NCBI GenBank assembly: GCA_945865645.1
Contig: CAMBEI010000003.1
Coordinates: forward strand, 8,308-72,307
Source: Chitinophaga pinensis
Lineage (GTDB): Bacteria > Bacteroidota > Bacteroidia > Chitinophagales > Chitinophagaceae
Length of the DNA: 64,000 nt
Direction: 5' to 3'
Shown here: piece by piece, positions 1-64,000 of the stretch
Layout: every line of letters starts with the position of its first letter
Position numbering within the stretch: position 1 is the stretch's first letter
The notes under the pieces: model-generated
What the model saw: only the letters and a program-made list of their open reading frames with translations
Databases searched by the model: none
What the model was told of the DNA's origin: nothing
Made by a program: the position numbers and the translations under genes

Positions 1-977
1 GCCAAAAAATTTTTCAGCGGATCCTTATATTTTTCAGTTACATCTTTCGCAATTTTATATTCAGCATTTATTTTTTCGTCGCTGGTAGCTTTTGCTTCCA
101 ATACCAGAAAGTCGTTTGCGTTACGAACATCATCCTTTAACCTGCTGGCTTCAATTTCCTTCAGCCATCCACTATCATAGGCCTGTTTGGCAATATTTTT
201 TGCACCTAGTTTATCAAAATCATCAACAAATATCGTAATCTTATTATAATTGGGTAATGCCTTGTCCAGTTTTTCCTTTGCTGTATTATAAGCTTTTAGA
301 AGTGTTGTATCGTTGGGATTTTTTTCTTTTTTTGCAAGTGTTTCACTTACCTCTTTTTTATATTTATCAACTTTTAAAAACTTCTCCAGGTTTTCATTCA
401 TTTTACTGTTTTCAAAATTATCGAATAAAAAAACAGTTAAAATGGTACCCAATGCTATAATGCCTAACCTAAGCCATACATTCCGCATGATGGTTATTAC
501 AGTAATAAAAATAGATATTAGCATTCCAATAAGCGGTGCCATAAAAATAAAAATTACAGTTTTTATGATGATGTCTGATTCTACAATCTTTCCCCAGCTT
601 ATTCCAAAACCTTTAATGGAAATGGCGTGTGCTATGGCAGCTCCGGCAAATCCACCAATCAGCGTATGGGATGAGGATGATGGAATACCATACCACCAGG
701 TTAATAAATTCCAGAATATGGCGGCAATAAGGCCCGATAAGATAACAGGTAGTGTTATAAATTCTCTGTTAACCGTTTTACTAATGGTATTGGCAACTGC
801 ATGATCTTTAAAAATAAAATAAGCCACACAATTAAAAAAAGCTGCCCAAACCACCGCCTGAAAAGGCGTAAGCACTTTGGTAGAAACTACCGTGGCTATA
901 GAGTTGGCCGCATCGTGAAATCCGTTGATGTAGTCGAATATTAAAGCCAGTGCTATAATTACTATTACAAGAGTCAT
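1..977 (-). CDS. Inorganic phosphate transporter, PiT family (3' end runs off window; long hydrophilic insertion)
   Basis: Manual translation from ATG at 977: MTLVIVIIALALIFDYINGFHDAANSIATVVSTK (PiT signature GFHDAAN) and later GGIPSSSSHTLIGG. The frame was open in the segments I translated, down to base 1. Missing from the ORF track because there is no stop in the window. Confidence 0.93.
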   Translation of the reverse strand, partial: MTLVIVIIALALIFDYINGFHDAANSIATVVSTKVLTPFQAVVWAAFFNCVAYFIFKDHAVANTISKTVNREFITLPVILSGLIAAIFWNLLTWWYGIPSSSSHTLIGGFAGAAIAHAISIKGFGISWGKIVESDIIIKTVIFIFMAPLIGMLISIFITVITIMRNVWLRLGIIALGTILTVFLFDNFENSKMNENLEKFLKVDKYKKEVSETLAKKEKNPNDTTLLKAYNTAKEKLDKALPNYNKITIFVDDFDKLGAKNIAKQAYDSGWLKEIEASRLKDDVRNANDFLVLEAKATSDEKINAEYKIAKDVTEKYKDPLKNFL

Positions 978-1084
978 ATTTTTTTATAATGTGCTAAAGT
1001 GCTGATGTGTTAATAAACTGATTTTTCAAAATTTTGGATAATCGGCGTTAGTTATTAACTTATCAGCATATTGGCTAATTAGAG

Positions 1085-1735
1085 TTAAGCATATTTTACA
1101 ATTATACTTTCTATCACATTGGCTGCATCCTCACATTTATCCGTTACAATTTCCATTACCTGGTATATTTCTCTTTTTTTAATCACTTCTTTAGCATCTA
1201 GTTCTTCGGCAAAAAGCTTTTCAATACTCATATCAAAAATATCATCCCCCTGATTTTCTATACTATTAATTGCCACCAAAGCATCTGTGATTTTACGCAT
1301 GTCTTTCATATTGCGTAATTCGGTAACTGCATTATGCACGGCAACGCAACCACTAGAAATAATATCGGCCATTTTATGGATGCCGGTATCATTGGGATTA
1401 ACGCGATAAAAATTTATTTTTTTTGCAGAGGCATAAATATAATCAGCAATATCATCTAAGGCAGATGCGAGATAATGTATATCTTCTCTATCGAAGGGGG
1501 TGATAAAATTTTTACCTAATTCGGTAAAAATTTGGTGTGTGTAATCATCATTTTCGTGTTCCATATCTTCAAGCTCCTTGATCAATTTGGCCCGGTCATC
1601 AAAATCGGGTTCATGTACAACTTCTTTAAGTTTTTCTCCCATTTTTACCAACACGCCTACAACACTTTCAAATAGTTGAAAAAATACCCTGTCTTTGGGT
1701 AAGAAAATATTGAGAATTGAATTTAATCCTGACAT
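1085..1735 (-). CDS. DUF47 / PhoU-like phosphate transport regulator
   Basis: FITPFDREDIHYLASALDDIADY and CEDAANVIESIIVKYA motifs; directly upstream of PiT. Start moved to ATG of MSGLNS. Confidence 0.92.
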   Translation of the reverse strand: MSGLNSILNIFLPKDRVFFQLFESVVGVLVKMGEKLKEVVHEPDFDDRAKLIKELEDMEHENDDYTHQIFTELGKNFITPFDREDIHYLASALDDIADYIYASAKKINFYRVNPNDTGIHKMADIISSGCVAVHNAVTELRNMKDMRKITDALVAINSIENQGDDIFDMSIEKLFAEELDAKEVIKKREIYQVMEIVTDKCEDAANVIESIIVKYA

Positions 1736-1793
1736 AATTATAAATTTTGGCAAAGGTTACTTTTTAGTTCAAAAAGTTAAGCCCTTTTAAAAT

Positions 1794-1826
1794 GGTAACG
1801 ATTTATTAACACATAGGTAACATTAA
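1794..1826 (+). promoter_or_regulatory. Pho-box-like 11-bp direct repeat array (3 units)
   Basis: ggtaacgattt / attaacacata / ggtaacattaa; TAAC at 1796, 1807, 1818; upstream of the porin remnant in the same orientation. Confidence 0.65.
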
Positions 1827-1855
1827 ATTGTTATTTCTTTAATCCCAAATGGATT

Positions 1856-2125
1856 ATGCTTAAGAAAAATTACCATTACTGTCTATAATGCTGCTGTTTT
1901 GTCATTTGTTACATGCACAATATTTAAAGGATATGGTTGATACTAGTAAAGTAACAGGTCGTTGTTCACAGTACAATAGGTTTTGGCTATATATATTATT
2001 TAACAGAGAATGTAAAAATTGTTTTCTATTATAACAAAGTAACCAATGAAAAAGCACAACTCCAAGGTTTTACATCTGATGTTAAAGACGATGTACTTAC
2101 ATGCAGGTTGCAATTCAGGTTTTAA
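1856..2125 (+). pseudogene. Internally deleted outer-membrane porin (probably phosphate-selective OprO/OprP-like)
   Basis: ATG at 1856, then a frameshift in an A-run. Signal-peptide-like KLPLLSIMLLFCHLLHA|QYLKDMVDTSK is joined out of frame at about 1960 to STIGFGYIYYLTENVKIVFYYNKVTNEKAQLQGFTSDVKDDVLTCRLQFRF* (beta-barrel C-terminal Phe signal). Family call is from recollection of Chitinophagaceae porin termini. Confidence 0.75.
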
Positions 2126-2130
2126 TACAC

Positions 2131-2191
2131 TTAACAATTAAGTAATATACAGGTAACAATAGCGTAACTTTTAATTCATGTTGGTATAACA
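2131..2191 (+). promoter_or_regulatory. Pho-box-like 11-bp direct repeat array (5-6 units) upstream of TonB receptor
   Basis: TAAC 2132, TAAT 2143, TAAC 2154, TAAC 2165, TCAT 2176, TAAC 2187; TTTG at 2205. Confidence 0.75.
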
Positions 2192-2223
2192 TTCTTCTTG
2201 TTTTTTTGTGGAAATAATTTCTA

Positions 2224-5004
2224 ATGAAAACGCTACTACTAATTGTTACATTCTTGCTCACCATATCTGCATCATTTGCACAAAAAGGAAGAATTGAAGG
2301 AAAGATCACAGATTCAAAAACAGGAACCACAATTGCTGGTGTTACTATTCTAATTAAAGAAACCGCAAAAGGTATTGCCAGCAACTTAGACGGACGCTTT
2401 GTACTGAATGTTGAGCCGGGTAAAAAATATACCCTAATCATCAGCTCTACCAATTATCAAAGCAAAGAAGTAAACGAAATAGAAACCGGTGCCGATGGTA
2501 TTGCTTATGTTGATGTGGCGCTTGATGTAAAAGCAAAAACCGGCGATGAGGTTGTTGTACGCACCACATCTGCCAAAAATGAAAGTGTAAATGCGTTGAT
2601 CACTTTTCAAAGAACTACCAATACGGTAGCATCAGTTATATCTGCCGAAGCTATCAGAAGAAGCCCGGATAAAAATACAGGTGAAGTACTGAAACGTACG
2701 CCCGGAGCAAGTATACAGGAAGGTAAATTTATTGTGATAAGAGGATTAGCCGACCGTTACAACCAAGCAATGCTGAATGGTGTTTTGCTAACCAGCACCG
2801 AGCCCGACCGCAAAACATTTTCATTCGATCTGATTCCTGCATCAATGATTGATAATATTATCATCAATAAAGCATTTGTTCCGGAATTTCCAGGCGAGTG
2901 GGCAGGCGGACTTATTCAGGTTAACACAAAAGATATTCCTTCAAAAAACTTTTTCTCCATTCAGCTTGGTACCGGATTTAATGCGCAAACTATTGGCAAA
3001 CCTTTTTATAAAGACCCCTCCGCTGGAAAAACAGATTGGCTGGGTATTGATGATGGCACCAAGAACTTACCTGCCGGTTATACTAGGAAAGCCGAATTTG
3101 ATTCCACATCATCCGCAACTAAAACAGCCATTGGCAAACAAATGCGTAATGCATGGAGCCCAAAAGAAAGTTCGGCACCATTGAATATTTCCTTTCAGGC
3201 AAATGGAGGCTTTGCCGGTAAAATATTCGGCAAAAATATCGGCGGCATTTTTGCAATCAACTATAACAAAAGCAACAAGTACCTTAAACTTTTAAATAGG
3301 GCAAATGCGATCGATAACATCACCAATGTAGTAAGTGTTATTTCTGATTATAATGATGATAAGTATCAGCAAGATGTTTCTGTGGGCGCATTGGGCAGCC
3401 TAAGTATGCAGTTAAATGCACGCAACAGGGTTTCAGTAAAAGCAATCTTAAATGTAAACTCGCCTAATTCGGTTACACAACGCAACGGCGAAGATTTTTC
3501 AAGAGCAGAGCAGCTAAAAGGCAGTCAGTTTACCTTTAAAGAAAATACTTTTTTTACTGCTCAGCTTGCAGGTGATCACAGCGTCAGCAAGCCGCTAAAA
3601 TTTAAATGGTATGGTGCTTTTAATGTGCTGGATGGTTATACTCCTGATCAACGCCGTATTTTATATTCAAAAACAAGTAATACACAAAACCCTTATACAC
3701 TGCTTCTTTCCAACTCACTTTCGCAACAAAGTGGCAGCCGCATTTACCAAACTTTAAGCGATTATATTTATACAGCAGGCGGCGATCTTAATTATAATTT
3801 TAAATGGCTAAATAAAACGCAAGCTGTAAAAGGTGGTTACATGTTACAGATAAAAGACCGCCTGTATGATGCACAGCTTTTTGCCAATTACCTGCCGCTT
3901 GATAATCCTGCGTTAAGATTATTACCTGCCGGTAAAGTTTTTGCAGCAGAAAATTTTGGAACTGGTACTGATAATAAAATTGCCTTTGATGCCATTAAAG
4001 GAAATACATTTCGTTACATGGCCAATACAATTCTCAATGCCGGCTTCTTGCAACTTGATAACCAGTTTACCGATAAATTAAGAGTGGTGTGGGGCTTACG
4101 CGTTGAAAACTACGACCAGTTAATTGGCAGTGTAAAAAAATGGGACCCACGCCACACTTATTCTAAAGTAACAGATTTTTTACCAGGTGTAAATGCAACT
4201 TATAAATTAAATGATAAAACCAATATCAGGTTATCAGGTTCTCAAACGGTTATCCGTCCTGAGCTTCGTGAACTCTCATCTTTAAACCTGTATGATTTTG
4301 AATTGAATGCTTCTGTTCAGGGCAATCCACTTTTGAAGAGAACCAAGATCGCCAATTTTGATGCCCGTTATGAAATATATCCTAGAGCGGGTGAAGTTAT
4401 CAATGCCGGCATCTTTTACAAACATTTTATCAATCCGATAGAGCAGATATTTAATGGCCTGGGTGGTGGAGCCAGTACATTAAACTATGCCAATGCAAAA
4501 AAAGCATACTCATACGGAGTAGAAGTTGAGATGCGTAAAAAACTTGACTTCGTTAAACCGTTAAAGAATTTCACTTTCCAGGCAAATGCTGCCTACATAT
4601 ACAGTCGTGTAAAAGATCAGGCATTGCAGGTAGACAGGTCTTTACAGGGACAGTCGCCCTACATACTGAATTTAGGAATACTCTATGATCTCGAAAAGTA
4701 TGGCATCAATGCAACGCTTTTGTATAACCAGATTGGAGAAAGAATTTACCTGGTTGGCGATATTGTTGGTGGCGCACCGGACATTTATGAAGCACCCCGT
4801 CCTTTATTCGATCTGCAATTAGCAAAAAAATTACTGAATAGAAAAGCAGAACTGAGGTTGAATATTTCTGACCTGCTTAATCAAACCCAATATTTTTATC
4901 AGAACAGAAGAGGTAAAACAAGTTTTCAAAAAAGCGAAGATGCATATCGCTTTACCAGGAAATACGGAACCAATTTCAGCATAACATTTAATTACTCATT
5001 ATAA
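2224..5004 (+). CDS. TonB-dependent receptor with N-terminal carboxypeptidase-regulatory-like domain
   Basis: Signal peptide, GKITDSKTG..IAGVTI domain, plug motif (IRGLADRYNQAMLNG..FDLIP..MIDNIIINK), aromatic C-terminal beta strand (FSITFNYSL). Confidence 0.95.
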   Translation: MKTLLLIVTFLLTISASFAQKGRIEGKITDSKTGTTIAGVTILIKETAKGIASNLDGRFVLNVEPGKKYTLIISSTNYQSKEVNEIETGADGIAYVDVALDVKAKTGDEVVVRTTSAKNESVNALITFQRTTNTVASVISAEAIRRSPDKNTGEVLKRTPGASIQEGKFIVIRGLADRYNQAMLNGVLLTSTEPDRKTFSFDLIPASMIDNIIINKAFVPEFPGEWAGGLIQVNTKDIPSKNFFSIQLGTGFNAQTIGKPFYKDPSAGKTDWLGIDDGTKNLPAGYTRKAEFDSTSSATKTAIGKQMRNAWSPKESSAPLNISFQANGGFAGKIFGKNIGGIFAINYNKSNKYLKLLNRANAIDNITNVVSVISDYNDDKYQQDVSVGALGSLSMQLNARNRVSVKAILNVNSPNSVTQRNGEDFSRAEQLKGSQFTFKENTFFTAQLAGDHSVSKPLKFKWYGAFNVLDGYTPDQRRILYSKTSNTQNPYTLLLSNSLSQQSGSRIYQTLSDYIYTAGGDLNYNFKWLNKTQAVKGGYMLQIKDRLYDAQLFANYLPLDNPALRLLPAGKVFAAENFGTGTDNKIAFDAIKGNTFRYMANTILNAGFLQLDNQFTDKLRVVWGLRVENYDQLIGSVKKWDPRHTYSKVTDFLPGVNATYKLNDKTNIRLSGSQTVIRPELRELSSLNLYDFELNASVQGNPLLKRTKIANFDARYEIYPRAGEVINAGIFYKHFINPIEQIFNGLGGGASTLNYANAKKAYSYGVEVEMRKKLDFVKPLKNFTFQANAAYIYSRVKDQALQVDRSLQGQSPYILNLGILYDLEKYGINATLLYNQIGERIYLVGDIVGGAPDIYEAPRPLFDLQLAKKLLNRKAELRLNISDLLNQTQYFYQNRRGKTSFQKSEDAYRFTRKYGTNFSITFNYSL

Positions 5005-5028
5005 ACTTTTAAAAATAAAAAAACAGAA

Positions 5029-6483
5029 ATGAAAAAGTACATCTTATTCACAGCAGCTTTAATAACAATAACAGTTACCGGCTGCAGAAAAATTGAAACA
5101 GACGGAGAAATACAGGTTGTTGTTGTTAATGGTGGCGGTACCACAACCACCGGCCAAACCATTACCCTGCAGGGACGTATTAATGCGGATACGATTTTAC
5201 GTAAAGCAAACGCTTACATTTTAAAAGGATTGGTTTACATGGTTGGTAACCACACCATGACCATTGAAGCCGGAACTGTTATCAAAGGATCTTTCAGCGG
5301 CTCTGATGTAGCAGCGTTGGTAATAACCCGTGGTTCAAAAATTATTGCGCCAGGTACAGCTACCGATCCAATTATTTTCACATCACTTTCTCCTAATCCA
5401 CAATCAGGCGATTGGGGAGGAATTGTACTTTGCGGTAAAGCAGGTTACAATTTAAGTTATAATGGTACTGCCGGCCTTTACCAGGTAGAAGGTGGTATTG
5501 ATAATGCCAATGGCGACGGCCTTGCAGGCTCTGGCGATGCAGTAGCACCAACACCGGTACCCGACGATAACTCAGGCGTATTACAATATGTACGTATCGA
5601 ATATGCAGGCTATGCATATCAACCCGATAAAGAGATCAACAGCCTTACCATGGCTGCTGTTGGTCGTGGAACAACTATTGACCATATACAGGTTACTTAC
5701 GCAAAAGATGATGCTTATGAGTGGTTTGGCGGGAGTGTGAACTGCAAATTTTTGATAGCATACAAAACACAGGATGATGATTTTGATACCGATAATGGTT
5801 ACAACGGAAAAGTACAATTTGGTTTGGTAATACGTGATTCATTGATTGCTGATATTTCAACATCAGAAGCTTTTGAAAGCGATAACAATGCAACCGGCAC
5901 TACATCAACACCAAAAACAAATGCCATCTTCAGTAATATCACTGCAATAGGGCCAAGGGCTACTTTAAATAATTATGGTAACACCTTGTTTCGTGCCGGT
6001 GCACAAATCAGAAGAAATTCATCTATATCAATTTTCAATTCAATTATTATGGGATGGCCACAAGGCATTTTAATTGATGCTGCTACCGGAACATCTACTG
6101 CATTAAATATTGAGGACAGTAGTTTACGTTTACGTAATGTTACACTTGCAGGAAATACAGTTAATTTAAAATTTACAGGTACAGCAGGTATTACCATTAA
6201 ATCTGATTCTACATTAACATCGTGGTTTACAGGTGCATTTTATAATAATGATATTCTTGCAAATGCTTCTGATGCTAAGTTAATTCAACCGAATAATTAT
6301 TCAGCTCCCGATCCTACTCCATTTGCAGGTTCAAATGGTAACCAGAAAATTTTAACTGGTGGTGGATTTACCGATGCTAAATTTACCGGCGATACTTTCT
6401 TTGATAAAACAGTTACTTTCCGTGGTGCCATTGCACCTGCCGGACTGCTTACAAGCTGGTGGAAAGGCTGGACAAAGTTCTAA
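5029..6483 (+). CDS. Lipoprotein with right-handed beta-helix (non-SusD TBDR partner)
   Basis: Lipobox ITVTGC; repeats such as YVRIEYAG, EINSLTMAAVGRGTTIDHIQV, DDAYEWFGG, DDDFDTDNG. Confidence 0.8.
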   Translation: MKKYILFTAALITITVTGCRKIETDGEIQVVVVNGGGTTTTGQTITLQGRINADTILRKANAYILKGLVYMVGNHTMTIEAGTVIKGSFSGSDVAALVITRGSKIIAPGTATDPIIFTSLSPNPQSGDWGGIVLCGKAGYNLSYNGTAGLYQVEGGIDNANGDGLAGSGDAVAPTPVPDDNSGVLQYVRIEYAGYAYQPDKEINSLTMAAVGRGTTIDHIQVTYAKDDAYEWFGGSVNCKFLIAYKTQDDDFDTDNGYNGKVQFGLVIRDSLIADISTSEAFESDNNATGTTSTPKTNAIFSNITAIGPRATLNNYGNTLFRAGAQIRRNSSISIFNSIIMGWPQGILIDAATGTSTALNIEDSSLRLRNVTLAGNTVNLKFTGTAGITIKSDSTLTSWFTGAFYNNDILANASDAKLIQPNNYSAPDPTPFAGSNGNQKILTGGGFTDAKFTGDTFFDKTVTFRGAIAPAGLLTSWWKGWTKF

Positions 6484-6499
6484 TTAAAAAGTTCTTATT

Positions 6500-6535
6500 A
6501 AAAAAGCATCTGCCGGTTGGTGGATGCTTTTTTTT
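6500..6535 (+). terminator. Rho-independent terminator
   Basis: aaaaagcatc..gatgcttttt stem followed by a T-run. Confidence 0.85.
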
Positions 6536-6558
6536 AAATTTACATTTCAACCACCAAT

Positions 6559-7065
6559 ATGAAAATATTTTCCTTACTCACTATCATCTCTGTTTTATTC
6601 ATTACCGGCTGTAAACAACAAAACGTAAATAATAAAATATTAGCAACCCCCTTTATCGACTCTGTTATTAAAAAAAGCGACAGCAGTTATCAAAAAGCAT
6701 ATTACAGAAGTGATTTTGTAACCGCTCAATACTATGTAAATAAAAAAAATTCAACCGTATGCCAACTCATGAAAGATTCTGCAAGTAAGATCAGGCAGGT
6801 GGTTATCGTTAAAAATGATACTCGCATTTTTTTCGGCACGTATTATAAGAACGGCCAGCTGCAGGCCGATTTACCTCTAGATGAATTTGGACAATACCAT
6901 GGCACAGGTAATTTTTATTATGAGAACGGAAGCCTGCAAAGCAGCGGCAACTATACGCATGGTTTTAAAACAGGCTCCTGGACAGTCTATGATGTAACCG
7001 GTAAGCTAACCGCCACTGATAACTTCGACAATCATGGTAACCTGGTATCCCATACCCAATTCTAA
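6559..7065 (+). CDS. Lipoprotein with MORN-like (YwqK-type) repeats
   Basis: Lipobox FITGC; YYKNGQL / YYENGSL..G.Y..G.KTGSW..YD..GKL repeats. Confidence 0.75.
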   Translation: MKIFSLLTIISVLFITGCKQQNVNNKILATPFIDSVIKKSDSSYQKAYYRSDFVTAQYYVNKKNSTVCQLMKDSASKIRQVVIVKNDTRIFFGTYYKNGQLQADLPLDEFGQYHGTGNFYYENGSLQSSGNYTHGFKTGSWTVYDVTGKLTATDNFDNHGNLVSHTQF

Positions 7066-7068
7066 TGT

Positions 7069-7124
7069 ATAACATTTACATAATCATTCATTTAACTTAT
7101 GATAACACCGGCTGTGTACTTTAC
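7069..7124 (+). promoter_or_regulatory. Pho-box-like array plus -7-like element
   Basis: TAAC 7070, TAAT 7081, TAAC 7093 (1 nt off phase), TAAC 7103; TTTAC at 7120 (17 nt after the last unit, as at 7900). Confidence 0.5.
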
Positions 7125-7130
7125 AATCGA

Positions 7131-7225
7131 ATAGTTAGTTGCACATATTCAAAAAAATTCTTAGCAATTAGAGCAGGTTTATCATGCTTATCCCACCCGG
7201 TATTCTTATCAGGGTGGCTTTTTTT
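7131..7225 (+). ncRNA. Candidate ~95-nt small RNA
   Basis: Lies between the array/-7-like element and a clear terminator; no convincing ORF. Could instead be the 3' UTR of the upstream gene. Confidence 0.25.
7192..7225 (+). terminator. Rho-independent terminator
   Basis: ccaccc (7193-98) / gggtgg (7212-17) stem followed by T7. Confidence 0.75.
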
Positions 7226-7346
7226 AATATGAAATTAACGTTACGAAATTGTTACTACGCACATTTAAGTCACATTTTTTTTCACATGCCCGAAATAAGG
7301 AATTTTGAAATTATATTCACATTCACTTCACATAAAAACATAACAA

Positions 7347-7838
7347 ATGAAATGGGTTAGAGTACATAATAACGCTGCTTTGGAAAACTTTGAATTGTGG
7401 GATGATCAAATCAAATTAGCCGGGATAGCTTTTAGTAATCATACCAGATTCGCCAGGTTTGTATGTAAGATGAGTAAAAGAATTTTTTCTTTTGAAAAAA
7501 GAGGTTTCCTTTCTGTCAAGGAAATTATCCGAAACGAATATGGTATAAAGATGGGAGAAATGGAAGAAAAAATACCAGGAGGAAAAAGAGGATATATTGT
7601 TTTAGATGGAAAAAAATACAATTATGTGTTTACTAAAAATACATCAGGCGAGTTATTACTCTATGATGAACTAATGCAAAACTGCCTACTGAAATGCAGT
7701 TTCAAGGGTATTTGTAATGGGTTAACAAAAACAAATTCTTTATTAGAAACCAGATTTGCCAGTTTGCTACTGGTCCTTTGCTGGTATACCTTTCAAACAC
7801 ATAGTAATGCCATTACAAAAATGGTTAGCTCACACTGA
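7347..7838 (+). CDS. Hypothetical protein (163 aa)
   Basis: Long ORF with protein-like composition; no family recognised. Confidence 0.7.
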   Translation: MKWVRVHNNAALENFELWDDQIKLAGIAFSNHTRFARFVCKMSKRIFSFEKRGFLSVKEIIRNEYGIKMGEMEEKIPGGKRGYIVLDGKKYNYVFTKNTSGELLLYDELMQNCLLKCSFKGICNGLTKTNSLLETRFASLLLVLCWYTFQTHSNAITKMVSSH

Positions 7839-7865
7839 TTTTATATTTGTATTTACGTTAATTCA

Positions 7866-7921
7866 ATAATATTGACTTAATGCTAAGTTAATAATTTAGT
7901 AACTCCCAATTTTTAATTTGC
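7866..7921 (+). promoter_or_regulatory. Pho-box-like array (4 units) plus -7-like element for the PAP2 operon
   Basis: TAAT 7867, TAAT 7878, TAAT 7889, TAAC 7900; TTTGC at 7917. Confidence 0.7.
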
Positions 7922-7933
7922 ATAGCAAATAAT

Positions 7934-8632
7934 ATGCTGATGCAAAATAAAATTTCCCTCTTTACCCAAAACAAGGTCTACTTTGGCGGTCTTTTACTGA
8001 CCATATTATTTGGAATACTACTTTTACTTTTAAATGGCAAAGCTGCTGCTTTTATTGCACTTAACAGCTACCACCCCTTTTACCTAAATGTTTTTTTTAT
8101 CAACTACACATTTATAGGTGATGGCCTATTTGCATTATGCCTGATAGCCATTTATTTTTTTTACCTTAAAAAAAAACAACAGGGATTTGCTTTACTCTAC
8201 TCTTTTCTAATATCTGGTCTGGCAGCACAAATATTAAAAAACCTGGTTAATTCACCCCGGCCAAAACTTTATTTTGAGGCAGGAACGTATTTAAATTTTA
8301 TAGAAGGGGTGACATTGAGTGGCCGTTCTGGCTTTCCTTCCGGTCACACGGCTACTGCTTTTGCCATTGCTACAGTATTGGTATTAATGATGAAAAATAA
8401 AAATTGGCAGTTTCTTATTTTAAGTGCTGCGCTTTTAGTAGGTTATTCACGTATTTACTTAGCGCAGCACTTTTTGTTAGATGTAATAGTTGGTGCATTA
8501 CTTGGGTGTTTGTCTGGAATTTTAGCTTTTTATATTGCTCAGAATAGAATAAGTATTAAAAAAATACTTAGGAAATTACACCGAGTTCCAAATAAATCGG
8601 CTTCTTCAGCTTCTACTATACAAACGGCATGA
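7934..8632 (+). CDS. PAP2-family membrane phosphatase
   Basis: K..VNSPRP (C1), FPSGH (C2), SRIYLAQHFLLD (C3) motifs; hydrophobic. Confidence 0.93.
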   Translation: MLMQNKISLFTQNKVYFGGLLLTILFGILLLLLNGKAAAFIALNSYHPFYLNVFFINYTFIGDGLFALCLIAIYFFYLKKKQQGFALLYSFLISGLAAQILKNLVNSPRPKLYFEAGTYLNFIEGVTLSGRSGFPSGHTATAFAIATVLVLMMKNKNWQFLILSAALLVGYSRIYLAQHFLLDVIVGALLGCLSGILAFYIAQNRISIKKILRKLHRVPNKSASSASTIQTA

Positions 8633-9012
8633 ATAATGCCATAAATACACACATCGTAAAATACGGTCTTGTTGGTTTAAGTGGTATGGCCATAGATTTT
8701 ACCATAACCTGGCTTTGCAAAGAAAAACTTGGGATAAACAAATATTTGTCAAATGCTGTAGGCTTTTGCTTTGCAGTTACCAGCAACTTTATATTTAACA
8801 GGCATTGGACATTTGAAAGCCATATCCAAGAGTTTACAGGCCAGTTTGCCAGATTTATACTGGTTGCACTAACCGGCTTGTTGATTAATAATCTTTTGTT
8901 ATATCTGTTTGTAAAGAAATTTAAACTAAATTTTTATGTCTTAAAGCTAACCGTTATTGGCTTTGTGTTTTTATGGAACTATCTTTTGAATTTGCTTTTT
9001 ACTTTTAATTAA
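8629..9012 (+). CDS. GtrA family protein (polyprenyl-phosphate-sugar translocase)
   Basis: 127 aa, four TM segments, KYGLVG..G..ID, NFIFNRHWTF, WNYLLN; overlaps PAP2 stop (ATGA). Confidence 0.92.
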   Translation: MNNAINTHIVKYGLVGLSGMAIDFTITWLCKEKLGINKYLSNAVGFCFAVTSNFIFNRHWTFESHIQEFTGQFARFILVALTGLLINNLLLYLFVKKFKLNFYVLKLTVIGFVFLWNYLLNLLFTFN

Positions 9013-9017
9013 AAGTA

Positions 9018-10574
9018 TTGAATTATAAAAATAAAACATGGTTGCTGATTATCATTGCAACAGTTGTACGCTATATTACGGCCTGCAGTGTTGAACTGGG
9101 CAATGATGAAGTGTATTACAGGATGTATGCACAATATCTTCAGTGGAATTATTTTGATCATCCACCCATAGCAGGCTGGCTGATTCGTTTTACAACAGCC
9201 AACCTTTTTTTTGATCATGAATGTTTCATTCGCCTGGGTGCCATCATTTCGGCAGCTATTACAACCTGGTTTATTTTTTTAAGTGGCAAAAAACTGAATA
9301 ATGAATACACAGGTTTTTTGGCAGCGGTCATATATACCTGTAGTATCTACGGAAGTATCATTGCAGGTACTTTTATTTTGCCCGATTCGCCTCAAATGAT
9401 CTGCTGGTCAGCGGGATTGTATGTATTGATTGGACTGACCAGATACAGACATATTAACAGCACAAAAAAAAGAGACCTTTTACTATTTGGTTTTATTGCA
9501 GGCATTGGTATGCTGTGCAAAATACATACAGCATTTTTATGGCTGGGTTTACTATTGTATATCTTGGTGTATAACAGACAATGGCTTAAAGAACCTGCAC
9601 TATATATTTCAGCCATCATTTCCATAGCCTTATTTTACCCGGTAATAAAATGGAATATTGACACTCATTTTGTAACCTACCTGTACCATAGCAAAAGGGT
9701 TGCTGTAGCCAACAGCGGAATAGATATCAACTCCTTTTTAACTTTTAGCGGCGGACAAATATTTTATACCAATCCTGTTATTTTCTTCTTAATCATAGGC
9801 TCAACGATTGCTGCCTTTAAAAATAATTTACCAGTTTCGGTATTTCAAAAAAGATTATTGTTATTTACCAGTTTACCGCTTATTATACTTGCCACTTTTA
9901 TTTCACTATTTAAAAATGTACTTCCGCATTGGACCGGCCCTGCATACTGTGGCCTTATATTATTAACAGCTTGTTACCTCAGTAAGATAAGCTTGACAAC
10001 TGTCTTTGAAAAAACATGGATGCCAAAAATTTTGGTGATTGCCTGTATTTTTCAAATGGTTATCATTATTGCAGGAATTTTACTGATCAACTTTATACCC
10101 GGTACCTTAGGTAAAAAAGAAAAAATACATTTGGGTGAAGGTGATTTTACATTAGACATGTATGGTTGGGGAAATCTGAAAACGCAATTCAAAAAAATAG
10201 CTGAGGCTGATTTAAAAAGGGGTAGTATGAAAAAAGAGGCTGTTATCATTTGTAATAAATGGTTTCCGGCATCGCATATCGATTTTTATGCAGCCATGCC
10301 TTTAAATAAAGATCTGGTTGCCCTTGGTGATACCAATGATATACACCAGTATGCCTGGATAAACAATGAACGCAAAAAACTAAAATCCGGAGATGAGGCT
10401 TATTGTATAGTGCCGTCTAACTATTATGTGGATGTAAAAACAGTTTATGCAGGTTATTTTGAAACCATAGAGCTTCCGCAGATTATTGAACAGAAAAGGA
10501 ATGGCGAAATTTGTCGATATTTTTATATCTGGCGAATGAAAAAATTTATTGAAAAACAAAAGCCTCGTACTTAA
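9018..10574 (+). CDS. ArnT/PMT-like (GT39/GT83-type) membrane glycosyltransferase
   Basis: DEVYY, YFDHPP..GWLI, PDSP, KIH, HW motifs; multi-TM; TTG start. Confidence 0.9.
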   Translation: MNYKNKTWLLIIIATVVRYITACSVELGNDEVYYRMYAQYLQWNYFDHPPIAGWLIRFTTANLFFDHECFIRLGAIISAAITTWFIFLSGKKLNNEYTGFLAAVIYTCSIYGSIIAGTFILPDSPQMICWSAGLYVLIGLTRYRHINSTKKRDLLLFGFIAGIGMLCKIHTAFLWLGLLLYILVYNRQWLKEPALYISAIISIALFYPVIKWNIDTHFVTYLYHSKRVAVANSGIDINSFLTFSGGQIFYTNPVIFFLIIGSTIAAFKNNLPVSVFQKRLLLFTSLPLIILATFISLFKNVLPHWTGPAYCGLILLTACYLSKISLTTVFEKTWMPKILVIACIFQMVIIIAGILLINFIPGTLGKKEKIHLGEGDFTLDMYGWGNLKTQFKKIAEADLKRGSMKKEAVIICNKWFPASHIDFYAAMPLNKDLVALGDTNDIHQYAWINNERKKLKSGDEAYCIVPSNYYVDVKTVYAGYFETIELPQIIEQKRNGEICRYFYIWRMKKFIEKQKPRT

Positions 10575-10672
10575 TTAACGGAGGTTTTGATTTACTAACC
10601 TTTAACAACAGGAAAAGGAGCATCATAAAAATGAAACGATTTTTTGCCAGGCTTTTATACGCCATGATGCAG

Positions 10673-12067
10673 TTATAATATTATTTTTTCACTTTCTTCA
10701 TTCCGGCACTCTTTTGAAGCTGCCAATGCATTTTTTAGAAAACAGCTATACCAGCTTCCCGAATTTTTTACAGTTCTTTTTTGTGTCTTAAAATCTACGC
10801 TAACGAGTCCAAATTTTGGATAATACCCTTCTGCCCATTCAAAATTATCCATCAGGGTCCATACAAAATAACCGTTTACCTTTACCCCTTCTCTTTTTGC
10901 CAGTAAAACCTGCGCAATATAATCCTGCAAAAACCGTACCCTTTTAAAATCTTCAACCCGGTATTCTTCAAAACTATCATTAAATGCTGCACCATTTTCG
11001 GTAATTATTATTTCTTTTATCTCTTTGTAATTGTGCAGTCGTTTTAATGCATTGTATATACTGGGTGGATAAACTTCCCAATCCATCAATGTATGTTCTA
11101 CATTTCTTTTGCTGGCTTTAATAATCTTTGCTTTTACAAATGGCATCAGCGGGGCATAACTTACAAACTCTCGGGTGTAATTCTGCAGACCAATAAAATC
11201 CATTTCGAAGGCCAGTTTTTTTTCGTCGTTCGGATGCATGAAACGTTCAATTCGATCCAGTATTTTTAAATCAGCCGTTGGGTAACCAAGTCCCAGTAAG
11301 GGTTCAATAAACATACGGTTAATCAGTGCATCTACTTTTGCTGCAGCTTTTACATCCTTTTCATTATTATACCGGTAAGGCTCTATATGTGAATATGAAA
11401 AAGTAGTTCCAACTTTACATTCTCCCCTTAGTGATTTTATAATTCTTCCGCCCTCGGCCTGGCATATAGCAGCATGATGGGCTGCAGCCAAAAAACTGCT
11501 TAACCCTTTTTTGCCTGGTGCATGTACGCCCAAAAAATACCCGGCACCGGTAAATACCATTGGCTCGTTAAGTACCATCCAGTACTTTACGCGGTCGCCA
11601 AAATACTTAATACAGCAATCCACAAAATAGCTGAACCAGTGTATTACTTCCCGGTTGACCCAGCCCCCTTTTTGCTGCAGGGCTTCTGGCAAATCCCAGT
11701 GGTACAGGGTTATCCAGGGCTCAATACCAAGCTCTAAACAAAAATCAATTACCCGGTTGTAAAAATCAATGCCCTTGTGATTTACAGCACCAATGCCATT
11801 TGGTAAAATACGGCTCCATGAAATTGAAAACCGGTGATTGGGAATGTTAAGTTTGTATATGAGTGCAATATCCTCTGCATAGTGTTTGTAATAATCACAG
11901 GCGATATTACCGTTATCATTATTGAAAATTTTTTTCTTCTTCCCGGTAAAACTGTCCCAAATAGAAGGGCCTTTCCCATCGGCATTATGACCACCTTCTA
12001 TCTGGTATGCTGCAGTTGAAACACCCCATTTAAAATCCTCTCCAAAATCATTTCTTGTAAAAAGCAT
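10673..12067 (-). CDS. GH1 beta-glucosidase
   Basis: WGVSTAAYQIEG, RFSISWSRI, TLYHWDLP, NEP acid/base, ITENG nucleophile, DNFEWAEG. Confidence 0.95.
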   Translation of the reverse strand: MLFTRNDFGEDFKWGVSTAAYQIEGGHNADGKGPSIWDSFTGKKKKIFNNDNGNIACDYYKHYAEDIALIYKLNIPNHRFSISWSRILPNGIGAVNHKGIDFYNRVIDFCLELGIEPWITLYHWDLPEALQQKGGWVNREVIHWFSYFVDCCIKYFGDRVKYWMVLNEPMVFTGAGYFLGVHAPGKKGLSSFLAAAHHAAICQAEGGRIIKSLRGECKVGTTFSYSHIEPYRYNNEKDVKAAAKVDALINRMFIEPLLGLGYPTADLKILDRIERFMHPNDEKKLAFEMDFIGLQNYTREFVSYAPLMPFVKAKIIKASKRNVEHTLMDWEVYPPSIYNALKRLHNYKEIKEIIITENGAAFNDSFEEYRVEDFKRVRFLQDYIAQVLLAKREGVKVNGYFVWTLMDNFEWAEGYYPKFGLVSVDFKTQKRTVKNSGSWYSCFLKNALAASKECRNEESEKIIL

Positions 12068-12071
12068 AAAC

Positions 12072-13160
12072 TTATTCCCCCAGTTGATTTAATATTTTCC
12101 CTAGGCTTTTTTCTTTTAATTTTTTAATTGAATAAACTCCATCTCCTAATTCTACAGATTTTTTATTATCCGTATTATGATGTTTTTTTATGATCATGTT
12201 AATGATCCGTTGCGTAGTATCCGGGTAGTTCACAATGATTTGCTGATCTGATGCTACCCAATCTTTAATAGTATCCAGGTATTTTTTCTTAAGACTTTTT
12301 ATAACCGGAACGCTCATTGTTTTTAATGCCGCCGCATTGCATTGCTGCTCGTACTGCCCTTTCATGGGTATTACTATCAGTTTCTTTTTTAAAAAGAGGG
12401 CTTCTGCGGGTGTTTCAAAACCGGCGCCACATAACACACCTGTGCAGTTAATAAAGCTTTCGATAAATGCTTCATTATTGATAGGTCTGATATGGATTTT
12501 TTTTACAGAGTATTCTTTTTTTGTATGCTTACTGAACACCTGCCAGTTTATATTTTTTATTTCACCCAGCACTTTAATAATTTTTTCATCGCTGTAGGCA
12601 GGCAAGTAAACAGTATAATGACTTTTATTTTCAGGTTTACTCTCTCGCATCTGGTTTCGAATTACAGGTGTAAAAATATTTTTATCATAAGCGCCAAAAT
12701 GAAAACCGTAGGCCGCCGTAACGGGTGCATAATTATTAAGCACTGCTTTGCCAACGATATCTTTCTTTTTGGGTTTGGGCGATTTTTTGTTGATCACTGC
12801 AGCCTGGTGGCTAAGTCCCACACATTCCTTATTTTGCATTTTACAGGCCCAGGCGCTTACCGGTTCAAAATCATTTATCACCAGGTCGTAATCTGCTATG
12901 GACAAGCTTTTTATTTCTTTGTACAGTTGTCTCAAATTACTTTTTCGGTAAGTGGCAATCAAATCGATGCCGCCGTTTTTTCCAAAAATAAAACTCAGCC
13001 CCTTAAACCTGTATTTTACAGGATAAGGCAAAACCACATCTGCCTGTATGCCACTCACTAAAATATCTAGCTCTCCTTTTTGCTGCAGTATAGGAATTAT
13101 ATCTCTGGCCCTGCTTAAATGTCCGTTACCAGTACCTTGTATAGCATAAAGTATCTTCAT
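12072..13160 (-). CDS. GT-B glycosyltransferase (MJ1255/VC2487-like)
   Basis: MKILYAIQGTGNGHLSRA, NDFEP, GAGFETPAEAL, GQYEQ..NA motifs; TAATG coupling to the upstream gene. Confidence 0.88.
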   Translation of the reverse strand: MKILYAIQGTGNGHLSRARDIIPILQQKGELDILVSGIQADVVLPYPVKYRFKGLSFIFGKNGGIDLIATYRKSNLRQLYKEIKSLSIADYDLVINDFEPVSAWACKMQNKECVGLSHQAAVINKKSPKPKKKDIVGKAVLNNYAPVTAAYGFHFGAYDKNIFTPVIRNQMRESKPENKSHYTVYLPAYSDEKIIKVLGEIKNINWQVFSKHTKKEYSVKKIHIRPINNEAFIESFINCTGVLCGAGFETPAEALFLKKKLIVIPMKGQYEQQCNAAALKTMSVPVIKSLKKKYLDTIKDWVASDQQIIVNYPDTTQRIINMIIKKHHNTDNKKSVELGDGVYSIKKLKEKSLGKILNQLGE

Positions 13161-14017
13161 TATTGTTTCATCAGGTTAAATTCTTCCACCATATTATCAA
13201 ATAGCTCAGCATTATTAAGCTCTTCTTCTTCGCAACTAAATTCAAACAATTGCTTCATTTCATTTTCATTGTATCGGTAAATCTTCCATTCACCATTACT
13301 GTGCTCAAGTGAAGTTAAATTTTCAATCCAATCACCACTATTTAGGTATATTATCTTTCCGTGTTCATTTTCAATTGTACGTATTTCGGGCTGATGTATA
13401 TGTCCGCAAACAACATAATCGTATTGATTGCTGATACCTATATCTGCAGCCGTTTGTTCAAAACTGTTAATGAATTTTACTGCGCCTTTCACACTGTTCT
13501 TTATTTTTTTAGATAAAGAAAGTTTACCTTTTTTAAATATTTTTTCAGAAATAAAATTAGCAAGGTGGTTAATGTGTATCAGGGTATCGTAACCAACAGC
13601 TCCTAGCTTTGCCAGCCATTTACTGTGCTGCATAGTTACATCAAACACATCGCCATGAAAAAACCAGGCTTTTTTCCCATCATCCAGTTCCAGTATTACT
13701 TTATTTACAATTTTAAGAGAGCCCATTTTAAAACCAACAAACTTGCGTAGCATTTCATCATGGTTGCCTGTAATGTAGTATATCTTAACCCCTTTACTCA
13801 TCCAATGCATTAATTGTTTTATAACCTTCATATGGCTCTTGGGCCAGTATCGTTTGCTGAACTGCCAGATATCAATAATATCGCCGTTAAGTATTACCGT
13901 TTTGGGCTTTATTGTTTTAAAATAGAGCAACAACTCTTTTGCATGGCATCCGTAAGTTCCCAAATGCACATCCGACAAAACAAGTATATCCAACTTCCGC
14001 TTTTTTATTTTATCCAT
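13160..14017 (-). CDS. Metallophosphoesterase, LpxH-like superfamily, most similar to PlcP-type intracellular phospholipase C
   Basis: SDVHLG, GDIIDIW, GNHDE, HGDVFD, CGHIH, NSGDWIE motifs; KRYWPKSH and WLAKLGAVGYD segments resemble PlcP; adjacent glycosyltransferase. Confidence 0.8.
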   Translation of the reverse strand: MDKIKKRKLDILVLSDVHLGTYGCHAKELLLYFKTIKPKTVILNGDIIDIWQFSKRYWPKSHMKVIKQLMHWMSKGVKIYYITGNHDEMLRKFVGFKMGSLKIVNKVILELDDGKKAWFFHGDVFDVTMQHSKWLAKLGAVGYDTLIHINHLANFISEKIFKKGKLSLSKKIKNSVKGAVKFINSFEQTAADIGISNQYDYVVCGHIHQPEIRTIENEHGKIIYLNSGDWIENLTSLEHSNGEWKIYRYNENEMKQLFEFSCEEEELNNAELFDNMVEEFNLMKQ

Positions 14018-14176
14018 TAATGGACTTTAAAAAATTTCAATGGCGAATAAAAAGCTGAAAGCATGGGCAGAAAAATTCTTACAGAAAGTTGCAGAAAAAA
14101 ATATTGAATATTTTTCATGACGTAAGATTATGGGTTACTAATTATTGTAAAGTGAAGCAATGTATGTAACCAAATG

Positions 14177-14203
14177 TTTATGCTAATGTTACGCGAGTGT
14201 TAA
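14177..14203 (-). promoter_or_regulatory. Pho-box-like array (proximal) for the phosphoesterase operon
   Basis: + strand TTTA 14177, GTTA 14188, GTTA 14199 (TAAH on - strand); TTTG on - strand 17 nt downstream of the 14188 unit. Confidence 0.55.
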
Positions 14204-14233
14204 GTTTGGATATTGTATAAAAAACAGGGCAGT

Positions 14234-14282
14234 TTTATCAAATTGTTATTTAATTGTTAGCATAACTTTATAAAAAAGTTAA
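14234..14282 (-). promoter_or_regulatory. Pho-box-like array (distal, 5 units)
   Basis: + strand TTTA 14234, GTTA 14245, GTTA 14256, TTTA 14267, GTTA 14278; exact 11-nt period. Confidence 0.65.
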
Positions 14283-14351
14283 CTATTTGTAATAGCAGTC
14301 TTTGTATTGTTTTGTCAACAATATTTGCAGTAATTATAAAAGATACTGTTT

Positions 14352-16772
14352 ATGTACAAATCCACCCGCATCTTCATAAGATTTTTTCTTTTGAATTTAT
14401 TTGTTATTTTGATGAGTAACCTAAGCTGGGCTCAATTGTATTGGAGAACTGACGGTACAGCTGGAACATGGACATCAACAAACTGGGGGTTATCTGCTTT
14501 GCCAACCGGTGGTACCGCCTGGACTTCGGAATCAAATACTATTTTTAATGCAAATTCGACTGTAACCTTTGCTACTGCAAGTATTGGGAATTTAACTGTT
14601 AATAATGGTTTTACTGTTACTATTTCGCCAGCAGGAACATTAGCAACAACAGCAGCAAGAACATTTGATATCGGAACAGGTAGTACTTTAACTTGGACTA
14701 CTCAAAATTGGTCAACTAGTGCAAGCAGTGCTGGTGTCATAAAAAGTGGAGCAGGAACTTGGAATACAGGTGCATCAGGTAATGCTTTCAACGCAACCAA
14801 CTTTGGATTTACTATAAACGCAGGAACTGTGATTGTTAGTGGGAATAATTCATTTGGGGGGTCAAATAGTGTTTTAACTTTAGCTGGTGGTACGATACAA
14901 TCTTCAAGTACAAGAGCTTTTCCAAATAACATAACATTAACTGGTAATCATACACATACTGGTACTGGTAACGCTACATTCTCAGGAACAGTTGGTTTAG
15001 GCGCAGCTACTAGAACAATTACCAATTCAACAACAAGTGGAAGTAGGATATTTTCAGGTATTATTTCTGGAACTTCTGGTTCAGGTTTAATCTTTGCTGG
15101 GGGTGGCGCAGGGCAAATTTATGTAGGCAATGCAAGTAATTCATTTACAGGTACAATAACAATAAATGGTGGCGAAGTTGGATTTGCAAGCGATGGTGCT
15201 TTTGGAAATGCTAACAATACCATTGTAATTGATGGAGGAAGATTAACTTCTTCTTCAACAGCCGGTGCGGCTATTACTTCAACTTGGTCAACTACTCATA
15301 GTATTCAATTAGGTCAAACAGCAGGTACCTCAATAAGCGTTCAATCTAGTACTGGTAATTTAACTTATAATGGTGTGTTATCAGACAAAACATCAAATAC
15401 AGGTATTTTGGTAAAACAAGGTTCAGGTACTTTAAGATTAGGAGGTGTTAGTACATATACTGGTGCAACTTCAATTAATAATGGTACTTTACAATTAATT
15501 ACTGGCAATGATAGATTACCTATAAGTACAGTTTTAAATTTAGGACAAGCTGCAAGTACAAATTTAGGGATATTTGATTTGAATGGGTTTAACCAAACAA
15601 TAGCTGGATTAAATACAACAACAGGTATTGCTATTACAGGTAATAATAGCATTACCTCTACTACAGCAGCTACTTTAACCATTAGTAGTTCTACAAGTAA
15701 TAGCTTTGGTAGCACACTTGCTGCTAATCCTGGAACAATTGGCGGAGCAATTTCAATTGTAAAATCTGGAATCGGAACTCAAACATTTGGAGGAGCAAAT
15801 ACCTATACAGGAAATACAACAATAACCGCGGGTGAATTAAGATTAAATCCTTCTGTTAATACCAGTTTACCCGGCTCGCTGATCATGAATGGCGGTATAC
15901 TGGGCACTTCAGACATTACTGCAACAAGAACGCTTACTTTCTCTTCTTTTGACCTGGCTGATAATTCAAATATTGACCTGAACCCATCAAGCGACCATAC
16001 TATTTCGTTTACGACTGCAGGCATAATTACAGCAGGTAAAATGTTAACCATTTACGGATGGCAAGGCACAGCCGGTGCATCCGGAACAAATGGAAAAATT
16101 ATATTTGGTTCATCTGCAGCAGCATTAACAGCAGGCCAGTTAGCGCAAATACAATTTAACAGTGGCAGCATCAGCAGCCCTGGTACAAATTCTCCTGCAA
16201 TCATACTTGCTACAGGAGAGATCGTACCATCAGCTATTGTATTGGCTGTTAACTTTGAAAATTTTACTGCAATCAGGCAGGATAATAAAACCGCATTATT
16301 AAACTGGAAAGTTGGACAATCTGATAACCTGCAGTCATTCAAAATCCTTCGCTCTGCCAATGGGCGTGATTTTGTTTCCATTGCTACTGTAAATGCAGTT
16401 AGAACACAAAATATCTATCCTTATACCGACAATAATGCTACAGCAGAAAAAATATATTACCGCATTAAAGCAATAGAGATAAGCACCCAAGAATATGTAT
16501 CTGAAATCCGGTTGGTGAATTTGCAAACAACAGGCATATCGGTACTGGTTTATCCAAACCCGGTTTACAATAATCAATTTACTGTTTCTGTTAATAAAGC
16601 CGGAAATAAAACAGTTCAGATATTTTCGGCTACCGGAGGTTTATTCAGGGAATTTTATTTTACTTACCAGGCAAAAGAAATAAGCACCAGCGAGTGGCCA
16701 AGAGGATATTATTTCATCCGGGTTATTACGGCCGATGGCAAAGCGACCGAAAAAAAAATAATAATTCAATAG
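14352..16772 (+). CDS. T9SS-secreted Thr/Gly/Ser-rich protein with autotransporter-associated beta-strand repeats
   Basis: Signal peptide; repeats KQGSGTLRLGGVSTYTGATSINNGTL and KSGIGTQTFGGANTYTGNTTITAGEL; C-terminal VYPNPV..GYYFIRV..KKIIIQ (type A CTD). Confidence 0.9.
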   Translation: MYKSTRIFIRFFLLNLFVILMSNLSWAQLYWRTDGTAGTWTSTNWGLSALPTGGTAWTSESNTIFNANSTVTFATASIGNLTVNNGFTVTISPAGTLATTAARTFDIGTGSTLTWTTQNWSTSASSAGVIKSGAGTWNTGASGNAFNATNFGFTINAGTVIVSGNNSFGGSNSVLTLAGGTIQSSSTRAFPNNITLTGNHTHTGTGNATFSGTVGLGAATRTITNSTTSGSRIFSGIISGTSGSGLIFAGGGAGQIYVGNASNSFTGTITINGGEVGFASDGAFGNANNTIVIDGGRLTSSSTAGAAITSTWSTTHSIQLGQTAGTSISVQSSTGNLTYNGVLSDKTSNTGILVKQGSGTLRLGGVSTYTGATSINNGTLQLITGNDRLPISTVLNLGQAASTNLGIFDLNGFNQTIAGLNTTTGIAITGNNSITSTTAATLTISSSTSNSFGSTLAANPGTIGGAISIVKSGIGTQTFGGANTYTGNTTITAGELRLNPSVNTSLPGSLIMNGGILGTSDITATRTLTFSSFDLADNSNIDLNPSSDHTISFTTAGIITAGKMLTIYGWQGTAGASGTNGKIIFGSSAAALTAGQLAQIQFNSGSISSPGTNSPAIILATGEIVPSAIVLAVNFENFTAIRQDNKTALLNWKVGQSDNLQSFKILRSANGRDFVSIATVNAVRTQNIYPYTDNNATAEKIYYRIKAIEISTQEYVSEIRLVNLQTTGISVLVYPNPVYNNQFTVSVNKAGNKTVQIFSATGGLFREFYFTYQAKEISTSEWPRGYYFIRVITADGKATEKKIIIQ

Positions 16773-16802
16773 GGATAAAAAGATATTGTAAGTATCAAAT
16801 AC

Positions 16803-16835
16803 TATAAAGAAGGATTTAATTAATCCTTCTTTATA
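16803..16835 (+). terminator. Hairpin terminator (14-bp perfect stem)
   Basis: tataaagaaggatt-taatt-aatccttctttata. Confidence 0.75.
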
Positions 16836-16850
16836 ATCTAGCAACAAATA

Positions 16851-16880
16851 AAAAATCAACACATGAAAAATCAACACATG
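16851..16880 (+). repeat. Exact 15-bp tandem duplication containing the start codon
   Basis: aaaaatcaacacatg twice. Confidence 0.95.
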
Positions 16881-18386
16881 AAAAAAACGGTAGTATTCCT
16901 ACTTTTAATTTCACTTTTCACCGCTTGCAAAAAATCTGGTGATGTTCCTGGTGATGTTATTGTAAACGAAGATCCCGCCACCTACAAAGAAATTGCTTCG
17001 TTAAACCTTGGAGGACTTGGTTCGGCAGAGATCACCACATTTGATCCGCTTACAAAAAGATTGTTTGCTGTGAATAATGGCACAGCTAATAAGATTGATG
17101 TGATTGATATTGCCAACCCTGCTGCTATAAGTCTGATCTATTCCATTAACCTCAGCGCCTATGGCGGCTATGTTAACAGTGTGGATGTAAACAATGGCAA
17201 ACTGGCTGCTGCAATCGAGTCGGCCACCAAACAAAATCCAGGAAAAATAGTTGTATTTAATACCAGTACGTATGCAGAAGAAAAAGTAATTACAGTAGGC
17301 GCTTTACCAGATATGGTTGTCTTCAGTCCGGACGGAAAATACATTCTTAGTGCAAATGAAGGAGAGCCCGATGCTACTTATACAAACGACCCTGAAGGAA
17401 CTGTTTCAATCATCAGCGTAGAAAATAATTATAGTGTTACTACCCTAAACTTTGCATCCTTTGCATCTCAGTTAACATCATTAAAAGCAAAAGGTTTCAG
17501 AGTATTTGGACCAGGTAATGATATTGCTAAAGATGTGGAACCGGAATATATTTCTGTTTCATCCGATTCGAAAACTGCCTGGGTTACTTTGCAGGAAAAC
17601 AATGGAATAGCTGTTATTGATATCGCAACCAAAACCATTACAAAGATATTACCGCTTGGTTTTAAAGATTATAATCTGGCTGCTAATGCTATTGATCCAA
17701 GCGACAAAGAAGGCGGAATAAATTTTAATCCCTGGAAAGTTTTTGGAACTTACATGCCTGATGCAATCTCGTCAATAAATTATAATGGCATTCCATACCT
17801 GTTTACGGCTAATGAAGGAGATGCCAGAGAATACACCGGTTTCAGCGAAATTAAGCGAGTTAAAGACATAGCACTGGATCTTACGGCATTTCCAAATGCA
17901 GCCATTTTGAAGCAGGATATTCAATTAGGAAGGTTGAATATTACCACTACAATGGGTGATACCGATTCGGATGGAGACTTTGATGCATTATACAGTTTTG
18001 GGGCAAGATCATTTAGTGTGTGGAATGGTAGCACAGGAGATTTAGTTTTTGACAGCAAGAATGAGCTGGATGTAAAAGCAAAAGACCTGGGAGTTTATGA
18101 TGATAACCGCAGTGATGACAAAGGAGCAGAACCCGAAACAATAATACTCGGCAAAGTAGGTACTAAAACCATTGCTTTTGTAGGTATGGAAAGAGCAGAT
18201 GCAGTTGCCGTTTATGATGTAACAAACCCAACCGCTCCTGTATTTATTAAAATATTTGCAACGGGCGATGCCCCTGAAGGAATGCTTTTTATACCGGCTT
18301 CAAAAAGCCCTATTCAACAAAGTTTATTAGTAGTTAGCAGCGAAAACGACGGAGTAATTAAAATATATAAAGCAGATAAGTTGTAG
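16863..18386 (+). CDS. Choice-of-anchor I family lipoprotein (alkaline phosphatase/5'-nucleotidase-associated beta-propeller)
   Basis: Lipobox LFTAC; GALPDMVVFSPDG..ANEGEP, EPEY, LQENN, YMPD, ANEGDAR, GARSFS, DNRSDDKGAEPE motifs. Start is 16863 or 16878. Confidence 0.85.
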   Translation: MKNQHMKKTVVFLLLISLFTACKKSGDVPGDVIVNEDPATYKEIASLNLGGLGSAEITTFDPLTKRLFAVNNGTANKIDVIDIANPAAISLIYSINLSAYGGYVNSVDVNNGKLAAAIESATKQNPGKIVVFNTSTYAEEKVITVGALPDMVVFSPDGKYILSANEGEPDATYTNDPEGTVSIISVENNYSVTTLNFASFASQLTSLKAKGFRVFGPGNDIAKDVEPEYISVSSDSKTAWVTLQENNGIAVIDIATKTITKILPLGFKDYNLAANAIDPSDKEGGINFNPWKVFGTYMPDAISSINYNGIPYLFTANEGDAREYTGFSEIKRVKDIALDLTAFPNAAILKQDIQLGRLNITTTMGDTDSDGDFDALYSFGARSFSVWNGSTGDLVFDSKNELDVKAKDLGVYDDNRSDDKGAEPETIILGKVGTKTIAFVGMERADAVAVYDVTNPTAPVFIKIFATGDAPEGMLFIPASKSPIQQSLLVVSSENDGVIKIYKADKL

Positions 18387-18415
18387 TTGTTCAACATAAA
18401 ACGTACCATATATAA

Positions 18416-18460
18416 TTTTAATAGTAAAAGAGAAGCGATGCTTCTCTTTTACTATTAAAA
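18416..18460. terminator. Perfect 21-bp inverted repeat, bidirectional terminator
   Basis: ttttaatagtaaaagagaagc-gat-gcttctcttttactattaaaa. Confidence 0.9.
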
Positions 18461-18552
18461 TCAATACTTTTTACGCTGCAATACAATTAATAAAAATTTT
18501 TTATACCTGTCAATCTTTTATTAAATTTGTGTTATCATTTAATAAAACAACG

Positions 18553-18813
18553 ATGGCAACAAAAAAAATAATAATAAAGAACCCTATTCCTCCTGCTGAT
18601 AACATACTGAAAAGAGTAACAGAACAGTTAAACACTTCTCTAACTTCTCTGAAAGTACAGCTTGGTGAAAAGAAATTCAAAAAAAGAATTAAGAAAGCAG
18701 CAAAGAAGTTGGTAGCAGGTATTAAAAAAATACCTCTTAAAAAGGCCGTCACAAAATCTAAAAAGACAATCCCTGTAAAGAAAAAAGCTGCAAAGCCTAC
18801 CTTAAAGAAATAA
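18553..18813 (+). CDS. Small Lys/Ala-rich histone H1-like basic protein
   Basis: MATKK..KKFKKRIKKAAKKLVAG..KKAVTKSKK..KKKAAKPTLKK; start at second ATG. Confidence 0.65.
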   Translation: MATKKIIIKNPIPPADNILKRVTEQLNTSLTSLKVQLGEKKFKKRIKKAAKKLVAGIKKIPLKKAVTKSKKTIPVKKKAAKPTLKK

Positions 18814-18932
18814 TGCCAGCAATTCATTACGATTTCTCATTAGATTAGATATTATCATCTTAACAGTTTCTGATTTCGGCTATATAATCGAAAAAATGGC
18901 TTCAATAGACATGAGCAATTAAAGTGTTTAAT

Positions 18933-18965
18933 AAAAAAGTGGTGGATATCCCCTTTTTATCCACT
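18933..18965 (-). terminator. Terminator of the two-component operon
   Basis: gtggata / tatccac stem with an A6 run on + (U-tract on -). Confidence 0.6.
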
Positions 18966-18975
18966 GTAATATATT

Positions 18976-20025
18976 TTAATCTTTTTTACTCTGCAGCGTA
19001 AACCCAAAGGTACTGCCCACATCAATCTTACTACGCACATGTATGGTTTGATCATGCGCTTCAATAATATGTTTGCAAATGGCTAACCCTAAACCACTTC
19101 CACCTACTTTGCGGCTTCGGGCAAGGTCAGTGCGGTAAAAGCGCTCAAATATCCGCAGCAAATGTTCTTCGGCAATACCAGAACCATCGTCGCTTATTTC
19201 TATTAAAACCCTGGCACCATCCACTTTATAAAAACTGGCTTCAATAGTGCCATTTTGTTTACCGTATTTGATGGCATTATCAAACAGGTTAATAAAAATC
19301 TGTCTTATTTTTTCTTTGTCCGCATAAACAGATAAAGACAATTCGCAGCCTTTTTTAATACTGTATCTTATTTGTTTTTCATCGGCTACAAAAGACAATG
19401 ATTCATTCACCTCTTTTACCAAATCCTGAATAATAAAATTATTTTTTAATAACAGTTGTTGGCCACTTTCCAGTTTTGATATCGAATCCAGATCATCAAC
19501 CAGGTTTACCAACCTGTCGATATTGCGGGAAGTGCTTTGCAGAAATTTTTTATTTACTTCGGGATTTTCCAAAGCTCCGTTCAATAATGTATCTATATAA
19601 CCCTGAATAGCAAAAATGGGGGTTTTCAATTCATGGCTCAGGTTTTGTAAAAATTCTTTCCGGTAGGCTTCATTTTGCTGCAGCAGTTCAATTTCCTCTT
19701 TATGTTGTTCTGCCCAGGCTTCTACATCCTCCCTTACTTTATCAATGCTTTTTTGAGGTAATATATTTTTATAATAAAACTCTTCTCTTTTACTGGCCTT
19801 GGTGTGATAAATGAATTTATAAATGAGTTTTATTTTGCGGTAGATAAAGGTTTGCAGGGTGTAAACAATTAAACCGTAAGCCCCCAGAAAGATTATGATG
19901 CATGACAATAAAGCGATCCACCATACAGGCTTAAAAACAAAAATTCCTATGGATATTGGTATGGATAACCCAAGTGCCGTTAATGCAGATAATTGCTGTG
20001 GCGAAAAATTTTTTGATGTAGGCAT
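18976..20025 (-). CDS. phoR: Sensor histidine kinase, PhoR-like
   Basis: Two N-terminal TMs, no large sensor domain; SHELKTP H-box, N-box (NLFDNAIKY), DDGSGI, FERFYR, GSGLGLAI. Confidence 0.75.
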   Translation of the reverse strand: MPTSKNFSPQQLSALTALGLSIPISIGIFVFKPVWWIALLSCIIIFLGAYGLIVYTLQTFIYRKIKLIYKFIYHTKASKREEFYYKNILPQKSIDKVREDVEAWAEQHKEEIELLQQNEAYRKEFLQNLSHELKTPIFAIQGYIDTLLNGALENPEVNKKFLQSTSRNIDRLVNLVDDLDSISKLESGQQLLLKNNFIIQDLVKEVNESLSFVADEKQIRYSIKKGCELSLSVYADKEKIRQIFINLFDNAIKYGKQNGTIEASFYKVDGARVLIEISDDGSGIAEEHLLRIFERFYRTDLARSRKVGGSGLGLAICKHIIEAHDQTIHVRSKIDVGSTFGFTLQSKKD

Positions 20026-20099
20026 AGTAAATAAGCTGCAAGCTACAAGCTACAAGGGAAAGTATTTGATTTTAATTCAGTTTTCTTCCTGCCAACTGC

Positions 20100-20792
20100 T
20101 TACTGCTCTAACAAATCAAATTTATAACCAACACCTTTTACAGTGGTAATACAATCTAGGTTTAGTTTCTGACGCACTTTGCGAATATGCACATCAATGG
20201 TGCGGTCTCCAACAATAACTTCGGTTCCCCATATCTGATTTAAAATTTCATTGCGCAAAAAAACCTTACCAGGCTTGCTAGCTAATAAAGCTAGTAATTC
20301 GAACTCTTTACGAGCAAGTATAATATTTTTCCCCTGGTAATTAACAATGTATTTTTCTCGATCTATTTTTAAATCGCCTATTTGTAGAACTCCGGTATCT
20401 TCTTTATTTAATCTTCTAAACAAAGCATTTACTTTACTCACCAATACTTTTGGACTAATAGGTTTGTTAATAAAATCATCGGCACCGATTTCTAATCCTT
20501 TTATTTCGGTTCCTTCGTCACTTAAAGCTGTTAAAAATATAATGAGGGCATCATTAAATGCCGGTTGCATTCGAAGTATATTACAAACTTCAATACCATT
20601 TTTTCCGGGCATCATAATATCTAGTATAATCAAATTGGGGTTAAAGCGTTTTGCTTGTTCAATGGCTTCATTTCCATTTTTAGCTGTTGCCACTTCATAC
20701 CCTTCATTTTGTAAATTATACTGGATAATTTCCAAAATGTCTGGCTCGTCATCAGCAATCAGTATTTTTTTAATTGTGTTAGGTATGTTCAT
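20100..20792 (-). CDS. phoP: OmpR/PhoB-family response regulator, PhoP-like
   Basis: ADDE, LDIMMP, KP receiver motifs; winged-helix IWGTEVIVGDRTIDVHIRKVRQKL..TVKGVGY. Start moved to ATG 20792 because a -7 element overlaps the longer start. Confidence 0.78.
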   Translation of the reverse strand: MNIPNTIKKILIADDEPDILEIIQYNLQNEGYEVATAKNGNEAIEQAKRFNPNLIILDIMMPGKNGIEVCNILRMQPAFNDALIIFLTALSDEGTEIKGLEIGADDFINKPISPKVLVSKVNALFRRLNKEDTGVLQIGDLKIDREKYIVNYQGKNIILARKEFELLALLASKPGKVFLRNEILNQIWGTEVIVGDRTIDVHIRKVRQKLNLDCITTVKGVGYKFDLLEQ

Positions 20793-20798
20793 GCAGTG

Positions 20799-20806
20799 CA
20801 AAAATA
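20799..20806 (-). promoter_or_regulatory. Bacteroidota sigma70 -7 element
   Basis: TATTTTTG matches TAnnTTTG. Confidence 0.7.
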
Positions 20807-20959
20807 GTATTTACTAACTATCCCGAACGTTGTTTGCATATTGTTTTGTATTATCAAATTGTTAAGTGAAAACAGTGCATTAACAATAAATTTAGCCCCT
20901 CATGCGATATATGTGCGTCCACAAACGTAATTTTATAATAAGAATTGCAGTATTTAATT

Positions 20960-23173
20960 ATGAAAAAATGTTTACTTAGCTGTTTCCTGTTTATCATTTT
21001 AACGCCTGTTTTTGCTGCAGCAGATTCGGTTATTGTACCCATTTACCGGCAGCTTTTTCATGACAAGATCAATGAAGAACAAATACAACTTGACCAGCTG
21101 GATGGAAAGCCTGACAGGCAGAATAACCTGACTAATAAACCGGAAATTAACCTGGTAATCACCGATGCCATGAACAGGAAGATTGATGAGTTGGAGGATT
21201 TCGTAGAACTAAATGATAAACTGGTTACCAATAATCAGAAAATAAGATATCTGGGCTATATTGAAAGTCTGCTAAAGGGTTTAAAATACGGTTACCGATC
21301 TAAAAATTTTAATCCTGTTTATGCTCCGCAGCTGGTTGAAACTTTTAAAAAGATAATGACAGATAATATTGTCAGCATCAGCATGATTGCTGAAATTGAA
21401 AAGGTTCCCTATCCTGTTGGCAAAATACTTACAGAAATTTTTACAGATAACCCCGGCTATGAACAAAGTAAAAAATTGCTGTACTTAAAATACGCCACCC
21501 TTAATCCGGAAAAGATTCTGCAAACCATTGAGCCTTATATAAATGAAAACTTTGCCGATTCATTGGTTACATTAAGTTGCGAATATAATCCTACGGCTGT
21601 TTATAATATTGCGCAGGCTCCCGACTCAAAATTGGGTATGCTCATACACCGGAACAGCAATCCTTTGATAAAAACAATTGCAGCGCTAAGCAAAACACCC
21701 AATGCACTCCTTTACTTTCCTTTTTTAGATGATCTAATTAAAGGAAGGAAAACAGTAGAAAATATAAAACAATACATAAGTTATGGGGAGGCAGGTTACG
21801 ACAGTATCGGATATTTTAAACTGCTGGTACAAACAGAAATAGCATATTTCAAAAGAATGACCTCCCCGGCAAAAGATACACCCCTGGCTATGTTTGGGCC
21901 CAATGGCCTGCGTGAGAAATTAAAGGAAAAAGCTATACAGCACTTTATTACCCCAATAAACGAACTGCATGATTTACCCAATATTAATGTACGTATGCGG
22001 GCAACAGATTCCCTATCAGCTGTTGACTTATATTATATGATGGTCATGAGTGAAAATGATATTTATACTTCCAGTTACAAACACAGTTACCAGCGTTTTA
22101 TACAAAGGCTTGGCAAAGATCCAAGAACTGACTCTTTACTGCTTACAGTTTATTTCGATTACTTTAAAAAATTTATTAAAATGTTAGCAAATTTTAATAA
22201 ACTCGATAATTTTTTAAGCTTCATGCCCCAGCGAAACTCTGAAACTTTAATGCGTGGCTTTATTGCCAACTTGGATAATACAGGAAACTTGGAAGATGCA
22301 ATTGATGTAGCAGATTCTTACAGCAGCATTACCGATAAAAAATTGCAAAGCACCATTTTGAGTTATGTAATAAAAAATGAAAAAGACTGTATTCAAAAAA
22401 ATAATAAGCGAGGAGAAACAATTTATAGATTACTAAAAACAATTTTTTTATCCGCCGATACTTCTCGTAAAATTGACCTCACTAGTGTACTTGGCATAGC
22501 ATCTATTTATGAAATTGAAAATAAAGATTTACGAGATGATAAGGGTAGAATTATACAGCAGGTTTATTGGTATGGCGATAAGGACGGAAAGTCATTTTTC
22601 CCTTCATTTATTAATTCTTTTTCGTCAAAGGAATGGATAATTACATCAAATAGCGAGTGGTATGAAATAAGATCTAAAAAAGGAAATGTGTTTATTTTTG
22701 CCAACCGACCGCTTGATAATGATGCCAACCTAGACGACAGCGCTCAAATACACTTAAACAATTATCTTGACTACAATAACATACATCCTTCGGTGATAGT
22801 GCACCGTGGACATAGTTACTGGCTTCCACGTACTATCAAACGTATGGCGGGCAATGCAAAGATTGTTATGCTGGGTTCTTGTGGTGGTTTTAAAAATTTA
22901 AATGATATTATTAGGGCAAATCCAGACGCGCACATTATATCTACCAAAGAAATAGGCGCTGGTGATATAAATCGACCAATACTAAATTATTTAAACCAAA
23001 GTTTTGAATCGGGCAGCAAACTGGTTTGGAAAAATATGTGGGCATCCCTTACAAAATTATTTACAGAAGATCCTATTAATGCTATTCGAGAAAGTTGGGA
23101 TGATTACATACCGCCCTACAAAAATTTGGGCGCTATTTTTTTAAAGGGGTACAACAATCTGTTGCAAGAGTGA
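20960..23173 (+). CDS. Large exported hypothetical protein; C-terminal His/Cys motif resembling clan CD peptidases
   Basis: Signal peptide MKKCLLSC..VFAA; helical middle; C-terminal VIVHRGHSY..IVMLGSCGG. Confidence 0.8.
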   Translation: MKKCLLSCFLFIILTPVFAAADSVIVPIYRQLFHDKINEEQIQLDQLDGKPDRQNNLTNKPEINLVITDAMNRKIDELEDFVELNDKLVTNNQKIRYLGYIESLLKGLKYGYRSKNFNPVYAPQLVETFKKIMTDNIVSISMIAEIEKVPYPVGKILTEIFTDNPGYEQSKKLLYLKYATLNPEKILQTIEPYINENFADSLVTLSCEYNPTAVYNIAQAPDSKLGMLIHRNSNPLIKTIAALSKTPNALLYFPFLDDLIKGRKTVENIKQYISYGEAGYDSIGYFKLLVQTEIAYFKRMTSPAKDTPLAMFGPNGLREKLKEKAIQHFITPINELHDLPNINVRMRATDSLSAVDLYYMMVMSENDIYTSSYKHSYQRFIQRLGKDPRTDSLLLTVYFDYFKKFIKMLANFNKLDNFLSFMPQRNSETLMRGFIANLDNTGNLEDAIDVADSYSSITDKKLQSTILSYVIKNEKDCIQKNNKRGETIYRLLKTIFLSADTSRKIDLTSVLGIASIYEIENKDLRDDKGRIIQQVYWYGDKDGKSFFPSFINSFSSKEWIITSNSEWYEIRSKKGNVFIFANRPLDNDANLDDSAQIHLNNYLDYNNIHPSVIVHRGHSYWLPRTIKRMAGNAKIVMLGSCGGFKNLNDIIRANPDAHIISTKEIGAGDINRPILNYLNQSFESGSKLVWKNMWASLTKLFTEDPINAIRESWDDYIPPYKNLGAIFLKGYNNLLQE

Positions 23174-23264
23174 GCAATAGACAGTAACCAGTGAAAGCAT
23201 GGTTAATAAATAATTTATTAAGACGTTTTTAGTACCAAAACTTCTAATCATTTACCTTTACCTT

Positions 23265-25055
23265 ATGGGTGATCATTCAAAAGCGAAAAAAAATATATTT
23301 GATTTTTCATTACTGCGCAGGGTATTCCAATTTGCCACCCCTTATAAAAATAAATTTTATGGTTCGTTGGTTTTAGCGATTTTACTTGCTGCAATTGCTC
23401 CTGTTAGACCATTGCTAATTCAACTGACCATTAATGATGGCATTACAGGAAAAACAGCAGCTCATTTTATAAATAGCCCTGGTGGTTTTATTATAGAAAT
23501 AACAATTTTTCAAATTGTATTGTTATTATTAGAAACTGTCTTTCGGTTTGTTTTCACTTTTGTTACTGCCTCATTGGGACAGTCTGTAGTAAGAGATATG
23601 CGGGTAAGCACATACAACAAAATTCTTCACCTCAATTTATCGCAATACGATAAAACACCTATAGGCACACTTACCACCAGAACAATTAATGATATTGAAT
23701 CTATAAATGATATTTTTAGTGACGGGTTAATTCCAATTATTGCCGATTTACTTTCTATTTTTTCGGTATTGAGTTATCTATTTTATGTTGACTGGCAGTT
23801 AACACTTATTTGTCTTTCGCCTTTTCCTATTTTAATTATAGCTACTTATTTTTTTAAAGAGAGTGTAAATAAATCTTTTATAGAGGTGCGTAATGCAGTG
23901 TCAAATCTTAATTCATTTGTACAGGAGCATATTACTGGTATGTCGGTTATTCAGGCATTTGCAGCAGAAAATAGAGAGCTTAATAAATTCAAGGATATTA
24001 ATAAAGCGCATCGAAATGCCAACATTAGGGCTATTTTTTCATACTCTATATTTTTTCCGATGGTTGAATTGATTATGGCTTTATCCATCGGCTTATTGGT
24101 ATGGTGGGCTGCAAAGGATGTGATTAAGACAGAGCAGGCCGAAAAAATTGCAGGTGTAATAACTTCTTTTATTCTTTGTCTTAATTTGTTATTTAGGCCT
24201 TTAAGGGTTATCGCCGATAAGTTTAATGTGTTGCAAATGGGCATGATTGCCAGCGAGCGTGTTTTTAAAATTTTGGATAATATAGATAGCGCACCTAACG
24301 AAGGGAATGTTACTACTGATCAATTAAAAGGCAAGGTAGAATTTGAAAAGGTTTGGTTTGCTTATATAGGCGATCAATATGTTTTAAAAGATATTAGTTT
24401 TAAGGTTAATGCTGGTGAAACATTAGCTATTGTTGGGCATACGGGCAGTGGTAAAACTTCCATCATTAGTTTATTAAACAGACTATACCAAATAAACAAA
24501 GGGATAATTAAAATTGATGACACCCATATAGCAGAATTTCATTTAGATGATTTAAGATCAAAAATTGCTGTGGTATTGCAAGATGTTTTTTTATTTAGTG
24601 GATCTATAAAAGACAATGTAACCTTGCTTAATAGCGCAATAAAAATGGAGGAGGTAATAAGTGCTGCCAAGTTGATTGGGATACATGATTTTATTATGCA
24701 ATTACCTGGCAATTACGATTACCATGTTATGGAGAGAGGTGCTACGCTTTCCTTAGGTCAGCGGCAATTACTTTCTTTTGTACGTGCTTTATTATACAAC
24801 CCTGCTATTTTAATTCTTGATGAAGCCACCTCATCGGTTGATACAGAAAGTGAAACTTTAATACAATATGCTATAGAAAAATTAATAGCAAACCGAACCT
24901 CTATTATTATTGCGCATCGTTTATCTACTATTCGCAAGGCAGATAAAATAATTGTATTGGATAAGGGCGAAATAAAAGAAATGGGCAGTCACGACGAATT
25001 ACTTAAAAAGGAAGGATTTTATTACCAATTGCATAATATGCAGTTTGAAAAGTAG
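23265..25055 (+). CDS. ABC exporter, fused permease/ATPase (MsbA/MdlB-like)
   Basis: TM domain; Walker A GHTGSGKT, LSLGQRQ signature, ILDEATS, IAHRLST. Confidence 0.95.
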   Translation: MGDHSKAKKNIFDFSLLRRVFQFATPYKNKFYGSLVLAILLAAIAPVRPLLIQLTINDGITGKTAAHFINSPGGFIIEITIFQIVLLLLETVFRFVFTFVTASLGQSVVRDMRVSTYNKILHLNLSQYDKTPIGTLTTRTINDIESINDIFSDGLIPIIADLLSIFSVLSYLFYVDWQLTLICLSPFPILIIATYFFKESVNKSFIEVRNAVSNLNSFVQEHITGMSVIQAFAAENRELNKFKDINKAHRNANIRAIFSYSIFFPMVELIMALSIGLLVWWAAKDVIKTEQAEKIAGVITSFILCLNLLFRPLRVIADKFNVLQMGMIASERVFKILDNIDSAPNEGNVTTDQLKGKVEFEKVWFAYIGDQYVLKDISFKVNAGETLAIVGHTGSGKTSIISLLNRLYQINKGIIKIDDTHIAEFHLDDLRSKIAVVLQDVFLFSGSIKDNVTLLNSAIKMEEVISAAKLIGIHDFIMQLPGNYDYHVMERGATLSLGQRQLLSFVRALLYNPAILILDEATSSVDTESETLIQYAIEKLIANRTSIIIAHRLSTIRKADKIIVLDKGEIKEMGSHDELLKKEGFYYQLHNMQFEK

Positions 25056-25136
25056 GGTCATTTGCTATAATATCATCCTATAAGCTAATTTATATGCATT
25101 TTTCTATCTCAATTTTTAATTTTCCTTCTTCATCCT

Positions 25137-25144
25137 TATCTTTG
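25137..25144 (+). promoter_or_regulatory. -7 element of atp operon
   Basis: TATCTTTG 20 nt upstream of atpB. Confidence 0.75.
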
Positions 25145-25164
25145 CGCCAAATTAGAGGTATATT

Positions 25165-26612
<1,448 letters not shown>

Positions 26613-26617
26613 AATGC

Positions 26618-26654
26618 TTACTGCATCCAAAGTACAGGACGGAGGATGCAGTAA
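26618..26654. repeat. Intergenic hairpin atpE-atpF
   Basis: ttactgcatcc / ggatgcagtaa 11-bp stem. Confidence 0.75.
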
Positions 26655-26697
26655 TTTTTATTATTAATCTCAATTATTTATTTTATAAAAAAATAAA

Positions 26698-27192
26698 ATG
26701 CAATTATTAACTCCGGCCTTTGGCCTTGTTATCTGGACGCTACTTGCCTTTTTGATCGTATTTTTTCTGTTGAAAAAATTTGCTTGGCCATTAATTCTAG
26801 CTGGATTAGCAGAGAGGGAAAAAAACATAACCGATTCTTTGGCTACTGCCGAAAAAATAAAGTTAGAAATGGCACAAATGAAGAGCGACAATGAAACCAT
26901 TCTTACCCAAGCACGGGAAGAAAGGGCCATTATGATTAAAGAAGCTAAGGCAACTAAAGACAAAATCATTTCCGAAGCTAAAGAAGAAGCTAAAGTACAA
27001 GCAAATAAAATTATTACTGATGCCCATGCTGCCATCAACATTCAAAAAATGGCAGCACTTACCGAAATTAAAAATCAAGTAGGCAGTTTAGTATTAGAAG
27101 TAAGTGAAAAAGTTTTACGTAAAGAATTAAGCAATAAAGCAGAGCAAGAGAATTATATTAAAACGCTGGCTGAAGAAGTGAAACTTAATTAA
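26698..27192 (+). CDS. atpF: F0 ATP synthase subunit b
   Basis: N-terminal TM, KFAW..I...L.ERE, coiled coil. Confidence 0.96.
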   Translation: MQLLTPAFGLVIWTLLAFLIVFFLLKKFAWPLILAGLAEREKNITDSLATAEKIKLEMAQMKSDNETILTQAREERAIMIKEAKATKDKIISEAKEEAKVQANKIITDAHAAINIQKMAALTEIKNQVGSLVLEVSEKVLRKELSNKAEQENYIKTLAEEVKLN

Positions 27193-27193
27193 T

Positions 27194-27223
27194 CATTTAG
27201 TCAATTAGTTAATTGACTAAATG
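27194..27223. repeat. Intergenic hairpin atpF-atpH
   Basis: catttagtcaatt / aattgactaaatg 13-bp stem. Confidence 0.75.
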
Positions 27224-27270
27224 TGTCAGGAGCTTTATTAAACAAATAATCACATTATTGAATTAGTTAT

Positions 27271-27837
27271 ATGAACAATCCACGTTTAGCCGGGCGATAC
27301 GCAAAAAGTTTAATTGATTTGGCAACAGAGCAAAAGCAAGTTGATGCTGTATATGCTGATATGAAATGGTTACACAAGATTTGCAAAAGTAATCCCGATT
27401 TTGTTAATATGTTGCGTAGTCCAGTTATTAAGCCGGCGGCAAAAGGGAATATTATTGAATCTATTACTAAAGAAAGGGTAAGTGCACTTTCAAGTGCATT
27501 TATACAGTTATTGGTACGTAAAAATAGGGAACCCAATTTGCCAGAAATTGCCACCAATTATATTGATCAATTTAATACACTTCGTAATATTCATAAAGTA
27601 AAAATAACTACAGCCGAGCCTATCACAGAGGCATTAAAAGATGCAATCATGGCAAATGTAACAGCCACAGCAAAAGTTGGGCAAACATTTGAAATTGAAA
27701 CCCAGGTAAATAACGAATTAATTGGTGGTTTTTTACTAGAAACTTCTGGCACTTTAGTTGATGCTAGTATTTTAAGAGATCTTAAGGATATTCAAAAACA
27801 GTTTAATAATAATGATTATTTGCACCGTTTAAGATAA
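27271..27837 (+). CDS. atpH: F1 ATP synthase subunit delta
   Basis: LAGRYAKSL, LIGGF, VDASI motifs. Confidence 0.96.
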   Translation: MNNPRLAGRYAKSLIDLATEQKQVDAVYADMKWLHKICKSNPDFVNMLRSPVIKPAAKGNIIESITKERVSALSSAFIQLLVRKNREPNLPEIATNYIDQFNTLRNIHKVKITTAEPITEALKDAIMANVTATAKVGQTFEIETQVNNELIGGFLLETSGTLVDASILRDLKDIQKQFNNNDYLHRLR

Positions 27838-27844
27838 ACTTTGT

Positions 27845-28594
27845 TTAAATATAAAAGCTAAAGATTGGAGTTTTTATATCATGATAAAATAAAAATGTCC
27901 ATTTTTCCTTCTCTCCCTGTTGCCACCATTGTTGCCTTAACTCCATACATTTGCGACCATCAAAGTCGTATTTGGCAATAAATTTATTTTTCATTTGATG
28001 TAATTGTGGTGCCACATCGGCCCCAAAAAATATTTTATGGCCATCTTCTTCAATCCAAAATACCTGGTGAAAAGGACAGTGAGCCCCGCTAAGTTGGTAG
28101 CTGATATAATCATCAATAGTACCATCGCCATCCAAAAAAATAATTTGATCCGTATTTTGCAGATCATCAAAGTTGGTTATTATGTAGGAAGGGGGGCCTT
28201 TTTGCAAAGCAGCAGACATTTCATTTTTTTGAACGTAATAGGTAGCATTGGGAAAGCTTAAAAAAAAATTCTTTAGAATGTCATCATACTTGAAAACACC
28301 TCCAGCATGATCTTTATGTAAATGACTAAGAAGTACTTTCGTTACTTCCATATGACCAATACCGTTATTTAATAAATTTTGGTGAATTTGTGATGTACCA
28401 TCGGGCATATTAAAACCCATGCCCGTATCAATAATAATAATATCTTTTGAGGTAATAATAGCAAATGGTTGTATTTCTACCAATAAACTACCAGCAGCAC
28501 GGTGCTGTAAATTATCTATATCCGTATTAAATGGAACAAAATTTTTGGTAGCATCAATAGTAAAAGCACCCTCGCTTAGTGGTATTATTTTCAT
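27845..28594 (-). CDS. Metallo-beta-lactamase-fold hydrolase
   Basis: IDTG, SHLHKDHAGG, H..FHQ, GAD, FYHD. Confidence 0.92.
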   Translation of the reverse strand: MKIIPLSEGAFTIDATKNFVPFNTDIDNLQHRAAGSLLVEIQPFAIITSKDIIIIDTGMGFNMPDGTSQIHQNLLNNGIGHMEVTKVLLSHLHKDHAGGVFKYDDILKNFFLSFPNATYYVQKNEMSAALQKGPPSYIITNFDDLQNTDQIIFLDGDGTIDDYISYQLSGAHCPFHQVFWIEEDGHKIFFGADVAPQLHQMKNKFIAKYDFDGRKCMELRQQWWQQGEKEKWTFLFYHDIKTPIFSFYI

Positions 28595-28602
28595 GGCATT
28601 TA

Positions 28603-29436
28603 TTAATAATCGCCCAATGTTTCGGGTAACTGCGCCAAAGCTTTTTGTAATTGTTCATCATTAGGTGCAATACCATGCCATTCATGACTTCCTTCCATAA
28701 AATCAATACCCTTACCCATTTCAGTTTTCATTAAAATAACAATGGGTTTTCCTTTACCAATAAATGTTTTAGCGTTATTTAAACCCGCAACCACAGCATC
28801 CATATCGTTACCATCCATTTCAAATACCTGCCAATTAAAGGCTTCAAATTTGGTTTTTAAACTATCTAGTGCCATAACAGATTTTGTGGGCCCGTCAATT
28901 TGCTGACCATTCCAATCTATGGTAGCTATCAGGTTGTCAACATTTTTATGCGCTGCAAACATAATAGCTTCCCAGTTTTGGCCTTCATCAAGTTCACCAT
29001 CGCCATGAAGTGAGTAAACAATATTATTATCGTTATTCAATTTTTTTGCTAATGCGGCTCCAATAGCCACGCTCATCCCTTGGCCTAACGAACCACTTGC
29101 AATACGTACACCTGGTAAATGCTCATGGGTAGTTGGGTGCCCTTGTAGTCGAGTATTTAATTTTCTAAATGTATTTAATTCTTCTATTTTAAAATAGCCA
29201 CTTCGTGCAAGTGCGCTATAATAAATAGGCGAAATATGTCCATTACTTAAAAAGAAAAGGTCTTCACCTACCCCATCCATATTAAACTGTGGATTATGTT
29301 TCATTACGTCAAAATATAGTGCAGCAAAATAGTCGGCACAGCCCAAGGAACCGCCCGGATGACCACTTTGTACTGCATGCACCATTCTTACAATATCTCT
29401 GCGCATTTGTGTTGCGATATTTTTTAAATTAGTCAT
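28603..29436 (-). CDS. Transketolase, N-terminal (TPP-binding) subunit
   Basis: SGHPGGSLG, LSNGH, LQGHP, GSLGQG, GDGELDEGQNWE. Confidence 0.95.
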   Translation of the reverse strand: MTNLKNIATQMRRDIVRMVHAVQSGHPGGSLGCADYFAALYFDVMKHNPQFNMDGVGEDLFFLSNGHISPIYYSALARSGYFKIEELNTFRKLNTRLQGHPTTHEHLPGVRIASGSLGQGMSVAIGAALAKKLNNDNNIVYSLHGDGELDEGQNWEAIMFAAHKNVDNLIATIDWNGQQIDGPTKSVMALDSLKTKFEAFNWQVFEMDGNDMDAVVAGLNNAKTFIGKGKPIVILMKTEMGKGIDFMEGSHEWHGIAPNDEQLQKALAQLPETLGDY

Positions 29437-29783
29437 TTATATGTAATATTTTTTTATATAATAGAATTAAGGCATCTTGTTGCAAACCTACTTTAAAATT
29501 TTAAATTCAAGTAAATATAATGAAAAATAAAACCTGCTATTAATGATTACTAAAAAATAAAGCATAGATTAAACAAATTATTAATCTGCAATTCAATACT
29601 TTTACAGAATAATATCTTATTAAAAAAGTTAAAGAAGAATATATTTTTAACTCAAATAAAATTATTAAAATTGCCAATGAGTAAGTATAAGAGGAGTAAT
29701 TATTTTTGTTATTTTTTATCTTATGATTTTCTTTTATAACTATCATAGTTTAAAGCTAATCTGCTTTTAACAATAGTTTTTTA

Positions 29784-29791
29784 TAGCTTTG
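29784..29791 (+). promoter_or_regulatory. -7 element of frr
   Basis: TAGCTTTG. Confidence 0.7.
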
Positions 29792-29814
29792 AATTCAATT
29801 AATATTATTAAAAT

Positions 29815-30378
29815 ATGTCAACAGAAATAAATACTATTATTAGTGCTACAGAAGGATTAATGCAAAAAGCATTAAATCACTTAGAAGCAGAATTAGTTAA
29901 AATTCGTGCGGGTAAAGCAAATCCTACCATGTTAGATGGCATTATGGCTGATTATTATGGCAACCCAACGGCTATCGGTCAAATTGCCAATATATCAGTT
30001 TTAGATGCTAGAACTATTTCGGTACAACCTTGGGAAAAGAATATGCTTCAGCCGATTGAAAGAGCAATAACCATGGCAAATATTGGCATTAATCCACAAA
30101 ATGATGGAAGTATCATTCGTTTATTTTTACCGCCATTAACAGAAGAGCGGAGAAAAGAGTTAGTAAAAAGGTGTTATGCAGAAGGTGAGCATGCAAAAGT
30201 GTCGGTAAGAAATATACGTCGGGAGGGGATTGAAGGAATCAAGAAATTACAGAAAGATGGTTTAAGTGAAGACTTATGTAAAGATGGCGAAAAAAATGCG
30301 CAGGATTTAACCGATAAATATATTTCACTGGTAGAGAAACATTTAGAGTCGAAGGAAAAAGAAATCATGATTGTTTAA
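29815..30378 (+). CDS. frr: Ribosome recycling factor
   Basis: IRAGKANP, DYYG.PT, PPLTEERRKELVK, VRNIRR. Confidence 0.98.
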   Translation: MSTEINTIISATEGLMQKALNHLEAELVKIRAGKANPTMLDGIMADYYGNPTAIGQIANISVLDARTISVQPWEKNMLQPIERAITMANIGINPQNDGSIIRLFLPPLTEERRKELVKRCYAEGEHAKVSVRNIRREGIEGIKKLQKDGLSEDLCKDGEKNAQDLTDKYISLVEKHLESKEKEIMIV

Positions 30379-30400
30379 TAATACCAAATAAACATTATTC

Positions 30401-31291
30401 ATGTTTCAACAGGCTATAGAAAAAGTTTTACAGTTTACTCGACCCTTGCATACGATATCAAGAACCTACGGAGGAATGGTATTGCCTGGTAGTTCTACTT
30501 TCTTTTTTGTAAATGATAACGGTGTAGCAATAACTTGTAAACATGTAATGGATATGATTCCTGCAGCCGAAAGTATTAATCAACAATATTTAAAATATAA
30601 ATTAGAGCGTGATAATATTCTCAATGATTCTAAATATAAACGCAATATTCAAGGCCTTCAATTAAAATATAAGTATTTACCAGAAACCACTGTACAATTA
30701 AAAAATAACTTTTTAAACTGTTTTGATACCATTAGTGAAATTACTTGCCATGCTCATCCCACACTTGATTTGGCTATTATAGAATTTAAAGGTTTTAATA
30801 AAGTTTTTTACAATGGGCATGCCAGTTTTATTAAAGACAGCAGCACAATAAAACAGGGTAAAAGTTTAGCTCGTATTGGTTTTCCATTTCCAGAATTTAA
30901 TAATTTTAGGTACAATGCTGATACAGATGATATAGAATGGACCAACGCGGGGAATCCCAATTCTCCTTCTTTTCCTATTGATGGTATTGTTACCCGTTTT
31001 GTAGCTACACAAGCCGATAGTGGAATTACCGGTATTGAAATGAGTACGCCGGGCTTACGTGGACAAAGCGGCGGACCTCTTTTTGATACAGCGGGGAAAA
31101 TTTATGGTATGCAGTTTGCAACCAATCATTTGCATTTGGGCTTTGATATGAAAGATTTTGAGATTATTGATAATGGCAAGAAAAATAAAATTTCAAATAA
31201 CCCTTTTTTACACGTAGGTATTTGTGTGCATGTAGATAGGATAAAAGATTTTTTAAGAGAGAAGAATATCACTTTTACTGAAGCTGATTAA
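30401..31291 (+). CDS. Trypsin-like serine protease (no signal peptide, no PDZ)
   Basis: Triad: TCKHV (His), DLAII (Asp), GQSGGP (Ser). Confidence 0.88.
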   Translation: MFQQAIEKVLQFTRPLHTISRTYGGMVLPGSSTFFFVNDNGVAITCKHVMDMIPAAESINQQYLKYKLERDNILNDSKYKRNIQGLQLKYKYLPETTVQLKNNFLNCFDTISEITCHAHPTLDLAIIEFKGFNKVFYNGHASFIKDSSTIKQGKSLARIGFPFPEFNNFRYNADTDDIEWTNAGNPNSPSFPIDGIVTRFVATQADSGITGIEMSTPGLRGQSGGPLFDTAGKIYGMQFATNHLHLGFDMKDFEIIDNGKKNKISNNPFLHVGICVHVDRIKDFLREKNITFTEAD

Positions 31292-31297
31292 ACTTAT

Positions 31298-32179
31298 TTA
31301 ACTAGCCACTTTACGATTGACTAAATAAACCCCAAATAAAATCAACAACAGGCAACTAAATTCTTTCCAGCCTACTTCTTCGCCGTAGATTAAGCCCCAA
31401 ATATTTGCAATAATAGGTATGCCATAGGTTACCATAGAAGCAAATACAGCTCCTGCCCTTTTTACAAGTACATAAAAAATTATAGAAGCAATTGCAGTAG
31501 CCAAAATACCTAATAAAGCTGCATGTCCGGTTGAATATAAAATATGGGGATCGCTCAAGTTTAGATTAAAATAACCAGTAAAATACAATACAATTAAAGC
31601 AGGAATGGCATTTAATGTTAGTGCAATAGATGCGATCTGCAATGATCCTATATTTTGTAAATGCTTATAGACCATATTTACATTAAAGCCATAAAAAATT
31701 GTTGCTAATATTACAAAGGAAATATAGCGCAAGTTTTCATTTTCTAATATATGTTCTTTACTAATTAGTAATAAAATACTTCCTGCAAATGCAATAAAAA
31801 TACCTACTATTTTTTTTCCTGCAGTTTTGCTTTTAAAAAAAAGTGCTCCTGTAAGGATAACAAAAATGGGTGTTAATGAATTTAGGGAGCCGGCCAATGC
31901 CCCGTCGATACCTAATTCTGCAACACAAAATAAATAAGCTGGTAATAAGCTTCCAAAAAAACCAGATACAAAAATTATAATTAATTTATTTTTAGGAATT
32001 CTTTTAAAATGAATAATAGCTGATGGCAGTAATACGATACCAGAAAAAACAATACGAAGCGATGCTAGCTGAAAAGCAGTTAAGTACTGCAGTCCTTCTT
32101 TCATCATAATGAAGCTACTGCCCCAAATAACAGCTAGTAGTATAAAAATTGACCAGTTTAAAATCCCTTTATTGCCCAT
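31298..32179 (-). CDS. DMT/EamA-family transporter
   Basis: IWGSSF, ~10 TM segments in two repeats. Confidence 0.92.
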   Translation of the reverse strand: MGNKGILNWSIFILLAVIWGSSFIMMKEGLQYLTAFQLASLRIVFSGIVLLPSAIIHFKRIPKNKLIIIFVSGFFGSLLPAYLFCVAELGIDGALAGSLNSLTPIFVILTGALFFKSKTAGKKIVGIFIAFAGSILLLISKEHILENENLRYISFVILATIFYGFNVNMVYKHLQNIGSLQIASIALTLNAIPALIVLYFTGYFNLNLSDPHILYSTGHAALLGILATAIASIIFYVLVKRAGAVFASMVTYGIPIIANIWGLIYGEEVGWKEFSCLLLILFGVYLVNRKVAS

Positions 32180-32511
32180 TTTAAAATTTGTGGCAAAGTT
32201 GCTATTTTTATAGGTATAAAAATAAATTTGTTTTTAAAAGATTTGTTAAGTTTTAAACTTATAATTTACAGCAGTAAATAAAATAAGTATATTTGTTATT
32301 ACTCACTTCATCAACCAATACATTGTTAATGGAGATAAGAGATTCACTGAAAAAATAATTATAATACCTTTAAATTTATATGCCCCATCTGCTATTGCTT
32401 ATTATTTGATGTAGGTTTTAGTAGAAAAGATAAAAGTTTTTGCTTTCATACTTTTTTTTCACATATGCCAATACCTTAATTTATTAATGCAAAACTTTCT
32501 TAACTTATTAA

Positions 32512-32519
32512 TACATTTG
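32512..32519 (+). promoter_or_regulatory. -7 element of scpA
   Basis: TACATTTG. Confidence 0.65.
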
Positions 32520-32563
32520 CCACAATAAGTGAAACTATTTATACATTACAATTTTTTTTATAC

Positions 32564-33361
32564 GTGAATATAACCTCTTACCAGATTAAATTAGAACAAT
32601 TTGAAGGTCCATTTGATTTACTTTTATTTTTTATAGAAAGAGATGAGTTGGATATTTATAATATTCCTATTACAAAAATCACGAATGATTTTTTAGATTT
32701 TATTCATACCGGAGAAAAGTTAAATATAGAGTTAAGCAGTGAGTTTATCTTGTTTATTAGTACGCTTATGCGTATTAAAGCAAAAATGTTATTACCCCGT
32801 AAAGAGATTGATGCTGATGGTAACGAAATTGATCCAAGGCAGGAACTTATAAATAAAATATTAGAGTATAAAAGGTTTAAGGAAGCTGCTAGTAAAATGG
32901 CAGAGATGGAAGCTTTGAGGTTATTGTTATTAAAGCGTGGCAATCTTCAAAAAGAGATTTCCCAAATTGGAGAAGAGGCCGGTGAGGGGACAGAGATCCA
33001 GACTGTAACTCTGTTTAAGCTAATGAAGGCTTTTGAAAAAGTTATTCTAAAATTGCAGGAAAGAAACCTTAACCCTGTTCACACTGTTGTTAGGTATAAG
33101 TATACAATGGAAGAAAGTAGGACTTACATGTTAGACGTGTGCAGTTTGGAAAAAACTGTTTCTTTTGAGAAGGTATTTGAAATTTGTGAAAATCGGATAC
33201 ATGCCATTTTTTTATTTCTTTCTCTTTTAGAATTGGTACAAGAACGGTTTATGAGTTTGTTAACTGGCGAAGGCAGGAATAATTTTATTATTGAATGGAA
33301 TGATAGCAGAGAAGAGGAGGAGGTTGGCTTATTGCCAGGCGAAGAAATGGCCAACAATTAA
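32564..33361 (+). CDS. scpA: Segregation and condensation protein A (SMC kleisin)
   Basis: FEGPFDLLLFFI, DPRQELI..ILEYKRFK, FLSLLEL; GTG start. Confidence 0.95.
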   Translation: MNITSYQIKLEQFEGPFDLLLFFIERDELDIYNIPITKITNDFLDFIHTGEKLNIELSSEFILFISTLMRIKAKMLLPRKEIDADGNEIDPRQELINKILEYKRFKEAASKMAEMEALRLLLLKRGNLQKEISQIGEEAGEGTEIQTVTLFKLMKAFEKVILKLQERNLNPVHTVVRYKYTMEESRTYMLDVCSLEKTVSFEKVFEICENRIHAIFLFLSLLELVQERFMSLLTGEGRNNFIIEWNDSREEEEVGLLPGEEMANN

Positions 33362-33454
33362 ACAAAATAAATTCATAAGGTATTTAAAAATAGATAATTT
33401 TACCATTTCGGCTTCTGAAAATTCGGAATTGCTGCCAATTGAGATAGCAATGTA

Positions 33455-35380
33455 TTAATTTAATATTGAAACCTTTGCATTAACCATAGCTCTTAATGTA
33501 TTTGCAATACCATTGGCATCAATACCAATTTCATCATATAATTGTTTAGGACTACCATGTTCAACTAATCTGTCGGGTATTCCCATAATTTTTATCATTG
33601 CTTTATAACCATGTGCATTCATAAATTCTAAAATTGCAGAACCAAATCCACCAACAATAGTTCCGTCTTCAACAGTAATCACTTTATTGTAATTACTAAA
33701 AACTTCATGTAGCATAGACTCGTCTAATGGTTTTACAAATCTCATATCATAATGAGCAGGATTAATTCCTTCGGACTTAACATCACGAATAGCTGCTGCG
33801 GCAAAATTACCGGGATGGCCAAATGATAAAACTGCAATATCTTTTCCATCTTTTAATTTTCTTCCTGTGCCAATTTTTATTTCCTGCATTTCGGTTTTCC
33901 ATTCGGACATAACGCCTTCTCCTCTAGGATAGCGAATAACAAAAGGCAATATAGTAGTGTCTAATTGAGCAGTAAACATAAGATTACGCAGTTCAGCTTC
34001 ATTCATTGGTGCACTTACAATCATATTTGGAATGCAACGCATGTAAGCAATATCATAACAACCGTGGTGTGTAGGTCCATCTTCGCCAACCAGGCCAGAT
34101 CTATCTAAACAAAAGATTACCGGTAATTTTTGAATGGCAACATCATGTATAACCATATCGTATGCTCGCTGCATAAAAGATGAATATATGTTACAGAACA
34201 CTTTCATACCCTGGGTAGCCATTCCTGCACTTAATGTAACAGCATGTTGTTCGCAAATACCCACATCAAATGCCCTATCGGGCATTTGGTCCATCATTAA
34301 TTTTAATGAGGAGCCGCTTGGCATTGCCGGTGTGATTCCAAATATTTTTTTGTTTTTTTGCGCCAACTCAATAATAGTATATCCAAAAACATCTTGATAT
34401 TTTGGAGCTTGGGGTATATTAAAAGTTTTCTGTTGTATTTCACCAGTTATTTTATCAAATAAGCCGGGTGCATGCCATTTTGTTTGGTCTTTTTCAGCTA
34501 GTCCGTACCCTTTACCTTTGACTGTTTTTATATGCAAAATTTTAGGTCCGGGTATATCTTTTAGGTCGTTTAAAGTATCTACTAGTTTGGTAATATTATG
34601 ACCATCTATTGGACCAAAGTAACGTAGCTGAAGCGCCTCAAATAAATTACTACTTTTACTTACCATGCCTTTCAAACTTGCTTCTAGTTTACTTGCCATA
34701 CCCTGAGTAAAATTTTTTCCAACTGGTAATTTGCCAAGTATCTTCCAAACACTATCTCTTAAGTCGTTGTAACTATGTGAGGTGGTAATATCAGTTAAGT
34801 ATTCTTTTAAAGCGCCCACATTAGCATCAATGCTCATGCAATTATCATTAAGGATGATTAGCACATTACTTTTTTCAATACCTGCATGATTCATGGCTTC
34901 AAATGCTAAGCCAGCCGTCATAGCGCCATCTCCAATAACAGCAATATGTTGTCTATCCTTTTCGCCTTTATAATGCGATGCCATTGCCATGCCTAAGGCG
35001 GCAGAAATAGAGGTAGAAGAATGTCCAACGCCAAAAGTATCATATTCACTCTCGCTTCGTTTTGGAAAACCGCTTAATCCATTATATTTTCGGTTTGAAG
35101 AAAAATTTTCTCTTCGGCCAGTAAGAATTTTATGGCCATAAGCTTGGTGACCCACATCCCATACCAATTGATCATATGGTGTATTAAATACATAGTGTAA
35201 AGCAACGCTTAATTCCACAACGCCTAAACTAGCGCCAAAATGTCCACCATAAACGCTAACCACATCAATAATATATTGACGTAATTCGTTACAAACTTGA
35301 TGTAATTGCTTCCTGCTTAACTTTTTTAAGTCGTCAGGATTATTAATCTCCTGTAATAAAGGACCTGCTTTAATATTCAT
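33455..35380 (-). CDS. dxs: 1-deoxy-D-xylulose-5-phosphate synthase
   Basis: GGHFGASLGVVEL, WDVGHQAYGHKILTGR, GDGAMTAG, DRSGLVGEDGPTH. Confidence 0.98.
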   Translation of the reverse strand: MNIKAGPLLQEINNPDDLKKLSRKQLHQVCNELRQYIIDVVSVYGGHFGASLGVVELSVALHYVFNTPYDQLVWDVGHQAYGHKILTGRRENFSSNRKYNGLSGFPKRSESEYDTFGVGHSSTSISAALGMAMASHYKGEKDRQHIAVIGDGAMTAGLAFEAMNHAGIEKSNVLIILNDNCMSIDANVGALKEYLTDITTSHSYNDLRDSVWKILGKLPVGKNFTQGMASKLEASLKGMVSKSSNLFEALQLRYFGPIDGHNITKLVDTLNDLKDIPGPKILHIKTVKGKGYGLAEKDQTKWHAPGLFDKITGEIQQKTFNIPQAPKYQDVFGYTIIELAQKNKKIFGITPAMPSGSSLKLMMDQMPDRAFDVGICEQHAVTLSAGMATQGMKVFCNIYSSFMQRAYDMVIHDVAIQKLPVIFCLDRSGLVGEDGPTHHGCYDIAYMRCIPNMIVSAPMNEAELRNLMFTAQLDTTILPFVIRYPRGEGVMSEWKTEMQEIKIGTGRKLKDGKDIAVLSFGHPGNFAAAAIRDVKSEGINPAHYDMRFVKPLDESMLHEVFSNYNKVITVEDGTIVGGFGSAILEFMNAHGYKAMIKIMGIPDRLVEHGSPKQLYDEIGIDANGIANTLRAMVNAKVSILN

Positions 35381-35461
35381 TTTTTTTATTTCCAAAGTAA
35401 AGTTAGCAATTTTAATAATTTTGAACTGCGTAAATAAACAATTATTATCATATAAAGTTCA

Positions 35462-36166
35462 TTATAATTCTTGTTTTAAAGTATACTGCATTAGGTTTAA
35501 TATTAAATCTGGGTTAGGGCTATTTGCTAAATACTTTTCGCATTCTGAAGGTTTACAAACTCCTGGGTAATCGCCTTTATTTTCATACATGTTATGAATG
35601 ATCTGAAAATGTAGATGAGGTGGCCAATTGCCATTTTCGGCAGGTTGGCCAAAATGACCAATCACTTCACCTCTGGTAATGTAAGCGCCTTCATGCAATT
35701 TAGATATATCAGTCAAACTTAAATGACCATAAATGGTGTAAAAAGCCACTGCATCTAATTGGTGTAATAAAACAATAGTTGCGCCATAATCACCAAAATT
35801 ATCGTTGTAAGCAAAACTATGCACCCTGCCTCCTAATGCGGCATACACGGGTGTTTCTACAGATCCCCAAACATCTATTCCTAAGTGTATGGACCGTGCT
35901 TCTTTGCCTGCAAATAAGTTACTTCTTTTGTAAAATGTTCGATTCTCGTTGTATCCGCCAATGCCATATTTTGAGCCATTTTTTTTTAATATACGATTTA
36001 TATAGTCAGCAAATAAATTGGTATTAGCAATGTCTACTGTATTCAGCTCTTTATTTGAATCTGTAAAATCAAAATGAAATAATTTTTCCTTATCCGAATC
36101 AAAATTTATCACTGGGTGAAAGTCGGACTTGTTTTTTATTAAAGCATTTTCTAGTTCAGTTATCAT
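35462..36166 (-). CDS. M23 family metallopeptidase
   Basis: HLGID (HxxxD), YGHL, PPHLHFQ (HxH). Confidence 0.9.
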   Translation of the reverse strand: MITELENALIKNKSDFHPVINFDSDKEKLFHFDFTDSNKELNTVDIANTNLFADYINRILKKNGSKYGIGGYNENRTFYKRSNLFAGKEARSIHLGIDVWGSVETPVYAALGGRVHSFAYNDNFGDYGATIVLLHQLDAVAFYTIYGHLSLTDISKLHEGAYITRGEVIGHFGQPAENGNWPPHLHFQIIHNMYENKGDYPGVCKPSECEKYLANSPNPDLILNLMQYTLKQEL

Positions 36167-36273
36167 TATATAAAGTTAAGATTATTCGGCTTCACTCCAA
36201 GAGCTATTGTCAGTTGCTTTGCATGTTGCTTTTAATAAGAGGCAAAGAGTGTACTTTAATAAAAGTTGAAGGT

Positions 36274-39200
36274 TTAAATCACCACATTAATCATCTTATT
36301 TTTTACAAAGATGATTTTTTTAGGCGGATTACCTTCTAGCCATTTTTGTATAATTTCATTTTGCAAAATGATTTCCTCAACCTGCTGTTGTTCTAAATCC
36401 AATGCCAGTAGAATATTGGTACGCAGTTTACCGTTGATAGATACCGGATATTCTTTAGTAGTTTCTGCTAGCAAGGATGAGTTGAAAGTGGGATAAGATG
36501 CATCGAATATTGATCCCCCCTGCAAATCTCCCTCAGAGAAGGAGATTTGGTCAAAATTTAATTGCTGAAAGAGTTCTTCACTAATATGGGGTGCATAAGG
36601 TGATAGTAAAATTAACAGTGGTTGAAGGATTTCTTTTTTATGGCATTTTAAATCAGTAAGTTCATTTACACAAATCATGAAAGTGCTTATTGCTGTATTA
36701 AAACTGAAGCGTTCGGTATCTTCTTCAATTTTTTTGATAGTGCGATGTAACACTTTTAATTCGGCGTCGGTGGCAGCTTCACCCCCCGACCTCTCTAAAG
36801 GAGCGGGAGTCGTAGTTGTCCAGATTGGGCCCTTAAAATCATCGTAAAACAACCTCCACAGTTTTCGTAAAAAACGATGTACGCCTTCAATACCCTTTGT
36901 ATCCCATGGTTTGCTAGTTTCTACTGGGCCAAGAAACATTTCATACATGCGGAAGGTATCTGCGCCGTATTTTTCACATAGTTCATCTGGATTAACTGTA
37001 TTGTATTTTGATTTAGACATTTTTTCAACTTCTGTACCGCATACATATATATCATTACTTAAAATAAATTCTGCATTTTCATATTCGGGTCGCCACTTTT
37101 TAAATGCTTCTATATTCAATTCAACTCCATTAACAATATTTACATCCACATGAATTTTATCAAATAATAATTCATCTAAAATTGTATCATATGAATAAAA
37201 TTTATTTGTATTTTTTTTTCTATATACAAATCTTGAGCTCCCCTGTATCATTCCTTGGTTTAATAATTTTTTAAATGGCTCATCAAATCCAATTAAATCC
37301 AGATCAAATAAAACTTTGGTCCACATACGACTATATAATAAATGTCCAACAGCATGTTCTGTACCACCAACATATAGATCTACTTGGTTCCAATAATTGC
37401 TTATTTTTCGGTCGCAAAAAATTTGGGTATTGTTTGGATCCATAAAGCGTAAAAAATACCAGCTACTTCCTGCATATCCCGGCATGGTGGAGGTTTCTCG
37501 TTTAACCTCAACCCCGGTCCCTCTCGTAAAGATAGGGTTGTTGGAGCCTGCATTTAAGGCAACTTTATCATTATTTAAGATTGCCTGTTCAATATCTTTT
37601 ATAACAATATCTAAGGCATTATTTACTTGATAATTTGTAAATCTTATCATATTAAAACCAGCTTCTTTCAGCCATTCTTCCCTGCCTTTATCAAATAGTT
37701 TTTGTTCTTCATTATTGTTATATTCACGATCAATTTCTATAATTATTTTTTTTTCAAGACAAACAAAATCAGGTATATAACCGGCAATAGGGTGTTGTCT
37801 TCTTAATTTACATCCGGCAATTTTTTTATCTCTTAGCTCTTGCCAGATAATATCTTCTTCAGCAGTTGTATCTTTTCTATTTTGCTTTGCAAATGAGATG
37901 GTATTTTTCCATTGATGTACCGAGCTGTTAATATATCCAGGGACTTCGTTATCCTTCTCCATTATAGAGTAATTAGGGGAGAGCTCCTTTTCTGTTCTCT
38001 CTTGAAGAGGGATTATGAGCGAGGACCATTCTTTTATATTTGCAAGTGGGCCTTCGCCATCGGGCCCTGGTCCATATGTATTCACATGTGGTAATTGCAA
38101 AGGCAGCTCCTTAGCATCCAGTGGTAGCGCTATTCCATCAGACCAGATTATTGGGAACGGCTCACCCCAATATCTTTGTCTACTAAATCCTGCATCCCGC
38201 ATACGATAATTTACTTTCTTTTCTCCGATACCTAGTGCTTCCATTTTATTGATTGCAATACCAATTGCGTCTTTCATCAACAGGCCATTTAAAAAATCCG
38301 AATTTTCTAATATAGCTTCTTTACTATTATTAGCATTTTCGCCAGTATAGTAACTGCCAATGATATTGGTGATGGGAATGTTAAAATGTTTAGCAAATAA
38401 AAAATCACGCTGATCAGCACAAGGCACTGCCATGATCGCACCTGTACCATATCCTGCTAAAACATATTCAGCAATCCATATAGGTATTTTTTTTTCGGTA
38501 AAAGAGTTAATAGCATACGCCCCGGTAAAGCACCCTGTAATTTGTTTAACTTCAGCTATGCGTTCCCTTTCGCTTCTACTTTTAACATAATGAATATACT
38601 TTGCTACTTCTTCTTGTTTTTCTGTAATTGTAATAGAGGAAATTAATTCATGCTCGGGTGCGAGTACCATAAAGTCGGCACCAAAAATAGTATCAGGCCT
38701 AGTGGTATAAATACTTATTTTTTGCGGGATGTCTTTAATTTCAAAGTTAATTTGCGCGCCTTCGCTTTTTCCTATCCAGTTGCGTTGCATTTCTTTCATG
38801 CTATCGCTAAAATCTACCGTTTGCAATCCCTCTAGTAATCTATCTGCATAATCCGTAATTCGCAAATACCACTGCCTCATTTTCTTTTTTTCTACAAGGT
38901 GTCCGCCACGTTCACTTACCCCATTCACCACTTCATCATTAGCTAAAACGGTTCCTAAAACTGCGCACCAATTTACTTCTCCATACTTGCTAAATGCTAG
39001 TCTTCGGTTCATTAAAATTTCCTCTTGTCGCTGTTTTGTAAACTCGTTCCATTCGCTTGCAGTAAAGTGTTTCCCTGGTATTATTTCGCCGGTTATTGGC
39101 ATAGCGCCCTTTGTTTCGTACTTTTTAATTAGTAAAGAAATAGGTAAGGCTTTTTTTTGTGTGTTGCAGAAATAGCTATTAAACAATTGAAGAAATATCC

Positions 39201-39609
39201 ACTGTGTCCATTTATAATAAAGGGGATCGCTGGTTTTTAGTTCTCTATCCCAATCATAACAAAAACCAATTTTATCCAACTGCGATTTAAAAGTAGTAAT
39301 ATTCTTTTCGGTGGTTGTAGCAGGGTGCTGCCCAGTTTCTAATGCATATTGCTCGGCAGGCAACCCAAAACTATCGAACCCCATAGGATGTAAAACATTA
39401 AAGCCTTTTAATCTTTTATAACGGCTATAAATATCGCTAGCAATATATCCTAATGGATGCCCCACATGTAACCCTATGCCACTTGGATAAGGAAACATAT
39501 CCAGTACATAAAATTTTGGCTTTAAGGAATTATTAGCTATTTTATAAGTTTCATTTTTTTTCCAAGCAGCCTGCCAAATGAGTTCAATCTTTCTAAAATC
39601 GTATTCCAT
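36274..39609 (-). CDS. leuS: Leucine--tRNA ligase with in-frame DUF559 and palindromic insertions
   Basis: MFPYPSG..LHVGH, editing domain YTTRPDT, GTGAIMAVP, KMSKS; 1111 aa, longer than typical. Confidence 0.97.
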   Translation of the reverse strand: MEYDFRKIELIWQAAWKKNETYKIANNSLKPKFYVLDMFPYPSGIGLHVGHPLGYIASDIYSRYKRLKGFNVLHPMGFDSFGLPAEQYALETGQHPATTTEKNITTFKSQLDKIGFCYDWDRELKTSDPLYYKWTQWIFLQLFNSYFCNTQKKALPISLLIKKYETKGAMPITGEIIPGKHFTASEWNEFTKQRQEEILMNRRLAFSKYGEVNWCAVLGTVLANDEVVNGVSERGGHLVEKKKMRQWYLRITDYADRLLEGLQTVDFSDSMKEMQRNWIGKSEGAQINFEIKDIPQKISIYTTRPDTIFGADFMVLAPEHELISSITITEKQEEVAKYIHYVKSRSERERIAEVKQITGCFTGAYAINSFTEKKIPIWIAEYVLAGYGTGAIMAVPCADQRDFLFAKHFNIPITNIIGSYYTGENANNSKEAILENSDFLNGLLMKDAIGIAINKMEALGIGEKKVNYRMRDAGFSRQRYWGEPFPIIWSDGIALPLDAKELPLQLPHVNTYGPGPDGEGPLANIKEWSSLIIPLQERTEKELSPNYSIMEKDNEVPGYINSSVHQWKNTISFAKQNRKDTTAEEDIIWQELRDKKIAGCKLRRQHPIAGYIPDFVCLEKKIIIEIDREYNNNEEQKLFDKGREEWLKEAGFNMIRFTNYQVNNALDIVIKDIEQAILNNDKVALNAGSNNPIFTRGTGVEVKRETSTMPGYAGSSWYFLRFMDPNNTQIFCDRKISNYWNQVDLYVGGTEHAVGHLLYSRMWTKVLFDLDLIGFDEPFKKLLNQGMIQGSSRFVYRKKNTNKFYSYDTILDELLFDKIHVDVNIVNGVELNIEAFKKWRPEYENAEFILSNDIYVCGTEVEKMSKSKYNTVNPDELCEKYGADTFRMYEMFLGPVETSKPWDTKGIEGVHRFLRKLWRLFYDDFKGPIWTTTTPAPLERSGGEAATDAELKVLHRTIKKIEEDTERFSFNTAISTFMICVNELTDLKCHKKEILQPLLILLSPYAPHISEELFQQLNFDQISFSEGDLQGGSIFDASYPTFNSSLLAETTKEYPVSINGKLRTNILLALDLEQQQVEEIILQNEIIQKWLEGNPPKKIIFVKNKMINVVI
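36513..36550 (-). repeat. REP-like palindromic insert inside leuS (in frame, encodes QISFSEGDLQGGS)
   Basis: C-rich tail plus 9-bp perfect stem caaatctcc (36523-31) / ggagatttg (36541-49). Confidence 0.75.
36777..36809 (-). repeat. REP-like palindromic insert inside leuS (encodes PAPLERSGGEA)
   Basis: cttcaccccccgacctctctaaaggagcgggag; same architecture as the ends of the DUF559 element. Confidence 0.75.
37506..38024 (-). mobile_element. 519-bp in-frame element in leuS: DUF559/Vsr-like endonuclease flanked by inverted REP-like ends
   Basis: Ends cctc-N8-tccctct-N5-hairpin in inverted orientation at 37506 and 38024; core FAKQNRK.T.AEE.IWQELR..K.RRQHPIAGYIPDFVC..IIEID..RF.N. Confidence 0.75.
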
Positions 39610-39759
39610 TTTTAACGCAATAATTTTAATCTTTTTATGATCTGTATTTTAATAAAAATCATCTAAACAAATGTGAAAGAAAAGTTATTTAATCCTTAAT
39701 TGCTAATCCTGCTATATATTTATAAAAATTAAATAGTTTAGCAATCGTTTTAAAGAGAG

Positions 39760-39797
39760 CAAAAATACGGCAAAGCAGGTAAAAACCTTTATTTTTG
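39760..39797. promoter_or_regulatory. Divergent -7 elements for leuS and ftsX
   Basis: TATTTTTG on - strand at 39760-67 and on + strand at 39790-97. Confidence 0.7.
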
Positions 39798-39845
39798 CCT
39801 GTGTTGAACCTATTAAACATACCAACTTATTAATAACAAGACATT

Positions 39846-40724
39846 ATGGCCCAATTTGGAAAGGCAAGTAGTAAAAGAGGTAAACCCACTTATGCATACG
39901 CTATTATAGGGGTGTCGTTGGTTTTATTTTTATTTGGTATTGTGGGCTGGTTTTTTTTAAACCTTCGTAAAACGGGCGATTATGTAAAAGAAAATATCCA
40001 AGTGCATGCTTGGTTAAACCCAAATGCTTCAAAAAAGAAAATTGACAGCCTTCAAAATTATATTAAGTCTATTCCATACGCAAAAGAAGTACAATACGTA
40101 ACCACAGAAATGGCCATACAAAAATGGAATAATAGTAATGATACTATTTGGAAAAAGTTTATTGACGAAAACCCTTTGCCCGAAAGTATTGATTTTTATA
40201 TAAAAGCAAATTATGTACAAAAAGATAGTTTGGATATACTTTCGCTGAATTTATTAACCCGATATCCAGGAATTATAAAAGAATTTCAGTTTCCTACAGA
40301 AACCATTTCACAGGTAAGTAAATTTGTAAAAACTGCAGCTTATGTATTTTTAATAGCGGCCATTTTGTTAACCGTATTAGTTATTTTTTCAATTGATAAT
40401 ACTATTAGGCTAGCCATGTACAGTAATAGGTTTTTAATAAAAACTATGCAAATGGTAGGTGCCACACGCTGGTTTATTGCAAAACCTATAAATATAAGAG
40501 CGGTTATTAATGGTTTAACAGCCTCGGGCATAGCTATTATTTCAGTTTGGTTTACTGTATTATTAATAGAAACAACTGTGCCAAGTTTTAAAGTTTTACA
40601 TGATAATACCACTATGTGTTTGTTATTTTTAGTAATTACTATTTTAGGTATTAGTATATCTTTATTTAGCACCCATCGTTCGGTAATTAAATACCTACGT
40701 ATGAAATTGGATGATTTATATTAA
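39846..40724 (+). CDS. ftsX: Cell division permease FtsX
   Basis: ENPLPESI, IDNTIRLAMYSNRFLIKTMQMVGATRWFI.KP. Confidence 0.93.
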   Translation: MAQFGKASSKRGKPTYAYAIIGVSLVLFLFGIVGWFFLNLRKTGDYVKENIQVHAWLNPNASKKKIDSLQNYIKSIPYAKEVQYVTTEMAIQKWNNSNDTIWKKFIDENPLPESIDFYIKANYVQKDSLDILSLNLLTRYPGIIKEFQFPTETISQVSKFVKTAAYVFLIAAILLTVLVIFSIDNTIRLAMYSNRFLIKTMQMVGATRWFIAKPINIRAVINGLTASGIAIISVWFTVLLIETTVPSFKVLHDNTTMCLLFLVITILGISISLFSTHRSVIKYLRMKLDDLY

Positions 40725-40747
40725 TTTACAAATTCAATTAAAATAAA

Positions 40748-41008
40748 ATGAGTACAGAAAAAAAACAAATAAATTTAATCAAACCTTCTAATCAACTATT
40801 TGGAAAGGATAATTATATCTGGATGCTCGTTGGCCTAGGGGTTTTAGCATTAGGCTTTTTTTTAATGGCAGGAGGCAAGAGTAGCGACCCAAAAGTATTT
40901 AATGCAGAAGAGGTTTACAGCAGTACAAGAATTACGATTGCGCCCATGTTAATTATTGCTGGTTTCATTATTGAAATTTTTGCAATAATGAAAAAATCAA
41001 AAAGCTAA
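40748..41008 (+). CDS. DUF3098 family small membrane protein
   Basis: FGKDNY.WML.G..GF.LMAGG..DP..F..E.YS.TRI.IAP; typical ftsX-DUF3098-uppP context. Confidence 0.85.
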   Translation: MSTEKKQINLIKPSNQLFGKDNYIWMLVGLGVLALGFFLMAGGKSSDPKVFNAEEVYSSTRITIAPMLIIAGFIIEIFAIMKKSKS

Positions 41009-41114
41009 TACCTTTTTTTATAAAGCATTTTCCGGCTTGTTAATTTGAAAAAGATACTCAGGTTTACAAACCTGTTTCTATTTACCAGCTAGTAACGCAA
41101 TTAACAACAAATAA

Positions 41115-41909
41115 ATGGATACCATACAAAGCATCATTATTGGCATAGTGGAGGGATTAACAGAGTTTTTGCCCGTCTCCTCTACGGGTCATATGATTAT
41201 TACAGAAAAACTTTTACATATTACAGAAAATGACTTTAGCAAAGTATTTACCATTGCTATTCAGCTGGGTGCCATATTAGCTGTAGTTGTTTTATACTGG
41301 AAAAAATTTTTTAATTTTAAAAACTGGCAGTTTTATGCAAAAATTACTGCTGGTGTTTTGCCTGCTTTGATATTTGGTTTTTTATTTTCAAAAAAAATAG
41401 ATGCCCTACTAGAGAGTTCTACAACTATTGCTGTTTCGCTTTTAGTGGGTGGAATTATACTTTTGTTTATTGATCATGTTTTTAAAAATGAGGAAATAGA
41501 TAAGGAAGAAGATATCTCCTTTTTAAAAGCCATCCTTATCGGGGTTTGGCAATGTGTTGCTATGATACCCGGTGTTAGTCGTAGTGCCGCTAGCATTATT
41601 GGAGGTATGCAGCAAAAATTAAGCCGAAGTGCTGCCGCAGAATTTTCTTTCTTTTTAGCCGTGCCAACCATGCTAGCTGCAACAAGTTATAAGCTGTTAA
41701 CATATTATCAAGATTATGGCGGATTTACATCAAACGAAATAAAGCAACTGGCCATTGGTAATGCAGTAGCTTTTATTGTAGGGTTAATTGCCATTAGGTT
41801 TTTTATTAGGTTTTTAAAAAAACATGGCTTTAAAGTTTGGGGATATTATAGAATCATTGTGGGAATTACATTACTTATATTAATATATACTGGAAATATA
41901 AAATTTTAG
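41115..41909 (+). CDS. uppP: Undecaprenyl-diphosphate phosphatase
   Basis: VEGLTEFLPVSSTGH, IQLGAILAV, PGVSRS, AAEFSFFLAVP. Confidence 0.97.
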   Translation: MDTIQSIIIGIVEGLTEFLPVSSTGHMIITEKLLHITENDFSKVFTIAIQLGAILAVVVLYWKKFFNFKNWQFYAKITAGVLPALIFGFLFSKKIDALLESSTTIAVSLLVGGIILLFIDHVFKNEEIDKEEDISFLKAILIGVWQCVAMIPGVSRSAASIIGGMQQKLSRSAAAEFSFFLAVPTMLAATSYKLLTYYQDYGGFTSNEIKQLAIGNAVAFIVGLIAIRFFIRFLKKHGFKVWGYYRIIVGITLLILIYTGNIKF

Positions 41910-41947
41910 TAAAAAAACAGTACCTTTAAAATAAATAGATAAAATCT

Positions 41948-43834
41948 ATGACTCGCTTTAGATTAATTCGTCTACTTTCTCATACATTTTTACCTCGTTG
42001 GATAATTTTTTTTCTAGATATAATTTGGCTAATTACAGTAAGTTTAATATCATACTTAGTTACTATAAAAGGGAATATTAATAATTCTGACATTGCCTGG
42101 CTTGTTAATTACACCTTGTATAGTGTAATTATTTACTCCATTTTTTTTATACTTTTTAAGTCTTATGCTGGCGTGGTGCGTCTAAGTGGCTCAACAGATT
42201 TTTTTAAGCTAGCCAAGGTTACTATTTTTAGCCTAATAATAATTTTATTAATCCCCTATTTTTTAAATTTTAAAAGAACAATATTTATAAATGCTGATTT
42301 AAATATGTCTGTGTTGCAAGCTTTATTTTTTTTATCTGGGACGGTATTTTGGCGTTTGACAATAAAAGAATTGTTTTTATTTATATCATTATATCGTGAA
42401 AAAAAAGTAGGCGGTATTTTAATATATGGATGTGGAAGTCTTGGTCTTAACGCACAGATAGCCTTGCTAGAAAAAAATAATACTAGAAAAAAAATAATAG
42501 GTTTTATTGATGATAATAAAAGTAAAATAGGAAAAATTATAAATGGAATTCCTGTTTATAGTATGTATACTATAGATGAGTTATTTGTGGAAGATCATAA
42601 AATAGATGAGATATTTGTAGCTATTAGTAAGCTAAATGATTCTAAGCTCAATGATTTAAGTACCCTTGCTTTAAATTTGAGAGTTGAAATACGTCGTGTG
42701 CCAGAAATTAGTACGTGGATAAATGGAGATTTAACTTACAAGCAAATACGACAAATATCTATAGAGGATTTGTTGGGCCGCAATCCCATTGAAATTTCTT
42801 ATACTTCTCTAAATGGGTTTATAAAAGATAAGGTTATTTTGATAACTGGCGCTGCAGGGTCCATTGGATCTGAATTGGTACGTCAAGTAATAATGCAATC
42901 ACCAAAATATGTAATTGCGTTAGATAATGCCGAAACCCCCTTATATAATTTGGAGCAAGAAATGATATTAGATTTTAATCATCTGAATTTTATAACAATT
43001 ATCGCCTCCATTTCCGATTACGAACGAATGCAGTTTGTATTTGAAGAATATAAGCCCGATATCATTTTCCACGCTGCCGCTTATAAGCATGTGCCATTAA
43101 TGGAAAAAAATATTACAGAAGCTTATAAAACAAACTGTTTAGGGACAGAAATTTTAGTTAGATTAGCCTACGAACATAAGACACCTAAATTTATAATGAT
43201 TTCTTCTGATAAGGCCGTGAATCCAACTAATATAATGGGAGCTACTAAACGCATAGCAGAGCAAATAGTATTATTTTACGGTGATAAAGCAGACAACAAA
43301 ACTTGCTTTGTGACCACAAGATTTGGTAATGTTTTAGGCAGTAATGGCAGTGTTGTTCCACTTTTTAAAGAGCAAATTAAGAAAGGGGGTCCTATAACCA
43401 TTACCGACTTTAGAATTACAAGATATTTTATGACCATACCCGAAGCTGTTCGGTTGGTATTAGAGGCTGGATATATGGGTACCATAAATCAGCTTTATGT
43501 ATTTGATATGGGAAAGCCTGTACTAATTTACGAATTAGCGAAAAATATGATCAAGCTTAGCGGCTTAATTCTTAATAAAGATATTGAAATAAAAGAAGTT
43601 GGTCTTCGCCCTGGAGAAAAGCTGTATGAAGAGCTTTTCTCCAGTAGCGATGTGATGCAAAAAACCCATCATCCCAAAATTTTTATCACCATGCAAACAG
43701 AAGAAAAAATAAATTTATTTGAAAAAGGAATCAAAAAAATAATTACAACAGATCCTAATAATAAAGAAGATTTATTAATATTGATTAAAGATCTGGTACC
43801 AGAATATAATTATGGGAGTATGGTATGGCCCTAG
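41948..43834 (+). CDS. Membrane-bound UDP-GlcNAc 4,6-dehydratase (WbpM/PglF/CapD family)
   Basis: N-terminal TMs, IEDLLGR, ITGAAGSIGSEL, FHAAAYKHVPLME, SSDKAVNP, RFGNVLGSNGSV. Confidence 0.95.
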   Translation: MTRFRLIRLLSHTFLPRWIIFFLDIIWLITVSLISYLVTIKGNINNSDIAWLVNYTLYSVIIYSIFFILFKSYAGVVRLSGSTDFFKLAKVTIFSLIIILLIPYFLNFKRTIFINADLNMSVLQALFFLSGTVFWRLTIKELFLFISLYREKKVGGILIYGCGSLGLNAQIALLEKNNTRKKIIGFIDDNKSKIGKIINGIPVYSMYTIDELFVEDHKIDEIFVAISKLNDSKLNDLSTLALNLRVEIRRVPEISTWINGDLTYKQIRQISIEDLLGRNPIEISYTSLNGFIKDKVILITGAAGSIGSELVRQVIMQSPKYVIALDNAETPLYNLEQEMILDFNHLNFITIIASISDYERMQFVFEEYKPDIIFHAAAYKHVPLMEKNITEAYKTNCLGTEILVRLAYEHKTPKFIMISSDKAVNPTNIMGATKRIAEQIVLFYGDKADNKTCFVTTRFGNVLGSNGSVVPLFKEQIKKGGPITITDFRITRYFMTIPEAVRLVLEAGYMGTINQLYVFDMGKPVLIYELAKNMIKLSGLILNKDIEIKEVGLRPGEKLYEELFSSSDVMQKTHHPKIFITMQTEEKINLFEKGIKKIITTDPNNKEDLLILIKDLVPEYNYGSMVWP

Positions 43835-44020
43835 CTACCTGAACAGCTTGAGGATGCCATAGGGGAATTTGTTGAGTATTATAATCACCAACACCGCCAT
43901 GAGTCACTACAAAATGTCATGCCTGCAGACATGTATTATGGTATAAAAGAACAAATCCTTGAACAAAGGGAATTTATCAAAAAAAGTCCTGAAAAATTAA
44001 ATTCTGTGTTAAATGATTAA
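43835..44020 (+). pseudogene. IS3/IS481-like transposase C-terminal remnant
   Basis: LPEQLEDAIGEFVEYYNHQHRHESLQNVMPADMYYG..QILEQRE.IK resembles the integrase-core C-terminus; no start, no TIRs seen. Confidence 0.8.
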
Positions 44021-44048
44021 TTTTAACAGAGAAAAATGACAAAGAAAT

Positions 44049-45188
44049 ATGGCCCAAATATTAAATAAAAATAAAATTATTATTTTTGGTGTTGTACAAG
44101 ATACGATTATCAACTTTAGATATGATTTGATACTAAAATTACAAGAATGTAATTATTTAGTTGAAATTATTGTGACAAATCCAACATTACATTTTATTGA
44201 AAAAATGTTAGAGAAAGGGATAATTGTACATTCGCTAAATTTAAAGAGAAGAAGTTATAATTTATTAAACCTTTTTCAAGAGTATTTAAAATTTAAAAAA
44301 ATAATATTTAATAGCCAACCCGATTTAATTTTTTCGTATACGATTAAGCCTATTTTAATTTCTTCATGCTTACGAAAAAGAAATAATTATTTTAAATTGA
44401 TTTTACTATTTGAAGGATTAGGAAGTATGTTTGATAGTAACAATATAGTAAAAAAAATTAAAAAAAATATATTTACTAAAATATATAAAAAATATATACC
44501 ATACGCAGACACTGCTATTTTTTTAAATAAAGAAGACAAAAATTGTTTTGAATCATTAAAAATATGTGATACTAGTAAAGCATTTTGTATTAATGGTATT
44601 GGAATAAACCTAACTAAATTTAAATATCATCCTTTAAAGATTAATAAGGAAATAATATTTCTTTTCATTGGAAGATTAATTAAGGAGAAGGGAATTTATG
44701 ATTTTATTGAAGCTGCAAAAATAATAAAAAAGAAATATTCAGAAGTTAAGTTCAGGGTGGTTGGGCAAATTGAAAATGACGGAATGAAGTTAGCTGAAAT
44801 TTTAAAATTCCAAAATGAAGGTACAATAGAGTATTTAGGTGTTTTGAATGATATTAGACAGGCGATAATTGAATCTTCAGTTTTTGTTTTGCCAACATAT
44901 TATAACGAAGGACTTCCTAAAAGTATTTTAGAGTCATTGGCAATAGGAAGAGCTATTGTTACAACCAATACTAAAGGATGTAATCAAACAGTTTTAAATG
45001 GAGAAAATGGCTTTTTCGTTCCTATCAAAAATCCAAGTGAACTATCCAATATTTTGATTAAATTCATCAAATCACCACATTTATTGTATGAAATGAGTCA
45101 AAAAAGTAGATTAATTGCCGAAAATATTTTTTCCGATAAAATAATTAATGAATCTCTTCTAACCATTTTAAATAGACTAAGAAAATAG
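44049..45188 (+). CDS. GT4 glycosyltransferase (PglA/CapM-like)
   Basis: FSYTIKP, GLGS, FIGRLIKEKG, EGLPKSILE, GENGF. Confidence 0.9.
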   Translation: MAQILNKNKIIIFGVVQDTIINFRYDLILKLQECNYLVEIIVTNPTLHFIEKMLEKGIIVHSLNLKRRSYNLLNLFQEYLKFKKIIFNSQPDLIFSYTIKPILISSCLRKRNNYFKLILLFEGLGSMFDSNNIVKKIKKNIFTKIYKKYIPYADTAIFLNKEDKNCFESLKICDTSKAFCINGIGINLTKFKYHPLKINKEIIFLFIGRLIKEKGIYDFIEAAKIIKKKYSEVKFRVVGQIENDGMKLAEILKFQNEGTIEYLGVLNDIRQAIIESSVFVLPTYYNEGLPKSILESLAIGRAIVTTNTKGCNQTVLNGENGFFVPIKNPSELSNILIKFIKSPHLLYEMSQKSRLIAENIFSDKIINESLLTILNRLRK

Positions 45189-45363
45189 ATTTTCCCAATA
45201 AATTATCTTAAAGTAAATTAATTTATAAAGCTTAGGGGAAAATAGTTGCCAATTGATTAATTATGCAACTGAAACTAGAAAGAACTTCTAGTTAATTAGA
45301 AAGAATCAAGTGTCGCAGGTGTCGACATTTCTGAAACTATACATTAGAGGTCGGGTCACCTTT

Positions 45364-45915
45364 TTATTTTCTCACCCTATCCCCAAACCCTTTACCAAAT
45401 ACGGTAAGGAATATGTACTTAAAGTAGTACCACACATTGAGGTGGTCAATCATCTTGGCGTCGGTTTCTGCCAAGAGTTGGGGGGTGGACATGTCAATTT
45501 TATTGATTTGTGCCAATCCCGTAATACCAGGACGAATCGAATACACCCCTTTTTTGCCTCGTTCTTCAATTAATTCTATTTGATTGAACAAATTGGGACG
45601 AGGCCCCACAAAACTCATATCACCCATCAGCACATTGAATAACTGAGGGAGTTCATCCAATTTAGATTTACGCAGGAAACTACCAAAGGGTGTTATGGAT
45701 GAAGAACTTGCCAAATGCGTCGCAACGGATTGTGTATTGACATGCATGGACCGAAACTTCATCAATCGGAATGGTTGTTTACCCTGCCCTAAACGTTCTT
45801 GACGAAAGATGGGAGAACCCGTATCAAAATACCCAATGATTATTAATACGATCAATATTGGACTTAGAAGGACTAAACCAAAGAAAGAAAGAAAAAAATC
45901 GAAAATACGAGTCAC
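45364..45915 (-). CDS. Initiating sugar-phosphate transferase (small Bac_transf/PglC-like)
   Basis: F.QERLG, KFRSM, LRKSKLDELPQLFNVLMGDMSFVGPRP, RPGITGLAQ. Confidence 0.93.
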   Translation of the reverse strand: MTRIFDFFLSFFGLVLLSPILIVLIIIGYFDTGSPIFRQERLGQGKQPFRLMKFRSMHVNTQSVATHLASSSSITPFGSFLRKSKLDELPQLFNVLMGDMSFVGPRPNLFNQIELIEERGKKGVYSIRPGITGLAQINKIDMSTPQLLAETDAKMIDHLNVWYYFKYIFLTVFGKGFGDRVRK

Positions 45916-46793
45916 TAGTTATTGAATGATTTAAATGTTTTTAATAATCCTTCTCTACTGGACACAGGTAAGGGTTTACCGATTGCCGCTTTAATTTTGG
46001 CATTACTCACCACATAGGATGAAGTCAATTTTTGTAACCGCTCTTTGTTGAGTGGAAAACGCAGTTTATCTCCTATGGAAGCAACCCCTTCTATAAACTT
46101 CTTTGAAATATTCCAAAGCTTCGGGTTTCTATTTTGTGATTGCGCAATTAACCCAATCAAATCATTGGTAGAAAGCGGTTCATCGTCTGAAACATTATAA
46201 ATACCTGATGGAATATCCTCCCTCTCAATGAGCTCTTTTAAAATGAACATTAAGTTATCAATACTACAGAAAGAACGCTTGTTTTCAAAAGCCCCAAGTG
46301 GCCAAGGAATATTCTTTGAAACGAGTTTATACAATAAATTCAAATTCCCTTTATTGCCCGGGCCATGAATCATGCAAGGCCTTAATACATACACTCGTTT
46401 ACCCTCAGGAATTTCTTTTGAGAAAATATATTGTTCGGCCAATAATTTGCTTTTACCGTAGTGAGTTATTGGAATTAGGCCGTGGTCTTCTGTTAATATA
46501 CCTTCCACATCATCTGCAACCGCTTTTACAGAACTCAGCGTGATAAATACATTTGCTTCAGAAGCAAGAAAGGCATCGTAAACTTTTTTTGTAAGCTCAG
46601 TATTGACATCATAGTATTCTTGTGAAGAAGATGTATTTTTTAAGTCGTGGGCTTTACCGGCAAGGTGGATAACGACTTCAGCACCATCAATATTCGATTC
46701 TTTACCTCTTGAAGAAACATGAGTAATTTCATTTTTAAAATGATTTAAAAATGAACTACCAACAAAACCTGATGAACCTGTTAGATAAATCAT
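45915..46793 (-). CDS. NAD-dependent epimerase/reductase (WbpV-like)
   Basis: TGSSGFVG, HLAGKAH, YGKSK, RP.MIHGPGNKGNL. Confidence 0.9.
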   Translation of the reverse strand: MIYLTGSSGFVGSSFLNHFKNEITHVSSRGKESNIDGAEVVIHLAGKAHDLKNTSSSQEYYDVNTELTKKVYDAFLASEANVFITLSSVKAVADDVEGILTEDHGLIPITHYGKSKLLAEQYIFSKEIPEGKRVYVLRPCMIHGPGNKGNLNLLYKLVSKNIPWPLGAFENKRSFCSIDNLMFILKELIEREDIPSGIYNVSDDEPLSTNDLIGLIAQSQNRNPKLWNISKKFIEGVASIGDKLRFPLNKERLQKLTSSYVVSNAKIKAAIGKPLPVSSREGLLKTFKSFNN

Positions 46794-47269
46794 CTTCCAA
46801 AATCATCTTGTAATCGAACAATATCATTTTCATCTGAAGGATTATCTGTATCGGTATGTTGCCAAATCTCTGCCACGACCGCATAATCTTCTAAACCGAC
46901 AAGACGGTGAGGCTCACTTTGAAGTATTGTGATCGTTGCGCCCACATTTAATATTTCTAATTCATTTTCCGAATCGGTATTGCTTCTTACTAACCCTGCC
47001 TGACCTTGAATAACCCGCCAAATTTCCGCCCTTCTGTGATGGTATTGCCACGATAACCTCTTATTAGGTGCTACTATCAGTATTTTGGGACTCAACTTGC
47101 CTGATATTTTCAAACTTGAAACATCCAAACCATCAAAATATACATCCGCAAAACGTTGAGCTTGTTCTTCTGCAATTACAAAAAAACCACCCCAAGGACG
47201 GTTATGATCTTTATCAACAATTCTAAAATGTTGTTCTTCTAACGCGCTTTGAACTGAACTAAATATCAT
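46790..47269 (-). CDS. Cupin, mannose-6-phosphate isomerase type II C-terminal-like
   Basis: RPWGGF, RLSWQYHHRRAEIW, SDENDIVRLQDDFGR. Confidence 0.85.
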   Translation of the reverse strand: MIFSSVQSALEEQHFRIVDKDHNRPWGGFFVIAEEQAQRFADVYFDGLDVSSLKISGKLSPKILIVAPNKRLSWQYHHRRAEIWRVIQGQAGLVRSNTDSENELEILNVGATITILQSEPHRLVGLEDYAVVAEIWQHTDTDNPSDENDIVRLQDDFGR

Positions 47270-47274
47270 AGAAA

Positions 47275-48207
47275 TTAAGACCAATTATACTCTTTCACTT
47301 CATTGTATACTTTCCCAATACCTTCTTCCAGAGTAGTACTAGAACGCCAACCTAGGTCAGCTAACTTAGAGACATCCATTAACTTCCGTGGAGTACCATC
47401 TGGCTTAGTAGTATCAGTCAGAATCTCGCCCTCAAATCCTACAATTTTCTTGACTAATCGCGCTAGATCAATAATTGAAATATCCTCACCTACACCAATA
47501 TTAACCAAACCACTATCATTATAATTTTCCATCAAATACAAACATGCTGAAGCAAGATCATCCGAATGTAAAAATTCTCTTTTCGGAGCACCAGTACCCC
47601 AAATTTTTACTGATGATTCACCGTTACGCTTAGCGGTTATGAACTTTCTGAGAAGAGCTGGCAATACGTGTGAGTTGTTTAGGTCGTAATTGTCGTTAGG
47701 GCCATACAAATTTGTTGGCATTACCGAGATAAAATTACAACCATACTGTGCACGATATGCATCGCACATCTTTATTCCAGCAATTTTAGCAATGGCATAG
47801 GGTTCATTGGTATCTTCCAGTAAACCAGTCAATAAATATTCTTCTTTTAAAGGTTGTGATGCTAATTTGGGATAAATACAAGAAGACCCTAAAAACAATA
47901 ATTTTTTAACTCCATTTAAATAAGAATGATGAATCACATTCGACTGAATCATAATGTTCTCGTAAATGAAATCCGCTCTATAAGTGTTATTAGCAACAAT
48001 ACCTCCGACTTTGGCTGCAGCTAAAAAAACATACTCCGGTTTTTCAACAGATAAGAAATCAGCAACATCTTGTTGATTTCTTAAATCCAATTCAGAAGAA
48101 GCTCTTAATACAAAATTAGTGTAGCCTCTTGACTGCAAAGCACGTAAGATGGACGAACCTACCATTCCGCGATGCCCAGCAATATAAACTTTAGATGATT
48201 TATCCAT
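47275..48207 (-). CDS. fcl: GDP-L-fucose synthase
   Basis: AGHRGMVGS, AAAKVGGI.AN, GSSCIYP, YAIAKIAG, TNLYGPNDN, KPDGTPRK. Confidence 0.97.
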   Translation of the reverse strand: MDKSSKVYIAGHRGMVGSSILRALQSRGYTNFVLRASSELDLRNQQDVADFLSVEKPEYVFLAAAKVGGIVANNTYRADFIYENIMIQSNVIHHSYLNGVKKLLFLGSSCIYPKLASQPLKEEYLLTGLLEDTNEPYAIAKIAGIKMCDAYRAQYGCNFISVMPTNLYGPNDNYDLNNSHVLPALLRKFITAKRNGESSVKIWGTGAPKREFLHSDDLASACLYLMENYNDSGLVNIGVGEDISIIDLARLVKKIVGFEGEILTDTTKPDGTPRKLMDVSKLADLGWRSSTTLEEGIGKVYNEVKEYNWS

Positions 48208-48224
48208 GGTATTGATATGAGAAT

Positions 48225-49340
48225 TTAAGAAGCTCTAAAGCCAGCTTTTTTAAGCATCATGTCCTTTTTCACTCGATCTACATCCATTGCTACCATTTCT
48301 TGAACCAATCCAGATAAATCATATTGTGGTGCCCAACCCAATTGCGTTTTTGATTTAGTCGGATCTCCAATGAGTAAATCGACCTCGGTAGGTCGAAAAT
48401 ACTTTGGATCAACGGCAATAACTTGTTTACCTATTTCTATTTGATATAATGAATTTGTACATGCTTTAACATAACCTTTCTCATTTACACCTTCTCCCTT
48501 GAACTCAATTTCAATACCTAATTCTGCAAATGACATACGAACGAAATCACGCACATAAGTTGTCTCTCCCATTGCAATTACATAATCTTCAGGAACATCT
48601 TGTTGTAAGATGCGCCACATCGCCTCCACATAATCTTTAGCATGGCCCCAATCTCTTTGCGCATCTAGGTTTCCTAAGTACAAACAATCTTGATGTCCTA
48701 AAGCTATAGCTGCGGTAGCCATAGTTATCTTTCTAGTTACAAAAGTTTCTCCCCTGCGAGGTGATTCATGATTGAACAATATTCCATTACATGCGAACAT
48801 ATCATATGCCTCTCTGTAATTTTTAGTTATCCAAAAACCATAAATTTTTGCAGCTCCATATGGGGAACGGGGATAAAACGGAGAGTTTTCATCATACATA
48901 CCCTTCTCATTTTTATTTTCAGCTAAACCACCATAGAGTTCAGAAGTGGACGCTTGATAAATTCGCGTTTTGTTTATAAGACCTAAAATACGTACCGCTT
49001 CTAAGATACGTAACGTTCCTAAACCATCAACGTTAGCGACATACTCTGGAGAATCAAAAGAGACCTTTACATGACTCATTGCCCCCAAATTATATATTTC
49101 ATCAGGTTGGACTTCTTGAATAATACGAATAACATTAGTTGAATCTGTTAAATCACCATAATGCAATTTAAAATTAACAGGAGTCTGGTGTTGATCTTGA
49201 TAAATGTGATCAATTCTTTGAGTATTGAAAGAGGAAGCTCTTCTTTTTACTCCATGGACAACATATCCTTTATCTAATAATAATTCTGCTAAGTAAGAAC
49301 CATCTTGAACTGTGATTCCAGAAATTAATGCTATTTTCAC
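48225..49340 (-). CDS. gmd: GDP-mannose 4,6-dehydratase (Gly->Val in nucleotide-binding motif)
   Basis: [54 protein letters not shown]; GTG start. Confidence 0.95.
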
Positions 49341-49369
49341 TTTATAAAAAAATTTAAATTAAACAATAT

Positions 49370-50671
49370 CAGTGCTGTCCCGTTGTAATTAGAAAAGAAT
49401 CAATTGGTTAGAAAAATCGGAATCTTTAAAGTGCGAATCACTATTGCTAACTAATTGATTTACAGACTCTTTCTCAAAAATCGAAATGCTAATTATCTGT
49501 AAAAAACTGTAGAGAGATTGGCCGATTTTCAGCTTTTTCTTCGCTATGGCTACCAAAAGATAGGTGCAAATGGCAATCCAAATCTGGCAATGAATAGCGT
49601 TCTCAGATGTGCCATAAAACGATTTGATTTTCAGATGTTGTTTGATCCAACGAAAAAAGAGTTCGATTTTCCAGCGTTCCTTGTAGAGACCGGCGATTGT
49701 AGTAGCGTCTATCTCAAAGTGGTTGGTCAGAAATATAAAGGTCTTGTCTTTTTCTCGATCGTAGAACTTGATTCTCCGCAGGTGTGCCGGGTATTTTAGC
49801 TGTGATTGTTGATGTGTAAATTTTATCGTTTGATCAACTTGAATGCCTAGTTCTTTATGAACGGAATGACTGTAAACCCGATCAAAGGCCATGTTTTCTT
49901 TGGCCCTAATGACGAAAAAGCCACCGGATTGTTGAATGCGATACAGGCGATGATAATCGATGTAACCCATGTCCATTATGTAAAAAGCGCCTGCTTCTAT
50001 TGGCATTTGATCCAATATGTTGACGTCATGAACAGATCCAGGTGTGATTTTGATAAAAGTGGGTATAGATCCCTGCAAGTCAAGTAGAGTATGCATCTTA
50101 ACAGCGCCTTTATTTTGACGGAATTTTGCCCAGGGAAATATCTGCAAACAAAGGTCAATTGTCGTACTATCGAGCGCATACGCCATGTGGTTAATATCGT
50201 TTAGAAAGGTATTTTCATGAGCGTAAAGTTTGCGCGCTTCGGCAATCATAACCTGAGCAAAATCGGCATAGATTCGCCAATTTCTGCGCTCGTTGGCTTT
50301 GGCGAGTGTGTTTCTAGCCACCGGTTTTTTTATGCCGCTATGATACAGTTTTTTACTCATGGCCTGAAGGCACGATTCTATGTCTCGCAAGCTATCTCGA
50401 TATGTTAACTGGGCAAACGACATTACCAGAAAATGCTCCTTACAAGTAAATTCCTTGATTCGATAGTCGCCGTTATACCGAGCTACACATTTGTTGAATT
50501 CATAATCAGGCAACAAGGACATCAATTGCGAAAACACCGTTTTTCCCAGGTTCATAACTAGTCTATGAACAATTTTTGGGAAATTCAAATCAAAAAAACT
50601 TATTTTCGCTGTCAAAGCCTGTTTTTATTGGGTACTACGAGGATTGAAAAAAAGTTAACGGGACACTACTG
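49370..50671 (-). mobile_element. IS4-family insertion sequence
   Basis: 15-bp TIRs cagtgctgtcccgtt (49370-84) / aacgggacactactg (50657-71), 13/15 match; visibly higher GC than flanks; flanks ttaaacaatat vs ttacttaatat (8/11). Confidence 0.92.
49389..50555 (-). CDS. IS4-family DDE transposase (DUF4372 N-terminus)
   Basis: MNLGKTVFSQLM, DSTTIDL, AVKMHTLLD, MDMGY, YKERWKIELFFRWIKQHLKIK (YREK). Confidence 0.95.
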   Translation of the reverse strand: MNLGKTVFSQLMSLLPDYEFNKCVARYNGDYRIKEFTCKEHFLVMSFAQLTYRDSLRDIESCLQAMSKKLYHSGIKKPVARNTLAKANERRNWRIYADFAQVMIAEARKLYAHENTFLNDINHMAYALDSTTIDLCLQIFPWAKFRQNKGAVKMHTLLDLQGSIPTFIKITPGSVHDVNILDQMPIEAGAFYIMDMGYIDYHRLYRIQQSGGFFVIRAKENMAFDRVYSHSVHKELGIQVDQTIKFTHQQSQLKYPAHLRRIKFYDREKDKTFIFLTNHFEIDATTIAGLYKERWKIELFFRWIKQHLKIKSFYGTSENAIHCQIWIAICTYLLVAIAKKKLKIGQSLYSFLQIISISIFEKESVNQLVSNSDSHFKDSDFSNQLILF

Positions 50672-51433
50672 TTACTTAATATGTGTGGAAATCAATTTTA
50701 ATTCTTTTAATTTAAGTAATTTAAAAAACAAATACTTAATTATGTTAAAGCCCCTCTTGTTCTCTTGGTATGACTTTTTCATTTCTCTTGTTATAATTAT
50801 TGTACTTTTAAACCCCTGATTACTTACACCTCCAATTAACATTTTTACTAAATACTCATTTAAATGAAAACTTCTGTACCCTTTAACTTCCAATGCTCTA
50901 AACATAAAATCAACATCAGCGGCTATCTTATAATCCGACTTATAATTACCTAATTCCTCATAAACAATTCTTCTACAATAAAAAGTTGGATGAGCCGGTG
51001 TCCAACTTTTATCAAACAAACCAGGAGAAAAATCAATTGAATGCCAAACTCTTCTAACTTTACCATAATGGTCAATAAAGATCAAATTACCATAAACACA
51101 ATTTATTTCCTGCATACTCTGAAATACATCAACTATTTTTTCTATGACATGAGAATCAAAAAAAAAGTCGTCAGAATTTAACACTCCAATTAATTCTCCA
51201 CTAGAAGATCTAACCCCTTTATTAATAGCATCATAGATGCCTCTATCTTTCTCGTGGATTAGTGTTTTGAATTCCGTTCTTCGGGCATTCAAAAGCTCAT
51301 ATGTGCCATCTGAGGATCCGCCATCAACAATAACATGCTCTATGTTACTATAGGTCTGTGATTTCACACTGTCAATCGTCAAACCAATGGTATTGACAGA
51401 ATTGAAAGAAGGCGTTATTATTGAAACTTTCAA
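50672..51433 (-). CDS. GT2 glycosyltransferase (WcaE-like)
   Basis: SIITPSFN, VDGGSSDGT, GIYDAINKG, LNSDD, AHPTFY; TTG start. Confidence 0.92.
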   Translation of the reverse strand: MKVSIITPSFNSVNTIGLTIDSVKSQTYSNIEHVIVDGGSSDGTYELLNARRTEFKTLIHEKDRGIYDAINKGVRSSSGELIGVLNSDDFFFDSHVIEKIVDVFQSMQEINCVYGNLIFIDHYGKVRRVWHSIDFSPGLFDKSWTPAHPTFYCRRIVYEELGNYKSDYKIAADVDFMFRALEVKGYRSFHLNEYLVKMLIGGVSNQGFKSTIIITREMKKSYQENKRGFNIIKYLFFKLLKLKELKLISTHIK

Positions 51434-51521
51434 GGATTATTTAGTTAACAAGTAATTTCCAATAATCAAAATGTCAAGGTTTGAAGTGGTCGGGTTTGGT
51501 TGGACTAAATTAGTATAATTC

Positions 51522-52499
51522 TTAGATTTTGTTATTATTTTTAATCCAATTTAAAGTTATTGATATCTCTTGATCAATATTTTTATCTGGAATATAATTG
51601 GTGAATTTAATCGTTCGTTTTATATCCTCAATAATATTATTAGTCGTCATATTTTTATACCTAAACGAATTCATTGGAAATTTATGAATTTGAAATTTAA
51701 GCTTTAATATATCACCCACCTTCGCCGCTAATTTTAGCAACCATTTAGGCATAGTTATTGGTTTAGATTGATTATTCAACCTTCTTATTCTAATCGCCCA
51801 ATCAGCAATATTGATCGGTTCTATGTCACCCAAATAGAAGTAATTATGCTTGACAGATAAATCCTCAGTTATTAACAAATTAAATATTTGAATACAGGTG
51901 TTCTCAACATAACCATATGTCTTTGTCGAAGCATACTTTACGGGTATGTTAAAGTAAAGTCCCTTGATCACTAAATCAAAGAAATTCTTATAAGGTTCAC
52001 CAAACCAAGGGCCCCAAATTGATGTAGGCCTTACTATTATCCAATCAAAACTATATTCCTTTACAATTTTCTCTGTGTGGACTTTACTTTCACCATATAA
52101 ACTATTCGGTGCATAATCATCAAATCCCGAAGGTGTATATCCTAATTGACAAACGAGCATAGACGAAGCGACAATAATGCGCTTCAATTCAATCAGACTT
52201 CCTGCTGAGTCCATTATATTTCTCACTCCATCAATATTAGCCTTATACCCGTCCAAATTACTTTTTTCATTCAAATCTGTTCGAGCCGCAAGATGAATAA
52301 TATAATCAGGATTGTCTTTTTCGATTGAGATTGCAATTTTGGATTTGTCACAAATATCCACTTCAAACCAAAATTTTAAATGTGAATCAAGCGTAGGTTT
52401 TCTGATATCGTAGTTAACTACATCGAACCCCTGCTCGACTAATAACGAAATCATGTTAGTGCCTATAAAACCCGAACCACCTGTTACTAAAACCTTCAT
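51522..52499 (-). CDS. NAD-dependent epimerase/dehydratase
   Basis: TGGSGFIG, HLAARTD, YGESK, RPTSIWGP. Confidence 0.92.
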   Translation of the reverse strand: MKVLVTGGSGFIGTNMISLLVEQGFDVVNYDIRKPTLDSHLKFWFEVDICDKSKIAISIEKDNPDYIIHLAARTDLNEKSNLDGYKANIDGVRNIMDSAGSLIELKRIIVASSMLVCQLGYTPSGFDDYAPNSLYGESKVHTEKIVKEYSFDWIIVRPTSIWGPWFGEPYKNFFDLVIKGLYFNIPVKYASTKTYGYVENTCIQIFNLLITEDLSVKHNYFYLGDIEPINIADWAIRIRRLNNQSKPITMPKWLLKLAAKVGDILKLKFQIHKFPMNSFRYKNMTTNNIIEDIKRTIKFTNYIPDKNIDQEISITLNWIKNNNKI

Positions 52500-52505
52500 A
52501 TTAAA

Positions 52506-54242
52506 TTATCTTCTGGTAATTAAGCAATTTTCTAGAACAAGTACATCCATACTTGTTCTTAAATAACAATCTAAAGCATGAGCGGGTATATTTACAATAG
52601 GTTCATTTTCATTAAACGATGTATTTAATAAAATTGGTACATTCGTTAGTTTGTAAAACTCATTTATTAAATGATAGTACTTCGGAGAATGAATTTTATC
52701 TACAGTTTGTAATCGACCCGTACCGTCGATATGTGTTACAGCTGGAATTATGGAATGTTTTTCTGGTCTTACAGGAAACACTTTCTCCATGAATGGCACT
52801 GAATCATTTACTTCAAAATATTCATTTACAAATTCCTTTAAAATTGAGGGTGCAAATGGACGAAAGCTTTCTCTTCGTTTAATTTTCGCATTTAATAAAT
52901 CCTTAGCATCTTTTCTTCTCGGATCTACAATAATGGATCGTCCACCTAAAGCACGAGGACCAAATTCAGCTTTACCTTGAAACCATCCTACAACATTTCC
53001 ATCAACTAATAATTTCGCTACTTTTTTACATAATTCATTATCCTCTAAATAATCAAAATTTATACCCCGTTTAATTAGTAGTTCTTTAATTATTTCATTA
53101 CTAACAGAAGTTCCTAAATAGGGATTGTACATTGCTTCACTGCGCGCTTCAGACAACACATGATTATAAAAATATAATGCAGATCCAATACTGGTCCCAG
53201 CATCATGACCAGCTGGAGGAATATATACATTTTTAAACTTAGTATTTCTAGTTATTTTTCCGTTTGCAACTGAATTTTGAGCAACACCACCTGCAATACA
53301 TAAGTTGTCTGTTTGACAAATTGAGTATAAAATATTTAAAATATGGAGAATGGTATTCTCACAATGTCTTTGTACCGATGAGGCTATATCAAAATGCTTT
53401 TGTGTTAGTTCCTCAACTGGTTTTCTTGCTGGTCCAAATAACTTTTCAAACTTCTTAGAAAACGTAATACTTGGTGTTGGATCATTAGTTTCATTTATCT
53501 TGGTTTGAACACCCTTAGTGTGGTGTATAAAATAATTTAGGTTCAACTTGAAAAGTTCTAGTTCATTATCACTCAATTTCAATATTTCCTCCATTTCATT
53601 CATATAAACTGGAGAGCCATATGGGGCTAAACCCATAACCTTGTATTCGTCACCATAATGATGAAAACCCAAATATTGTGTAAACGCAGTGTAAAATTGA
53701 CCAACACTATGAGGAAAATTAACTTCTCCCAATCTTGTAATTTTATTTCCTTCCCCAATAGCAACTACTGTTGACGAGAAATCACCAAACGCATCAATTG
53801 ATAATAAAGCCGACTTTTGAAATGGCGAAGCAAAAAATGCACTAGCTAAATGAGAGGAATGGTGCTCAACAAACTTCAACTTTGAGTCGAAATATTCTTT
53901 TCCTAAATGAAAATGTTTGAAAAAATCTGAAGATAAATCATTTAGTAATGATCTATTTTTAACTCTATTTGAAAAATTTAAAATAGAGAGAGGATTTGAA
54001 AGTAAGAATTTAATTTTCTTAACAAGATTAAATTTCGGATCTCTACTAACTGTTATGTAATTTATATCAGAAAAATCAATAGAGCATTCATCTAAACAAG
54101 CTTGAATAGAATTTTTAGGGAATCCCGCCCAGTGTTTTTGCCTAGTAAATCTCTCCTCCTCAAAAGCACAAATTATTTTACCATCTTTTAACAAGCACGC
54201 AGAAGAATCTCCGTGATAAACATTTAAACCTAAAATATACAT
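52506..54242 (-). CDS. Carbamoyltransferase (NodU/CmcH family)
   Basis: YHGDSSA, EEERFTR.KH, HH.SHLASAF, GEYKVMGLAPYG, EFGPRALG.RS, KRRESFRPFAPS, LNTSFN. Confidence 0.96.
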   Translation of the reverse strand: MYILGLNVYHGDSSACLLKDGKIICAFEEERFTRQKHWAGFPKNSIQACLDECSIDFSDINYITVSRDPKFNLVKKIKFLLSNPLSILNFSNRVKNRSLLNDLSSDFFKHFHLGKEYFDSKLKFVEHHSSHLASAFFASPFQKSALLSIDAFGDFSSTVVAIGEGNKITRLGEVNFPHSVGQFYTAFTQYLGFHHYGDEYKVMGLAPYGSPVYMNEMEEILKLSDNELELFKLNLNYFIHHTKGVQTKINETNDPTPSITFSKKFEKLFGPARKPVEELTQKHFDIASSVQRHCENTILHILNILYSICQTDNLCIAGGVAQNSVANGKITRNTKFKNVYIPPAGHDAGTSIGSALYFYNHVLSEARSEAMYNPYLGTSVSNEIIKELLIKRGINFDYLEDNELCKKVAKLLVDGNVVGWFQGKAEFGPRALGGRSIIVDPRRKDAKDLLNAKIKRRESFRPFAPSILKEFVNEYFEVNDSVPFMEKVFPVRPEKHSIIPAVTHIDGTGRLQTVDKIHSPKYYHLINEFYKLTNVPILLNTSFNENEPIVNIPAHALDCYLRTSMDVLVLENCLITRR

Positions 54243-54280
54243 ATTATCTATTTTTATTAATTACACACTTATTTAAAAAA

Positions 54281-55447
54281 TCATATTTTCCTTGAGTCGG
54301 CTACAAAAGAAAGATAAGAAAAAGTTTTGTTACAACATTTATCCCAACTATATTGTTGAGCATAATATTTTGATTTTCGAGAGAACTCTTGTCTCTTAAC
54401 AGGATTAATTAGCAATTCTTCTATTGCATTAGTCGTGCTTTTTACTTCTTTGGGATCGTAATATATGGCTGAATCTTTTAAAAACTCAACCATGGGGCCC
54501 ATATTCGAAGAAGCAATTGGAAGGCCCGAAGTCATAGCTTCTACAAGTATATTTGGCATATTCTCACAACTAGAAGAATAAACAAACATGTCAGCTTCTT
54601 TATATAGATTATGAATTTCATTATGAGCAACTGTTCCTAAATATTTAATTAAATTAGGTGAATCTCTTACCTTTTCTAAAGTAATATTAAGGATTTTTTC
54701 TGCCTTTTTATCAATAGGTTTACCAACTATGATTAATTGAATACTATAACCTTTTTTAAAAAGTGCAGATATTGCTTCTACAAGTATCCATTGGTGTTTA
54801 TAAATGGCAATATTAGATATATATAATATCTTATATGGGTTTGACTGACTGTAACTTGTAATTTCTTTTTGAACCTTTATTTCGCCTATAAATCTTTTGG
54901 ATATACCATGATGAATAATGGGCGAATTATTTATATCAAAATCTAAAAAAGATTGAACTTTAGTTTTTGCATATTTTGAAATAAAAATAATACCTTTTGC
55001 CCTCTTAAAGGTCTTTATTTGAAGCCACCTTAATATTCTATTTTTTATATATTCCTTAGACAAATAACCATATTGACTTATTTCTTCTTCTTCATAATAA
55101 AGCATATTACGGCACATAGCTACATAATTGATAGATTGGCTCAAAAAATACCCTGTTGGACAATATACAATATCGCTTTTTTTCGCTAAAACAGGAAGTT
55201 TCCTTATTTTCCAATAAGTTTCTAGAAATAAATTACCCCCTAATTCGTTTTGTATATCAATAATTAGCCAAGGTTGGGGTGTAATTTTATGAGATAATGA
55301 AACCGAACACCATAATATAACTTTTGAAATATTATAAATTAATGGATTAAGGCATTTTAAGATTTCAGTTAAATGCGTTATATTACCCCCTTGCTTAATA
55401 CTTGAGCAATCAATTCCTATAATAATTCCTTTAGTTTGTTTTATCAT
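54281..55447 (-). CDS. GT4 glycosyltransferase
   Basis: YKHQW.LVEA, FVYSSSCENMPNILVEAM.SGLPI. Confidence 0.9.
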   Translation of the reverse strand: MIKQTKGIIIGIDCSSIKQGGNITHLTEILKCLNPLIYNISKVILWCSVSLSHKITPQPWLIIDIQNELGGNLFLETYWKIRKLPVLAKKSDIVYCPTGYFLSQSINYVAMCRNMLYYEEEEISQYGYLSKEYIKNRILRWLQIKTFKRAKGIIFISKYAKTKVQSFLDFDINNSPIIHHGISKRFIGEIKVQKEITSYSQSNPYKILYISNIAIYKHQWILVEAISALFKKGYSIQLIIVGKPIDKKAEKILNITLEKVRDSPNLIKYLGTVAHNEIHNLYKEADMFVYSSSCENMPNILVEAMTSGLPIASSNMGPMVEFLKDSAIYYDPKEVKSTTNAIEELLINPVKRQEFSRKSKYYAQQYSWDKCCNKTFSYLSFVADSRKI

Positions 55448-56549
55448 TTATGATATAAGAATCAAAAATTTGCTCATATTTTTGAATAATTGATTCAAAT
55501 TTATATTTTTGTTGGGTTAAAGAAGCAATATTATTACGTTTAAAATTATAACTTAAAGCATATTTTATTTTATTCGAAAATTCAATCTCATTTGCTTCAT
55601 TATCTACTAAAAAACCATTTATTCCTTCCTGTATAATTTCATTTGTACCACCTGGGCAATTATAGGCTACTATAGGAATACCACAAGCACCTGCTTCTAA
55701 CAGTGAATTTGGAAAGCCTTCAAAAAATGATCCTTGAAGAAATAAATCAGATTGGTATAAGTAAGGGAAAGGGTTTATTTTAGTTCCTAAAAATTTTACC
55801 TTTGAAAATAGTCCAAGTTGTTCAGAAAGCATTTTTAATTTTTCATGTTCTTCTCCATCTCCAATGATTAGATATTGGAAGTTGGTATCTATATGCTTTA
55901 ATGCTTCTAATATACGAGAATGCCCTTTAAAAGACGTTAGGTTCGCAACTGTAATTAAAATTTTACTATTACCGTTACCTTTAAAATCTAAAGTTTGCTC
56001 AATCTTCCCTTGCTCAATTTTTTCAAACTCTAAGGGATTGTTTATTATAACTAACTTTTCTTCTTTAATTCTATAATTTTGAAGCAAGTCTTTTTTAATT
56101 TTTTGACATTGACATATTATTAAATCATATCTTTTGTATAGGAAAGGTTGTAAAAATATTATCCACTTTTGTTTTTTTCTATAATTACTTGCCACACTGG
56201 GTATTGTAGATTCCCGTAGGATGAATTTAACGTTTTTTCTATAAAAAAAAGTACATAGAGATATTATAATAGATATATTAGTCGTACATGTAAAAATAGT
56301 ATCAGGTTTTTCAAAAAAAAATATTTTTAATAGGTTGAAAAAAGAAAAATAGAGCTTTTTTTTGTTTAAACGAATATATCTTATGTTATTGTTTAATACA
56401 AATTCATCTTTAGATTTATTTGTAGTTATGAAAATTATATTGTATTTCTTAACATCAAGGCTATTGGCTACTGTAGATAAAACTCGTTCACTTCCTCCTC
56501 TGTTTAGTGTTGGCAGAATAAATATTATTTTTTTTTTTATTTCATCCAT
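55431..56549 (-). CDS. GT4 glycosyltransferase (PglJ-like)
   Basis: LPTLNRGGSERV, RESTIPS, EGFPNSLLEAGACGIP; start at MDEIKKK overlapping the asnB stop. Confidence 0.9.
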   Translation of the reverse strand: MDEIKKKIIFILPTLNRGGSERVLSTVANSLDVKKYNIIFITTNKSKDEFVLNNNIRYIRLNKKKLYFSFFNLLKIFFFEKPDTIFTCTTNISIIISLCTFFYRKNVKFILRESTIPSVASNYRKKQKWIIFLQPFLYKRYDLIICQCQKIKKDLLQNYRIKEEKLVIINNPLEFEKIEQGKIEQTLDFKGNGNSKILITVANLTSFKGHSRILEALKHIDTNFQYLIIGDGEEHEKLKMLSEQLGLFSKVKFLGTKINPFPYLYQSDLFLQGSFFEGFPNSLLEAGACGIPIVAYNCPGGTNEIIQEGINGFLVDNEANEIEFSNKIKYALSYNFKRNNIASLTQQKYKFESIIQKYEQIFDSYIINDKTN

Positions 56550-58471
56550 CTTTGATACCACATTTGAAACGTTAGTATATTCCATATTTTATTCACATTT
56601 ACTTGAAATCCATTGTAAAATTGTTTCTTTAAATCTAACACATCTTCAGTATTGAATATACCGTGATGTTCTAATTCAGTCCGATTGATGTGAGTATCTA
56701 CAAAATCCTTTAAATCCGATTTCAACCATTTTTCAAGAGGAATCGAAAATCCCATTTTAGGTCTATTCATTAATTTTTTTGGAATAAGAGTATGTTGTAT
56801 TTCTCTTAAAATATATTTTAAAGTATTGTTTTTAAATTTCTCAACACCACTGATTTGCCCCAACCATTCAATTAAACGATGATCTAATAGTGGTTCTCGA
56901 CCCTCTAAAGAAACACTCATTGTTGCTCTATCCACTTTCACTAAAATATCATCAACCATATAGGTTGCGTAATCCATCGCCAGCATATTATTGATTTCAT
57001 CGCCACCGAAATCCGAGAAATTGAAAAAATTCTCTTGTGTAGGAATATTTTTTTGACTTAGTATGCCATTTTTGTATTCATCATTTGTTACAACTTGACT
57101 AAAATAACGCATTGAATCAGCTAAACTATTAGACTGAACTAAGTATTTTAATTTATAGTATCGGGTACTAAAATTGAACTTATTTTTATAGTAGGGTATG
57201 TTTTGAGGATTTATATTGCTTAGAGCCCACAATAATGTTTTTTTGCTGAATCCATTTAGCTTATTTATCTTTTGCCAGTAGGTTATGGCATTTAAATACT
57301 TAGGGTAACCACCAAATAATTCATCACCTGCATCTGCTGAAAGTGCAACTGTAACATGTTCTCTTGCAATTCGACTAACTAAAATAGTAGGAACAGCGGA
57401 GCTATCTCCGAATGGTTCGTCGTAATAATCCGCTAAAGTTGGGATAATTGAAAGGGCATCATCTATTGAACAATAGTATTCCTCATGATTTGTACCCAAG
57501 TATTCAGCTATTTTCTTAGCATATTTCGCCTCGTTAAATTGATCTTCATGAAAACCAATACTGAATGTATTTATTTTTTCTGTCCGCTCATTTTGAAGAA
57601 TGGCTGTAACTAAAGAACTATCATAACCACCGCTTAGGAAAACCCCTACGGGTACATCTGCAACCATTCTATATTCACAAGCCGATTTTAATAAAGTAGT
57701 CGTTTCTTTAATGATTTCTTGTTCAGAGATGTCGAGAATAGGTTGTTGATATTGCTTAAAAACATTCCAATATTCATTTTCTGAAAAAGCATTTGTATTT
57801 AAGTCGTATTCAATATAACATCCTTGTCTAAGTTTGTACGTATTTTGAAAAATAGTGTGTGGTGATAATATATAGCCATATTGTAGAAAAGTAGCGACAC
57901 TATTTGTATCTATGGTTTTATGCTTTTGGAATTCTGGATGTGCATGAAATGACTTTAACTCTGATGAAAATAAGAAAAGTCCATTTTCGTGATAGTAGTA
58001 GAGTGGCTTAACACCCGCCCTATCTCTAACCAAAAATATTTTATTTTTCCTATTATCCAATAAGGTAAATGCAAACATACCAATGAAACGATGAAGACAA
58101 TCTATTCCCCAATATTCATAAGCTGCGAGGATTACTTCTGTATCACTATTTGATTTAAAAGGATAAGCACTACACAGTTCAATTAATTCTTTTTTTATTT
58201 CAGCATAATTATATATTTCGCCATTGAAGGTTATTGTTAGGTTTTTATCATAATTAAACATAGGTTGATGACCCAATGGGCTTAAATCAATAATAGCTAA
58301 TCGTCTATGCCCTAAACCTATTGTTTGTTTTGTCGGAACGGGAATTATTTCGTAACCACTACTATCAGGTCCTCTATGTAAAAGAGTATCAGTCATTTTG
58401 ACCAATACTTCTTTCTGTCGTTCAGAATTTAAATGATTTTTACAATCTATTATACCTGTTATTCCACACAT
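56537..58471 (-). CDS. asnB: Asparagine synthase (glutamine-hydrolysing)-like amidotransferase of polysaccharide locus
   Basis: MCGITG, HRGPD, NGEIYN, RDRAGVKP, LSGGYDSS, KVDRATM, RPKMGF. Confidence 0.93.
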   Translation of the reverse strand: MCGITGIIDCKNHLNSERQKEVLVKMTDTLLHRGPDSSGYEIIPVPTKQTIGLGHRRLAIIDLSPLGHQPMFNYDKNLTITFNGEIYNYAEIKKELIELCSAYPFKSNSDTEVILAAYEYWGIDCLHRFIGMFAFTLLDNRKNKIFLVRDRAGVKPLYYYHENGLFLFSSELKSFHAHPEFQKHKTIDTNSVATFLQYGYILSPHTIFQNTYKLRQGCYIEYDLNTNAFSENEYWNVFKQYQQPILDISEQEIIKETTTLLKSACEYRMVADVPVGVFLSGGYDSSLVTAILQNERTEKINTFSIGFHEDQFNEAKYAKKIAEYLGTNHEEYYCSIDDALSIIPTLADYYDEPFGDSSAVPTILVSRIAREHVTVALSADAGDELFGGYPKYLNAITYWQKINKLNGFSKKTLLWALSNINPQNIPYYKNKFNFSTRYYKLKYLVQSNSLADSMRYFSQVVTNDEYKNGILSQKNIPTQENFFNFSDFGGDEINNMLAMDYATYMVDDILVKVDRATMSVSLEGREPLLDHRLIEWLGQISGVEKFKNNTLKYILREIQHTLIPKKLMNRPKMGFSIPLEKWLKSDLKDFVDTHINRTELEHHGIFNTEDVLDLKKQFYNGFQVNVNKIWNILTFQMWYQRWMK

Positions 58472-58496
58472 TAAATTAAATTATTTTAATGTAAAA

Positions 58497-59348
58497 TCAT
58501 TTTTTCCTCCCCAAACCTACATAACCATTATCGCCTTTCCCACAATAGATAATGTCTAAATCAGCCTCTTCCATCCAATTTTTAAGTGTTGGTAAATTCT
58601 GCCTCTGATCATATTCAGGTGATAACATGTCAAATGTATCCAATATCGCCCACTCAATCAGTTGTGGTTTAGACATATAGGGATATTGCAATGAATAATT
58701 ACAAATAGGTATTATTTGAGCTAAAAACTTGCCTATATAAGGAATCCTTAGCAATAAAGAAGATACTGGAAACCAAATTGGAATGTATGATTGTATCAGC
58801 AATAAAAGAGTTTCCTTTTTCATCCTTTTTGTTACGGGGCGGACCCAATACTTTGAATAAAAATAAGATTTCCAATTTTTAGAATAGACATCCACCGCTA
58901 TTTCACCGCCTTTTTTCAAAAAAGGCAGTAAGGCGTTGAATGATTGCTTAACATCAGGTGTATGTTGTAAAACGCCTAAGCAGAAGATTTTATCAAAAGA
59001 TTCTTTCTCAAAGGGCATTTCATACAGTGATGCTTGATAAAGCTGTAGATTCGGATAATGCCCATTATTTTTGTAATTAGCATCCACAGCACCAGAGTAT
59101 TCCACAGAATGTAATTCAGCTCCTGTTTGTACCACTACCTCTGTAAATCGGCCTGCACCACTTCCTACTTCTAAGATTTTAGAACCTTTAAGGTCTTCTT
59201 TACGCCATTTTGTAACTCTATAAAATCTATCACTTGTGATGGAAAAACCAGAGTAACTGTCGAGTTGAGTTTTAGCAAATTTATTCCATTGAAATCCGAA
59301 TGATTCGGAATAATTGTCATTGGGGACTATTCTTATAATAGAAGGCAT
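58497..59348 (-). CDS. Class I SAM-dependent methyltransferase
   Basis: SFGFQWN, ILEVGSGAGRF, GVLQHTPD, DTFDMLSP. Confidence 0.9.
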   Translation of the reverse strand: MPSIIRIVPNDNYSESFGFQWNKFAKTQLDSYSGFSITSDRFYRVTKWRKEDLKGSKILEVGSGAGRFTEVVVQTGAELHSVEYSGAVDANYKNNGHYPNLQLYQASLYEMPFEKESFDKIFCLGVLQHTPDVKQSFNALLPFLKKGGEIAVDVYSKNWKSYFYSKYWVRPVTKRMKKETLLLLIQSYIPIWFPVSSLLLRIPYIGKFLAQIIPICNYSLQYPYMSKPQLIEWAILDTFDMLSPEYDQRQNLPTLKNWMEEADLDIIYCGKGDNGYVGLGRKK

Positions 59349-59625
59349 ATATCTTTATGTTTTTTAATTGTTTTACTGTTCCATTTTATGTTATTCAAAG
59401 ATTAGTGAATCAAAAGCAGAAATATAAAGGGCTACAAAATGCAATAGTTATTTTCGACGAATTTCAAATTGCTCAATTTTATTGTGTTAAATGTGAAGAG
59501 AAAATTCATCAACTTATACTGAGGGGTATTAATATTTATAGATTGAGAAAGTTATTAATAAGGAAGAATTAATAGCAGCAAATTCCCTTTTTAAAATTGC
59601 AGTTTAGTTGTAAATTTATAAAAAT

Positions 59626-61062
59626 TCAATTTGTATTATTAAGTAGAAAAGAAAATGCGTATGCTTGTACTGGAAATATTAAAGATTTTGAAATTCCTGG
59701 TTGTTGAGAAAACATCATAATTGCCCATAATGTAAACGTCAAAAATAAAAATAAAGGAATAAGTTGATATGATTTTCCTATTTTCTTGATTTCTACTAAG
59801 TTTATTCTACAAACACTTATGATAGCATTAACTATTAAAAGTAAAATGAATATTCCATAGTTTAATAGTATATAAATGTACCCACTATCAGCTGCTTGTT
59901 CCCTATTACCTTCATTGTTAATAAAAATGGAATTAAATATAGGCAAATCAAGTTTTCGTATTGAGATGTCTGGCCCTAACCCTAAAGTTAAAGTTTTAAT
60001 ATCGCTAAATACATAACCCATTATATGTTTCCAAACCCCTATTCTGGCATCTAATGTTGAGTTGTTTGATAATCTCTCCGTCATTAGATATAATTGTTCT
60101 ATAGGTATAATATTATCAATATAGAAGGCTATCGTATAGATTAATAATGTCAATATAAGTATCCCGAAGGATGTTCTTTTAAGAATTTTTCTACTTTTTA
60201 TATTTATAAAAAGGGTTATTAAGAATGTTAGTAAAAGTGAGAAAAAAACGGTTTTGTTATTTAATATAATTAGAGTAAGACAATTTATTAAAAATAATAT
60301 TAAATAGATAAAATAGTTTAAATAATTATTTTCTTTTATTAAAAGAAACAAAAATAAAAGTAAAATAACAGGTGCAAATGCATAAATAAAACCTGAAACA
60401 AAAAAATTAGGTCTCACCAAACTAATCCCGCTTTCAAGTGAATTTTTAAAGTATTCTTGATAATCATCTGTTAATCCTATTATTAAAGTTTTTCCCATGA
60501 AATATGCAATTAAAACGGTTATACTGCATAGTGAAACTGTGAAAATCCACGTCTTTAAAAAGAAAATGATTTCTTCTTTATCTTTAATATAGTTAATAGT
60601 AAATAGATATACTACAAATAATTGAACGAATGATATCATTGTAACTAAAGAAGCGATAAAGTCTAACGAAAAAATCCAACAAATCGAAAGAAGAAAAAAT
60701 AAAATATAAATTTTACTTTTAAAGCCAAAGGTTATGATTTTATGATTTTTAAATATTCTCGATAAAAGTATTGATAATAATATGAAAATGTACAAATCTC
60801 CGATATACAAAGAAGCAGAACTATTTGAGCTTACAGGTAGTGAATAACCGAGCATTAATACTGGGAAACTTAATGAAAAAGCTAACAATGGCTTTCTTAT
60901 CCCAAGAAATACCCCTATTAAAAGTATAACTACTCCTAAAAACATCCTTTGTCCAAAAGAATAATCTAAAAGAAATAAAAGAACTAAAAGAAAACTTAAT
61001 ACCCATCCTAAATAATAAAATAAGTAGTAGATAGATTGCTTTGTCATTTTAATCTTATTCAT
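59626..61062 (-). CDS. wzy: O-antigen/polysaccharide polymerase (Wzy / O-antigen ligase-like)
   Basis: Many TM segments, periplasmic loop with ARIGVW and LGLG..DSGYIYILLNYG; position in a wzx-containing cluster. Confidence 0.75.
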   Translation of the reverse strand: MNKIKMTKQSIYYLFYYLGWVLSFLLVLLFLLDYSFGQRMFLGVVILLIGVFLGIRKPLLAFSLSFPVLMLGYSLPVSSNSSASLYIGDLYIFILLSILLSRIFKNHKIITFGFKSKIYILFFLLSICWIFSLDFIASLVTMISFVQLFVVYLFTINYIKDKEEIIFFLKTWIFTVSLCSITVLIAYFMGKTLIIGLTDDYQEYFKNSLESGISLVRPNFFVSGFIYAFAPVILLLFLFLLIKENNYLNYFIYLILFLINCLTLIILNNKTVFFSLLLTFLITLFINIKSRKILKRTSFGILILTLLIYTIAFYIDNIIPIEQLYLMTERLSNNSTLDARIGVWKHIMGYVFSDIKTLTLGLGPDISIRKLDLPIFNSIFINNEGNREQAADSGYIYILLNYGIFILLLIVNAIISVCRINLVEIKKIGKSYQLIPLFLFLTFTLWAIMMFSQQPGISKSLIFPVQAYAFSFLLNNTN

Positions 61063-61065
61063 ATT

Positions 61066-62244
61066 TTACTTCAAATAAAGCCTTATATTGTCTTTAAATC
61101 TCAGTAATCTATTGTAAATTCCTTTTGTTGCCCTTTTTATAAATTTACCTCCTTCTATTATAGGATAAAGTGATTGATACTTTAATTGCTCTTTCTTCGT
61201 ATTTTCTTTATGCTCTTCTATAAATTGAACAACATTATGGTTTTTTTTCAAAGTTTTGTTATTTAAAAAATCTTGTACAGCATCAGTTATTAATTTAAAA
61301 CATGCTTGTTCATTGTATAAGCTAATCACCTTGTCATAAGCTTTTTGAGCGATTTTTATTCGCTCATCTTCATGTGCAAGATAATACTTAGTTTTTTCAA
61401 TTGCTTCTTCGATAGTATCAAACCCAATTACTTCTTCTCCTAATTTAAATATTTTTCCTAAATGTGACTTATTATCGCAAATTTGAAGAACCCCATTAGC
61501 GGGTAGATAAAATGTTCTAAAATTAATTGGTCCTGTACTATTGTGTATGTTTATTCCAATCTTAGTCCTTTGCAAAAGTGGAACTCTATCCTTTTCAGGT
61601 AAAAAACCTTCAGGCCATCCTTTACCTCGATATATACCTTGTGGAAAACTAATTGCATATTTATCCACTTTCGCTCTTCGAAAGTGAGTTATTCTTTCAC
61701 AAAGAAGTGTAATGTCTATATCTCTTAATTGAGTAAATAGCTTTTCTTTTGTTTTATTTGGTTCAAAATCGTCATGTCTAAATCCCGTTGGTGCCCAAAT
61801 TACATTTTTACAGCCCCATGATTTGTAAGTATCCAACTCAGCTATATTACCTACAGCAGATATATCATATGCTGCAGCCATTTCGCGAGAAAAACCTTTT
61901 GATGATTCTGGATCATCATAAAAGTTCCATACAGTTACCATATTGAGCAGAGAAATAAAATCAGGATGTAAATTTACTCCGCCAAAATTAATAAGAACAT
62001 CATAGTTCTCACTTTTAATAGCTATGTCTTCATACATTTTCATTAATATCCTATCTCCTCTTTTCCAACGTGCATTTAACTCATTCCAAGGCAAACGTCG
62101 ACCAGGATAATTTAAACCTGTAACAAAGGACTGAATGTCAGAACCCGAAAGTCTTAATCTCTGCAACCAATTCTCAACCCAATTTTTCATATAGGCATCC
62201 TTTGGGGAATTTTCAGAAAAAGCATGGCAAAAAAAAATTTTCAT
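61066..62244 (-). CDS. Glycosyltransferase (CgeB / Glyco_trans_1_2-like)
   Basis: DDPE, TKIGINIHN, NFRTFYLPANG..QICD, YYL.HEDER..IA. Confidence 0.85.
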   Translation of the reverse strand: MKIFFCHAFSENSPKDAYMKNWVENWLQRLRLSGSDIQSFVTGLNYPGRRLPWNELNARWKRGDRILMKMYEDIAIKSENYDVLINFGGVNLHPDFISLLNMVTVWNFYDDPESSKGFSREMAAAYDISAVGNIAELDTYKSWGCKNVIWAPTGFRHDDFEPNKTKEKLFTQLRDIDITLLCERITHFRRAKVDKYAISFPQGIYRGKGWPEGFLPEKDRVPLLQRTKIGINIHNSTGPINFRTFYLPANGVLQICDNKSHLGKIFKLGEEVIGFDTIEEAIEKTKYYLAHEDERIKIAQKAYDKVISLYNEQACFKLITDAVQDFLNNKTLKKNHNVVQFIEEHKENTKKEQLKYQSLYPIIEGGKFIKRATKGIYNRLLRFKDNIRLYLK

Positions 62245-63515
62245 ATAGTTTTAAATTGAATTTTTCTGTATCCCCAATAAGCACCTAAAAAACCTATAAA
62301 TTTACCTATAAAATAAGCTATGGCAGCACCTATAGCACCATAGAATGGAATCAAAATAATAGATGAAATCACCATTGGAAAGTCTCTAAAAATATTAATA
62401 AGTTTAAAAGAAAGCCACATTTGATTGTGAGAATAAAAATATTGAGATAATGCAATTGAGGCTGCATCAGGGATAGTTGATATAACAAGAATTAAAAATA
62501 TAGGATAAGCAACTATATATTGCTGACCATAAATACTTAATAACTGATGTCCAAATAAAATACAAAATAATACTATCAGGGCTATAGGAATTAAATTTGT
62601 TAATAGATTTAATTGAAATGCTTTAGTATATTTATCTTTATCAATCCCAATAATTTCATTTAAAAAATTGGTACTAACTGCATTTACTAAACTCGGGAAT
62701 AATAATATTACAGATACAAAACTAAATGAGACATTAAAGAGAGCTGTATCTGCAAATTTTCCATTTGATAGTTTTGTCAATAAGAATTGAATTATCCAAA
62801 TAGCTGGCATAGTAGTCAGCCCACTTAAAACACTTGGTAAAATCCAATCTTTTATTAATCCAATTTCTTGAATTAGTGGTAAGTTTAATACTTTGATATT
62901 ATGTAACTTTAGTTCTTTTTGAATTACAAAAAAGAATATTGTAAATTGAATGATAGCGCTTAATAAAATCCCCCCCAGCGTCGCTAAAATCCCTCCAAAG
63001 TGCGCAAAAAATAAACAAATAGTAATATAAAATATGCCTACTATAATATTGGTTGTAGCCATTTTAGAAAATATACCTAAACTTGAAGCCACGCCTAATG
63101 AAAAGACATTTAATGACATTAAAAAAATAATAAGCCCGCTGATAATGAAATATAAAGTAAAGTATTGAGATCCAATTAATATAAAAGACAAGAAAGGAGA
63201 TATTGTTACAACTAAAATAGAAAAAATCAAACTTGATAAAAATATCAATTTTATACAAAAACTTAAAATTTCAGAAGCTCTTTGTAGATTGGAATATTTA
63301 TACTCAGATATGAAACGATTGGCAAAATTAGATAATCCTAAACCTGAAATAGATACAATTGTATTTATGGTTATCAAAAACAAAGCATATTGACCATAAA
63401 TTTCTTTTTCAAACCATCTTGCTAAAAATATATTTACAAGTAGAGTGCTGCCTTGGGAAAAAAAAACATTCACTAAATTATAACTTATTTTATTGAAATA
63501 AGATTTTATATTCAT
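62241..63515 (-). CDS. wzx: Polysaccharide flippase
   Basis: About 12 TM segments, LAR..EKE.YGQY, IPFYGAIGAAIA. Confidence 0.88.
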   Translation of the reverse strand: MNIKSYFNKISYNLVNVFFSQGSTLLVNIFLARWFEKEIYGQYALFLITINTIVSISGLGLSNFANRFISEYKYSNLQRASEILSFCIKLIFLSSLIFSILVVTISPFLSFILIGSQYFTLYFIISGLIIFLMSLNVFSLGVASSLGIFSKMATTNIIVGIFYITICLFFAHFGGILATLGGILLSAIIQFTIFFFVIQKELKLHNIKVLNLPLIQEIGLIKDWILPSVLSGLTTMPAIWIIQFLLTKLSNGKFADTALFNVSFSFVSVILLFPSLVNAVSTNFLNEIIGIDKDKYTKAFQLNLLTNLIPIALIVLFCILFGHQLLSIYGQQYIVAYPIFLILVISTIPDAASIALSQYFYSHNQMWLSFKLINIFRDFPMVISSIILIPFYGAIGAAIAYFIGKFIGFLGAYWGYRKIQFKTI

Positions 63516-63518
63516 TGC

Positions 63519-64000
63519 TTATATAAGTGGAACTGCTAAAAAATCTGCAATTAAGTCATCGGTTTTTTTATCACCATCTAATATTCTATAACCTTTTTCT
63601 TTTAAGAAATTAAGGCAATTATCCTTTACTCCTTTCAAGTGATAATCATGAGTAGCTAAAATTATAAAAGGTTTATATTTTGTTATGGTTTTTTCGGATC
63701 CAAGTAAAGCGTCATATTCAGCACCCTCAATATCAATTTTCATTAAATTTGGTGGTTTAATTAAGCCACTTTCAACCATATTATCAATTGAGTTGGTTTT
63801 AACTATTATTTTTTTTAGTCTTTTAGATTCATAATTTGGCGTATCTTGAACATATGTATTTCCTGATTCACCTTCTAAATTTGAAAACTCAATAGTTCCT
63901 TCACCTTTTGAAACAGCTAAAGAGAATACATTAATATTTTTGACATTATTTATTGCAATATTACTTTTAATGACATCAACATATTTCGGAATTGCTTCAA
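63519..64000 (-). CDS. FkbM-family methyltransferase (5' end outside window)
   Basis: Frame open to window edge: EAIPKYVDVIKSNIAINN..AVS..KIDIEGAEYDAL.G. Confidence 0.9.
   Translation of the reverse strand, partial: EAIPKYVDVIKSNIAINNVKNINVFSLAVSKGEGTIEFSNLEGESGNTYVQDTPNYESKRLKKIIVKTNSIDNMVESGLIKPPNLMKIDIEGAEYDALLGSEKTITKYKPFIILATHDYHLKGVKDNCLNFLKEKGYRILDGDKKTDDLIADFLAVPLI

Follow-up and report, generated by a model that had tools for sequence, protein, structure and literature searches.

Arrays of a TAACATT unit repeated every 11 bp are probably (with a probability of roughly 0.85) the Pho box of Bacteroidota, that is, the sites to which a response regulator of the PhoB/PhoP type binds. The motif test, the strict period, the conservation of the arrays and their association with particular genes support this reading, and from them we infer the binding, the binder and a response to phosphate (Pi). 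Pointing the other way, several arrays in the window are degenerate (the one at 7865 reads mostly TAAT), the one at 14240-14283 is not conserved, and the gene that follows the array at 1796 is dead.

The window, meaning the whole stretch of DNA that was analysed, comprised 64,000 nt of Chitinophaga pinensis (GCA_945865645.1 CAMBEI010000003.1:8308-72307), here regarded as DNA of a freshwater, Ferruginibacter-like bacterium. A unit matrix was built from 53 orthologous promoters of other species, with the window left out of training, and was used to score four-unit arrays (S4) and two-unit sites (S2). Across 128,000 positions of the window, the top six four-unit arrays were the same six sites that had been picked in an earlier sequence-only reading of this DNA. 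The consensus of the 11-bp unit was (C/G)(G/T)TAACATT(N)(N), with TAACA(TT) as its core. The TAAY core proposed in the sequence-only reading was too loose. TAAY pairs at a distance of 11 were not enriched window-wide (37 vs roughly 38 at other distances), while TAAC pairs were enriched at distances of 11, 22, and 33 (7, 6, and 7 vs about 3), and thus the signal resides in TAAC(A). The phased arrays themselves were genuine and beyond chance at the sites listed there, although some of the frames were weak or shifted. The period was strict: 158 arrays were found at period 11 in 80 related loci (1.34 Mb) and none at periods 9, 10, 12, or 13, and within the window, scores above 15 occurred seven times at period 11 but no more than once at each of the remaining periods between 7 and 16. 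As in Pho boxes, which have at least two direct repeats with an 11-bp period, the arrays had three to six units spaced by exactly 11 bp.

Both the phasing of the arrays and their placement with respect to a Bacteroidota -7 box were preserved across about 60 Chitinophagaceae species. The 54 non-redundant orthologous promoters of the TonB-dependent receptor had six phased units at -73, -62, -51, -40, -29, and -18 from TTTG, with conserved core letters, variable spacers, and no conservation upstream of -76. Of 55 receptor promoters, 45 had the last unit 18 nt before TTTG (in a cTTTGC -7 box), and in 31 of 97 other arrays this distance was 17-18 nt. The consensus contained no -33 TTTG. Positions left unconstrained in the metagenome array set recovered both the unit flanks and a TAnnTTTG box. 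The arrays are therefore placed as Pho boxes are, oriented with the gene, replacing the upstream promoter element and keeping a fixed downstream distance. Conserved arrays also preceded plcP, the PAP2-GtrA-ArnT-like operon, the porin and a small RNA in relatives. Within the window, a -7-like TTTG/TTTA core had been noted 17-18 nt after a unit at four arrays, and such cores were present at 2205, 7120, 7918, and 14151 (minus strand).

The best array in the window (S4 = 32.0) had six frames at 2130..2197 on the plus strand, with TAAC at 2132, TAAT at 2143, TAAC at 2154 and 2165, TCAT at 2176, and TAAC at 2187; the weak TCAT unit is common to close relatives. Its -7 core TTTG (2205..2208) lies 18 nt after the unit at 2187, and the ATG follows 19 nt further. 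The array precedes an uptake operon (2224..7065, plus strand) assigned by Pfam to a TonB-dependent receptor (2224-5004), a Beta_helix_4 lipoprotein (5029-6483), and a MORN-repeat protein (6559-7065), the same domain set as in the Pi-induced Fjoh_0545/0546 (PMC8115612). Contigs from four lake metatranscriptomes covered this region, which shows in situ transcription of the receptor operon. A point against the Pho-box reading is that those four datasets left the PAP2 and plcP operons almost uncovered, although contig depth is a poor measure of expression.

Upstream of the receptor array, three exact TAAC units at 1796, 1807, and 1818 (1794..1826, plus strand; S4 = 19.5) had been described as preceding a porin. 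A tblastn search of relatives' porin-like proteins against window positions 1601-2400 showed that this porin is a pseudogene remnant (1864..2122, plus strand), which keeps the N-terminal ~33 and the C-terminal ~54 codons in different frames, with about 345 codons deleted. The same three units and cTTTGC precede an intact porin-like gene of ~443 aa in 24-29 relatives. The -7 box has decayed in the window, where the relatives' TTTGC has become TTTAA, leaving only a TTTA at +20 after the unit at 1818. The array at 1794..1826 is the relic promoter of a decayed porin gene.

A four-frame array at 7068..7113 on the plus strand (S4 = 11.7) precedes a candidate small RNA of ~98 nt (7128..7225, plus strand). 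Its units are TAAC at 7070, TAAT at 7081, a weak frame at 7092 and TAAC at 7103; the weak frame reads TTAA because the TAAC has been displaced to 7093. The relatives' arrays have exact 0/11/(22)/33 phasing and S4 values of 18-30. The -7-like core TTTAC (7120..7124, plus strand) is located 17 nt after the unit at 7103, and a counterpart, (T/A/C)TT(G/A)C, was found in all 17 aligned relatives. The RNA has conserved blocks (TTCTTAGCAATTAG and ATCATGC) and two hairpins, the second being a terminator with a T-run behind it. A covariance model recovered 33 copies, all on the plus strand and just after a lipoprotein or MORN gene, in which 8 of 11 pairs had changed on both sides and 98% of cells were paired, a level that none of 500 shuffles matched. 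An array lay upstream of 22 of the 33 copies, compared with a background of 1%. The whole window gave no Rfam hit at gathering score, and hits within 6900-7500 were no better than expected by chance (E at least 6.5).

It is possible, though on balance unlikely, that the array at 7070 and the RNA do not form an independent small-RNA gene and that the hairpin simply terminates the receptor operon, or that the stretch acts in cis on the 7347 gene as its leader or attenuator; the array would then be an internal or upstream PhoB site. In two runs, RNA contigs ran unbroken out of the MORN gene, across the array and into the terminator (6848-7244 and 6979-7218), and the 7347 gene follows the RNA in 17 loci. 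However, the contigs broke at 7218-7286 in all four runs, so that coverage stopped after the terminator and ahead of the 7347 gene. The element is likewise found in loci that lack the 7347 gene (e.g., L006, L007, L030, and L071), its sequence blocks and terminator loop are conserved well beyond the needs of a terminator, and the -7-like core keeps its distance of 17-18 nt past the last unit in 17/17 aligned loci.

Two envelope-related operons also follow arrays. The array at 7865..7910 (plus strand; units at 7867, 7878, 7889, and 7900; S4 = 17.7) is degenerate, with three TAAT units and then a TAAC, while ten orthologous promoters have TAACA/TAACA/TAAT/TAAA at the same positions. Its -7 core TTTG(C) (7918..7921, plus strand) is 18 nt after the unit at 7900 and is followed 16 nt further by the ATG of an envelope-remodelling operon (7934..10574, plus strand; Pfam), which encodes a PAP2 phosphatase (7934-8632), a GtrA-like protein (8629-9012), and a PMT_2/ArnT-like glycosyltransferase (9018-10574). 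The substrate of this operon is presumably lipid A or another lipid phosphate. On the minus strand, the array with the second best score in the window (14161..14204; S4 = 28.1) precedes a lipid-remodelling operon (10673..14017). Its minus-strand T positions are 14202 and 14191 (exact; GTTA at 14199 and 14188) and 14180 (a weak TAAA; TTTA at 14177), and a fourth in-phase unit, TTAC at 14169, adds to those listed before. The array is kept in relatives, where cacTTTGCaat follows it; the window has a -7-like TTTA (14148..14151) 18 nt after the unit at 14169 where relatives have TTTG. Next comes a conserved 33-codon ORF, MKNIQYFFLQLSVRIFLPMLSAFYSPLKFFKVH (14017..14118, minus strand), whose stop overlaps the plcP start (TAATG) and whose frame is kept open in relatives with PlcP identity as low as 79%, the changes being conservative. 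The operon itself, classified with Pfam and NCBIfam, encodes a PlcP-like metallophosphoesterase (13160-14017), a glycosyltransferase (12072-13160), and a GH1 protein (10673-12067). The pairing of PlcP with a glycosyltransferase, with a role in Pi starvation, has been described (PMC4796936). A further array had been claimed at 14234-14278. Exact units were found only at 14245, 14256, and 14278 (minus-strand T at 14248, 14259, and 14281), forming a weak array (14240..14283, minus strand; S4 = 12.7) that is offset by 2 nt from the phase of the proximal plcP array. It is unconserved except, in part, in locus L052, and its function is therefore doubtful.

In relatives, the genes downstream of arrays were receptor genes (60), porin-like genes (24-29), plcP (8), PAP2 genes (6), and genes for alkaline-phosphatase-fold metalloenzymes (5), choice-of-anchor I proteins (4), further receptors (4), and a HAD hydrolase (1). 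A motif-first metagenome scan was also performed, in which the loci were placed taxonomically by promoter type and receptor architecture alone. The 73 downstream proteins classified there included about 15 TonB receptors together with Porin_O_P (6), Na_Pi_cotrans (5), PBP_like_2 of the PstS type (4), PHO4 (3), PhoU (2), polyphosphate kinase (1), phosphodiesterase (1), and PhoU_div (1). Like Pho boxes, the arrays thus stand upstream of phosphate-acquisition genes. A few of the metagenome matches (loci L134, L155, and L096) were plain 11-bp tandem repeats.

The presumed binder is an OmpR/PhoB-family response regulator encoded at 20100..20792 on the minus strand (NCBIfam, Pfam), with the Response_reg (1.5e-29) and Trans_reg_C (1.5e-22) domains expected of PhoB. 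Its best two matches among 95 families were TIGR02154 PhoB and NF053854 Bacteroides PhoB, with scores below the curated equivalog cut-offs (222.2 vs 296.2 bits and 210.5 vs 270 bits, respectively). The neighboring histidine kinase (18976..20025, minus strand; Pfam HisKA and HATPase_c) is short (349 aa), and its best NCBIfam matches were PnpS and PhoR, both below cut-offs. A PhoP/PhoR-like pair had been proposed earlier at 19-20.8 kb. In relatives, the regulator-kinase pair lies directly beside the receptor/lipoprotein array genes, a pairing and linkage in keeping with a Pho system. A possible autoregulatory site of two units, TAACAatttgaTAATA (20845..20866, minus strand; minus-strand T at 20864 and 20853), recurs ahead of the regulator gene in over 10 relatives; its score is weak (S2 = 10.4), with 14 equally good sites in the window. 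Other phosphate genes of the window are divergent from the arrays: a DUF47/PhoU_div gene (1085-1753, minus strand; Pfam) and a Pit-type phosphate transporter gene (minus strand; Pfam) that extends from position 1 to near 1078 and runs off the window end. There was no co-oriented array at these two genes (1..1753). The translation of this region includes GFHDAANSIAT.

Another OmpR-family regulator that responds to a different signal, such as ArcA/ResD-like redox control or envelope stress, appears improbable as the binder. ArcA/ResD-like candidates were considered because their sites also have TGTTA/TAACA direct repeats at 11 bp, and the array repeat resembles the TGTTA-type repeats of ArcA boxes on the opposite strand. 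The Riemerella motif is most like the E. coli ArcA motif and was tied to aerotolerance genes (PMC9603813), the window regulator falls short of the PhoB equivalog cut-offs with MtrA and RegX3 as its closest solved relatives, and the PAP2/ArnT-like operon would also suit an envelope-stress regulon. However, the genes downstream of the motif are overwhelmingly those of phosphate transporters, porins, and binding proteins, plus PlcP, and respiratory genes were absent among the array-downstream families in the metagenome scan, which does not fit ArcA boxes. In addition, the Riemerella system is itself upregulated under phosphate starvation (PMC9603813), and RegX3, one of the two solved relatives, has been named as a mycobacterial Pho regulator (PMC4415409).

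The arrays are real and greatly exceed what chance would give. When the 6.2 kb of intergenic DNA in the window was shuffled 500 times with dinucleotides preserved, arrays of at least three TAAY units had a mean count of 0.11 (3 observed), arrays of at least four a mean of 0.002 (2 observed), and matrix-scored arrays a mean of 0.02 (6 observed). None of the shuffles reached any observed count, and the arrays are therefore not equally common in shuffled intergenic DNA, the outcome that the sequence-only reading had named as fatal to its proposal. It had estimated about 2% per site for TAAY; the measured frequencies were 1.65% over the window and 2.4% in intergenic DNA. In line with its remark that housekeeping promoters lack arrays, no array in the window outside 1.8-14.3 kb scored above 7. 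That the arrays reflect chance in AT-rich intergenic DNA, phased bending sequences or tandem repeats bound by no specific protein has a practically negligible probability: TAAY is frequent, its pairs at 11 are unenriched window-wide and a few metagenome matches are tandem repeats, but the shuffles, the conserved cores between variable spacers, the period of strictly 11, the fixed orientation and -7-box distance, and the strong association with phosphate genes refute it for practical purposes.

For the Pho-box reading, PhoB of E. coli and PhoP of B. subtilis suggest a mechanism. When phosphate runs short, the regulator (20100-20792) would receive a phosphoryl group from the kinase (18976-20025), oligomerise on the arrays and recruit RNA polymerase. 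One winged-helix domain would occupy each 11-bp unit, and the head-to-tail units on one helix face would hold two dimers on four units and three dimers on six. The promoter-proximal unit begins 18 nt upstream of the TTTG in TAnnTTTG and takes the position of the missing -33 element. The predicted targets in the window are the TonB-receptor/beta-helix-lipoprotein operon, the ~98-nt small RNA, the PAP2-GtrA-ArnT-like operon, and the small-ORF-plcP-glycosyltransferase-GH1 operon; porin, phosphatase-like enzymes, and additional receptors would be further targets in relatives.

Much of the recycling of organic phosphorus in soils, lakes and the gut is done by Bacteroidota, yet knowledge of the Pho regulon in this phylum comes only from expression studies to date. 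In the searchable literature, we found no Bacteroidota operator consensus beyond one Riemerella DAP-seq motif. The arrays offer a simple, testable rule (a TAACATT unit, 11-bp phasing, and 18 nt to TAnnTTTG), that could be used to identify Pho regulons straight from genome and metagenome sequences of Bacteroidota. Unexpected candidate members include the beta-helix lipoprotein/receptor pair, the PAP2-GtrA-ArnT-like operon, the 33-codon gene at plcP, and the small RNA. The arrays may also provide Pi-switchable promoters for Bacteroidota, in which genetic tools are scarce. Taken jointly, an undescribed Pho promoter architecture of Bacteroidota (as many as six TAACATT units, 18 nt to the -7 box), a new, structured Chitinophagaceae family of ~98-nt small RNAs driven by one such promoter, a post-transcriptional extension of the phosphate-starvation response by that RNA, and removal and replacement of envelope lipid phosphate via the PAP2 and plcP operons make a tentative proposal, to which we give slightly less than even odds.

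The motif had been called de novo, which holds only in part, as DAP-seq of PhoP from Riemerella anatipestifer, an OmpR-family regulator upregulated in phosphate starvation, had already given the core TTTAACA, the closest precedent, with binding in front of both its own operon and a TonB-dependent receptor gene (PMC9603813). The two systems share the phylum, a regulator of the OmpR family and a predicted TonB-receptor target. The Riemerella motif differs in being a single, ArcA-like motif discussed in terms of virulence and aerotolerance, and that paper contains no 11-bp phased arrays, fixed -7 spacing or phosphate-acquisition regulon (the term "direct repeat" occurs 0 times; PMC9603813). In Bacteroides fragilis, PhoB bound the pst promoter in EMSA (PMC3547664).

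The E. coli Pho box consists of two 11-bp direct repeats, at which PhoB replaces the -35 element (PMC4415409). The arrays resemble it in their 11-bp head-to-tail repeats and in replacing an upstream element, and it activates pst, porin, and phosphatase genes. However, its unit is of the CTGTCAT type rather than TAACATT, the minimal box usually has two units, and E. coli PhoB contacts region 4 of sigma-70.

The PhoP boxes of Bacillus subtilis are, according to reports from the Hulett laboratory, TT(A/T/C)ACA repeats with an 11-bp periodicity and at least four per activated promoter. They share with the arrays nearly the same hexamer (TTAACA), 11-bp direct repeats, several dimers, and location on the coding strand, but belong to another phylum and to sigma-A promoters with -35/-10 elements, whereas here TAnnTTTG lies at a fixed 18 nt and conservation extends to as many as six units. 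Cyanobacterial Pho boxes, bound by SphR/PhoB, were reportedly described by Su et al. in 2007 as three tandem 8-bp PyTTAAPyPy(T/A) units with 3-bp linkers. These have TTAA units, an 11-bp period and at least three units upstream of pst/pho genes in common with the arrays, and differ in flanking preferences, promoter context, and phylum. Small RNAs induced by phosphate starvation are also known, e.g., cyanobacterial PsiR1. The candidate RNA at 7128-7225 would be similar to this type in being a short non-coding transcript with a Pho-box promoter beside Pho-regulon genes, and differs in having no sequence or structure similarity and no Rfam hit.

A parallel in gene content is Flavobacterium johnsoniae, in which Pi depletion induced a receptor/lipoprotein pair and PlcP by 2^8- to 2^10-fold (PMC8115612). 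That study describes no operator motif, the terms "motif", "promoter", and "binding site" being absent from it. On domain content and synteny, on which the orthology rests, the F. johnsoniae system is like the one described here in its Plug/CarbopepD_reg_2/OMP_b-brl_3 receptor, beta-helix (FII) lipoprotein, nearby phoBR, glycosyltransferase, and PlcP, all of which respond to Pi depletion there with strong induction (PMC8115612).

The six candidate Pho-box arrays proposed by the sequence-only reading were all found where it had placed them, with small corrections to single units when the sequence was read again. The units at 1796, 1807 and 1818, upstream of a porin-like gene, were exact. The array at 2132-2187, before the TonB-dependent receptor, contained five good units and a weak frame at 2176 (TCAT), and the array at 7070-7103 had TTAA in its third frame, since its TAAC sits shifted at 7093. 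The four units at 7867-7900, before the PAP2 operon, read TAAT three times and then TAAC. On the minus strand, the proximal array of the plcP operon (14177-14199) had exact units at 14199 and 14188, TAAA at 14177 and a fourth unit at 14169, while exact units of the distal array were limited to 14245, 14256 and 14278.

Exact TAAY runs of at least three units at period 11 occurred at only three of these sites when both strands of the whole window were searched. Three runs of at least three units and two of at least four were observed, versus 0.11 and 0.002 expected, and none of 500 dinucleotide-preserving shuffles of 6.2 kb of intergenic DNA reached these counts. The TAAY core itself was too loose and was rejected, as the window-wide histogram of TAAY pair distances had no peak at 11. 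TAAC pair distances peaked at 11, 22 and 33, and the usable core was TAAC(A). We scored the window with a unit matrix built from 53 orthologous receptor promoters (window excluded), adding up the scores of four consecutive units 11 bp apart. The six proposed sites gave the six highest scores: 32.0 (2130, plus strand), 28.1 (14161-14204, minus), 19.5 (1794, plus), 17.7 (7865, plus), 12.7 (14240-14283, minus) and 11.7 (7068, plus). The next score was 11.1, within a coding region, and none exceeded 7 beyond 1.8-14.3 kb. When periods from 7 to 16 were compared, period 11 gave seven scores above 15, and no other period gave more than one.

To follow the arrays in other species, we fetched 80 loci by searching with the beta-helix lipoprotein. 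The same array was present at nearly every receptor orthologue, at protein identities from 59% to 92%. Across these related loci (1.34 Mb), 158 array clusters were detected at period 11 and zero at 9, 10, 12 and 13. A footprint of 54 non-redundant receptor promoters anchored on the cTTTGC box showed, by information content, six units whose T falls at -73, -62, -51, -40, -29 and -18 and the unit consensus (C/G)(G/T)TAACATT; these promoters had no conservation upstream of -76 and no TTTG at -33. The spacing of 17-18 nt between a unit and a -7-like core, noticed earlier in the window, was confirmed and generalised: the TTTG core started 18 nt past the last unit in 45/55 receptor promoters and 17-18 nt past it in 31/97 other arrays.

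The arrays lie among genes of a metagenome contig of 583 kb (ENA ERZ27280309; window G+C ~34%), whose close relatives carry the names Ferruginibacter or Chitinophagaceae and whose DNA was met again in freshwater lake metagenomes. The receptor (2224-5004, plus strand) has a canonical and complete promoter and is followed by a Beta_helix_4 lipoprotein (5029-6483, plus) and a MORN-repeat protein (6559-7065, plus). In the promoter of the PAP2, GtrA and PMT_2/ArnT-like genes (7934-10574, plus), the unit positions are kept and the letters have drifted to TAAT. The promoter of the PlcP-like metallophosphoesterase, glycosyltransferase and GH1 genes (14017-10673, minus) has four frames and TTTA, where relatives have TTTG. 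Between this promoter and plcP lies a hydrophobic, conserved ORF of 33 codons (14017-14118, minus; MKNIQYFFLQLSVRIFLPMLSAFYSPLKFFKVH), which falls below the 60-80 aa threshold of ORF lists. Its stop codon and the plcP start codon overlap (TAATG; TGATG in one related locus, L052), and relatives keep the frame of the ORF open with conservative changes. The distal array (14240-14283, minus) is unconserved and does not share the phase of the proximal array.

The 1796 array is probably a relic. Most relatives have an intact copy of the gene behind it, placed between DUF47 and the receptor; in the window (1864-2122) only the first ~33 and last ~54 codons remain, with ~345 internal codons lost, and the TTTGC of the -7 box has become TTTAA beside three intact units. 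The ~443-aa protein of the relatives had zero Pfam matches even at E = 5, and its putative porin label rests on its position and a reading of its sequence rather than on a family match. The Pit-type transporter and DUF47/PhoU_div genes (1-1753, minus) are divergent from the arrays, with no co-oriented array in the window; metatranscriptome contigs cover both genes well, with word depths reaching 27, and PhoU_div and PHO4 genes stand downstream of arrays in some metagenome loci.

In the relatives, the arrays preceded the receptor (60 arrays), the ~443-aa porin-like gene (24-29), PlcP (8), PAP2 (6 by score, 10 by eye), a 358-aa metalloenzyme with an alkaline-phosphatase-superfamily fold (5), choice-of-anchor I proteins (4), further TonB receptors (4) and a HAD hydrolase (1); at about 25 sites there was no ORF behind the array. 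Neither the 358-aa metalloenzyme nor the choice-of-anchor I protein gave informative results in PDB sequence searches. A dense string of array-bearing units was seen in the cultured relative Ferruginibacter sp. SUN106 (L046:10001-17400), in the order receptor, lipoprotein, second 1100-aa receptor with its own array, small RNA, conserved element, unknown 163-aa gene, array and alkaline-phosphatase-fold enzyme.

The link to phosphate was approached from the motif alone. Metagenome contigs were scanned for TAACA-N6-TAACA-N6-TAAC-N14-TTTG, and the 120 stretches recovered led to 73 distinct proteins starting at most 120 nt downstream (start-codon choices matched called genes in 6/8 checked). By Pfam, about 15 of the 73 were TonB receptors, 6 were true Porin_O_P members, 5 Na_Pi_cotrans, 4 PBP_like_2 (PstS type), 3 PHO4 and 2 PhoU, with one each of polyphosphate kinase, type I phosphodiesterase, PhoU_div and response regulator. 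By our estimate, such families account for well under one percent of the genes in a genome, and chance cannot explain the association. At positions that the pattern did not constrain, the unit flanks emerged (C/G at -2, G/T at -1, T at +5 and +6), and so did TAnnTTTG, reportedly the -7 consensus of Bacteroidota promoters (Bayley et al. 2000). This emergent box, together with receptors carrying a CarboxypepD_reg domain, suggests that the metagenome loci are of Bacteroidota origin. Perfect 11-bp tandem repeats, e.g. (TGTAACATCTT)n, also matched the pattern (L134:3804-3891, L155, L096, L102); they had no adjacent gene start and were rejected as such promoters.

Downstream of the 7070 array come a -7-like core and a ~98-nt stretch with a terminal hairpin and T-run (7128-7225, plus). 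This stretch is likely an independent Pi-induced small RNA, though it may instead be a plain operon terminator or cis-acting leader. With a covariance model made from 17 loci, 33 copies were matched, all on the same strand and directly 3' of the lipoprotein or MORN gene. In 22/33 copies an array lay at most 95 nt upstream, versus 1% of random places. In the alignment, which was fitted to the model and so favours structure, 98% of cells pair and 8/11 pairs are changed on both sides; shuffles and slid registers came nowhere near this. RNA contigs from four lake metatranscriptomes span the region and end at 7218-7286; being assembled contigs that carry no start sites, strand or Pi contrast, they show transcription of the receptor operon and of the small RNA region, with a break in coverage past the terminator. 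Rfam searches of the whole window and of this region returned nothing, and a target search by duplex folding against the window's 57 translation-initiation regions produced nothing but long, unspecific duplexes.

In two copies of the small RNA (L004:12108-12218 and L005:11581-11693), the first-hairpin loop holds an insertion of ~17-20 nt (TCCTGAGCnnnGCCGAAGGA), itself a small hairpin. A nearly invariant element of ~50 nt (aaTGTTACcAAATTGTTACTATGCACATTTAAatCACATTcTTTTtCACA) was seen at 7240-7290 and at 16 related loci (e.g. L002:8640, L019:12216, L046:15637). In 17/17 loci that have the unknown 163-aa gene (7347-7838, plus), the element precedes this gene by 100-180 nt. The first part of the element can be read, on the opposite strand, as a pair of Pho-type units (GTAACAATTTgGTAAC); CACA repeats spaced 11-12 nt apart come next, and the element may be an operator, promoter or leader. 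The RNA contigs of all four runs part from the window just upstream of 7221, with other sequence before the terminator. In two lake runs, 14442 was joined to 16635; the 2192 nt skipped make up most of the gene for the T9SS-secreted PATR protein, which lies with the choice-of-anchor I gene at 14352-18386. In both cases the pattern resembles a strain-level rearrangement within natural populations.

The candidate regulator, of the OmpR family (20100-20792, minus) and encoded with a histidine kinase (18976-20792 for the pair), scored best with PhoB (TIGR02154) and a Bacteroides PhoB model, both under curated cut-offs, and its nearest solved relatives were MtrA and RegX3. A conserved, weak two-unit site lies upstream of its gene. 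We infer that this regulator binds the arrays and that the array-bearing genes would be Pi-responsive in the window organism; the substrates of the PAP2 operon are likewise predicted. The phased 11-bp arrays are confirmed as an observation, and conservation, geometry and gene association support the Pho-box interpretation, with an architecture rule, regulon members and a new RNA as new details.

No Pho-box consensus for Bacteroidota or Bacteroidetes was found in the openly searchable literature, where the phased-array architecture and its phosphate regulon read-out appear undescribed. PhoB of B. fragilis shifted a 512-bp pst promoter fragment, with no consensus given (PMC3547664). The DAP-seq motif of Riemerella PhoP has TTTAACA as its most conserved letters, which gives the motif a single experimental precedent within the phylum; the authors of that study likened theirs to ArcA and left direct repeats unmentioned (PMC9603813). 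PlcP and a glycosyltransferase serve lipid remodelling under P stress (PMC4796936). In F. johnsoniae, Pi depletion induced the receptor Fjoh_0545, its lipoprotein partner and PlcP 2^8- to 2^10-fold, in a paper without any motif description (PMC8115612). Fjoh_0545 has the same three Pfam domains as the window receptor, and in the relatives the kinase-regulator pair directly adjoins the receptor and lipoprotein genes, the same adjacency as in the F. johnsoniae 'PhoBR operon' cluster. On the Pho-box interpretation, the arrays are a phylum-specific form of the well-known Pho-box class.

Follow-up and report, generated by a model that had tools for sequence, protein, structure and literature searches.

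A PAP2–GtrA–GT-C operon in a phosphate island of a freshwater Chitinophagaceae bacterium, with lipid A as the most likely target

In Alphaproteobacteria such as Mesorhizobium and Oligotropha, lipid A is galacturonosylated at position 1 by the products of lpxE, rgtF and rgtE, which are contiguous in Oligotropha (PMC7663294); LpxF and RgtD act at the 4′ position. In this cluster, a PAP2 phosphatase stands beside an ArnT-like GT-C glycosyltransferase, which swaps the removed phosphate for a sugar from a polyprenyl-phosphate donor at the periplasmic face of the inner membrane (PMC7663294, PMC9393093). LpxE enzymes do not form one sequence family, and that of Aquifex, a lineage whose lipid A has galacturonic acid (GalA) instead of phosphates, is a proven lipid A 1-phosphatase that is active on undecaprenyl-PP and PGP as well and is similar to YodM (PMC6581854). 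Among the Bacteroidota, mannose replaces a phosphate in the lipid A of Cellulophaga and GalA does so in that of Echinicola, with no genes assigned.

A similar exchange is proposed here for a three-gene operon that combines a PAP2 phosphatase and an ArnT-like GT-C transferase with a GtrA-family protein. The host, a planktonic freshwater bacterium of the Chitinophagaceae with a streamlined genome (2.08 Mb), is present in many lake metagenomes; a search for the stretch among RNA runs found none that contains it. Lakes are usually phosphorus-limited. Unlike the lpxE-rgtF-rgtE cluster, which is constitutive, the operon is accessory and apparently phosphate-regulated; it has GtrA instead of the GT2 donor synthase, which is never found in cis; and its PAP2 is of the Aquifex-LpxE/YodM type, in contrast to Rhizobium LpxE. 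The initial annotation of this DNA held that the Rgt transferases of Rhizobium act with a GtrA-like protein. This found no support in the searchable literature, as a full-text search for both terms returned no GtrA partner for rgtE in Rhizobium; the nearest precedent is the lpxE-rgtF-rgtE cluster (PMC7663294).

Composition and conservation of the operon

Within the window, that is, the whole 64,000-nucleotide stretch analysed, the operon occupies positions 7934–10574 of the forward strand, and its three open reading frames were confirmed. PAP2 (7934..8632, 232 aa) overlaps GtrA (8629..9012, 127 aa) by 4 nt (ATGA), and 5 nt separate GtrA from GT-C (9018..10574, 518 aa), which begins with a TTG codon common to 36 of 73 orthologues. 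The translational linkage proposed in the initial annotation is thus borne out, and the junctions are kept across related loci, with gaps of −4 to +7 nt in nearly all cases. Among 80 Bacteroidota loci, PAP2 is paired with GT-C in 54, and GtrA lies between the two in 45; loci with PAP2 beside GT-C span Chitinophagaceae, Flavobacterium, Pedobacter, Sphingobacteriales and others. This tight, conserved coupling and the adjacency of PAP2 and GT-C in distant families argue for one pathway. Other loci of the 80 contain GT-C and GtrA without PAP2, or GT-C alone. The transferase is patchily distributed (19 of 401 sampled genomes, ~5%), and the operon has decayed in one sister genome.

PAP2 matches Pfam PF01569 at 1.6e-29 and contains the complete tripartite motif, K102x6R109P110, P135SGH138 and S172Rx5H179x3D183. 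Ten of these residues (K102, R109, P110, P135, S136, G137, H138, R173, H179 and D183) are invariant in 40 orthologues, placing the protein in the PAP2/lipid phosphate phosphatase superfamily. Its closest solved relative is Aquifex LpxE (Aq_1706, PDB 6EBU). The single sequence matched it at 2.3e-19, with 149 residues aligned and 38% identity among them, and the family profile did so at 6.9e-30 over nearly all of its length; YodM (7.9e-16) and PgpB (3.5e-8) were weaker matches of the profile. The other small PAP2 protein of the genome matched Aquifex LpxE at 1.5e-6. The KX6RP and SRX5HX3D motifs are common to both proteins, whereas the Aquifex enzyme has PSGD in place of the canonical PSGH of the operon's PAP2. 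The suggested relationship to lipid A phosphatases is supported by this match to a proven 1-phosphatase. Because Aquifex LpxE is multifunctional, this kinship does not fix the substrate. Against NCBIfam, the LpxE equivalog scored 16 bits (cut-off 177), and the best match, far below threshold, was an undecaprenyl-diphosphatase (SepP, 54.8 bits).

GT-C matches PMT_2 (PF13231) at 2.7e-24 and no NCBIfam model. By sequence, neither the single protein (phmmer) nor a 71-sequence profile matched ArnT in the PDB, and the matches returned were spurious. The AlphaFold2 model (pLDDT 94.2) gave ArnT (5EZM/5F15) as best Foldseek match over the full length (E 1.5e-9, TM 0.63/0.61), four orders of magnitude ahead of oligosaccharyltransferases (OSTs, 1e-5), with PMTs at 4e-4 or weaker. 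The protein has an invariant acidic loop motif (GNDE, E31), a YFDHPP motif and a C-terminal periplasmic α/β domain; D30 is nearly invariant, and E31, D47, H48 and K168 are invariant. Judged by its model, GT-C is an ArnT-like membrane glycosyltransferase: it has the GT-C fold, an acidic loop near the N terminus and a periplasmic domain at the C terminus, and ArnT is its nearest structural match. This resemblance does not fix the acceptor. Together with the Pfam matches, this fold upholds the initial PAP2, GtrA and ArnT-like assignments. ArnT itself (GT83, Arn/Pmr aminoarabinose pathway) likewise combines the GT-C fold with a C-terminal periplasmic domain and an acidic first-loop motif, and its polyprenyl-phosphate sugar donor can be counted as a further likeness. 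However, no ArnA–D, ArnE or ArnF genes are present here, and ArnT adds its sugar to a retained phosphate, whereas the operon couples the transferase to a phosphatase.

The GtrA protein, a small membrane protein, matches PF04138 (GtrA_DPMS_TM) at 2.1e-26 over profile positions 1–117 of 117, as expected of a family member, and is the only GtrA detected when the genome was searched by tblastn. Three-component Gtr-type systems (GtrA/GtrB/Gtr*, CsbB/GtcA/YfhO and PpgS/Rv3632/Rv3779) likewise combine a GtrA-family protein, a polyprenyl-phosphate sugar and an outward-facing GT-C enzyme; the operon differs in having PAP2 instead of the GT2 member. As the initial annotation had noted, the operon contains no polyprenyl-phosphate-sugar synthase, and no GT2 family recurs in the 80 related loci. 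Its corollary, that such an enzyme must act in trans, is supported by three GT2 candidates elsewhere in the genome (G000 C11:10480, C39:3358 and C7:23452), which resemble ArnC, DPM1 and PpgS. Compared with lpxE-rgtF-rgtE, the related loci therefore share a PAP2 gene adjoining GT-C within a few nucleotides (54 of 80) and lack the clustered GT2 gene.

Phased arrays and the phosphate island

Four TAAY units in exact 11-bp phase (TAAT 7867, TAAT 7878, TAAT 7889 and TAAC 7900; 7867..7903, forward strand) lie 34–67 nt before the PAP2 ATG and form a candidate PhoB/PhoP-type binding array, in agreement with the four-unit Pho-like array initially annotated. Nine nucleotides after the last unit begins TTAATTTG (7913..7920, forward strand), a near match to TAnnTTTG, which, from Bacteroides promoters, we take to be the Bacteroidota −7 consensus. 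The stretch TTAATTTGCATAGCAAA is kept in locus L013, where other genes precede PAP2. Only two strict four-unit arrays occur in the 2.08-Mb genome, the other being upstream of a TonB receptor (2132), compared with ~0.7 per genome in shuffled sequence. The arrays are placed non-randomly: 3 of 13 distinct strict three-unit sites fall inside a 21-kb island that makes up 1% of the genome. A position weight matrix (PWM) trained on other promoters scored the 7867–7903 array at 13.4 (three units) and 15.1 (four units). In other loci, homologous arrays lie 50–75 nt upstream of PAP2, and PAP2 promoters score far higher than control intergenic regions, both overall (MWU p 1.8e-14) and in the 22 loci without island genes (MWU p 3.4e-9); similar phased arrays precede PAP2 in unrelated lineages. 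The units resemble TTTAACA, the DAP-seq core of the phosphate-starvation-induced PhoP of Riemerella (PMC9603813).

The 21-kb island comprises PitA/DUF47, a TonB receptor with a β-helix lipoprotein, a PlcP-like phosphoesterase with a glycosyltransferase, and a PhoBR-like pair. Two phased arrays (1796–1821 and 2132–2168, forward strand) lie between the DUF47/PitA and the TonB receptor/β-helix lipoprotein operons. The pair, located 8 kb downstream of the PAP2 operon, consists of a PhoR-like histidine kinase (18976–20025, reverse strand; best NCBIfam match PnpS/PhoR) and a PhoB-like response regulator (20100–20801, reverse strand; TIGR02154, 222 bits; Bacteroides PhoB model, 210 bits), with all scores below the equivalog cut-offs. 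Such a pair lies near GT-C in 19–20 of the 80 loci, and from their sequences the two proteins are candidate cognate regulators of the arrays. PstSCAB and PhoU are absent from the genome, in which the only PstS-family match is a lipoprotein without pstCAB after it, and Ferruginibacter SUN106 gave the same PhoU/PstS result; there is thus no canonical Pho promoter with which to calibrate the box. An early strict regular expression and a 22-mer PWM found almost nothing outside the island in the organism's own genome, weakly suggesting a very small regulon. One extra intergenic match outside the island precedes an inorganic pyrophosphatase. In Ferruginibacter SUN106, three KTAAYA units with one mismatch gave 3 matches versus 2 in the control, showing no enrichment with a pattern too strict to inform.

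Downstream of the PAP2 operon and convergent with it, domain matches define an operon (10673..14118, reverse strand) that encodes a 33-aa small ORF, a PlcP-like (LpxH-like) metallophosphoesterase, an MJ1255-family glycosyltransferase and a GH1 glycosidase. The two operons are linked in several gene orders, and the second is likely a phospholipid-to-glycolipid remodelling unit. It is preceded by a four-unit array (TTAACAC, GTAACAT, ATAAACA and GTTACAT; 14160..14203, reverse strand) that is kept in orthologous loci and putatively belongs to the same regulon as the PAP2 array. In Flavobacterium johnsoniae, PlcP (pf12850) and a glycosyltransferase are induced by Pi depletion, and the PHO regulon contains the same kinds of genes as the island (PMC8115612). 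In the supplements of that study, a search for PAP2, GtrA and GT39 entries returned only an unrelated-looking, non-significant PAP2 row. The locus is alike in regulatory logic and neighbourhood to PlcP–Agt remodelling (SAR11, Phaeobacter, Sinorhizobium and the F. johnsoniae PHO regulon): the PlcP-like and glycosyltransferase genes follow after 100 nt on the opposite strand and are preceded by an array of the same type. PlcP–Agt acts on glycerophospholipids at the cytoplasmic side, whereas the PAP2/GT-C module is predicted to act on a different lipid at the periplasmic side. Together, the PhoBR-like pair, PitA/DUF47, the PlcP-like enzyme with its glycosyltransferase and the recurring phased arrays support the phosphate-regulon context initially suggested.

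A further conserved protein, orf163 (7347..7838, forward strand), to which the initial annotation made no reference, has a β-rich domain and a C-terminal hydrophobic helix, with 17 invariant columns in an alignment of 18 orthologues. It matched no Pfam or NCBIfam model, and its predicted structure (pLDDT 79.7) had no significant fold match in the PDB. The gene is linked to the cluster through several gene orders: it precedes PAP2 in most loci and follows GT-C in L053 and L062. Its composite promoter element (7223..7322, forward strand) is nearly identical in ~18 orthologous loci and consists of two reverse GTAACA-type units (7223–7255), GCACAT/TCACAT/TCACAT at 7259, 7270 and 7282, and then GAAATTATATTCACA; the reverse array scored 17.9 in the genome-wide scan.

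Proposed pathway and competing explanations

From these observations we infer a phosphate-starvation response of the following order. Low phosphate would activate the neighbouring PhoR-like kinase and PhoB-like regulator, and the latter would bind the 11-bp-phased TAAY/TAACA arrays before PAP2 and other island operons. The LpxE-like PAP2 would then dephosphorylate lipid A, most likely at position 1, releasing Pi, and the ArnT-like GT-C would fill the vacated position with a sugar taken from a polyprenyl-phosphate-sugar donor. GtrA may assist in the formation or flipping of the lipid-linked sugar, for whose synthesis a GT2 enzyme encoded elsewhere would be required. With sugar in place of phosphate, the outer membrane could remain stable with less phosphorus. 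We hold it probable that the operon is a phosphate-regulon-linked module that dephosphorylates and glycosylates a periplasmic-face lipid. For the whole LpxE/RgtF-like chain of Pi-starvation-induced dephosphorylation and glycosylation of lipid A, we would put the chance a little short of even. The initial suggestion of phosphate-sparing envelope lipid remodelling is thus partly supported, as regards the genes, the operon, the LpxE kinship, the ArnT-like fold and the phosphate context; lipid A is the most likely candidate for its substrate. In the lipid A structures of Cellulophaga and Echinicola, the non-reducing (4′) side carries the sugar and the 1-phosphate is retained, a pattern that would require an activity of the LpxF kind and not of the LpxE kind. 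That the operon is the missing genetic basis of sugar-for-phosphate lipid A in Bacteroidota, acting as a PhoBR-controlled phosphorus-sparing response, is proposed as a tentative idea.

Some of the same data would also fit a Pho-linked module aimed at a different envelope molecule, for instance a glycolipid, an LPS core phosphate, a sphingo- or aminolipid or a periplasmic glycan. PAP2 would then serve chiefly to recover Pi from lipid phosphates at the periplasmic face (undecaprenyl-PP, PGP, PA/LPA), and the acceptor of GT-C would have no connection with what PAP2 produces. PAP2 enzymes of the LpxE/YodM type are promiscuous (PMC6581854), the top sub-threshold NCBIfam matches of PAP2 are undecaprenyl-diphosphatases and PgpB, the loci with GT-C but no PAP2 fit separate roles, and the PlcP-like and glycosyltransferase neighbours show glycerolipid remodelling in the same island. 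We nevertheless find this reading doubtful, since the coupling and adjacency in 54 of 80 loci favour one pathway, ArnT is by far the best structural match of GT-C, and the genome already encodes BacA/UppP and other PAP2 proteins, so that the operon's PAP2 is not needed for carrier recycling. The presence of BacA also weighs against GT-C being a PMT-like protein O-glycosyltransferase of envelope proteins, with PAP2 merely recycling the carrier lipid. Pfam does put GT-C in PMT_2, and weakly in PMT, and some homologues are named dolichyl-phosphate-mannose protein mannosyltransferases in databases. Yet GT-C has no MIR domains, and Foldseek aligned it with Pmt1/2/4 weakly and over part of the structure (E 4e-4 to 2e-2, TMq 0.30–0.48), compared with 1.5e-9 and TM 0.63 for ArnT. 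GT-C enzymes with a monophosphate donor, moreover, release polyprenyl-P and not polyprenyl-PP, so that no pyrophosphatase would be needed, and protein glycosylation appears very unlikely.

A role of PAP2 in donor maturation is suggested by mycobacteria, where Rv3807c dephosphorylates decaprenyl-phospho-5-phosphoribose and the arabinan donor pathway uses a PAP2 protein, a GtrA-like protein and GT-C transferases, the same trio as here. PAP2 would then act on a polyprenyl-phospho-sugar-phosphate, followed by GtrA-assisted flipping and GT-C transfer. This is highly improbable, as neither a UbiA-type phosphoribosyltransferase nor a DprE-like epimerase recurs among the 80 loci, and the nearest relatives of PAP2 are enzymes of the LpxE/YodM type, which have periplasm-facing active sites (PMC6581854). 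The regulatory part of our proposal has its own alternative, namely that the arrays bind another OmpR-family regulator (e.g., of envelope stress) or reflect chance AT-rich periodicity, the operon being constitutive or stress-induced. The regulator and kinase do score below PhoB/PhoR cut-offs, two strict four-unit arrays against 0.7 expected are not significant by count alone, and no clear array precedes the response regulator gene itself. We consider this alternative unlikely, because arrays cluster before phosphate-related operons only, are kept at orthologous promoters, are enriched at PAP2 promoters of unrelated lineages and match the TTTAACA core of the phosphate-starvation-induced Bacteroidota PhoP, and Pi depletion induces genes of these kinds in F. 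johnsoniae.

Implications for Bacteroidota

A substantial part of the phosphorus in the outer membrane resides in lipid A, and the replacement of phospholipids by glycolipids for phosphorus sparing is well documented. Our full-text literature search returned no account of lipid A phosphate being exchanged for a sugar under phosphate control. If the preferred reading, with lipid A as target, is true, the operon would provide candidates for the genes behind the unexplained glycosylation of lipid A in Bacteroidota. The Bacteroidota PHO regulon would gain an outer-membrane arm, and a simple, testable Pho box of phased TAACA units would be defined for the phylum. On the more tentative idea that it underlies sugar-for-phosphate lipid A in the phylum, the module would also be an outer-membrane counterpart of PlcP/Agt phospholipid replacement in abundant freshwater and soil Bacteroidota, with GtrA and possibly orf163 as new accessory parts. 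Since phosphate-free lipid A alters innate immune recognition and cationic peptide resistance, it may matter beyond nutrient economy.

Organization and distribution of the PAP2–GtrA–GT-C operon

The host genome (2.08 Mb, complete-looking; the window is part of its contig C3) has relatives named Ferruginibacter/Chitinophagaceae, and many lake metagenomes contain near-identical DNA. Three co-directional ORFs encode a 232-aa PAP2 protein (7934–8632, +; PF01569, 1.6e-29), a 127-aa GtrA-family protein (8629–9012, +; PF04138, 2.1e-26) and a 518-aa PMT_2 GT-C glycosyltransferase (9018–10574, +; PF13231, 2.7e-24). An ATGA overlap joins PAP2 and GtrA, and 5 nt separate GtrA from the GT-C gene. Since ORF positions, domains and junctions agree, the initial annotation was correct in naming these three genes and describing them as translationally linked. 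At equivalent positions in related loci, the junction gaps almost always measure −4 to +7 nt. The transferase begins with a TTG codon (9018) that is shared, with the same conserved N-terminus, by 36 of 73 orthologues; this start may hold transferase translation low or coupled.

Transferase relatives were sought in one genome per species; at least 563 loci were returned, and the best 80 were analysed. These 80 loci span Chitinophagaceae, Flavobacterium, Pedobacter, Sphingobacteriales, Saprospiraceae, Cyclobacteriaceae and Bacteroidales. Cultured organisms with the operon include Ferruginibacter sp. SUN106, Pedobacter soli DSM 18609, Pedobacter kyungheensis KACC 16221 and Flavobacterium aquicola DSM 100880. 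A PAP2 orthologue lies directly upstream of the transferase in 54 of them and GtrA is found in 45, with PAP2–GT-C, GtrA–GT-C and GT-C alone as variant arrangements. The module is accessory. A strong match (E ≤ 1e-60) was detected in 19 of 401 evenly sampled Bacteroidota genomes (15 of 178 genera), and among 41 close relatives only nine had a match at all at E ≤ 0.001, mostly to distant paralogues.

Just upstream of PAP2, orf163 (7347–7838, +) encodes a real, conserved protein that combines a beta-rich domain with a hydrophobic helix at its C-terminus; our searches returned neither a family nor a fold match for it. It is linked to PAP2/GT-C or PlcP clusters across several gene orders, and its promoter element, comprising two reverse-oriented GTAACA units and three forward CACAT units, is highly conserved. 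In a genome of the same genus (locus L004, G001:C69:21011–24274), an 87-codon, stop-containing GT-C remnant (residues 430–517, 63% identity) sits between orf163 and GH1; the operon is lost in that sister genome. Seventeen related loci (L013, 3473–4576, and 16 others) carry between orf163 and PAP2 a ~363-aa secreted protein of the alkaline-phosphatase superfamily with a weak PF01676 match; this insert, which is absent from the window, is often downstream of an array (scores ≤17.5). A stem-loop at 7187–7228 (+; CCCACCC...GGGTGG and then a T run) is found 120 nt past the stop of a MORN gene and shows conservation in several loci; its 13-nt loop made it escape the terminator scan.

Phased arrays and the phosphate island

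The operon lies in a 21-kb cluster of phosphate-related genes, hereafter the island. Directly upstream of PAP2 we found four 11-bp-phased TAAY units (7867, 7878, 7889 and 7900) and, after them, a −7-like TTAATTTG, bearing out the four-unit Pho-like array previously proposed to precede the operon. Strict four-unit arrays occur only twice genome-wide, compared with ~0.7 in shuffles, and the second precedes the TonB receptor at 2132. Three of 13 distinct strict three-unit sites fall within the island, which makes up 1% of the genome. A position weight matrix (PWM) trained solely on the receptor, DUF47 and PlcP-like promoter arrays identified just 16 genomic positions at ≥17 bits, the top ones all in the island. 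Across the 80 loci, this PWM gave a median of 8.0 for regions upstream of PAP2 versus 1.9 for other intergenic upstream regions (Mann–Whitney p = 1.8e-14), and the values in 22 loci of lineages without any island gene were 7.5 versus 1.9 (p = 3.4e-9). PAP2 promoters of Flavobacterium contain GTAACATnnnnTTTACGATTTG. The array unit of the window also matches TTTAACA, the most conserved nucleotides in the DAP-seq motif of Riemerella anatipestifer PhoP, which is induced by phosphate starvation (PMC9603813). A strict array-pattern search in one relative was uninformative.

PitA and a DUF47/PhoU_div protein are encoded at 3–1753 (−) behind a phased array; apart from PitA with this protein, no phosphate transporter seems to lie near the regulon. 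The TonB receptor of the island has a Pfam set identical to that of Fjoh_0545 and adjoins a beta-helix lipoprotein. The island further encodes a PlcP-like metallophosphoesterase with an MJ1255-family glycosyltransferase and GH1, a choice-of-anchor-I protein, and a kinase/regulator pair whose best models, PhoR/PnpS and PhoB, score below the equivalog cut-offs. Phosphate depletion in Flavobacterium johnsoniae strongly induces PlcP, a glycosyltransferase, a TonB receptor and beta-helix-like lipoproteins of the phoBR cluster (PMC8115612). Collectively, the clustering of arrays, their enrichment at PAP2 promoters, the island genes and the F. johnsoniae and Riemerella parallels make the proposed link between arrays and phosphate well supported by context. 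The whole genome lacks PstSCAB and PhoU, and thus provides no canonical Pho promoter for calibration; PBP_like_2 is represented there by a single protein, a lipoprotein whose gene precedes one for a TPR protein.

A 33-aa hydrophobic small ORF at 14017–14118 (−), MKNIQYFFLQLSVRIFLPMLSAFYSPLKFFKVH, shows protein-level conservation in orthologous loci, and its stop codon overlaps the PlcP-like start codon (TAATG). On contig C9 (20196–20217, −), an inorganic pyrophosphatase gene is preceded, at a distance of 37 nt, by a two-unit box, ATAACATTAGCAGTAACATTTT. Outside the island, the 22-mer model gave no other intergenic match.

Relationship of the module enzymes to known proteins

The three catalytic motifs of PAP2 are all intact and show no variation across 40 orthologues. 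Public names are unspecific ('phosphatase PAP2 family protein'), and NCBIfam returned only sub-threshold matches to undecaprenyl-diphosphatase models, nothing specific. LpxE of Aquifex aeolicus, an enzyme originally sought because galacturonic acid replaces both phosphates in Aquifex lipid A (PMC6581854), proved by far the closest solved structure, both with the single sequence (2.3e-19, 38% identity over 149 aligned residues) and with the family profile (6.9e-30 over nearly the whole chain, followed by YodM at 7.9e-16 and PgpB at 3.5e-8). The other small PAP2 of the genome is much more distant from Aquifex LpxE (1.5e-6).

The transferase matched no solved structure by sequence, even with a 71-sequence profile. 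An AlphaFold2 model built from the 71-sequence alignment was very confident (pLDDT 94.2, pTM 0.92), and its top structural matches were two ArnT structures over the full length (E = 1.5e-9 and 2.6e-9; TM 0.63 and 0.61). Oligosaccharyltransferases followed at 1e-5, and protein O-mannosyltransferases reached only 4e-4 or weaker with partial coverage. Invariant residues include an acidic first-loop motif, GNDE, and YFDHPP. Because ArnT structures lead the matches of the model, the transferase is predicted to act in the manner of an ArnT-type lipid-directed GT-C; at the sequence level, it is not a member of ArnT proper.

Known three-component systems combine a GtrA-family protein with a polyprenyl-phosphate sugar synthase and an outward-facing GT-C. 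The GtrA of the window is the only one in the genome by tblastn. As the initial annotation noted, the operon contains no GT2, and none recurs beside the module in any of the 80 best loci. A GT2 acting in trans, as then suggested, is feasible because three of the 11 GT2 genes in the genome resemble polyprenyl-phosphate sugar synthases: an ArnC-like protein on contig C11 (313 aa, with C-terminal membrane helices), a soluble DPM1-like protein on C39 (250 aa) and a PpgS-like protein on C7 (223 aa; NF058614, 166 bits). The PpgS-like gene lies in a second envelope cluster (C7:23452–28672, −), next to the gene for a 510-aa GT-C-like protein with a YDEGDH motif and together with genes for two paralogous ~490-aa membrane proteins.

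Proposed role in envelope lipid remodelling

[quoted passage not shown] Mesorhizobium also clusters rgtE with rgtF (PMC7663294; PMC9393093). The Oligotropha cluster is the closest documented design to the module, which differs in having a GtrA gene in place of the GT2, a phosphatase of the Aquifex-LpxE type, a patchy distribution and apparent phosphate regulation. Within Bacteroidota, a lipid A phosphate is replaced by mannose in Cellulophaga and by galacturonic acid in Echinicola, in papers that name no genes; these structures have the sugar at the non-reducing side and retain the 1-phosphate, so caution is warranted in assuming the 1-position. We found no description of Pho-controlled lipid A dephosphorylation and glycosylation in the literature searched.

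Removal of the lipid A 1-phosphate has been demonstrated for Aquifex LpxE, which also accepts undecaprenyl-PP and PGP (PMC6581854). The main rival explanation, which we consider rather unlikely, is that the target is another envelope lipid or glycan and PAP2 is a general scavenger of lipid phosphate. The host genome also encodes BacA/UppP and two or three more PAP2 proteins. A GT-C using a polyprenyl-monophosphate sugar donor releases polyprenyl-P, so carrier recycling needs no pyrophosphatase, and the tight coupling of phosphatase and transferase is therefore better explained by acceptor preparation.

The initial annotation had read the operon as phosphate-sparing remodelling of lipid A or another envelope lipid; its observations of genes, coupling and array hold, and the interpretation is supported in part. 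Most likely, the module dephosphorylates and then glycosylates an envelope lipid at the periplasmic face during phosphate starvation: PAP2 would strip phosphate from this lipid, and the GT-C would then glycosylate the dephosphorylated product. Lipid A is the leading candidate target, and the full chain acting on lipid A would be a tentative reading, with slightly less than an even chance of being correct.

What the first reader, a model, noticed from the sequence alone, without database searches (positions are those of the whole stretch)
10673..14017. PlcP-like phospholipase + glycosyltransferase + GH1: phospholipid-to-glycolipid remodelling with an extra glycosidase
Established: plcP next to a glycosyltransferase converts phospholipids to DAG and glycolipids under P stress in alphaproteobacteria. 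Here the transferase is a different (MJ1255-like) family, and a cytoplasmic GH1 with intact NEP/ENG residues is co-transcribed behind two Pho-like arrays. Inference: the GH1 either recycles glycolipids when Pi returns or acts as a lipid transglycosylase, as the plant GH1 SFR2 does. The acceptor could be DAG or ceramide, since many Bacteroidota make sphingolipids.
Basis: partly seen in the sequence, partly recalled or inferred. Interest (0 to 1): 0.65.

Follow-up and report, generated by a model that had tools for sequence, protein, structure and literature searches.

The report
Phosphate-starvation lipid-swap operon with glucosidase
A freshwater Bacteroidota genome carries a tightly packed operon (small peptide, PlcP-type phospholipase, MurG-like sugar transferase, GH1 beta-glucosidase) that probably replaces phospholipids with glycolipids when phosphate is scarce; the first two enzymes are a known pairing, while the recurrent, phosphate-linked glucosidase and the small peptide appear to be undescribed.

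Summary
Three minus-strand genes, translationally coupled or nearly so, encode a metallophosphoesterase, a GT-B glycosyltransferase and a cytoplasmic GH1 beta-glucosidase. They lie behind two phased 11-bp repeat arrays and about 5 kb from the genome's best PhoR/PhoB homologues.

- **Phosphoesterase.** It is a PlcP orthologue: 36-39% identical to the characterised S. meliloti and P. aeruginosa PlcP, against 22% to E. coli LpxH. A separate LpxH-like gene lies elsewhere in the genome.
- **Transferase.** It is unrelated to the GT4 enzyme Agt. Its model matches the inverting MurG/GT1 folds, so its product should be a beta-glycoside, which is the linkage a GH1 cleaves.
- **What is already known.** The PlcP + "uncharacterised glycosyltransferase" pair in Bacteroidetes was noted in 2016, and both genes are Pi-induced in F. 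johnsoniae.
- **What I found no description of.**
  - An orthologous GH1 follows the transferase in 37 of 80 Bacteroidota loci from several orders.
  - The GH1 stays beside the transferase even where plcP is elsewhere or absent.
  - Unlinked copies often carry the same upstream arrays.
  - The likely F. johnsoniae orthologue (Fjoh_4857) is low-P-specific in a published proteome supplement.
  - A conserved 33-45-aa sORF precedes plcP only in GH1-containing operons.
- **Open.** The role of the GH1 (glycolipid trimming, turnover or transglycosylation) is inferred, not shown.

The parts
14238..14283 (-). Distal Pho-box-like array: four [GT]TAAC-type units at 11-bp spacing, about -264 to -221 from the plcP ATG. 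The intergenic region is shared with the divergent T9SS gene at 14352.
   Evidence: Sequence inspection. It is one of only 5 strict arrays in the genome.
14159..14204 (-). Proximal Pho-box-like array (TTAAC / GTAAC / ATAAA / GTTAC at 11-bp spacing), about -185 to -142 from the plcP ATG.
   Evidence: Equivalent arrays sit upstream of plcP orthologues across Bacteroidota.
14017..14118 (-). Conserved small ORF of 33 aa (MKNIQYFFLQLSVRIFLPMLSAFYSPLKFFKVH). It has a hydrophobic N-terminal part, a C-terminal [FY]SP[LF]K[FY]xK motif, and a stop that overlaps the plcP start (TAATG).
   Evidence: An HMM of the peptides hits E<1e-8 only at this position in 17 loci, with no other strong hit among about 7,000 small ORFs. 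None are found in the reverse-complement control. It occurs in 13 of 34 GH1-containing loci and 0 of 43 without GH1. A lake metatranscriptome contig covers 13966-14131.
13160..14017 (-). plcP-like metallophosphoesterase (285 aa) with all catalytic motifs: SDVHLG 15, GDIID 45, GNHDE 84, HGD 121, GHIH 205.
   Evidence: 39% identity, E 3e-61 to P. aeruginosa PA3219. 36% identity, E 4e-49 to S. meliloti SMc00171. 22% identity, E 2e-8 to E. coli LpxH. Trees.
12072..13160 (-). GT-B glycosyltransferase (362 aa) of the MJ1255/VC2487-like family (PF13528). It has an N-terminal GTGNGH loop like that of MurG (the MurG motif is recalled from memory) and a disordered tail ending in helices.
   Evidence: AlphaFold2 model with pLDDT 88.5. 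The top Foldseek hits are MurG (GT28) and GT1 UGTs. No similarity to the GT4 enzyme Agt1.
10673..12067 (-). Cytoplasmic GH1 beta-glucosidase (464 aa) with NEP at residue 167 and ENG at 357.
   Evidence: Operon-linked orthologues cluster in the GH1 tree.
18976..20801 (-). Context only: PhoR-like histidine kinase (18976-20025) and PhoB-like OmpR-family regulator (20100-20801). They are the likely regulators acting on the arrays.
   Evidence: They are the best PhoB (35% identity, E 1e-45) and PhoR (E 2e-36) homologues in the genome. Pfam hits. They are 53% and 39% identical to the Flavobacterium RR/HK pair that lies, with a phosphate porin O/P gene between, near the GT28-like GT.

Best explanation
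This is a phosphate-starvation membrane-lipid remodelling operon with four cistrons: sORF, plcP, GT and GH1.

1. **Induction (inferred).** The neighbouring PhoR/PhoB-like pair binds the phased [GT]TAAC arrays when Pi is scarce and switches the operon on.
2. **PlcP (by homology to characterised PlcPs).** It cleaves the phospho-head group from phospholipids such as PE. This releases P for reuse and leaves diacylglycerol.
3. **Transferase (inferred from the fold).** The MurG/MGD-like inverting GT-B enzyme transfers a hexose from a UDP-sugar to diacylglycerol. The product is a phosphorus-free beta-glycosyl-diacylglycerol.
4. **GH1 (inferred from gene linkage, anomeric match and shared regulation).** This retaining beta-glycosidase acts on the beta-glycoside made by the transferase. 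It may trim or turn over the head group to control glycolipid and DAG levels, or it may move sugars between glycolipid molecules.
5. **sORF (speculative).** The small hydrophobic, basic peptide may tether or regulate these peripheral enzymes at the membrane.
For: **PlcP identity.**
- Pairwise E values are 3e-61 and 4e-49 to the two experimentally characterised PlcPs, against 2e-8 to E. coli LpxH.
- A second LpxH-like gene scores 88 bits with the LpxH model elsewhere in the genome.
- The LpxH pair is split from the family with 99% support.
- Homologues are fused to GT4 domains or embedded in a GT4-PAP2-PlcP-BtaA-BtaB cluster.
- The gene is accessory and nearly always single-copy: 103 of 151 genera of the family have it.

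**GT coupling and fold.**
- The GT follows plcP in 77 of 80 loci. In the family sample 92 genomes have both, 11 have only PE and 3 have only the GT.
- The fold hits are inverting GT28 and GT1 enzymes.

**GH1 link.**
- It is the only other widely conserved neighbour, present in 37 of 80 loci.
- Linked copies cluster in the tree: 7 changes of the label against 21 in shuffles.
- GT-GH1 adjacency persists where plcP is elsewhere (G057) or absent (G103).
- 9-10 of 25 unlinked GH1 genes carry the same arrays upstream.

**Regulation.**
- The window's HK/RR are the genome's best PhoR/PhoB homologues.
- Arrays upstream of plcP are conserved in 76 loci: median score 12.3 against 1.7 for other intergenic regions, p 8e-27.
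- In the literature, Dokdonia plcP is induced by P starvation (PMC4796936). F. johnsoniae PlcP and the GT next to phoBR are induced 8.6 and 5.4 log2-fold. A 51.2-kDa beta-glucosidase, Fjoh_4857, is detected essentially only in low P (PMC8115612). That mass matches the Flavobacterium GH1 orthologues.

**Transcription.** Lake metatranscriptome contigs cover the sORF, plcP, the GT and the 3' end of the GH1.
Against: - No lipid product is known for the Bacteroidota pair. P-starved Dokdonia MED134 was reported to be rich in aminolipids, with no glycolipid highlighted (PMC4796936).
- Co-expressing a synthase and a hydrolase for the same bond looks futile.
- The GH1 is a canonical BglA-type enzyme with no lipid-specific feature that I could see.
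- In a phylum-wide sample only 5 of 13 genomes with this GH1 clade have it next to the GT, and 5 have no P0002-type GT at all. The GH1 therefore does not strictly depend on this GT.
- Identifying Fjoh_4857 as the GH1 orthologue rests on its name and mass, not on its sequence.
- Pho control is inferred from motifs and neighbourhood. RNA evidence is fragmentary, and the tool warns that DNA can be present in such runs.
Confidence: 0.55

Rival explanations
1. plcP and the GT remodel lipids as above, but the GH1 is an ordinary cytoplasmic beta-glucosidase for imported beta-glucosides such as cellobiose, laminaribiose or aryl glucosides. On this view it was recruited into the Pho regulon for metabolic reasons. 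It might provide a hydrolytic, phosphate-sparing route to glucose, or supply glucose for UDP-glucose. It would not act on the glycolipid.
For: - It scores above the curated cut-off of the generic GH1 BGL equivalog, and its best solved relatives are classical beta-glucosidases.
- The same clade occurs as a stand-alone gene in Flavobacterium and others that lack the P0002-type GT.
- Within Chitinophagaceae most type-B copies are unlinked.
Against: - The stand-alone copy examined (G169) is not beside any glycan-utilisation or transporter genes that Pfam recognised.
- The window's 2.08-Mb genome keeps the gene only inside this operon.
- GT-GH1 adjacency is kept after rearrangements that move or lose plcP.
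- The sORF co-varies with GH1 presence.
- The anomeric specificity matches an inverting GT.
Confidence: 0.25
2. The GT and GH1 form a glucosylation/deglucosylation pair for an acceptor other than diacylglycerol. Candidates are ceramide from sphingophospholipids cleaved by PlcP, a carotenoid or flexirubin-type pigment, or another hydrophobic alcohol. This would resemble GT1 macrolide or terpenoid glucosyltransferases paired with glucosidases.
For: - The structural neighbours include small-molecule GT1 UGTs such as OleD, YjiC and CalG.
- GT-GH1 pairs exist without plcP (G103, G100).
- No Bacteroidota glycosyl-DAG was reported in the papers I read.
Against: - GT and plcP co-occur and are adjacent almost universally.
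- PlcP relatives are fused to lipid GT4 domains or clustered with the DAG-using BtaAB.
- No pigment or sphingolipid genes are conserved in the neighbourhood.
Confidence: 0.12
3. The phosphoesterase is a second LpxH acting on UDP-2,3-diacylglucosamine, and the operon modifies lipid A or LPS precursors rather than phospholipids.
For: - Public annotations call it LpxH.
- It gives weak hits to the LpxH models.
- A PAP2-GtrA-ArnT-like envelope operon lies next door.
Against: - Its scores are far below both LpxH cut-offs.
- It is 22-24% identical to LpxH and 36-39% identical to PlcP.
- A better LpxH candidate is present elsewhere in the genome.
- The gene is absent from a third of the genera in the family, so it is not an essential lipid A step.
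Confidence: 0.03

Closest known systems
PlcP-Agt lipid-renovation operons of Proteobacteria (S. meliloti SMc00171; Phaeobacter MED193; SAR11 HTCC7211; P. aeruginosa PA3219-PA3218; B. cenocepacia BCAL2364-2366)
   Same: - An orthologous PlcP-type metallophosphoesterase lies directly upstream of a glycosyltransferase.
- The operon is under probable Pho control.
- The expected outcome is replacement of phospholipids by glycosyl-DAG.
- A variable third gene is known in these operons (dagK in Burkholderia; PMC13691135).
   Different: - The GT is not GT4 (retaining, alpha-linked products). It is a MurG/GT1-like inverting GT-B of the MJ1255/VC2487-like family.
- The third gene is a GH1 glycosidase.
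- A conserved sORF precedes plcP.
Bacteroidetes 'plcP + uncharacterised glycosyltransferase' arrangement (Sebastian et al. 2016, Table S2) and the F. johnsoniae Pho regulon (Lidbury et al. 2020)
   Same: - It is the same gene pair in the same phylum.
- plcP is P-inducible in Dokdonia.
- PlcP (Fjoh_4577) and the GT28-like GT (Fjoh_0541) are Pi-induced in F. johnsoniae.
   Different: - Neither paper mentions a glucosidase partner in its text, and no sORF is described in what I read.
- In Flavobacterium the three genes are dispersed, and the GT is only a distant relative of P0002.
- Here all the genes form one operon.
Plant MGD1 (GT28) + SFR2 (GH1 galactolipid:galactolipid galactosyltransferase)
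   Same: An inverting GT28-like lipid glycosyltransferase that makes a beta-glycosyl-DAG is combined with a GH1 enzyme acting on that lipid. This is a functional analogy and comes from my own knowledge of the plant system.
   Different: - The GH1 here is a canonical soluble BglA-type enzyme with no membrane anchor. I did not test it for any specific resemblance to SFR2; its best solved relatives are classical beta-glucosidases.
- No transferase activity has been shown.
LpxH (UDP-2,3-diacylglucosamine diphosphatase)
   Same: Both belong to the same metallophosphoesterase superfamily and share the overall architecture. Public annotation gives this name.
   Different: - It falls below both curated LpxH cut-offs.
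- It is 22% identical to E. coli LpxH.
- A separate LpxH-like gene is present in the genome.
- Its distribution is accessory rather than universal.

Membership tests
PlcP (phospholipase C of lipid remodelling) | Sequence is closer to experimentally characterised PlcP than to LpxH | tested here: met
   39% identity, E 3e-61 to PA3219. 36% identity, E 4e-49 to SMc00171. 22% identity, E 2e-8 to E. coli LpxH. Trees.
PlcP (phospholipase C of lipid remodelling) | Complete metallophosphoesterase metal-binding motifs | tested here: met
   DxH, GD, GNHD, HGD and GHxH are all present.
PlcP (phospholipase C of lipid remodelling) | A separate housekeeping LpxH (or LpxI) is present, so this gene is a paralogue | tested here: met
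   G000:C12:40182-40877 scores 87.8 bits with TIGR01854.
PlcP (phospholipase C of lipid remodelling) | Genomic association with genes that synthesise non-phosphorus lipids | tested here: met
   The GT lies downstream in 77 of 80 loci. Relatives are fused to GT4 or lie next to btaAB.
PlcP (phospholipase C of lipid remodelling) | Induction by phosphate starvation through PhoB | tested here: inconclusive
   Phased arrays are conserved upstream and PhoBR homologues are adjacent. Orthologues are induced in Dokdonia and F. johnsoniae according to the literature. There are no expression data under controlled Pi for this organism.
PlcP (phospholipase C of lipid remodelling) | Phospholipase C activity that releases diacylglycerol | not testable with these tools
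   This needs an enzyme assay or lipidomics.
Agt (GT4 glycolipid glycosyltransferase) | GT4 domains (PF13439 / PF00534) and similarity to Agt1 | tested here: not met
   P0002 has only PF13528. BLASTP against PA3218 gives E 4.2. PA3218 itself is GT4.
MJ1255/VC2487 family glycosyltransferase (TIGR00661) | Score above the curated cut-off | tested here: not met
   168.3 bits against a cut-off of 195.9. It is the best-scoring model, and Pfam PF13528 is passed (113 against 25), so this is a near relative or sister group of the family.
Inverting GT-B fold (GT28 MurG/MGD-like, GT1) | Two-Rossmann GT-B fold most similar to GT28/GT1 enzymes, with an N-terminal glycine-rich loop containing His | tested here: met
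   Model pLDDT 88.5. The top 50 Foldseek hits are MurG and GT1 UGTs. The GTGNGH motif is invariant in 31 orthologues. The inverting mechanism itself is inferred.
GH1 beta-glucosidase (TIGR03356 BGL) | Score above the curated cut-off, with the catalytic acid/base (NEP) and nucleophile (ENG) present | tested here: met
   524.9 bits against a cut-off of 478.5. NEP at residue 167 and ENG at 357.
SFR2-type GH1 lipid transglycosylase | Specific sequence relationship to SFR2, a membrane anchor, and transferase activity on glycolipids | not tested
   No SFR2 sequence was compared. The best solved relatives are canonical soluble beta-glucosidases, and no hydrophobic anchor is visible in the sequence. 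Activity cannot be tested with these tools.
LpxH | Score above the NCBIfam equivalog cut-offs | tested here: not met
   50.1 against 134 and 39.2 against 190.35 bits.

The most novel reading that the evidence does not exclude
The GH1 is a dedicated glycolipid enzyme of the Bacteroidota Pho regulon. It would be either a bacterial counterpart of plant SFR2, building oligoglycosyl-DAG and releasing DAG by transglycosylation from the beta-glycosyl-DAG made by the MurG-like GT, or a head-group editing hydrolase. The conserved sORF peptide would serve as its membrane adaptor. This would define a four-component lipid-remodelling module distinct from the proteobacterial PlcP-Agt system.
Probability: 0.2. 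Interest if true: 0.8.

Novelty: new variant of a known kind. Interest (0 to 1): 0.55.

Why it matters
Swapping phospholipids for P-free lipids is a major way bacteria lower their phosphorus quota in P-poor waters and soils. So far it is understood mainly from Proteobacteria.

Bacteroidota are abundant in lakes, oceans and rhizospheres, yet the product of their plcP-linked transferase is unknown. This work contributes four things:

- **The transferase.** It is an inverting MurG-like enzyme.
- **The glucosidase.** A beta-glucosidase is a recurrent, probably Pho-regulated partner, apparently including an overlooked low-P-specific protein in a published F. johnsoniae proteome.
- **The small peptide.** Its presence tracks with the glucosidase.
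- **What this opens up.** Together these give a concrete, testable model for a different glycolipid chemistry, and they name cultured species in which to test it.

The work also supplies a candidate Bacteroidota Pho-box motif that is conserved upstream of the operon.

Tried and rejected
- **Diverse alignment as a query.** A 50-sequence alignment of homologues was too divergent for the search for related loci. A 13-sequence subset worked.
- **Naming the distant homologues.** The listing of cluster members on ten of them gave no organism names.
- **AU test.** I tested whether P0001 can be forced next to LpxH. The result was uninformative: the constrained tree scored better than the quick free search, p 0.73. 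I rely on pairwise scores and branch support instead.
- **First sORF scan.** It used mis-set plcP starts and under-counted. I redid it from a conserved motif and then with an HMM.
- **Genome-wide array scan.** The PWM was trained on the window's own sites, so the top hits are circular. Beyond the window's sites, scores drop to background. I therefore tested the motif on other genomes, using a PWM that leaves out the plcP promoter.
- **"This GH1 type is always next to the GT".** This held in the family sample (10 of 10 type-A copies) but failed in the phylum sample. I downgraded it to "frequent".
- **Literature searches.** I found nothing on the function of MJ1255/VC2487. The top-ranked hits of a PlcP + beta-glucosidase/GH1 search showed no link between the two, and the top hits of a Pho-box search gave no Bacteroidota Pho-box consensus.
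- **DNA-run search.** It showed only that the organism is a widespread lake bacterium.
- **Rejected: LpxH function.** See the fourth rival explanation.
- **Rejected: a secreted GH1.** No signal peptide is present.
- **Rejected: a 6-phospho-beta-glucosidase.** The BGL equivalog is passed, the 6-phospho models are far below their cut-offs, and the DNFEW Glu is present.


Full report
**Observation.**
- The first is a calcineurin-like metallophosphoesterase. It gives only weak hits to the LpxH models: 50 and 39 bits against cut-offs of 134 and 190.
- The second is a PF13528 GT-B glycosyltransferase. Its best NCBIfam model is MJ1255/VC2487, at 168 bits against a cut-off of 195.9.
- The third passes the curated GH1 beta-glucosidase equivalog, at 525 bits against 478.5.
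- The PE stop overlaps the GT start (TAATG), and the GT and GH1 are 4 nt apart. The scan finds no minus-strand terminator-like site in the region.
- None of the three proteins has a visible signal peptide.

**Organism.** The genome is a 2.08-Mb, 100%-complete Chitinophagaceae (Ferruginibacter-like) assembly. Near-identical DNA is found in many lake metagenomes.

**The phosphoesterase is PlcP, not LpxH.** The genome holds a second, better LpxH candidate on another contig: 87.8 bits with TIGR01854, and only 24% identical to P0001.

I recovered two experimentally characterised PlcP genes from mislabelled PLSDB records.
- S. meliloti SMc00171 was recognised by its sinR/sinI neighbours.
- P. aeruginosa PA3219 was recognised by the downstream GT4 gene agt1 and cyaB.

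P0001 is 36% identical to the first (E 4e-49) and 39% identical to the second (E 3e-61). Against E. coli LpxH it is 22% identical (E 2e-8).

In trees of 113-115 family members, the two LpxH sequences are split from everything else with 99% SH-aLRT support. An AU test on the quick tree was uninformative.

Two more facts tie the family to diacylglycerol-based lipid synthesis:
- Two relatives are natural fusions of a GT4 domain to this phosphoesterase.
- Another relative sits in a GT4-PAP2-PlcP-BtaA(DUF3419)-methyltransferase cluster, the known plcP-btaAB arrangement.

The gene is accessory and nearly always single-copy, present in 103 of 151 genera of the family. That distribution does not fit an essential lipid A enzyme.

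**The transferase.** P. aeruginosa Agt1 is GT4 and has no detectable similarity to P0002. An AlphaFold2 model built on 31 orthologues (pLDDT 88.5) matches MurG (GT28) best, followed by GT1 UDP-glycosyltransferases such as YjiC, OleD and CalG. All of these are inverting GT-B enzymes.
- The N-terminal GTGNGH loop is invariant and resembles the MurG G-loop. That resemblance is from my own knowledge.
- I infer that the enzyme uses a UDP-alpha-sugar and forms a beta-glycoside.
- That is the linkage a retaining GH1 beta-glycosidase cleaves. The GT4 Agt enzymes, by contrast, make alpha-linked lipids.
- No paper in the library describes the MJ1255/VC2487 family.

**What is already known.**
- Sebastian et al. 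2016 (PMC4796936) found PlcP homologues in Flavobacteria. They showed plcP induction on P starvation in Dokdonia MED134.
- Their Table S2 lists an "Uncharacterised glycosyltransferase" next to plcP in about twenty Bacteroidetes, including Polaribacter, Robiginitalea, Pedobacter, Fulvivirga and Cytophaga.
- Lidbury et al. 2020 (PMC8115612) list F. johnsoniae PlcP (Fjoh_4577, log2FC 8.6) and a pf04101 GT in the phoBR operon (Fjoh_0541, log2FC 5.4) under "lipid remodelling".
- The plcP + GT core is therefore not new. Neither paper mentions a glucosidase partner in its text or, for the first, in its supplement.

**The GH1 link is real and conserved.** I examined 80 named Bacteroidota loci from Chitinophagales, Flavobacteriales, Cytophagales, Sphingobacteriales and Bacteroidales.
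- The GT follows plcP in 77 of them.
- A GH1 hit is present in 38, and an orthologue (51-78% identical) lies beside the GT in 35 by inspection.
- Clustering of all neighbouring ORFs shows that only plcP (78 loci), the GT (77), the GH1 (37) and a PhoB-like regulator (13) recur.
- These 80 loci are the closest relatives of the query, so they over-represent the full operon.

Less biased samples give lower figures.
- In 151 genera of the family, plcP is in 103, the GT in 95 and the GH1 clade in 40. The GT and GH1 are adjacent in 14.
- In 201 genomes across the phylum, the GH1 clade is in 13. It is GT-linked in 5, unlinked in 3, and in 5 there is no P0002-type GT at all. Four of those 5 are in one family, three of them Flavobacterium.

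The GH1s fall into two sequence types.
- Type A (AAYQIEG / NEPMV / QNYT), which includes P0003, was adjacent to the GT in all 10 family-sample genomes that have it. This includes G057, where plcP lies 400 kb away, and G103, which has no plcP. In G039, GT-GH1 stay together while plcP is inverted.
- Type B (AAAQNEG / NEPMG / QNYF) is mostly unlinked.

In the GH1 tree the "linked" label needs 7 changes against 21 in shuffles, with none of 500 shuffles as low.

The GH1 is therefore tied most tightly to the GT, but the tie is not obligate.

**Regulation.** The window's histidine kinase and OmpR-type regulator (18976-20801) are the genome's best PhoR and PhoB homologues. No pstSCA or phoU homologue was detected with E. 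coli queries, and a PiT + DUF47 pair lies at the window's start.

The intergenic region upstream of plcP holds two arrays of four [GT]TAAC-like units at 11-bp spacing. That is the architecture PhoB-type regulators use. Strict arrays occur 5 times in the genome against 1.2 expected, and 4 of the 5 are in this window.

To avoid circularity I built a weight matrix from the window's other promoters only and applied it to other genomes.
- The intergenic region upstream of plcP in 76 loci scores a median of 12.3.
- Other intergenic regions of the same loci score 1.7 (Mann-Whitney p 8e-27), and shuffles score 2.7 (p 1e-35).
- 9-10 of 25 unlinked GH1 genes of this clade carry sense-strand arrays scoring above 13 upstream, including a Flavobacterium copy.

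In Flavobacterium a distant relative of the GT (PF04101 plus a weak PF13528 hit) lies close to the PhoR-PhoB pair, with a phosphate porin O/P gene between them. This reproduces the Fjoh_0541-0544 layout.

The cellular-proteome sheet of Lidbury et al. lists Fjoh_4857, "Beta-glucosidase", 51.2 kDa.
- Its log2 LFQ is 21.4-24.6 in eleven of the nine high-P, low-Fe and low-N samples taken together with one outlier: eight of the nine lie at 21.4-24.6, and one low-Fe replicate reads 26.1.
- In the three low-P samples it is 28.5-28.7.
- Peptide counts are 14, 11 and 13 in low P against 0-1 elsewhere.
- It is flagged significant but never discussed in the text.

Flavobacterium orthologues of the GH1 are 450 aa and 51.1-51.4 kDa. 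Fjoh_4857 is therefore very probably this GH1, though I could not check its sequence. If so, the same trio is Pi-induced in F. johnsoniae although the genes are dispersed.

Lake metatranscriptome contigs at 99% identity or more cover plcP, the GT, the 3' end of the GH1 and the region upstream of plcP. This is weak evidence of expression in situ.

**A fourth cistron.** Directly upstream of plcP lies a 33-aa ORF (14017-14118, minus strand) whose stop overlaps the plcP start.
- Equivalent ORFs of 33-45 aa share a hydrophobic N-terminal part and a C-terminal [FY]SP[LF]K[FY]xK motif. They occur in Chitinophagales, Flavobacteriales and Cytophagales.
- An HMM of them finds strong hits only at this position among about 7,000 small ORFs.
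- The reverse-complement control gives none.
- Strong hits occur in 13 of 34 GH1-containing loci and in 0 of 43 loci without GH1 (Fisher p 5e-6). Weaker versions occur in further GH1 loci.
- Conservation at the amino-acid level argues for a functional peptide rather than a mere leader. Its role is unknown.

**Interpretation.** The plcP + GT part is a Bacteroidota version of the PlcP-Agt lipid-renovation module, with a different, inverting transferase. I hold this with high confidence (about 0.8).

That the GH1 acts on the transferase's beta-glycoside product is the most economical reading. Five things point that way: the linkage, the persistence of GT-GH1 pairs, the shared upstream arrays, the low-P-specific protein in F. 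johnsoniae, and the anomeric match. It remains an inference (about 0.45-0.5).
- Co-expression with the synthase argues against simple recycling when Pi returns.
- It argues instead for trimming, homeostasis or transglycosylation during starvation. The Burkholderia operon carries dagK as a comparable third, balancing gene (PMC13691135).
- The main rival is a general cytoplasmic beta-glucosidase recruited to the Pho regulon. Its canonical sequence and its stand-alone occurrence in genomes lacking this GT favour that view.

**Verdict.** I class this as a new variant of a known kind, of moderate interest. It offers clear experiments in cultured strains and in F. johnsoniae.

Noticed in passing
window 14017-14118 (-); also L034:5900-6001, L039:5888-5992, L049:5879-6004, L055:5869-5982 and others: A conserved, translationally coupled 33-45-aa sORF lies upstream of plcP, with the motif [FY]SP[LF]K[FY]xK. 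It is found only in operons that also contain the GH1.
   Followed up: yes
window 1796-2154, 7066-7260, 7860-7920, 14159-14283; plcP-upstream regions of L034-L113: Phased 11-bp [GT]TAAC(A) arrays are concentrated in this 13-kb stretch of the genome. They are conserved upstream of plcP orthologues across Bacteroidota, and upstream of many unlinked GH1 genes. This is a candidate Bacteroidota Pho box. The top hits of my literature search gave no published consensus.
   Followed up: partly
whole genome G000: tblastn with E. coli queries detects no pstS, pstC, pstA or phoU homologue. Phosphate uptake seems to rest on the PiT + DUF47 pair at window 3-1753.
   Followed up: partly
PMC8115612 supplement, sheet S2-DSM2064-CP: F. 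johnsoniae Fjoh_4857 ('Beta-glucosidase', 51.2 kDa) is detected almost only under low P (log2 LFQ 28.5-28.7; eight of nine other samples at 21.4-24.6, one low-Fe replicate at 26.1). It is not discussed in the paper's text.
   Followed up: partly
P0192 (663 aa) and P0237 (564 aa); locus L117: Natural fusions of an N-terminal GT4 glycosyltransferase to a C-terminal PlcP-family phosphoesterase, found in metagenomes. This is Rosetta-stone support for PlcP-GT coupling.
   Followed up: partly
L114-L116 (microbial mat metagenome): A GT4-PAP2-PlcP-BtaA(DUF3419)-methyltransferase cluster. It is a combined glycolipid and betaine-lipid remodelling locus that includes a PAP2 phosphatase.
   Followed up: no
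alignment A1 (P0176, P0188, P0232, P0259 and others): Several PlcP-family representatives have degenerate metal-binding motifs, for example ISNLYLST, GMYKD and SAYIQQP. They may be catalytically dead paralogues.
   Followed up: no
PLSDB records CP090106.1 and NZ_CP042268.1: A 3.72-Mb S. meliloti record labelled 'pSymB' carries chromosomal genes (sinI, sinR, SMc00171). P. aeruginosa 'plasmids' of 96-167 kb carry the chromosomal PA3217-PA3219 region. These are probably mislabelled or misassembled records.
   Followed up: no
G056 and G334 (same genus as the window): One congener lacks plcP, the GT and the GH1 altogether. Another has plcP-GT with an unlinked type-B-like GH1. The module is gained, lost or rearranged within a single genus.
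   Followed up: partly
L148 (G004:C5:37000-44000): Here plcP is followed directly by a 516-aa GH1 from a different, distant clade that carries a Tat-like signal peptide. The GT is on another contig.
   Followed up: no
L160 (G103:C1:4323500-4331500): A GT-GH1 pair in a genome without plcP lies downstream of an exported enzyme of the alkaline-phosphatase/phosphodiesterase superfamily (PF01663/PF01676).
   Followed up: partly
window 7934-10574 (+): A PAP2-GtrA-ArnT-like (PMT_2) operon converges on the GH1 gene and also has a phased array upstream. It may modify the envelope or lipid A in a phosphate-linked way.
   Followed up: no
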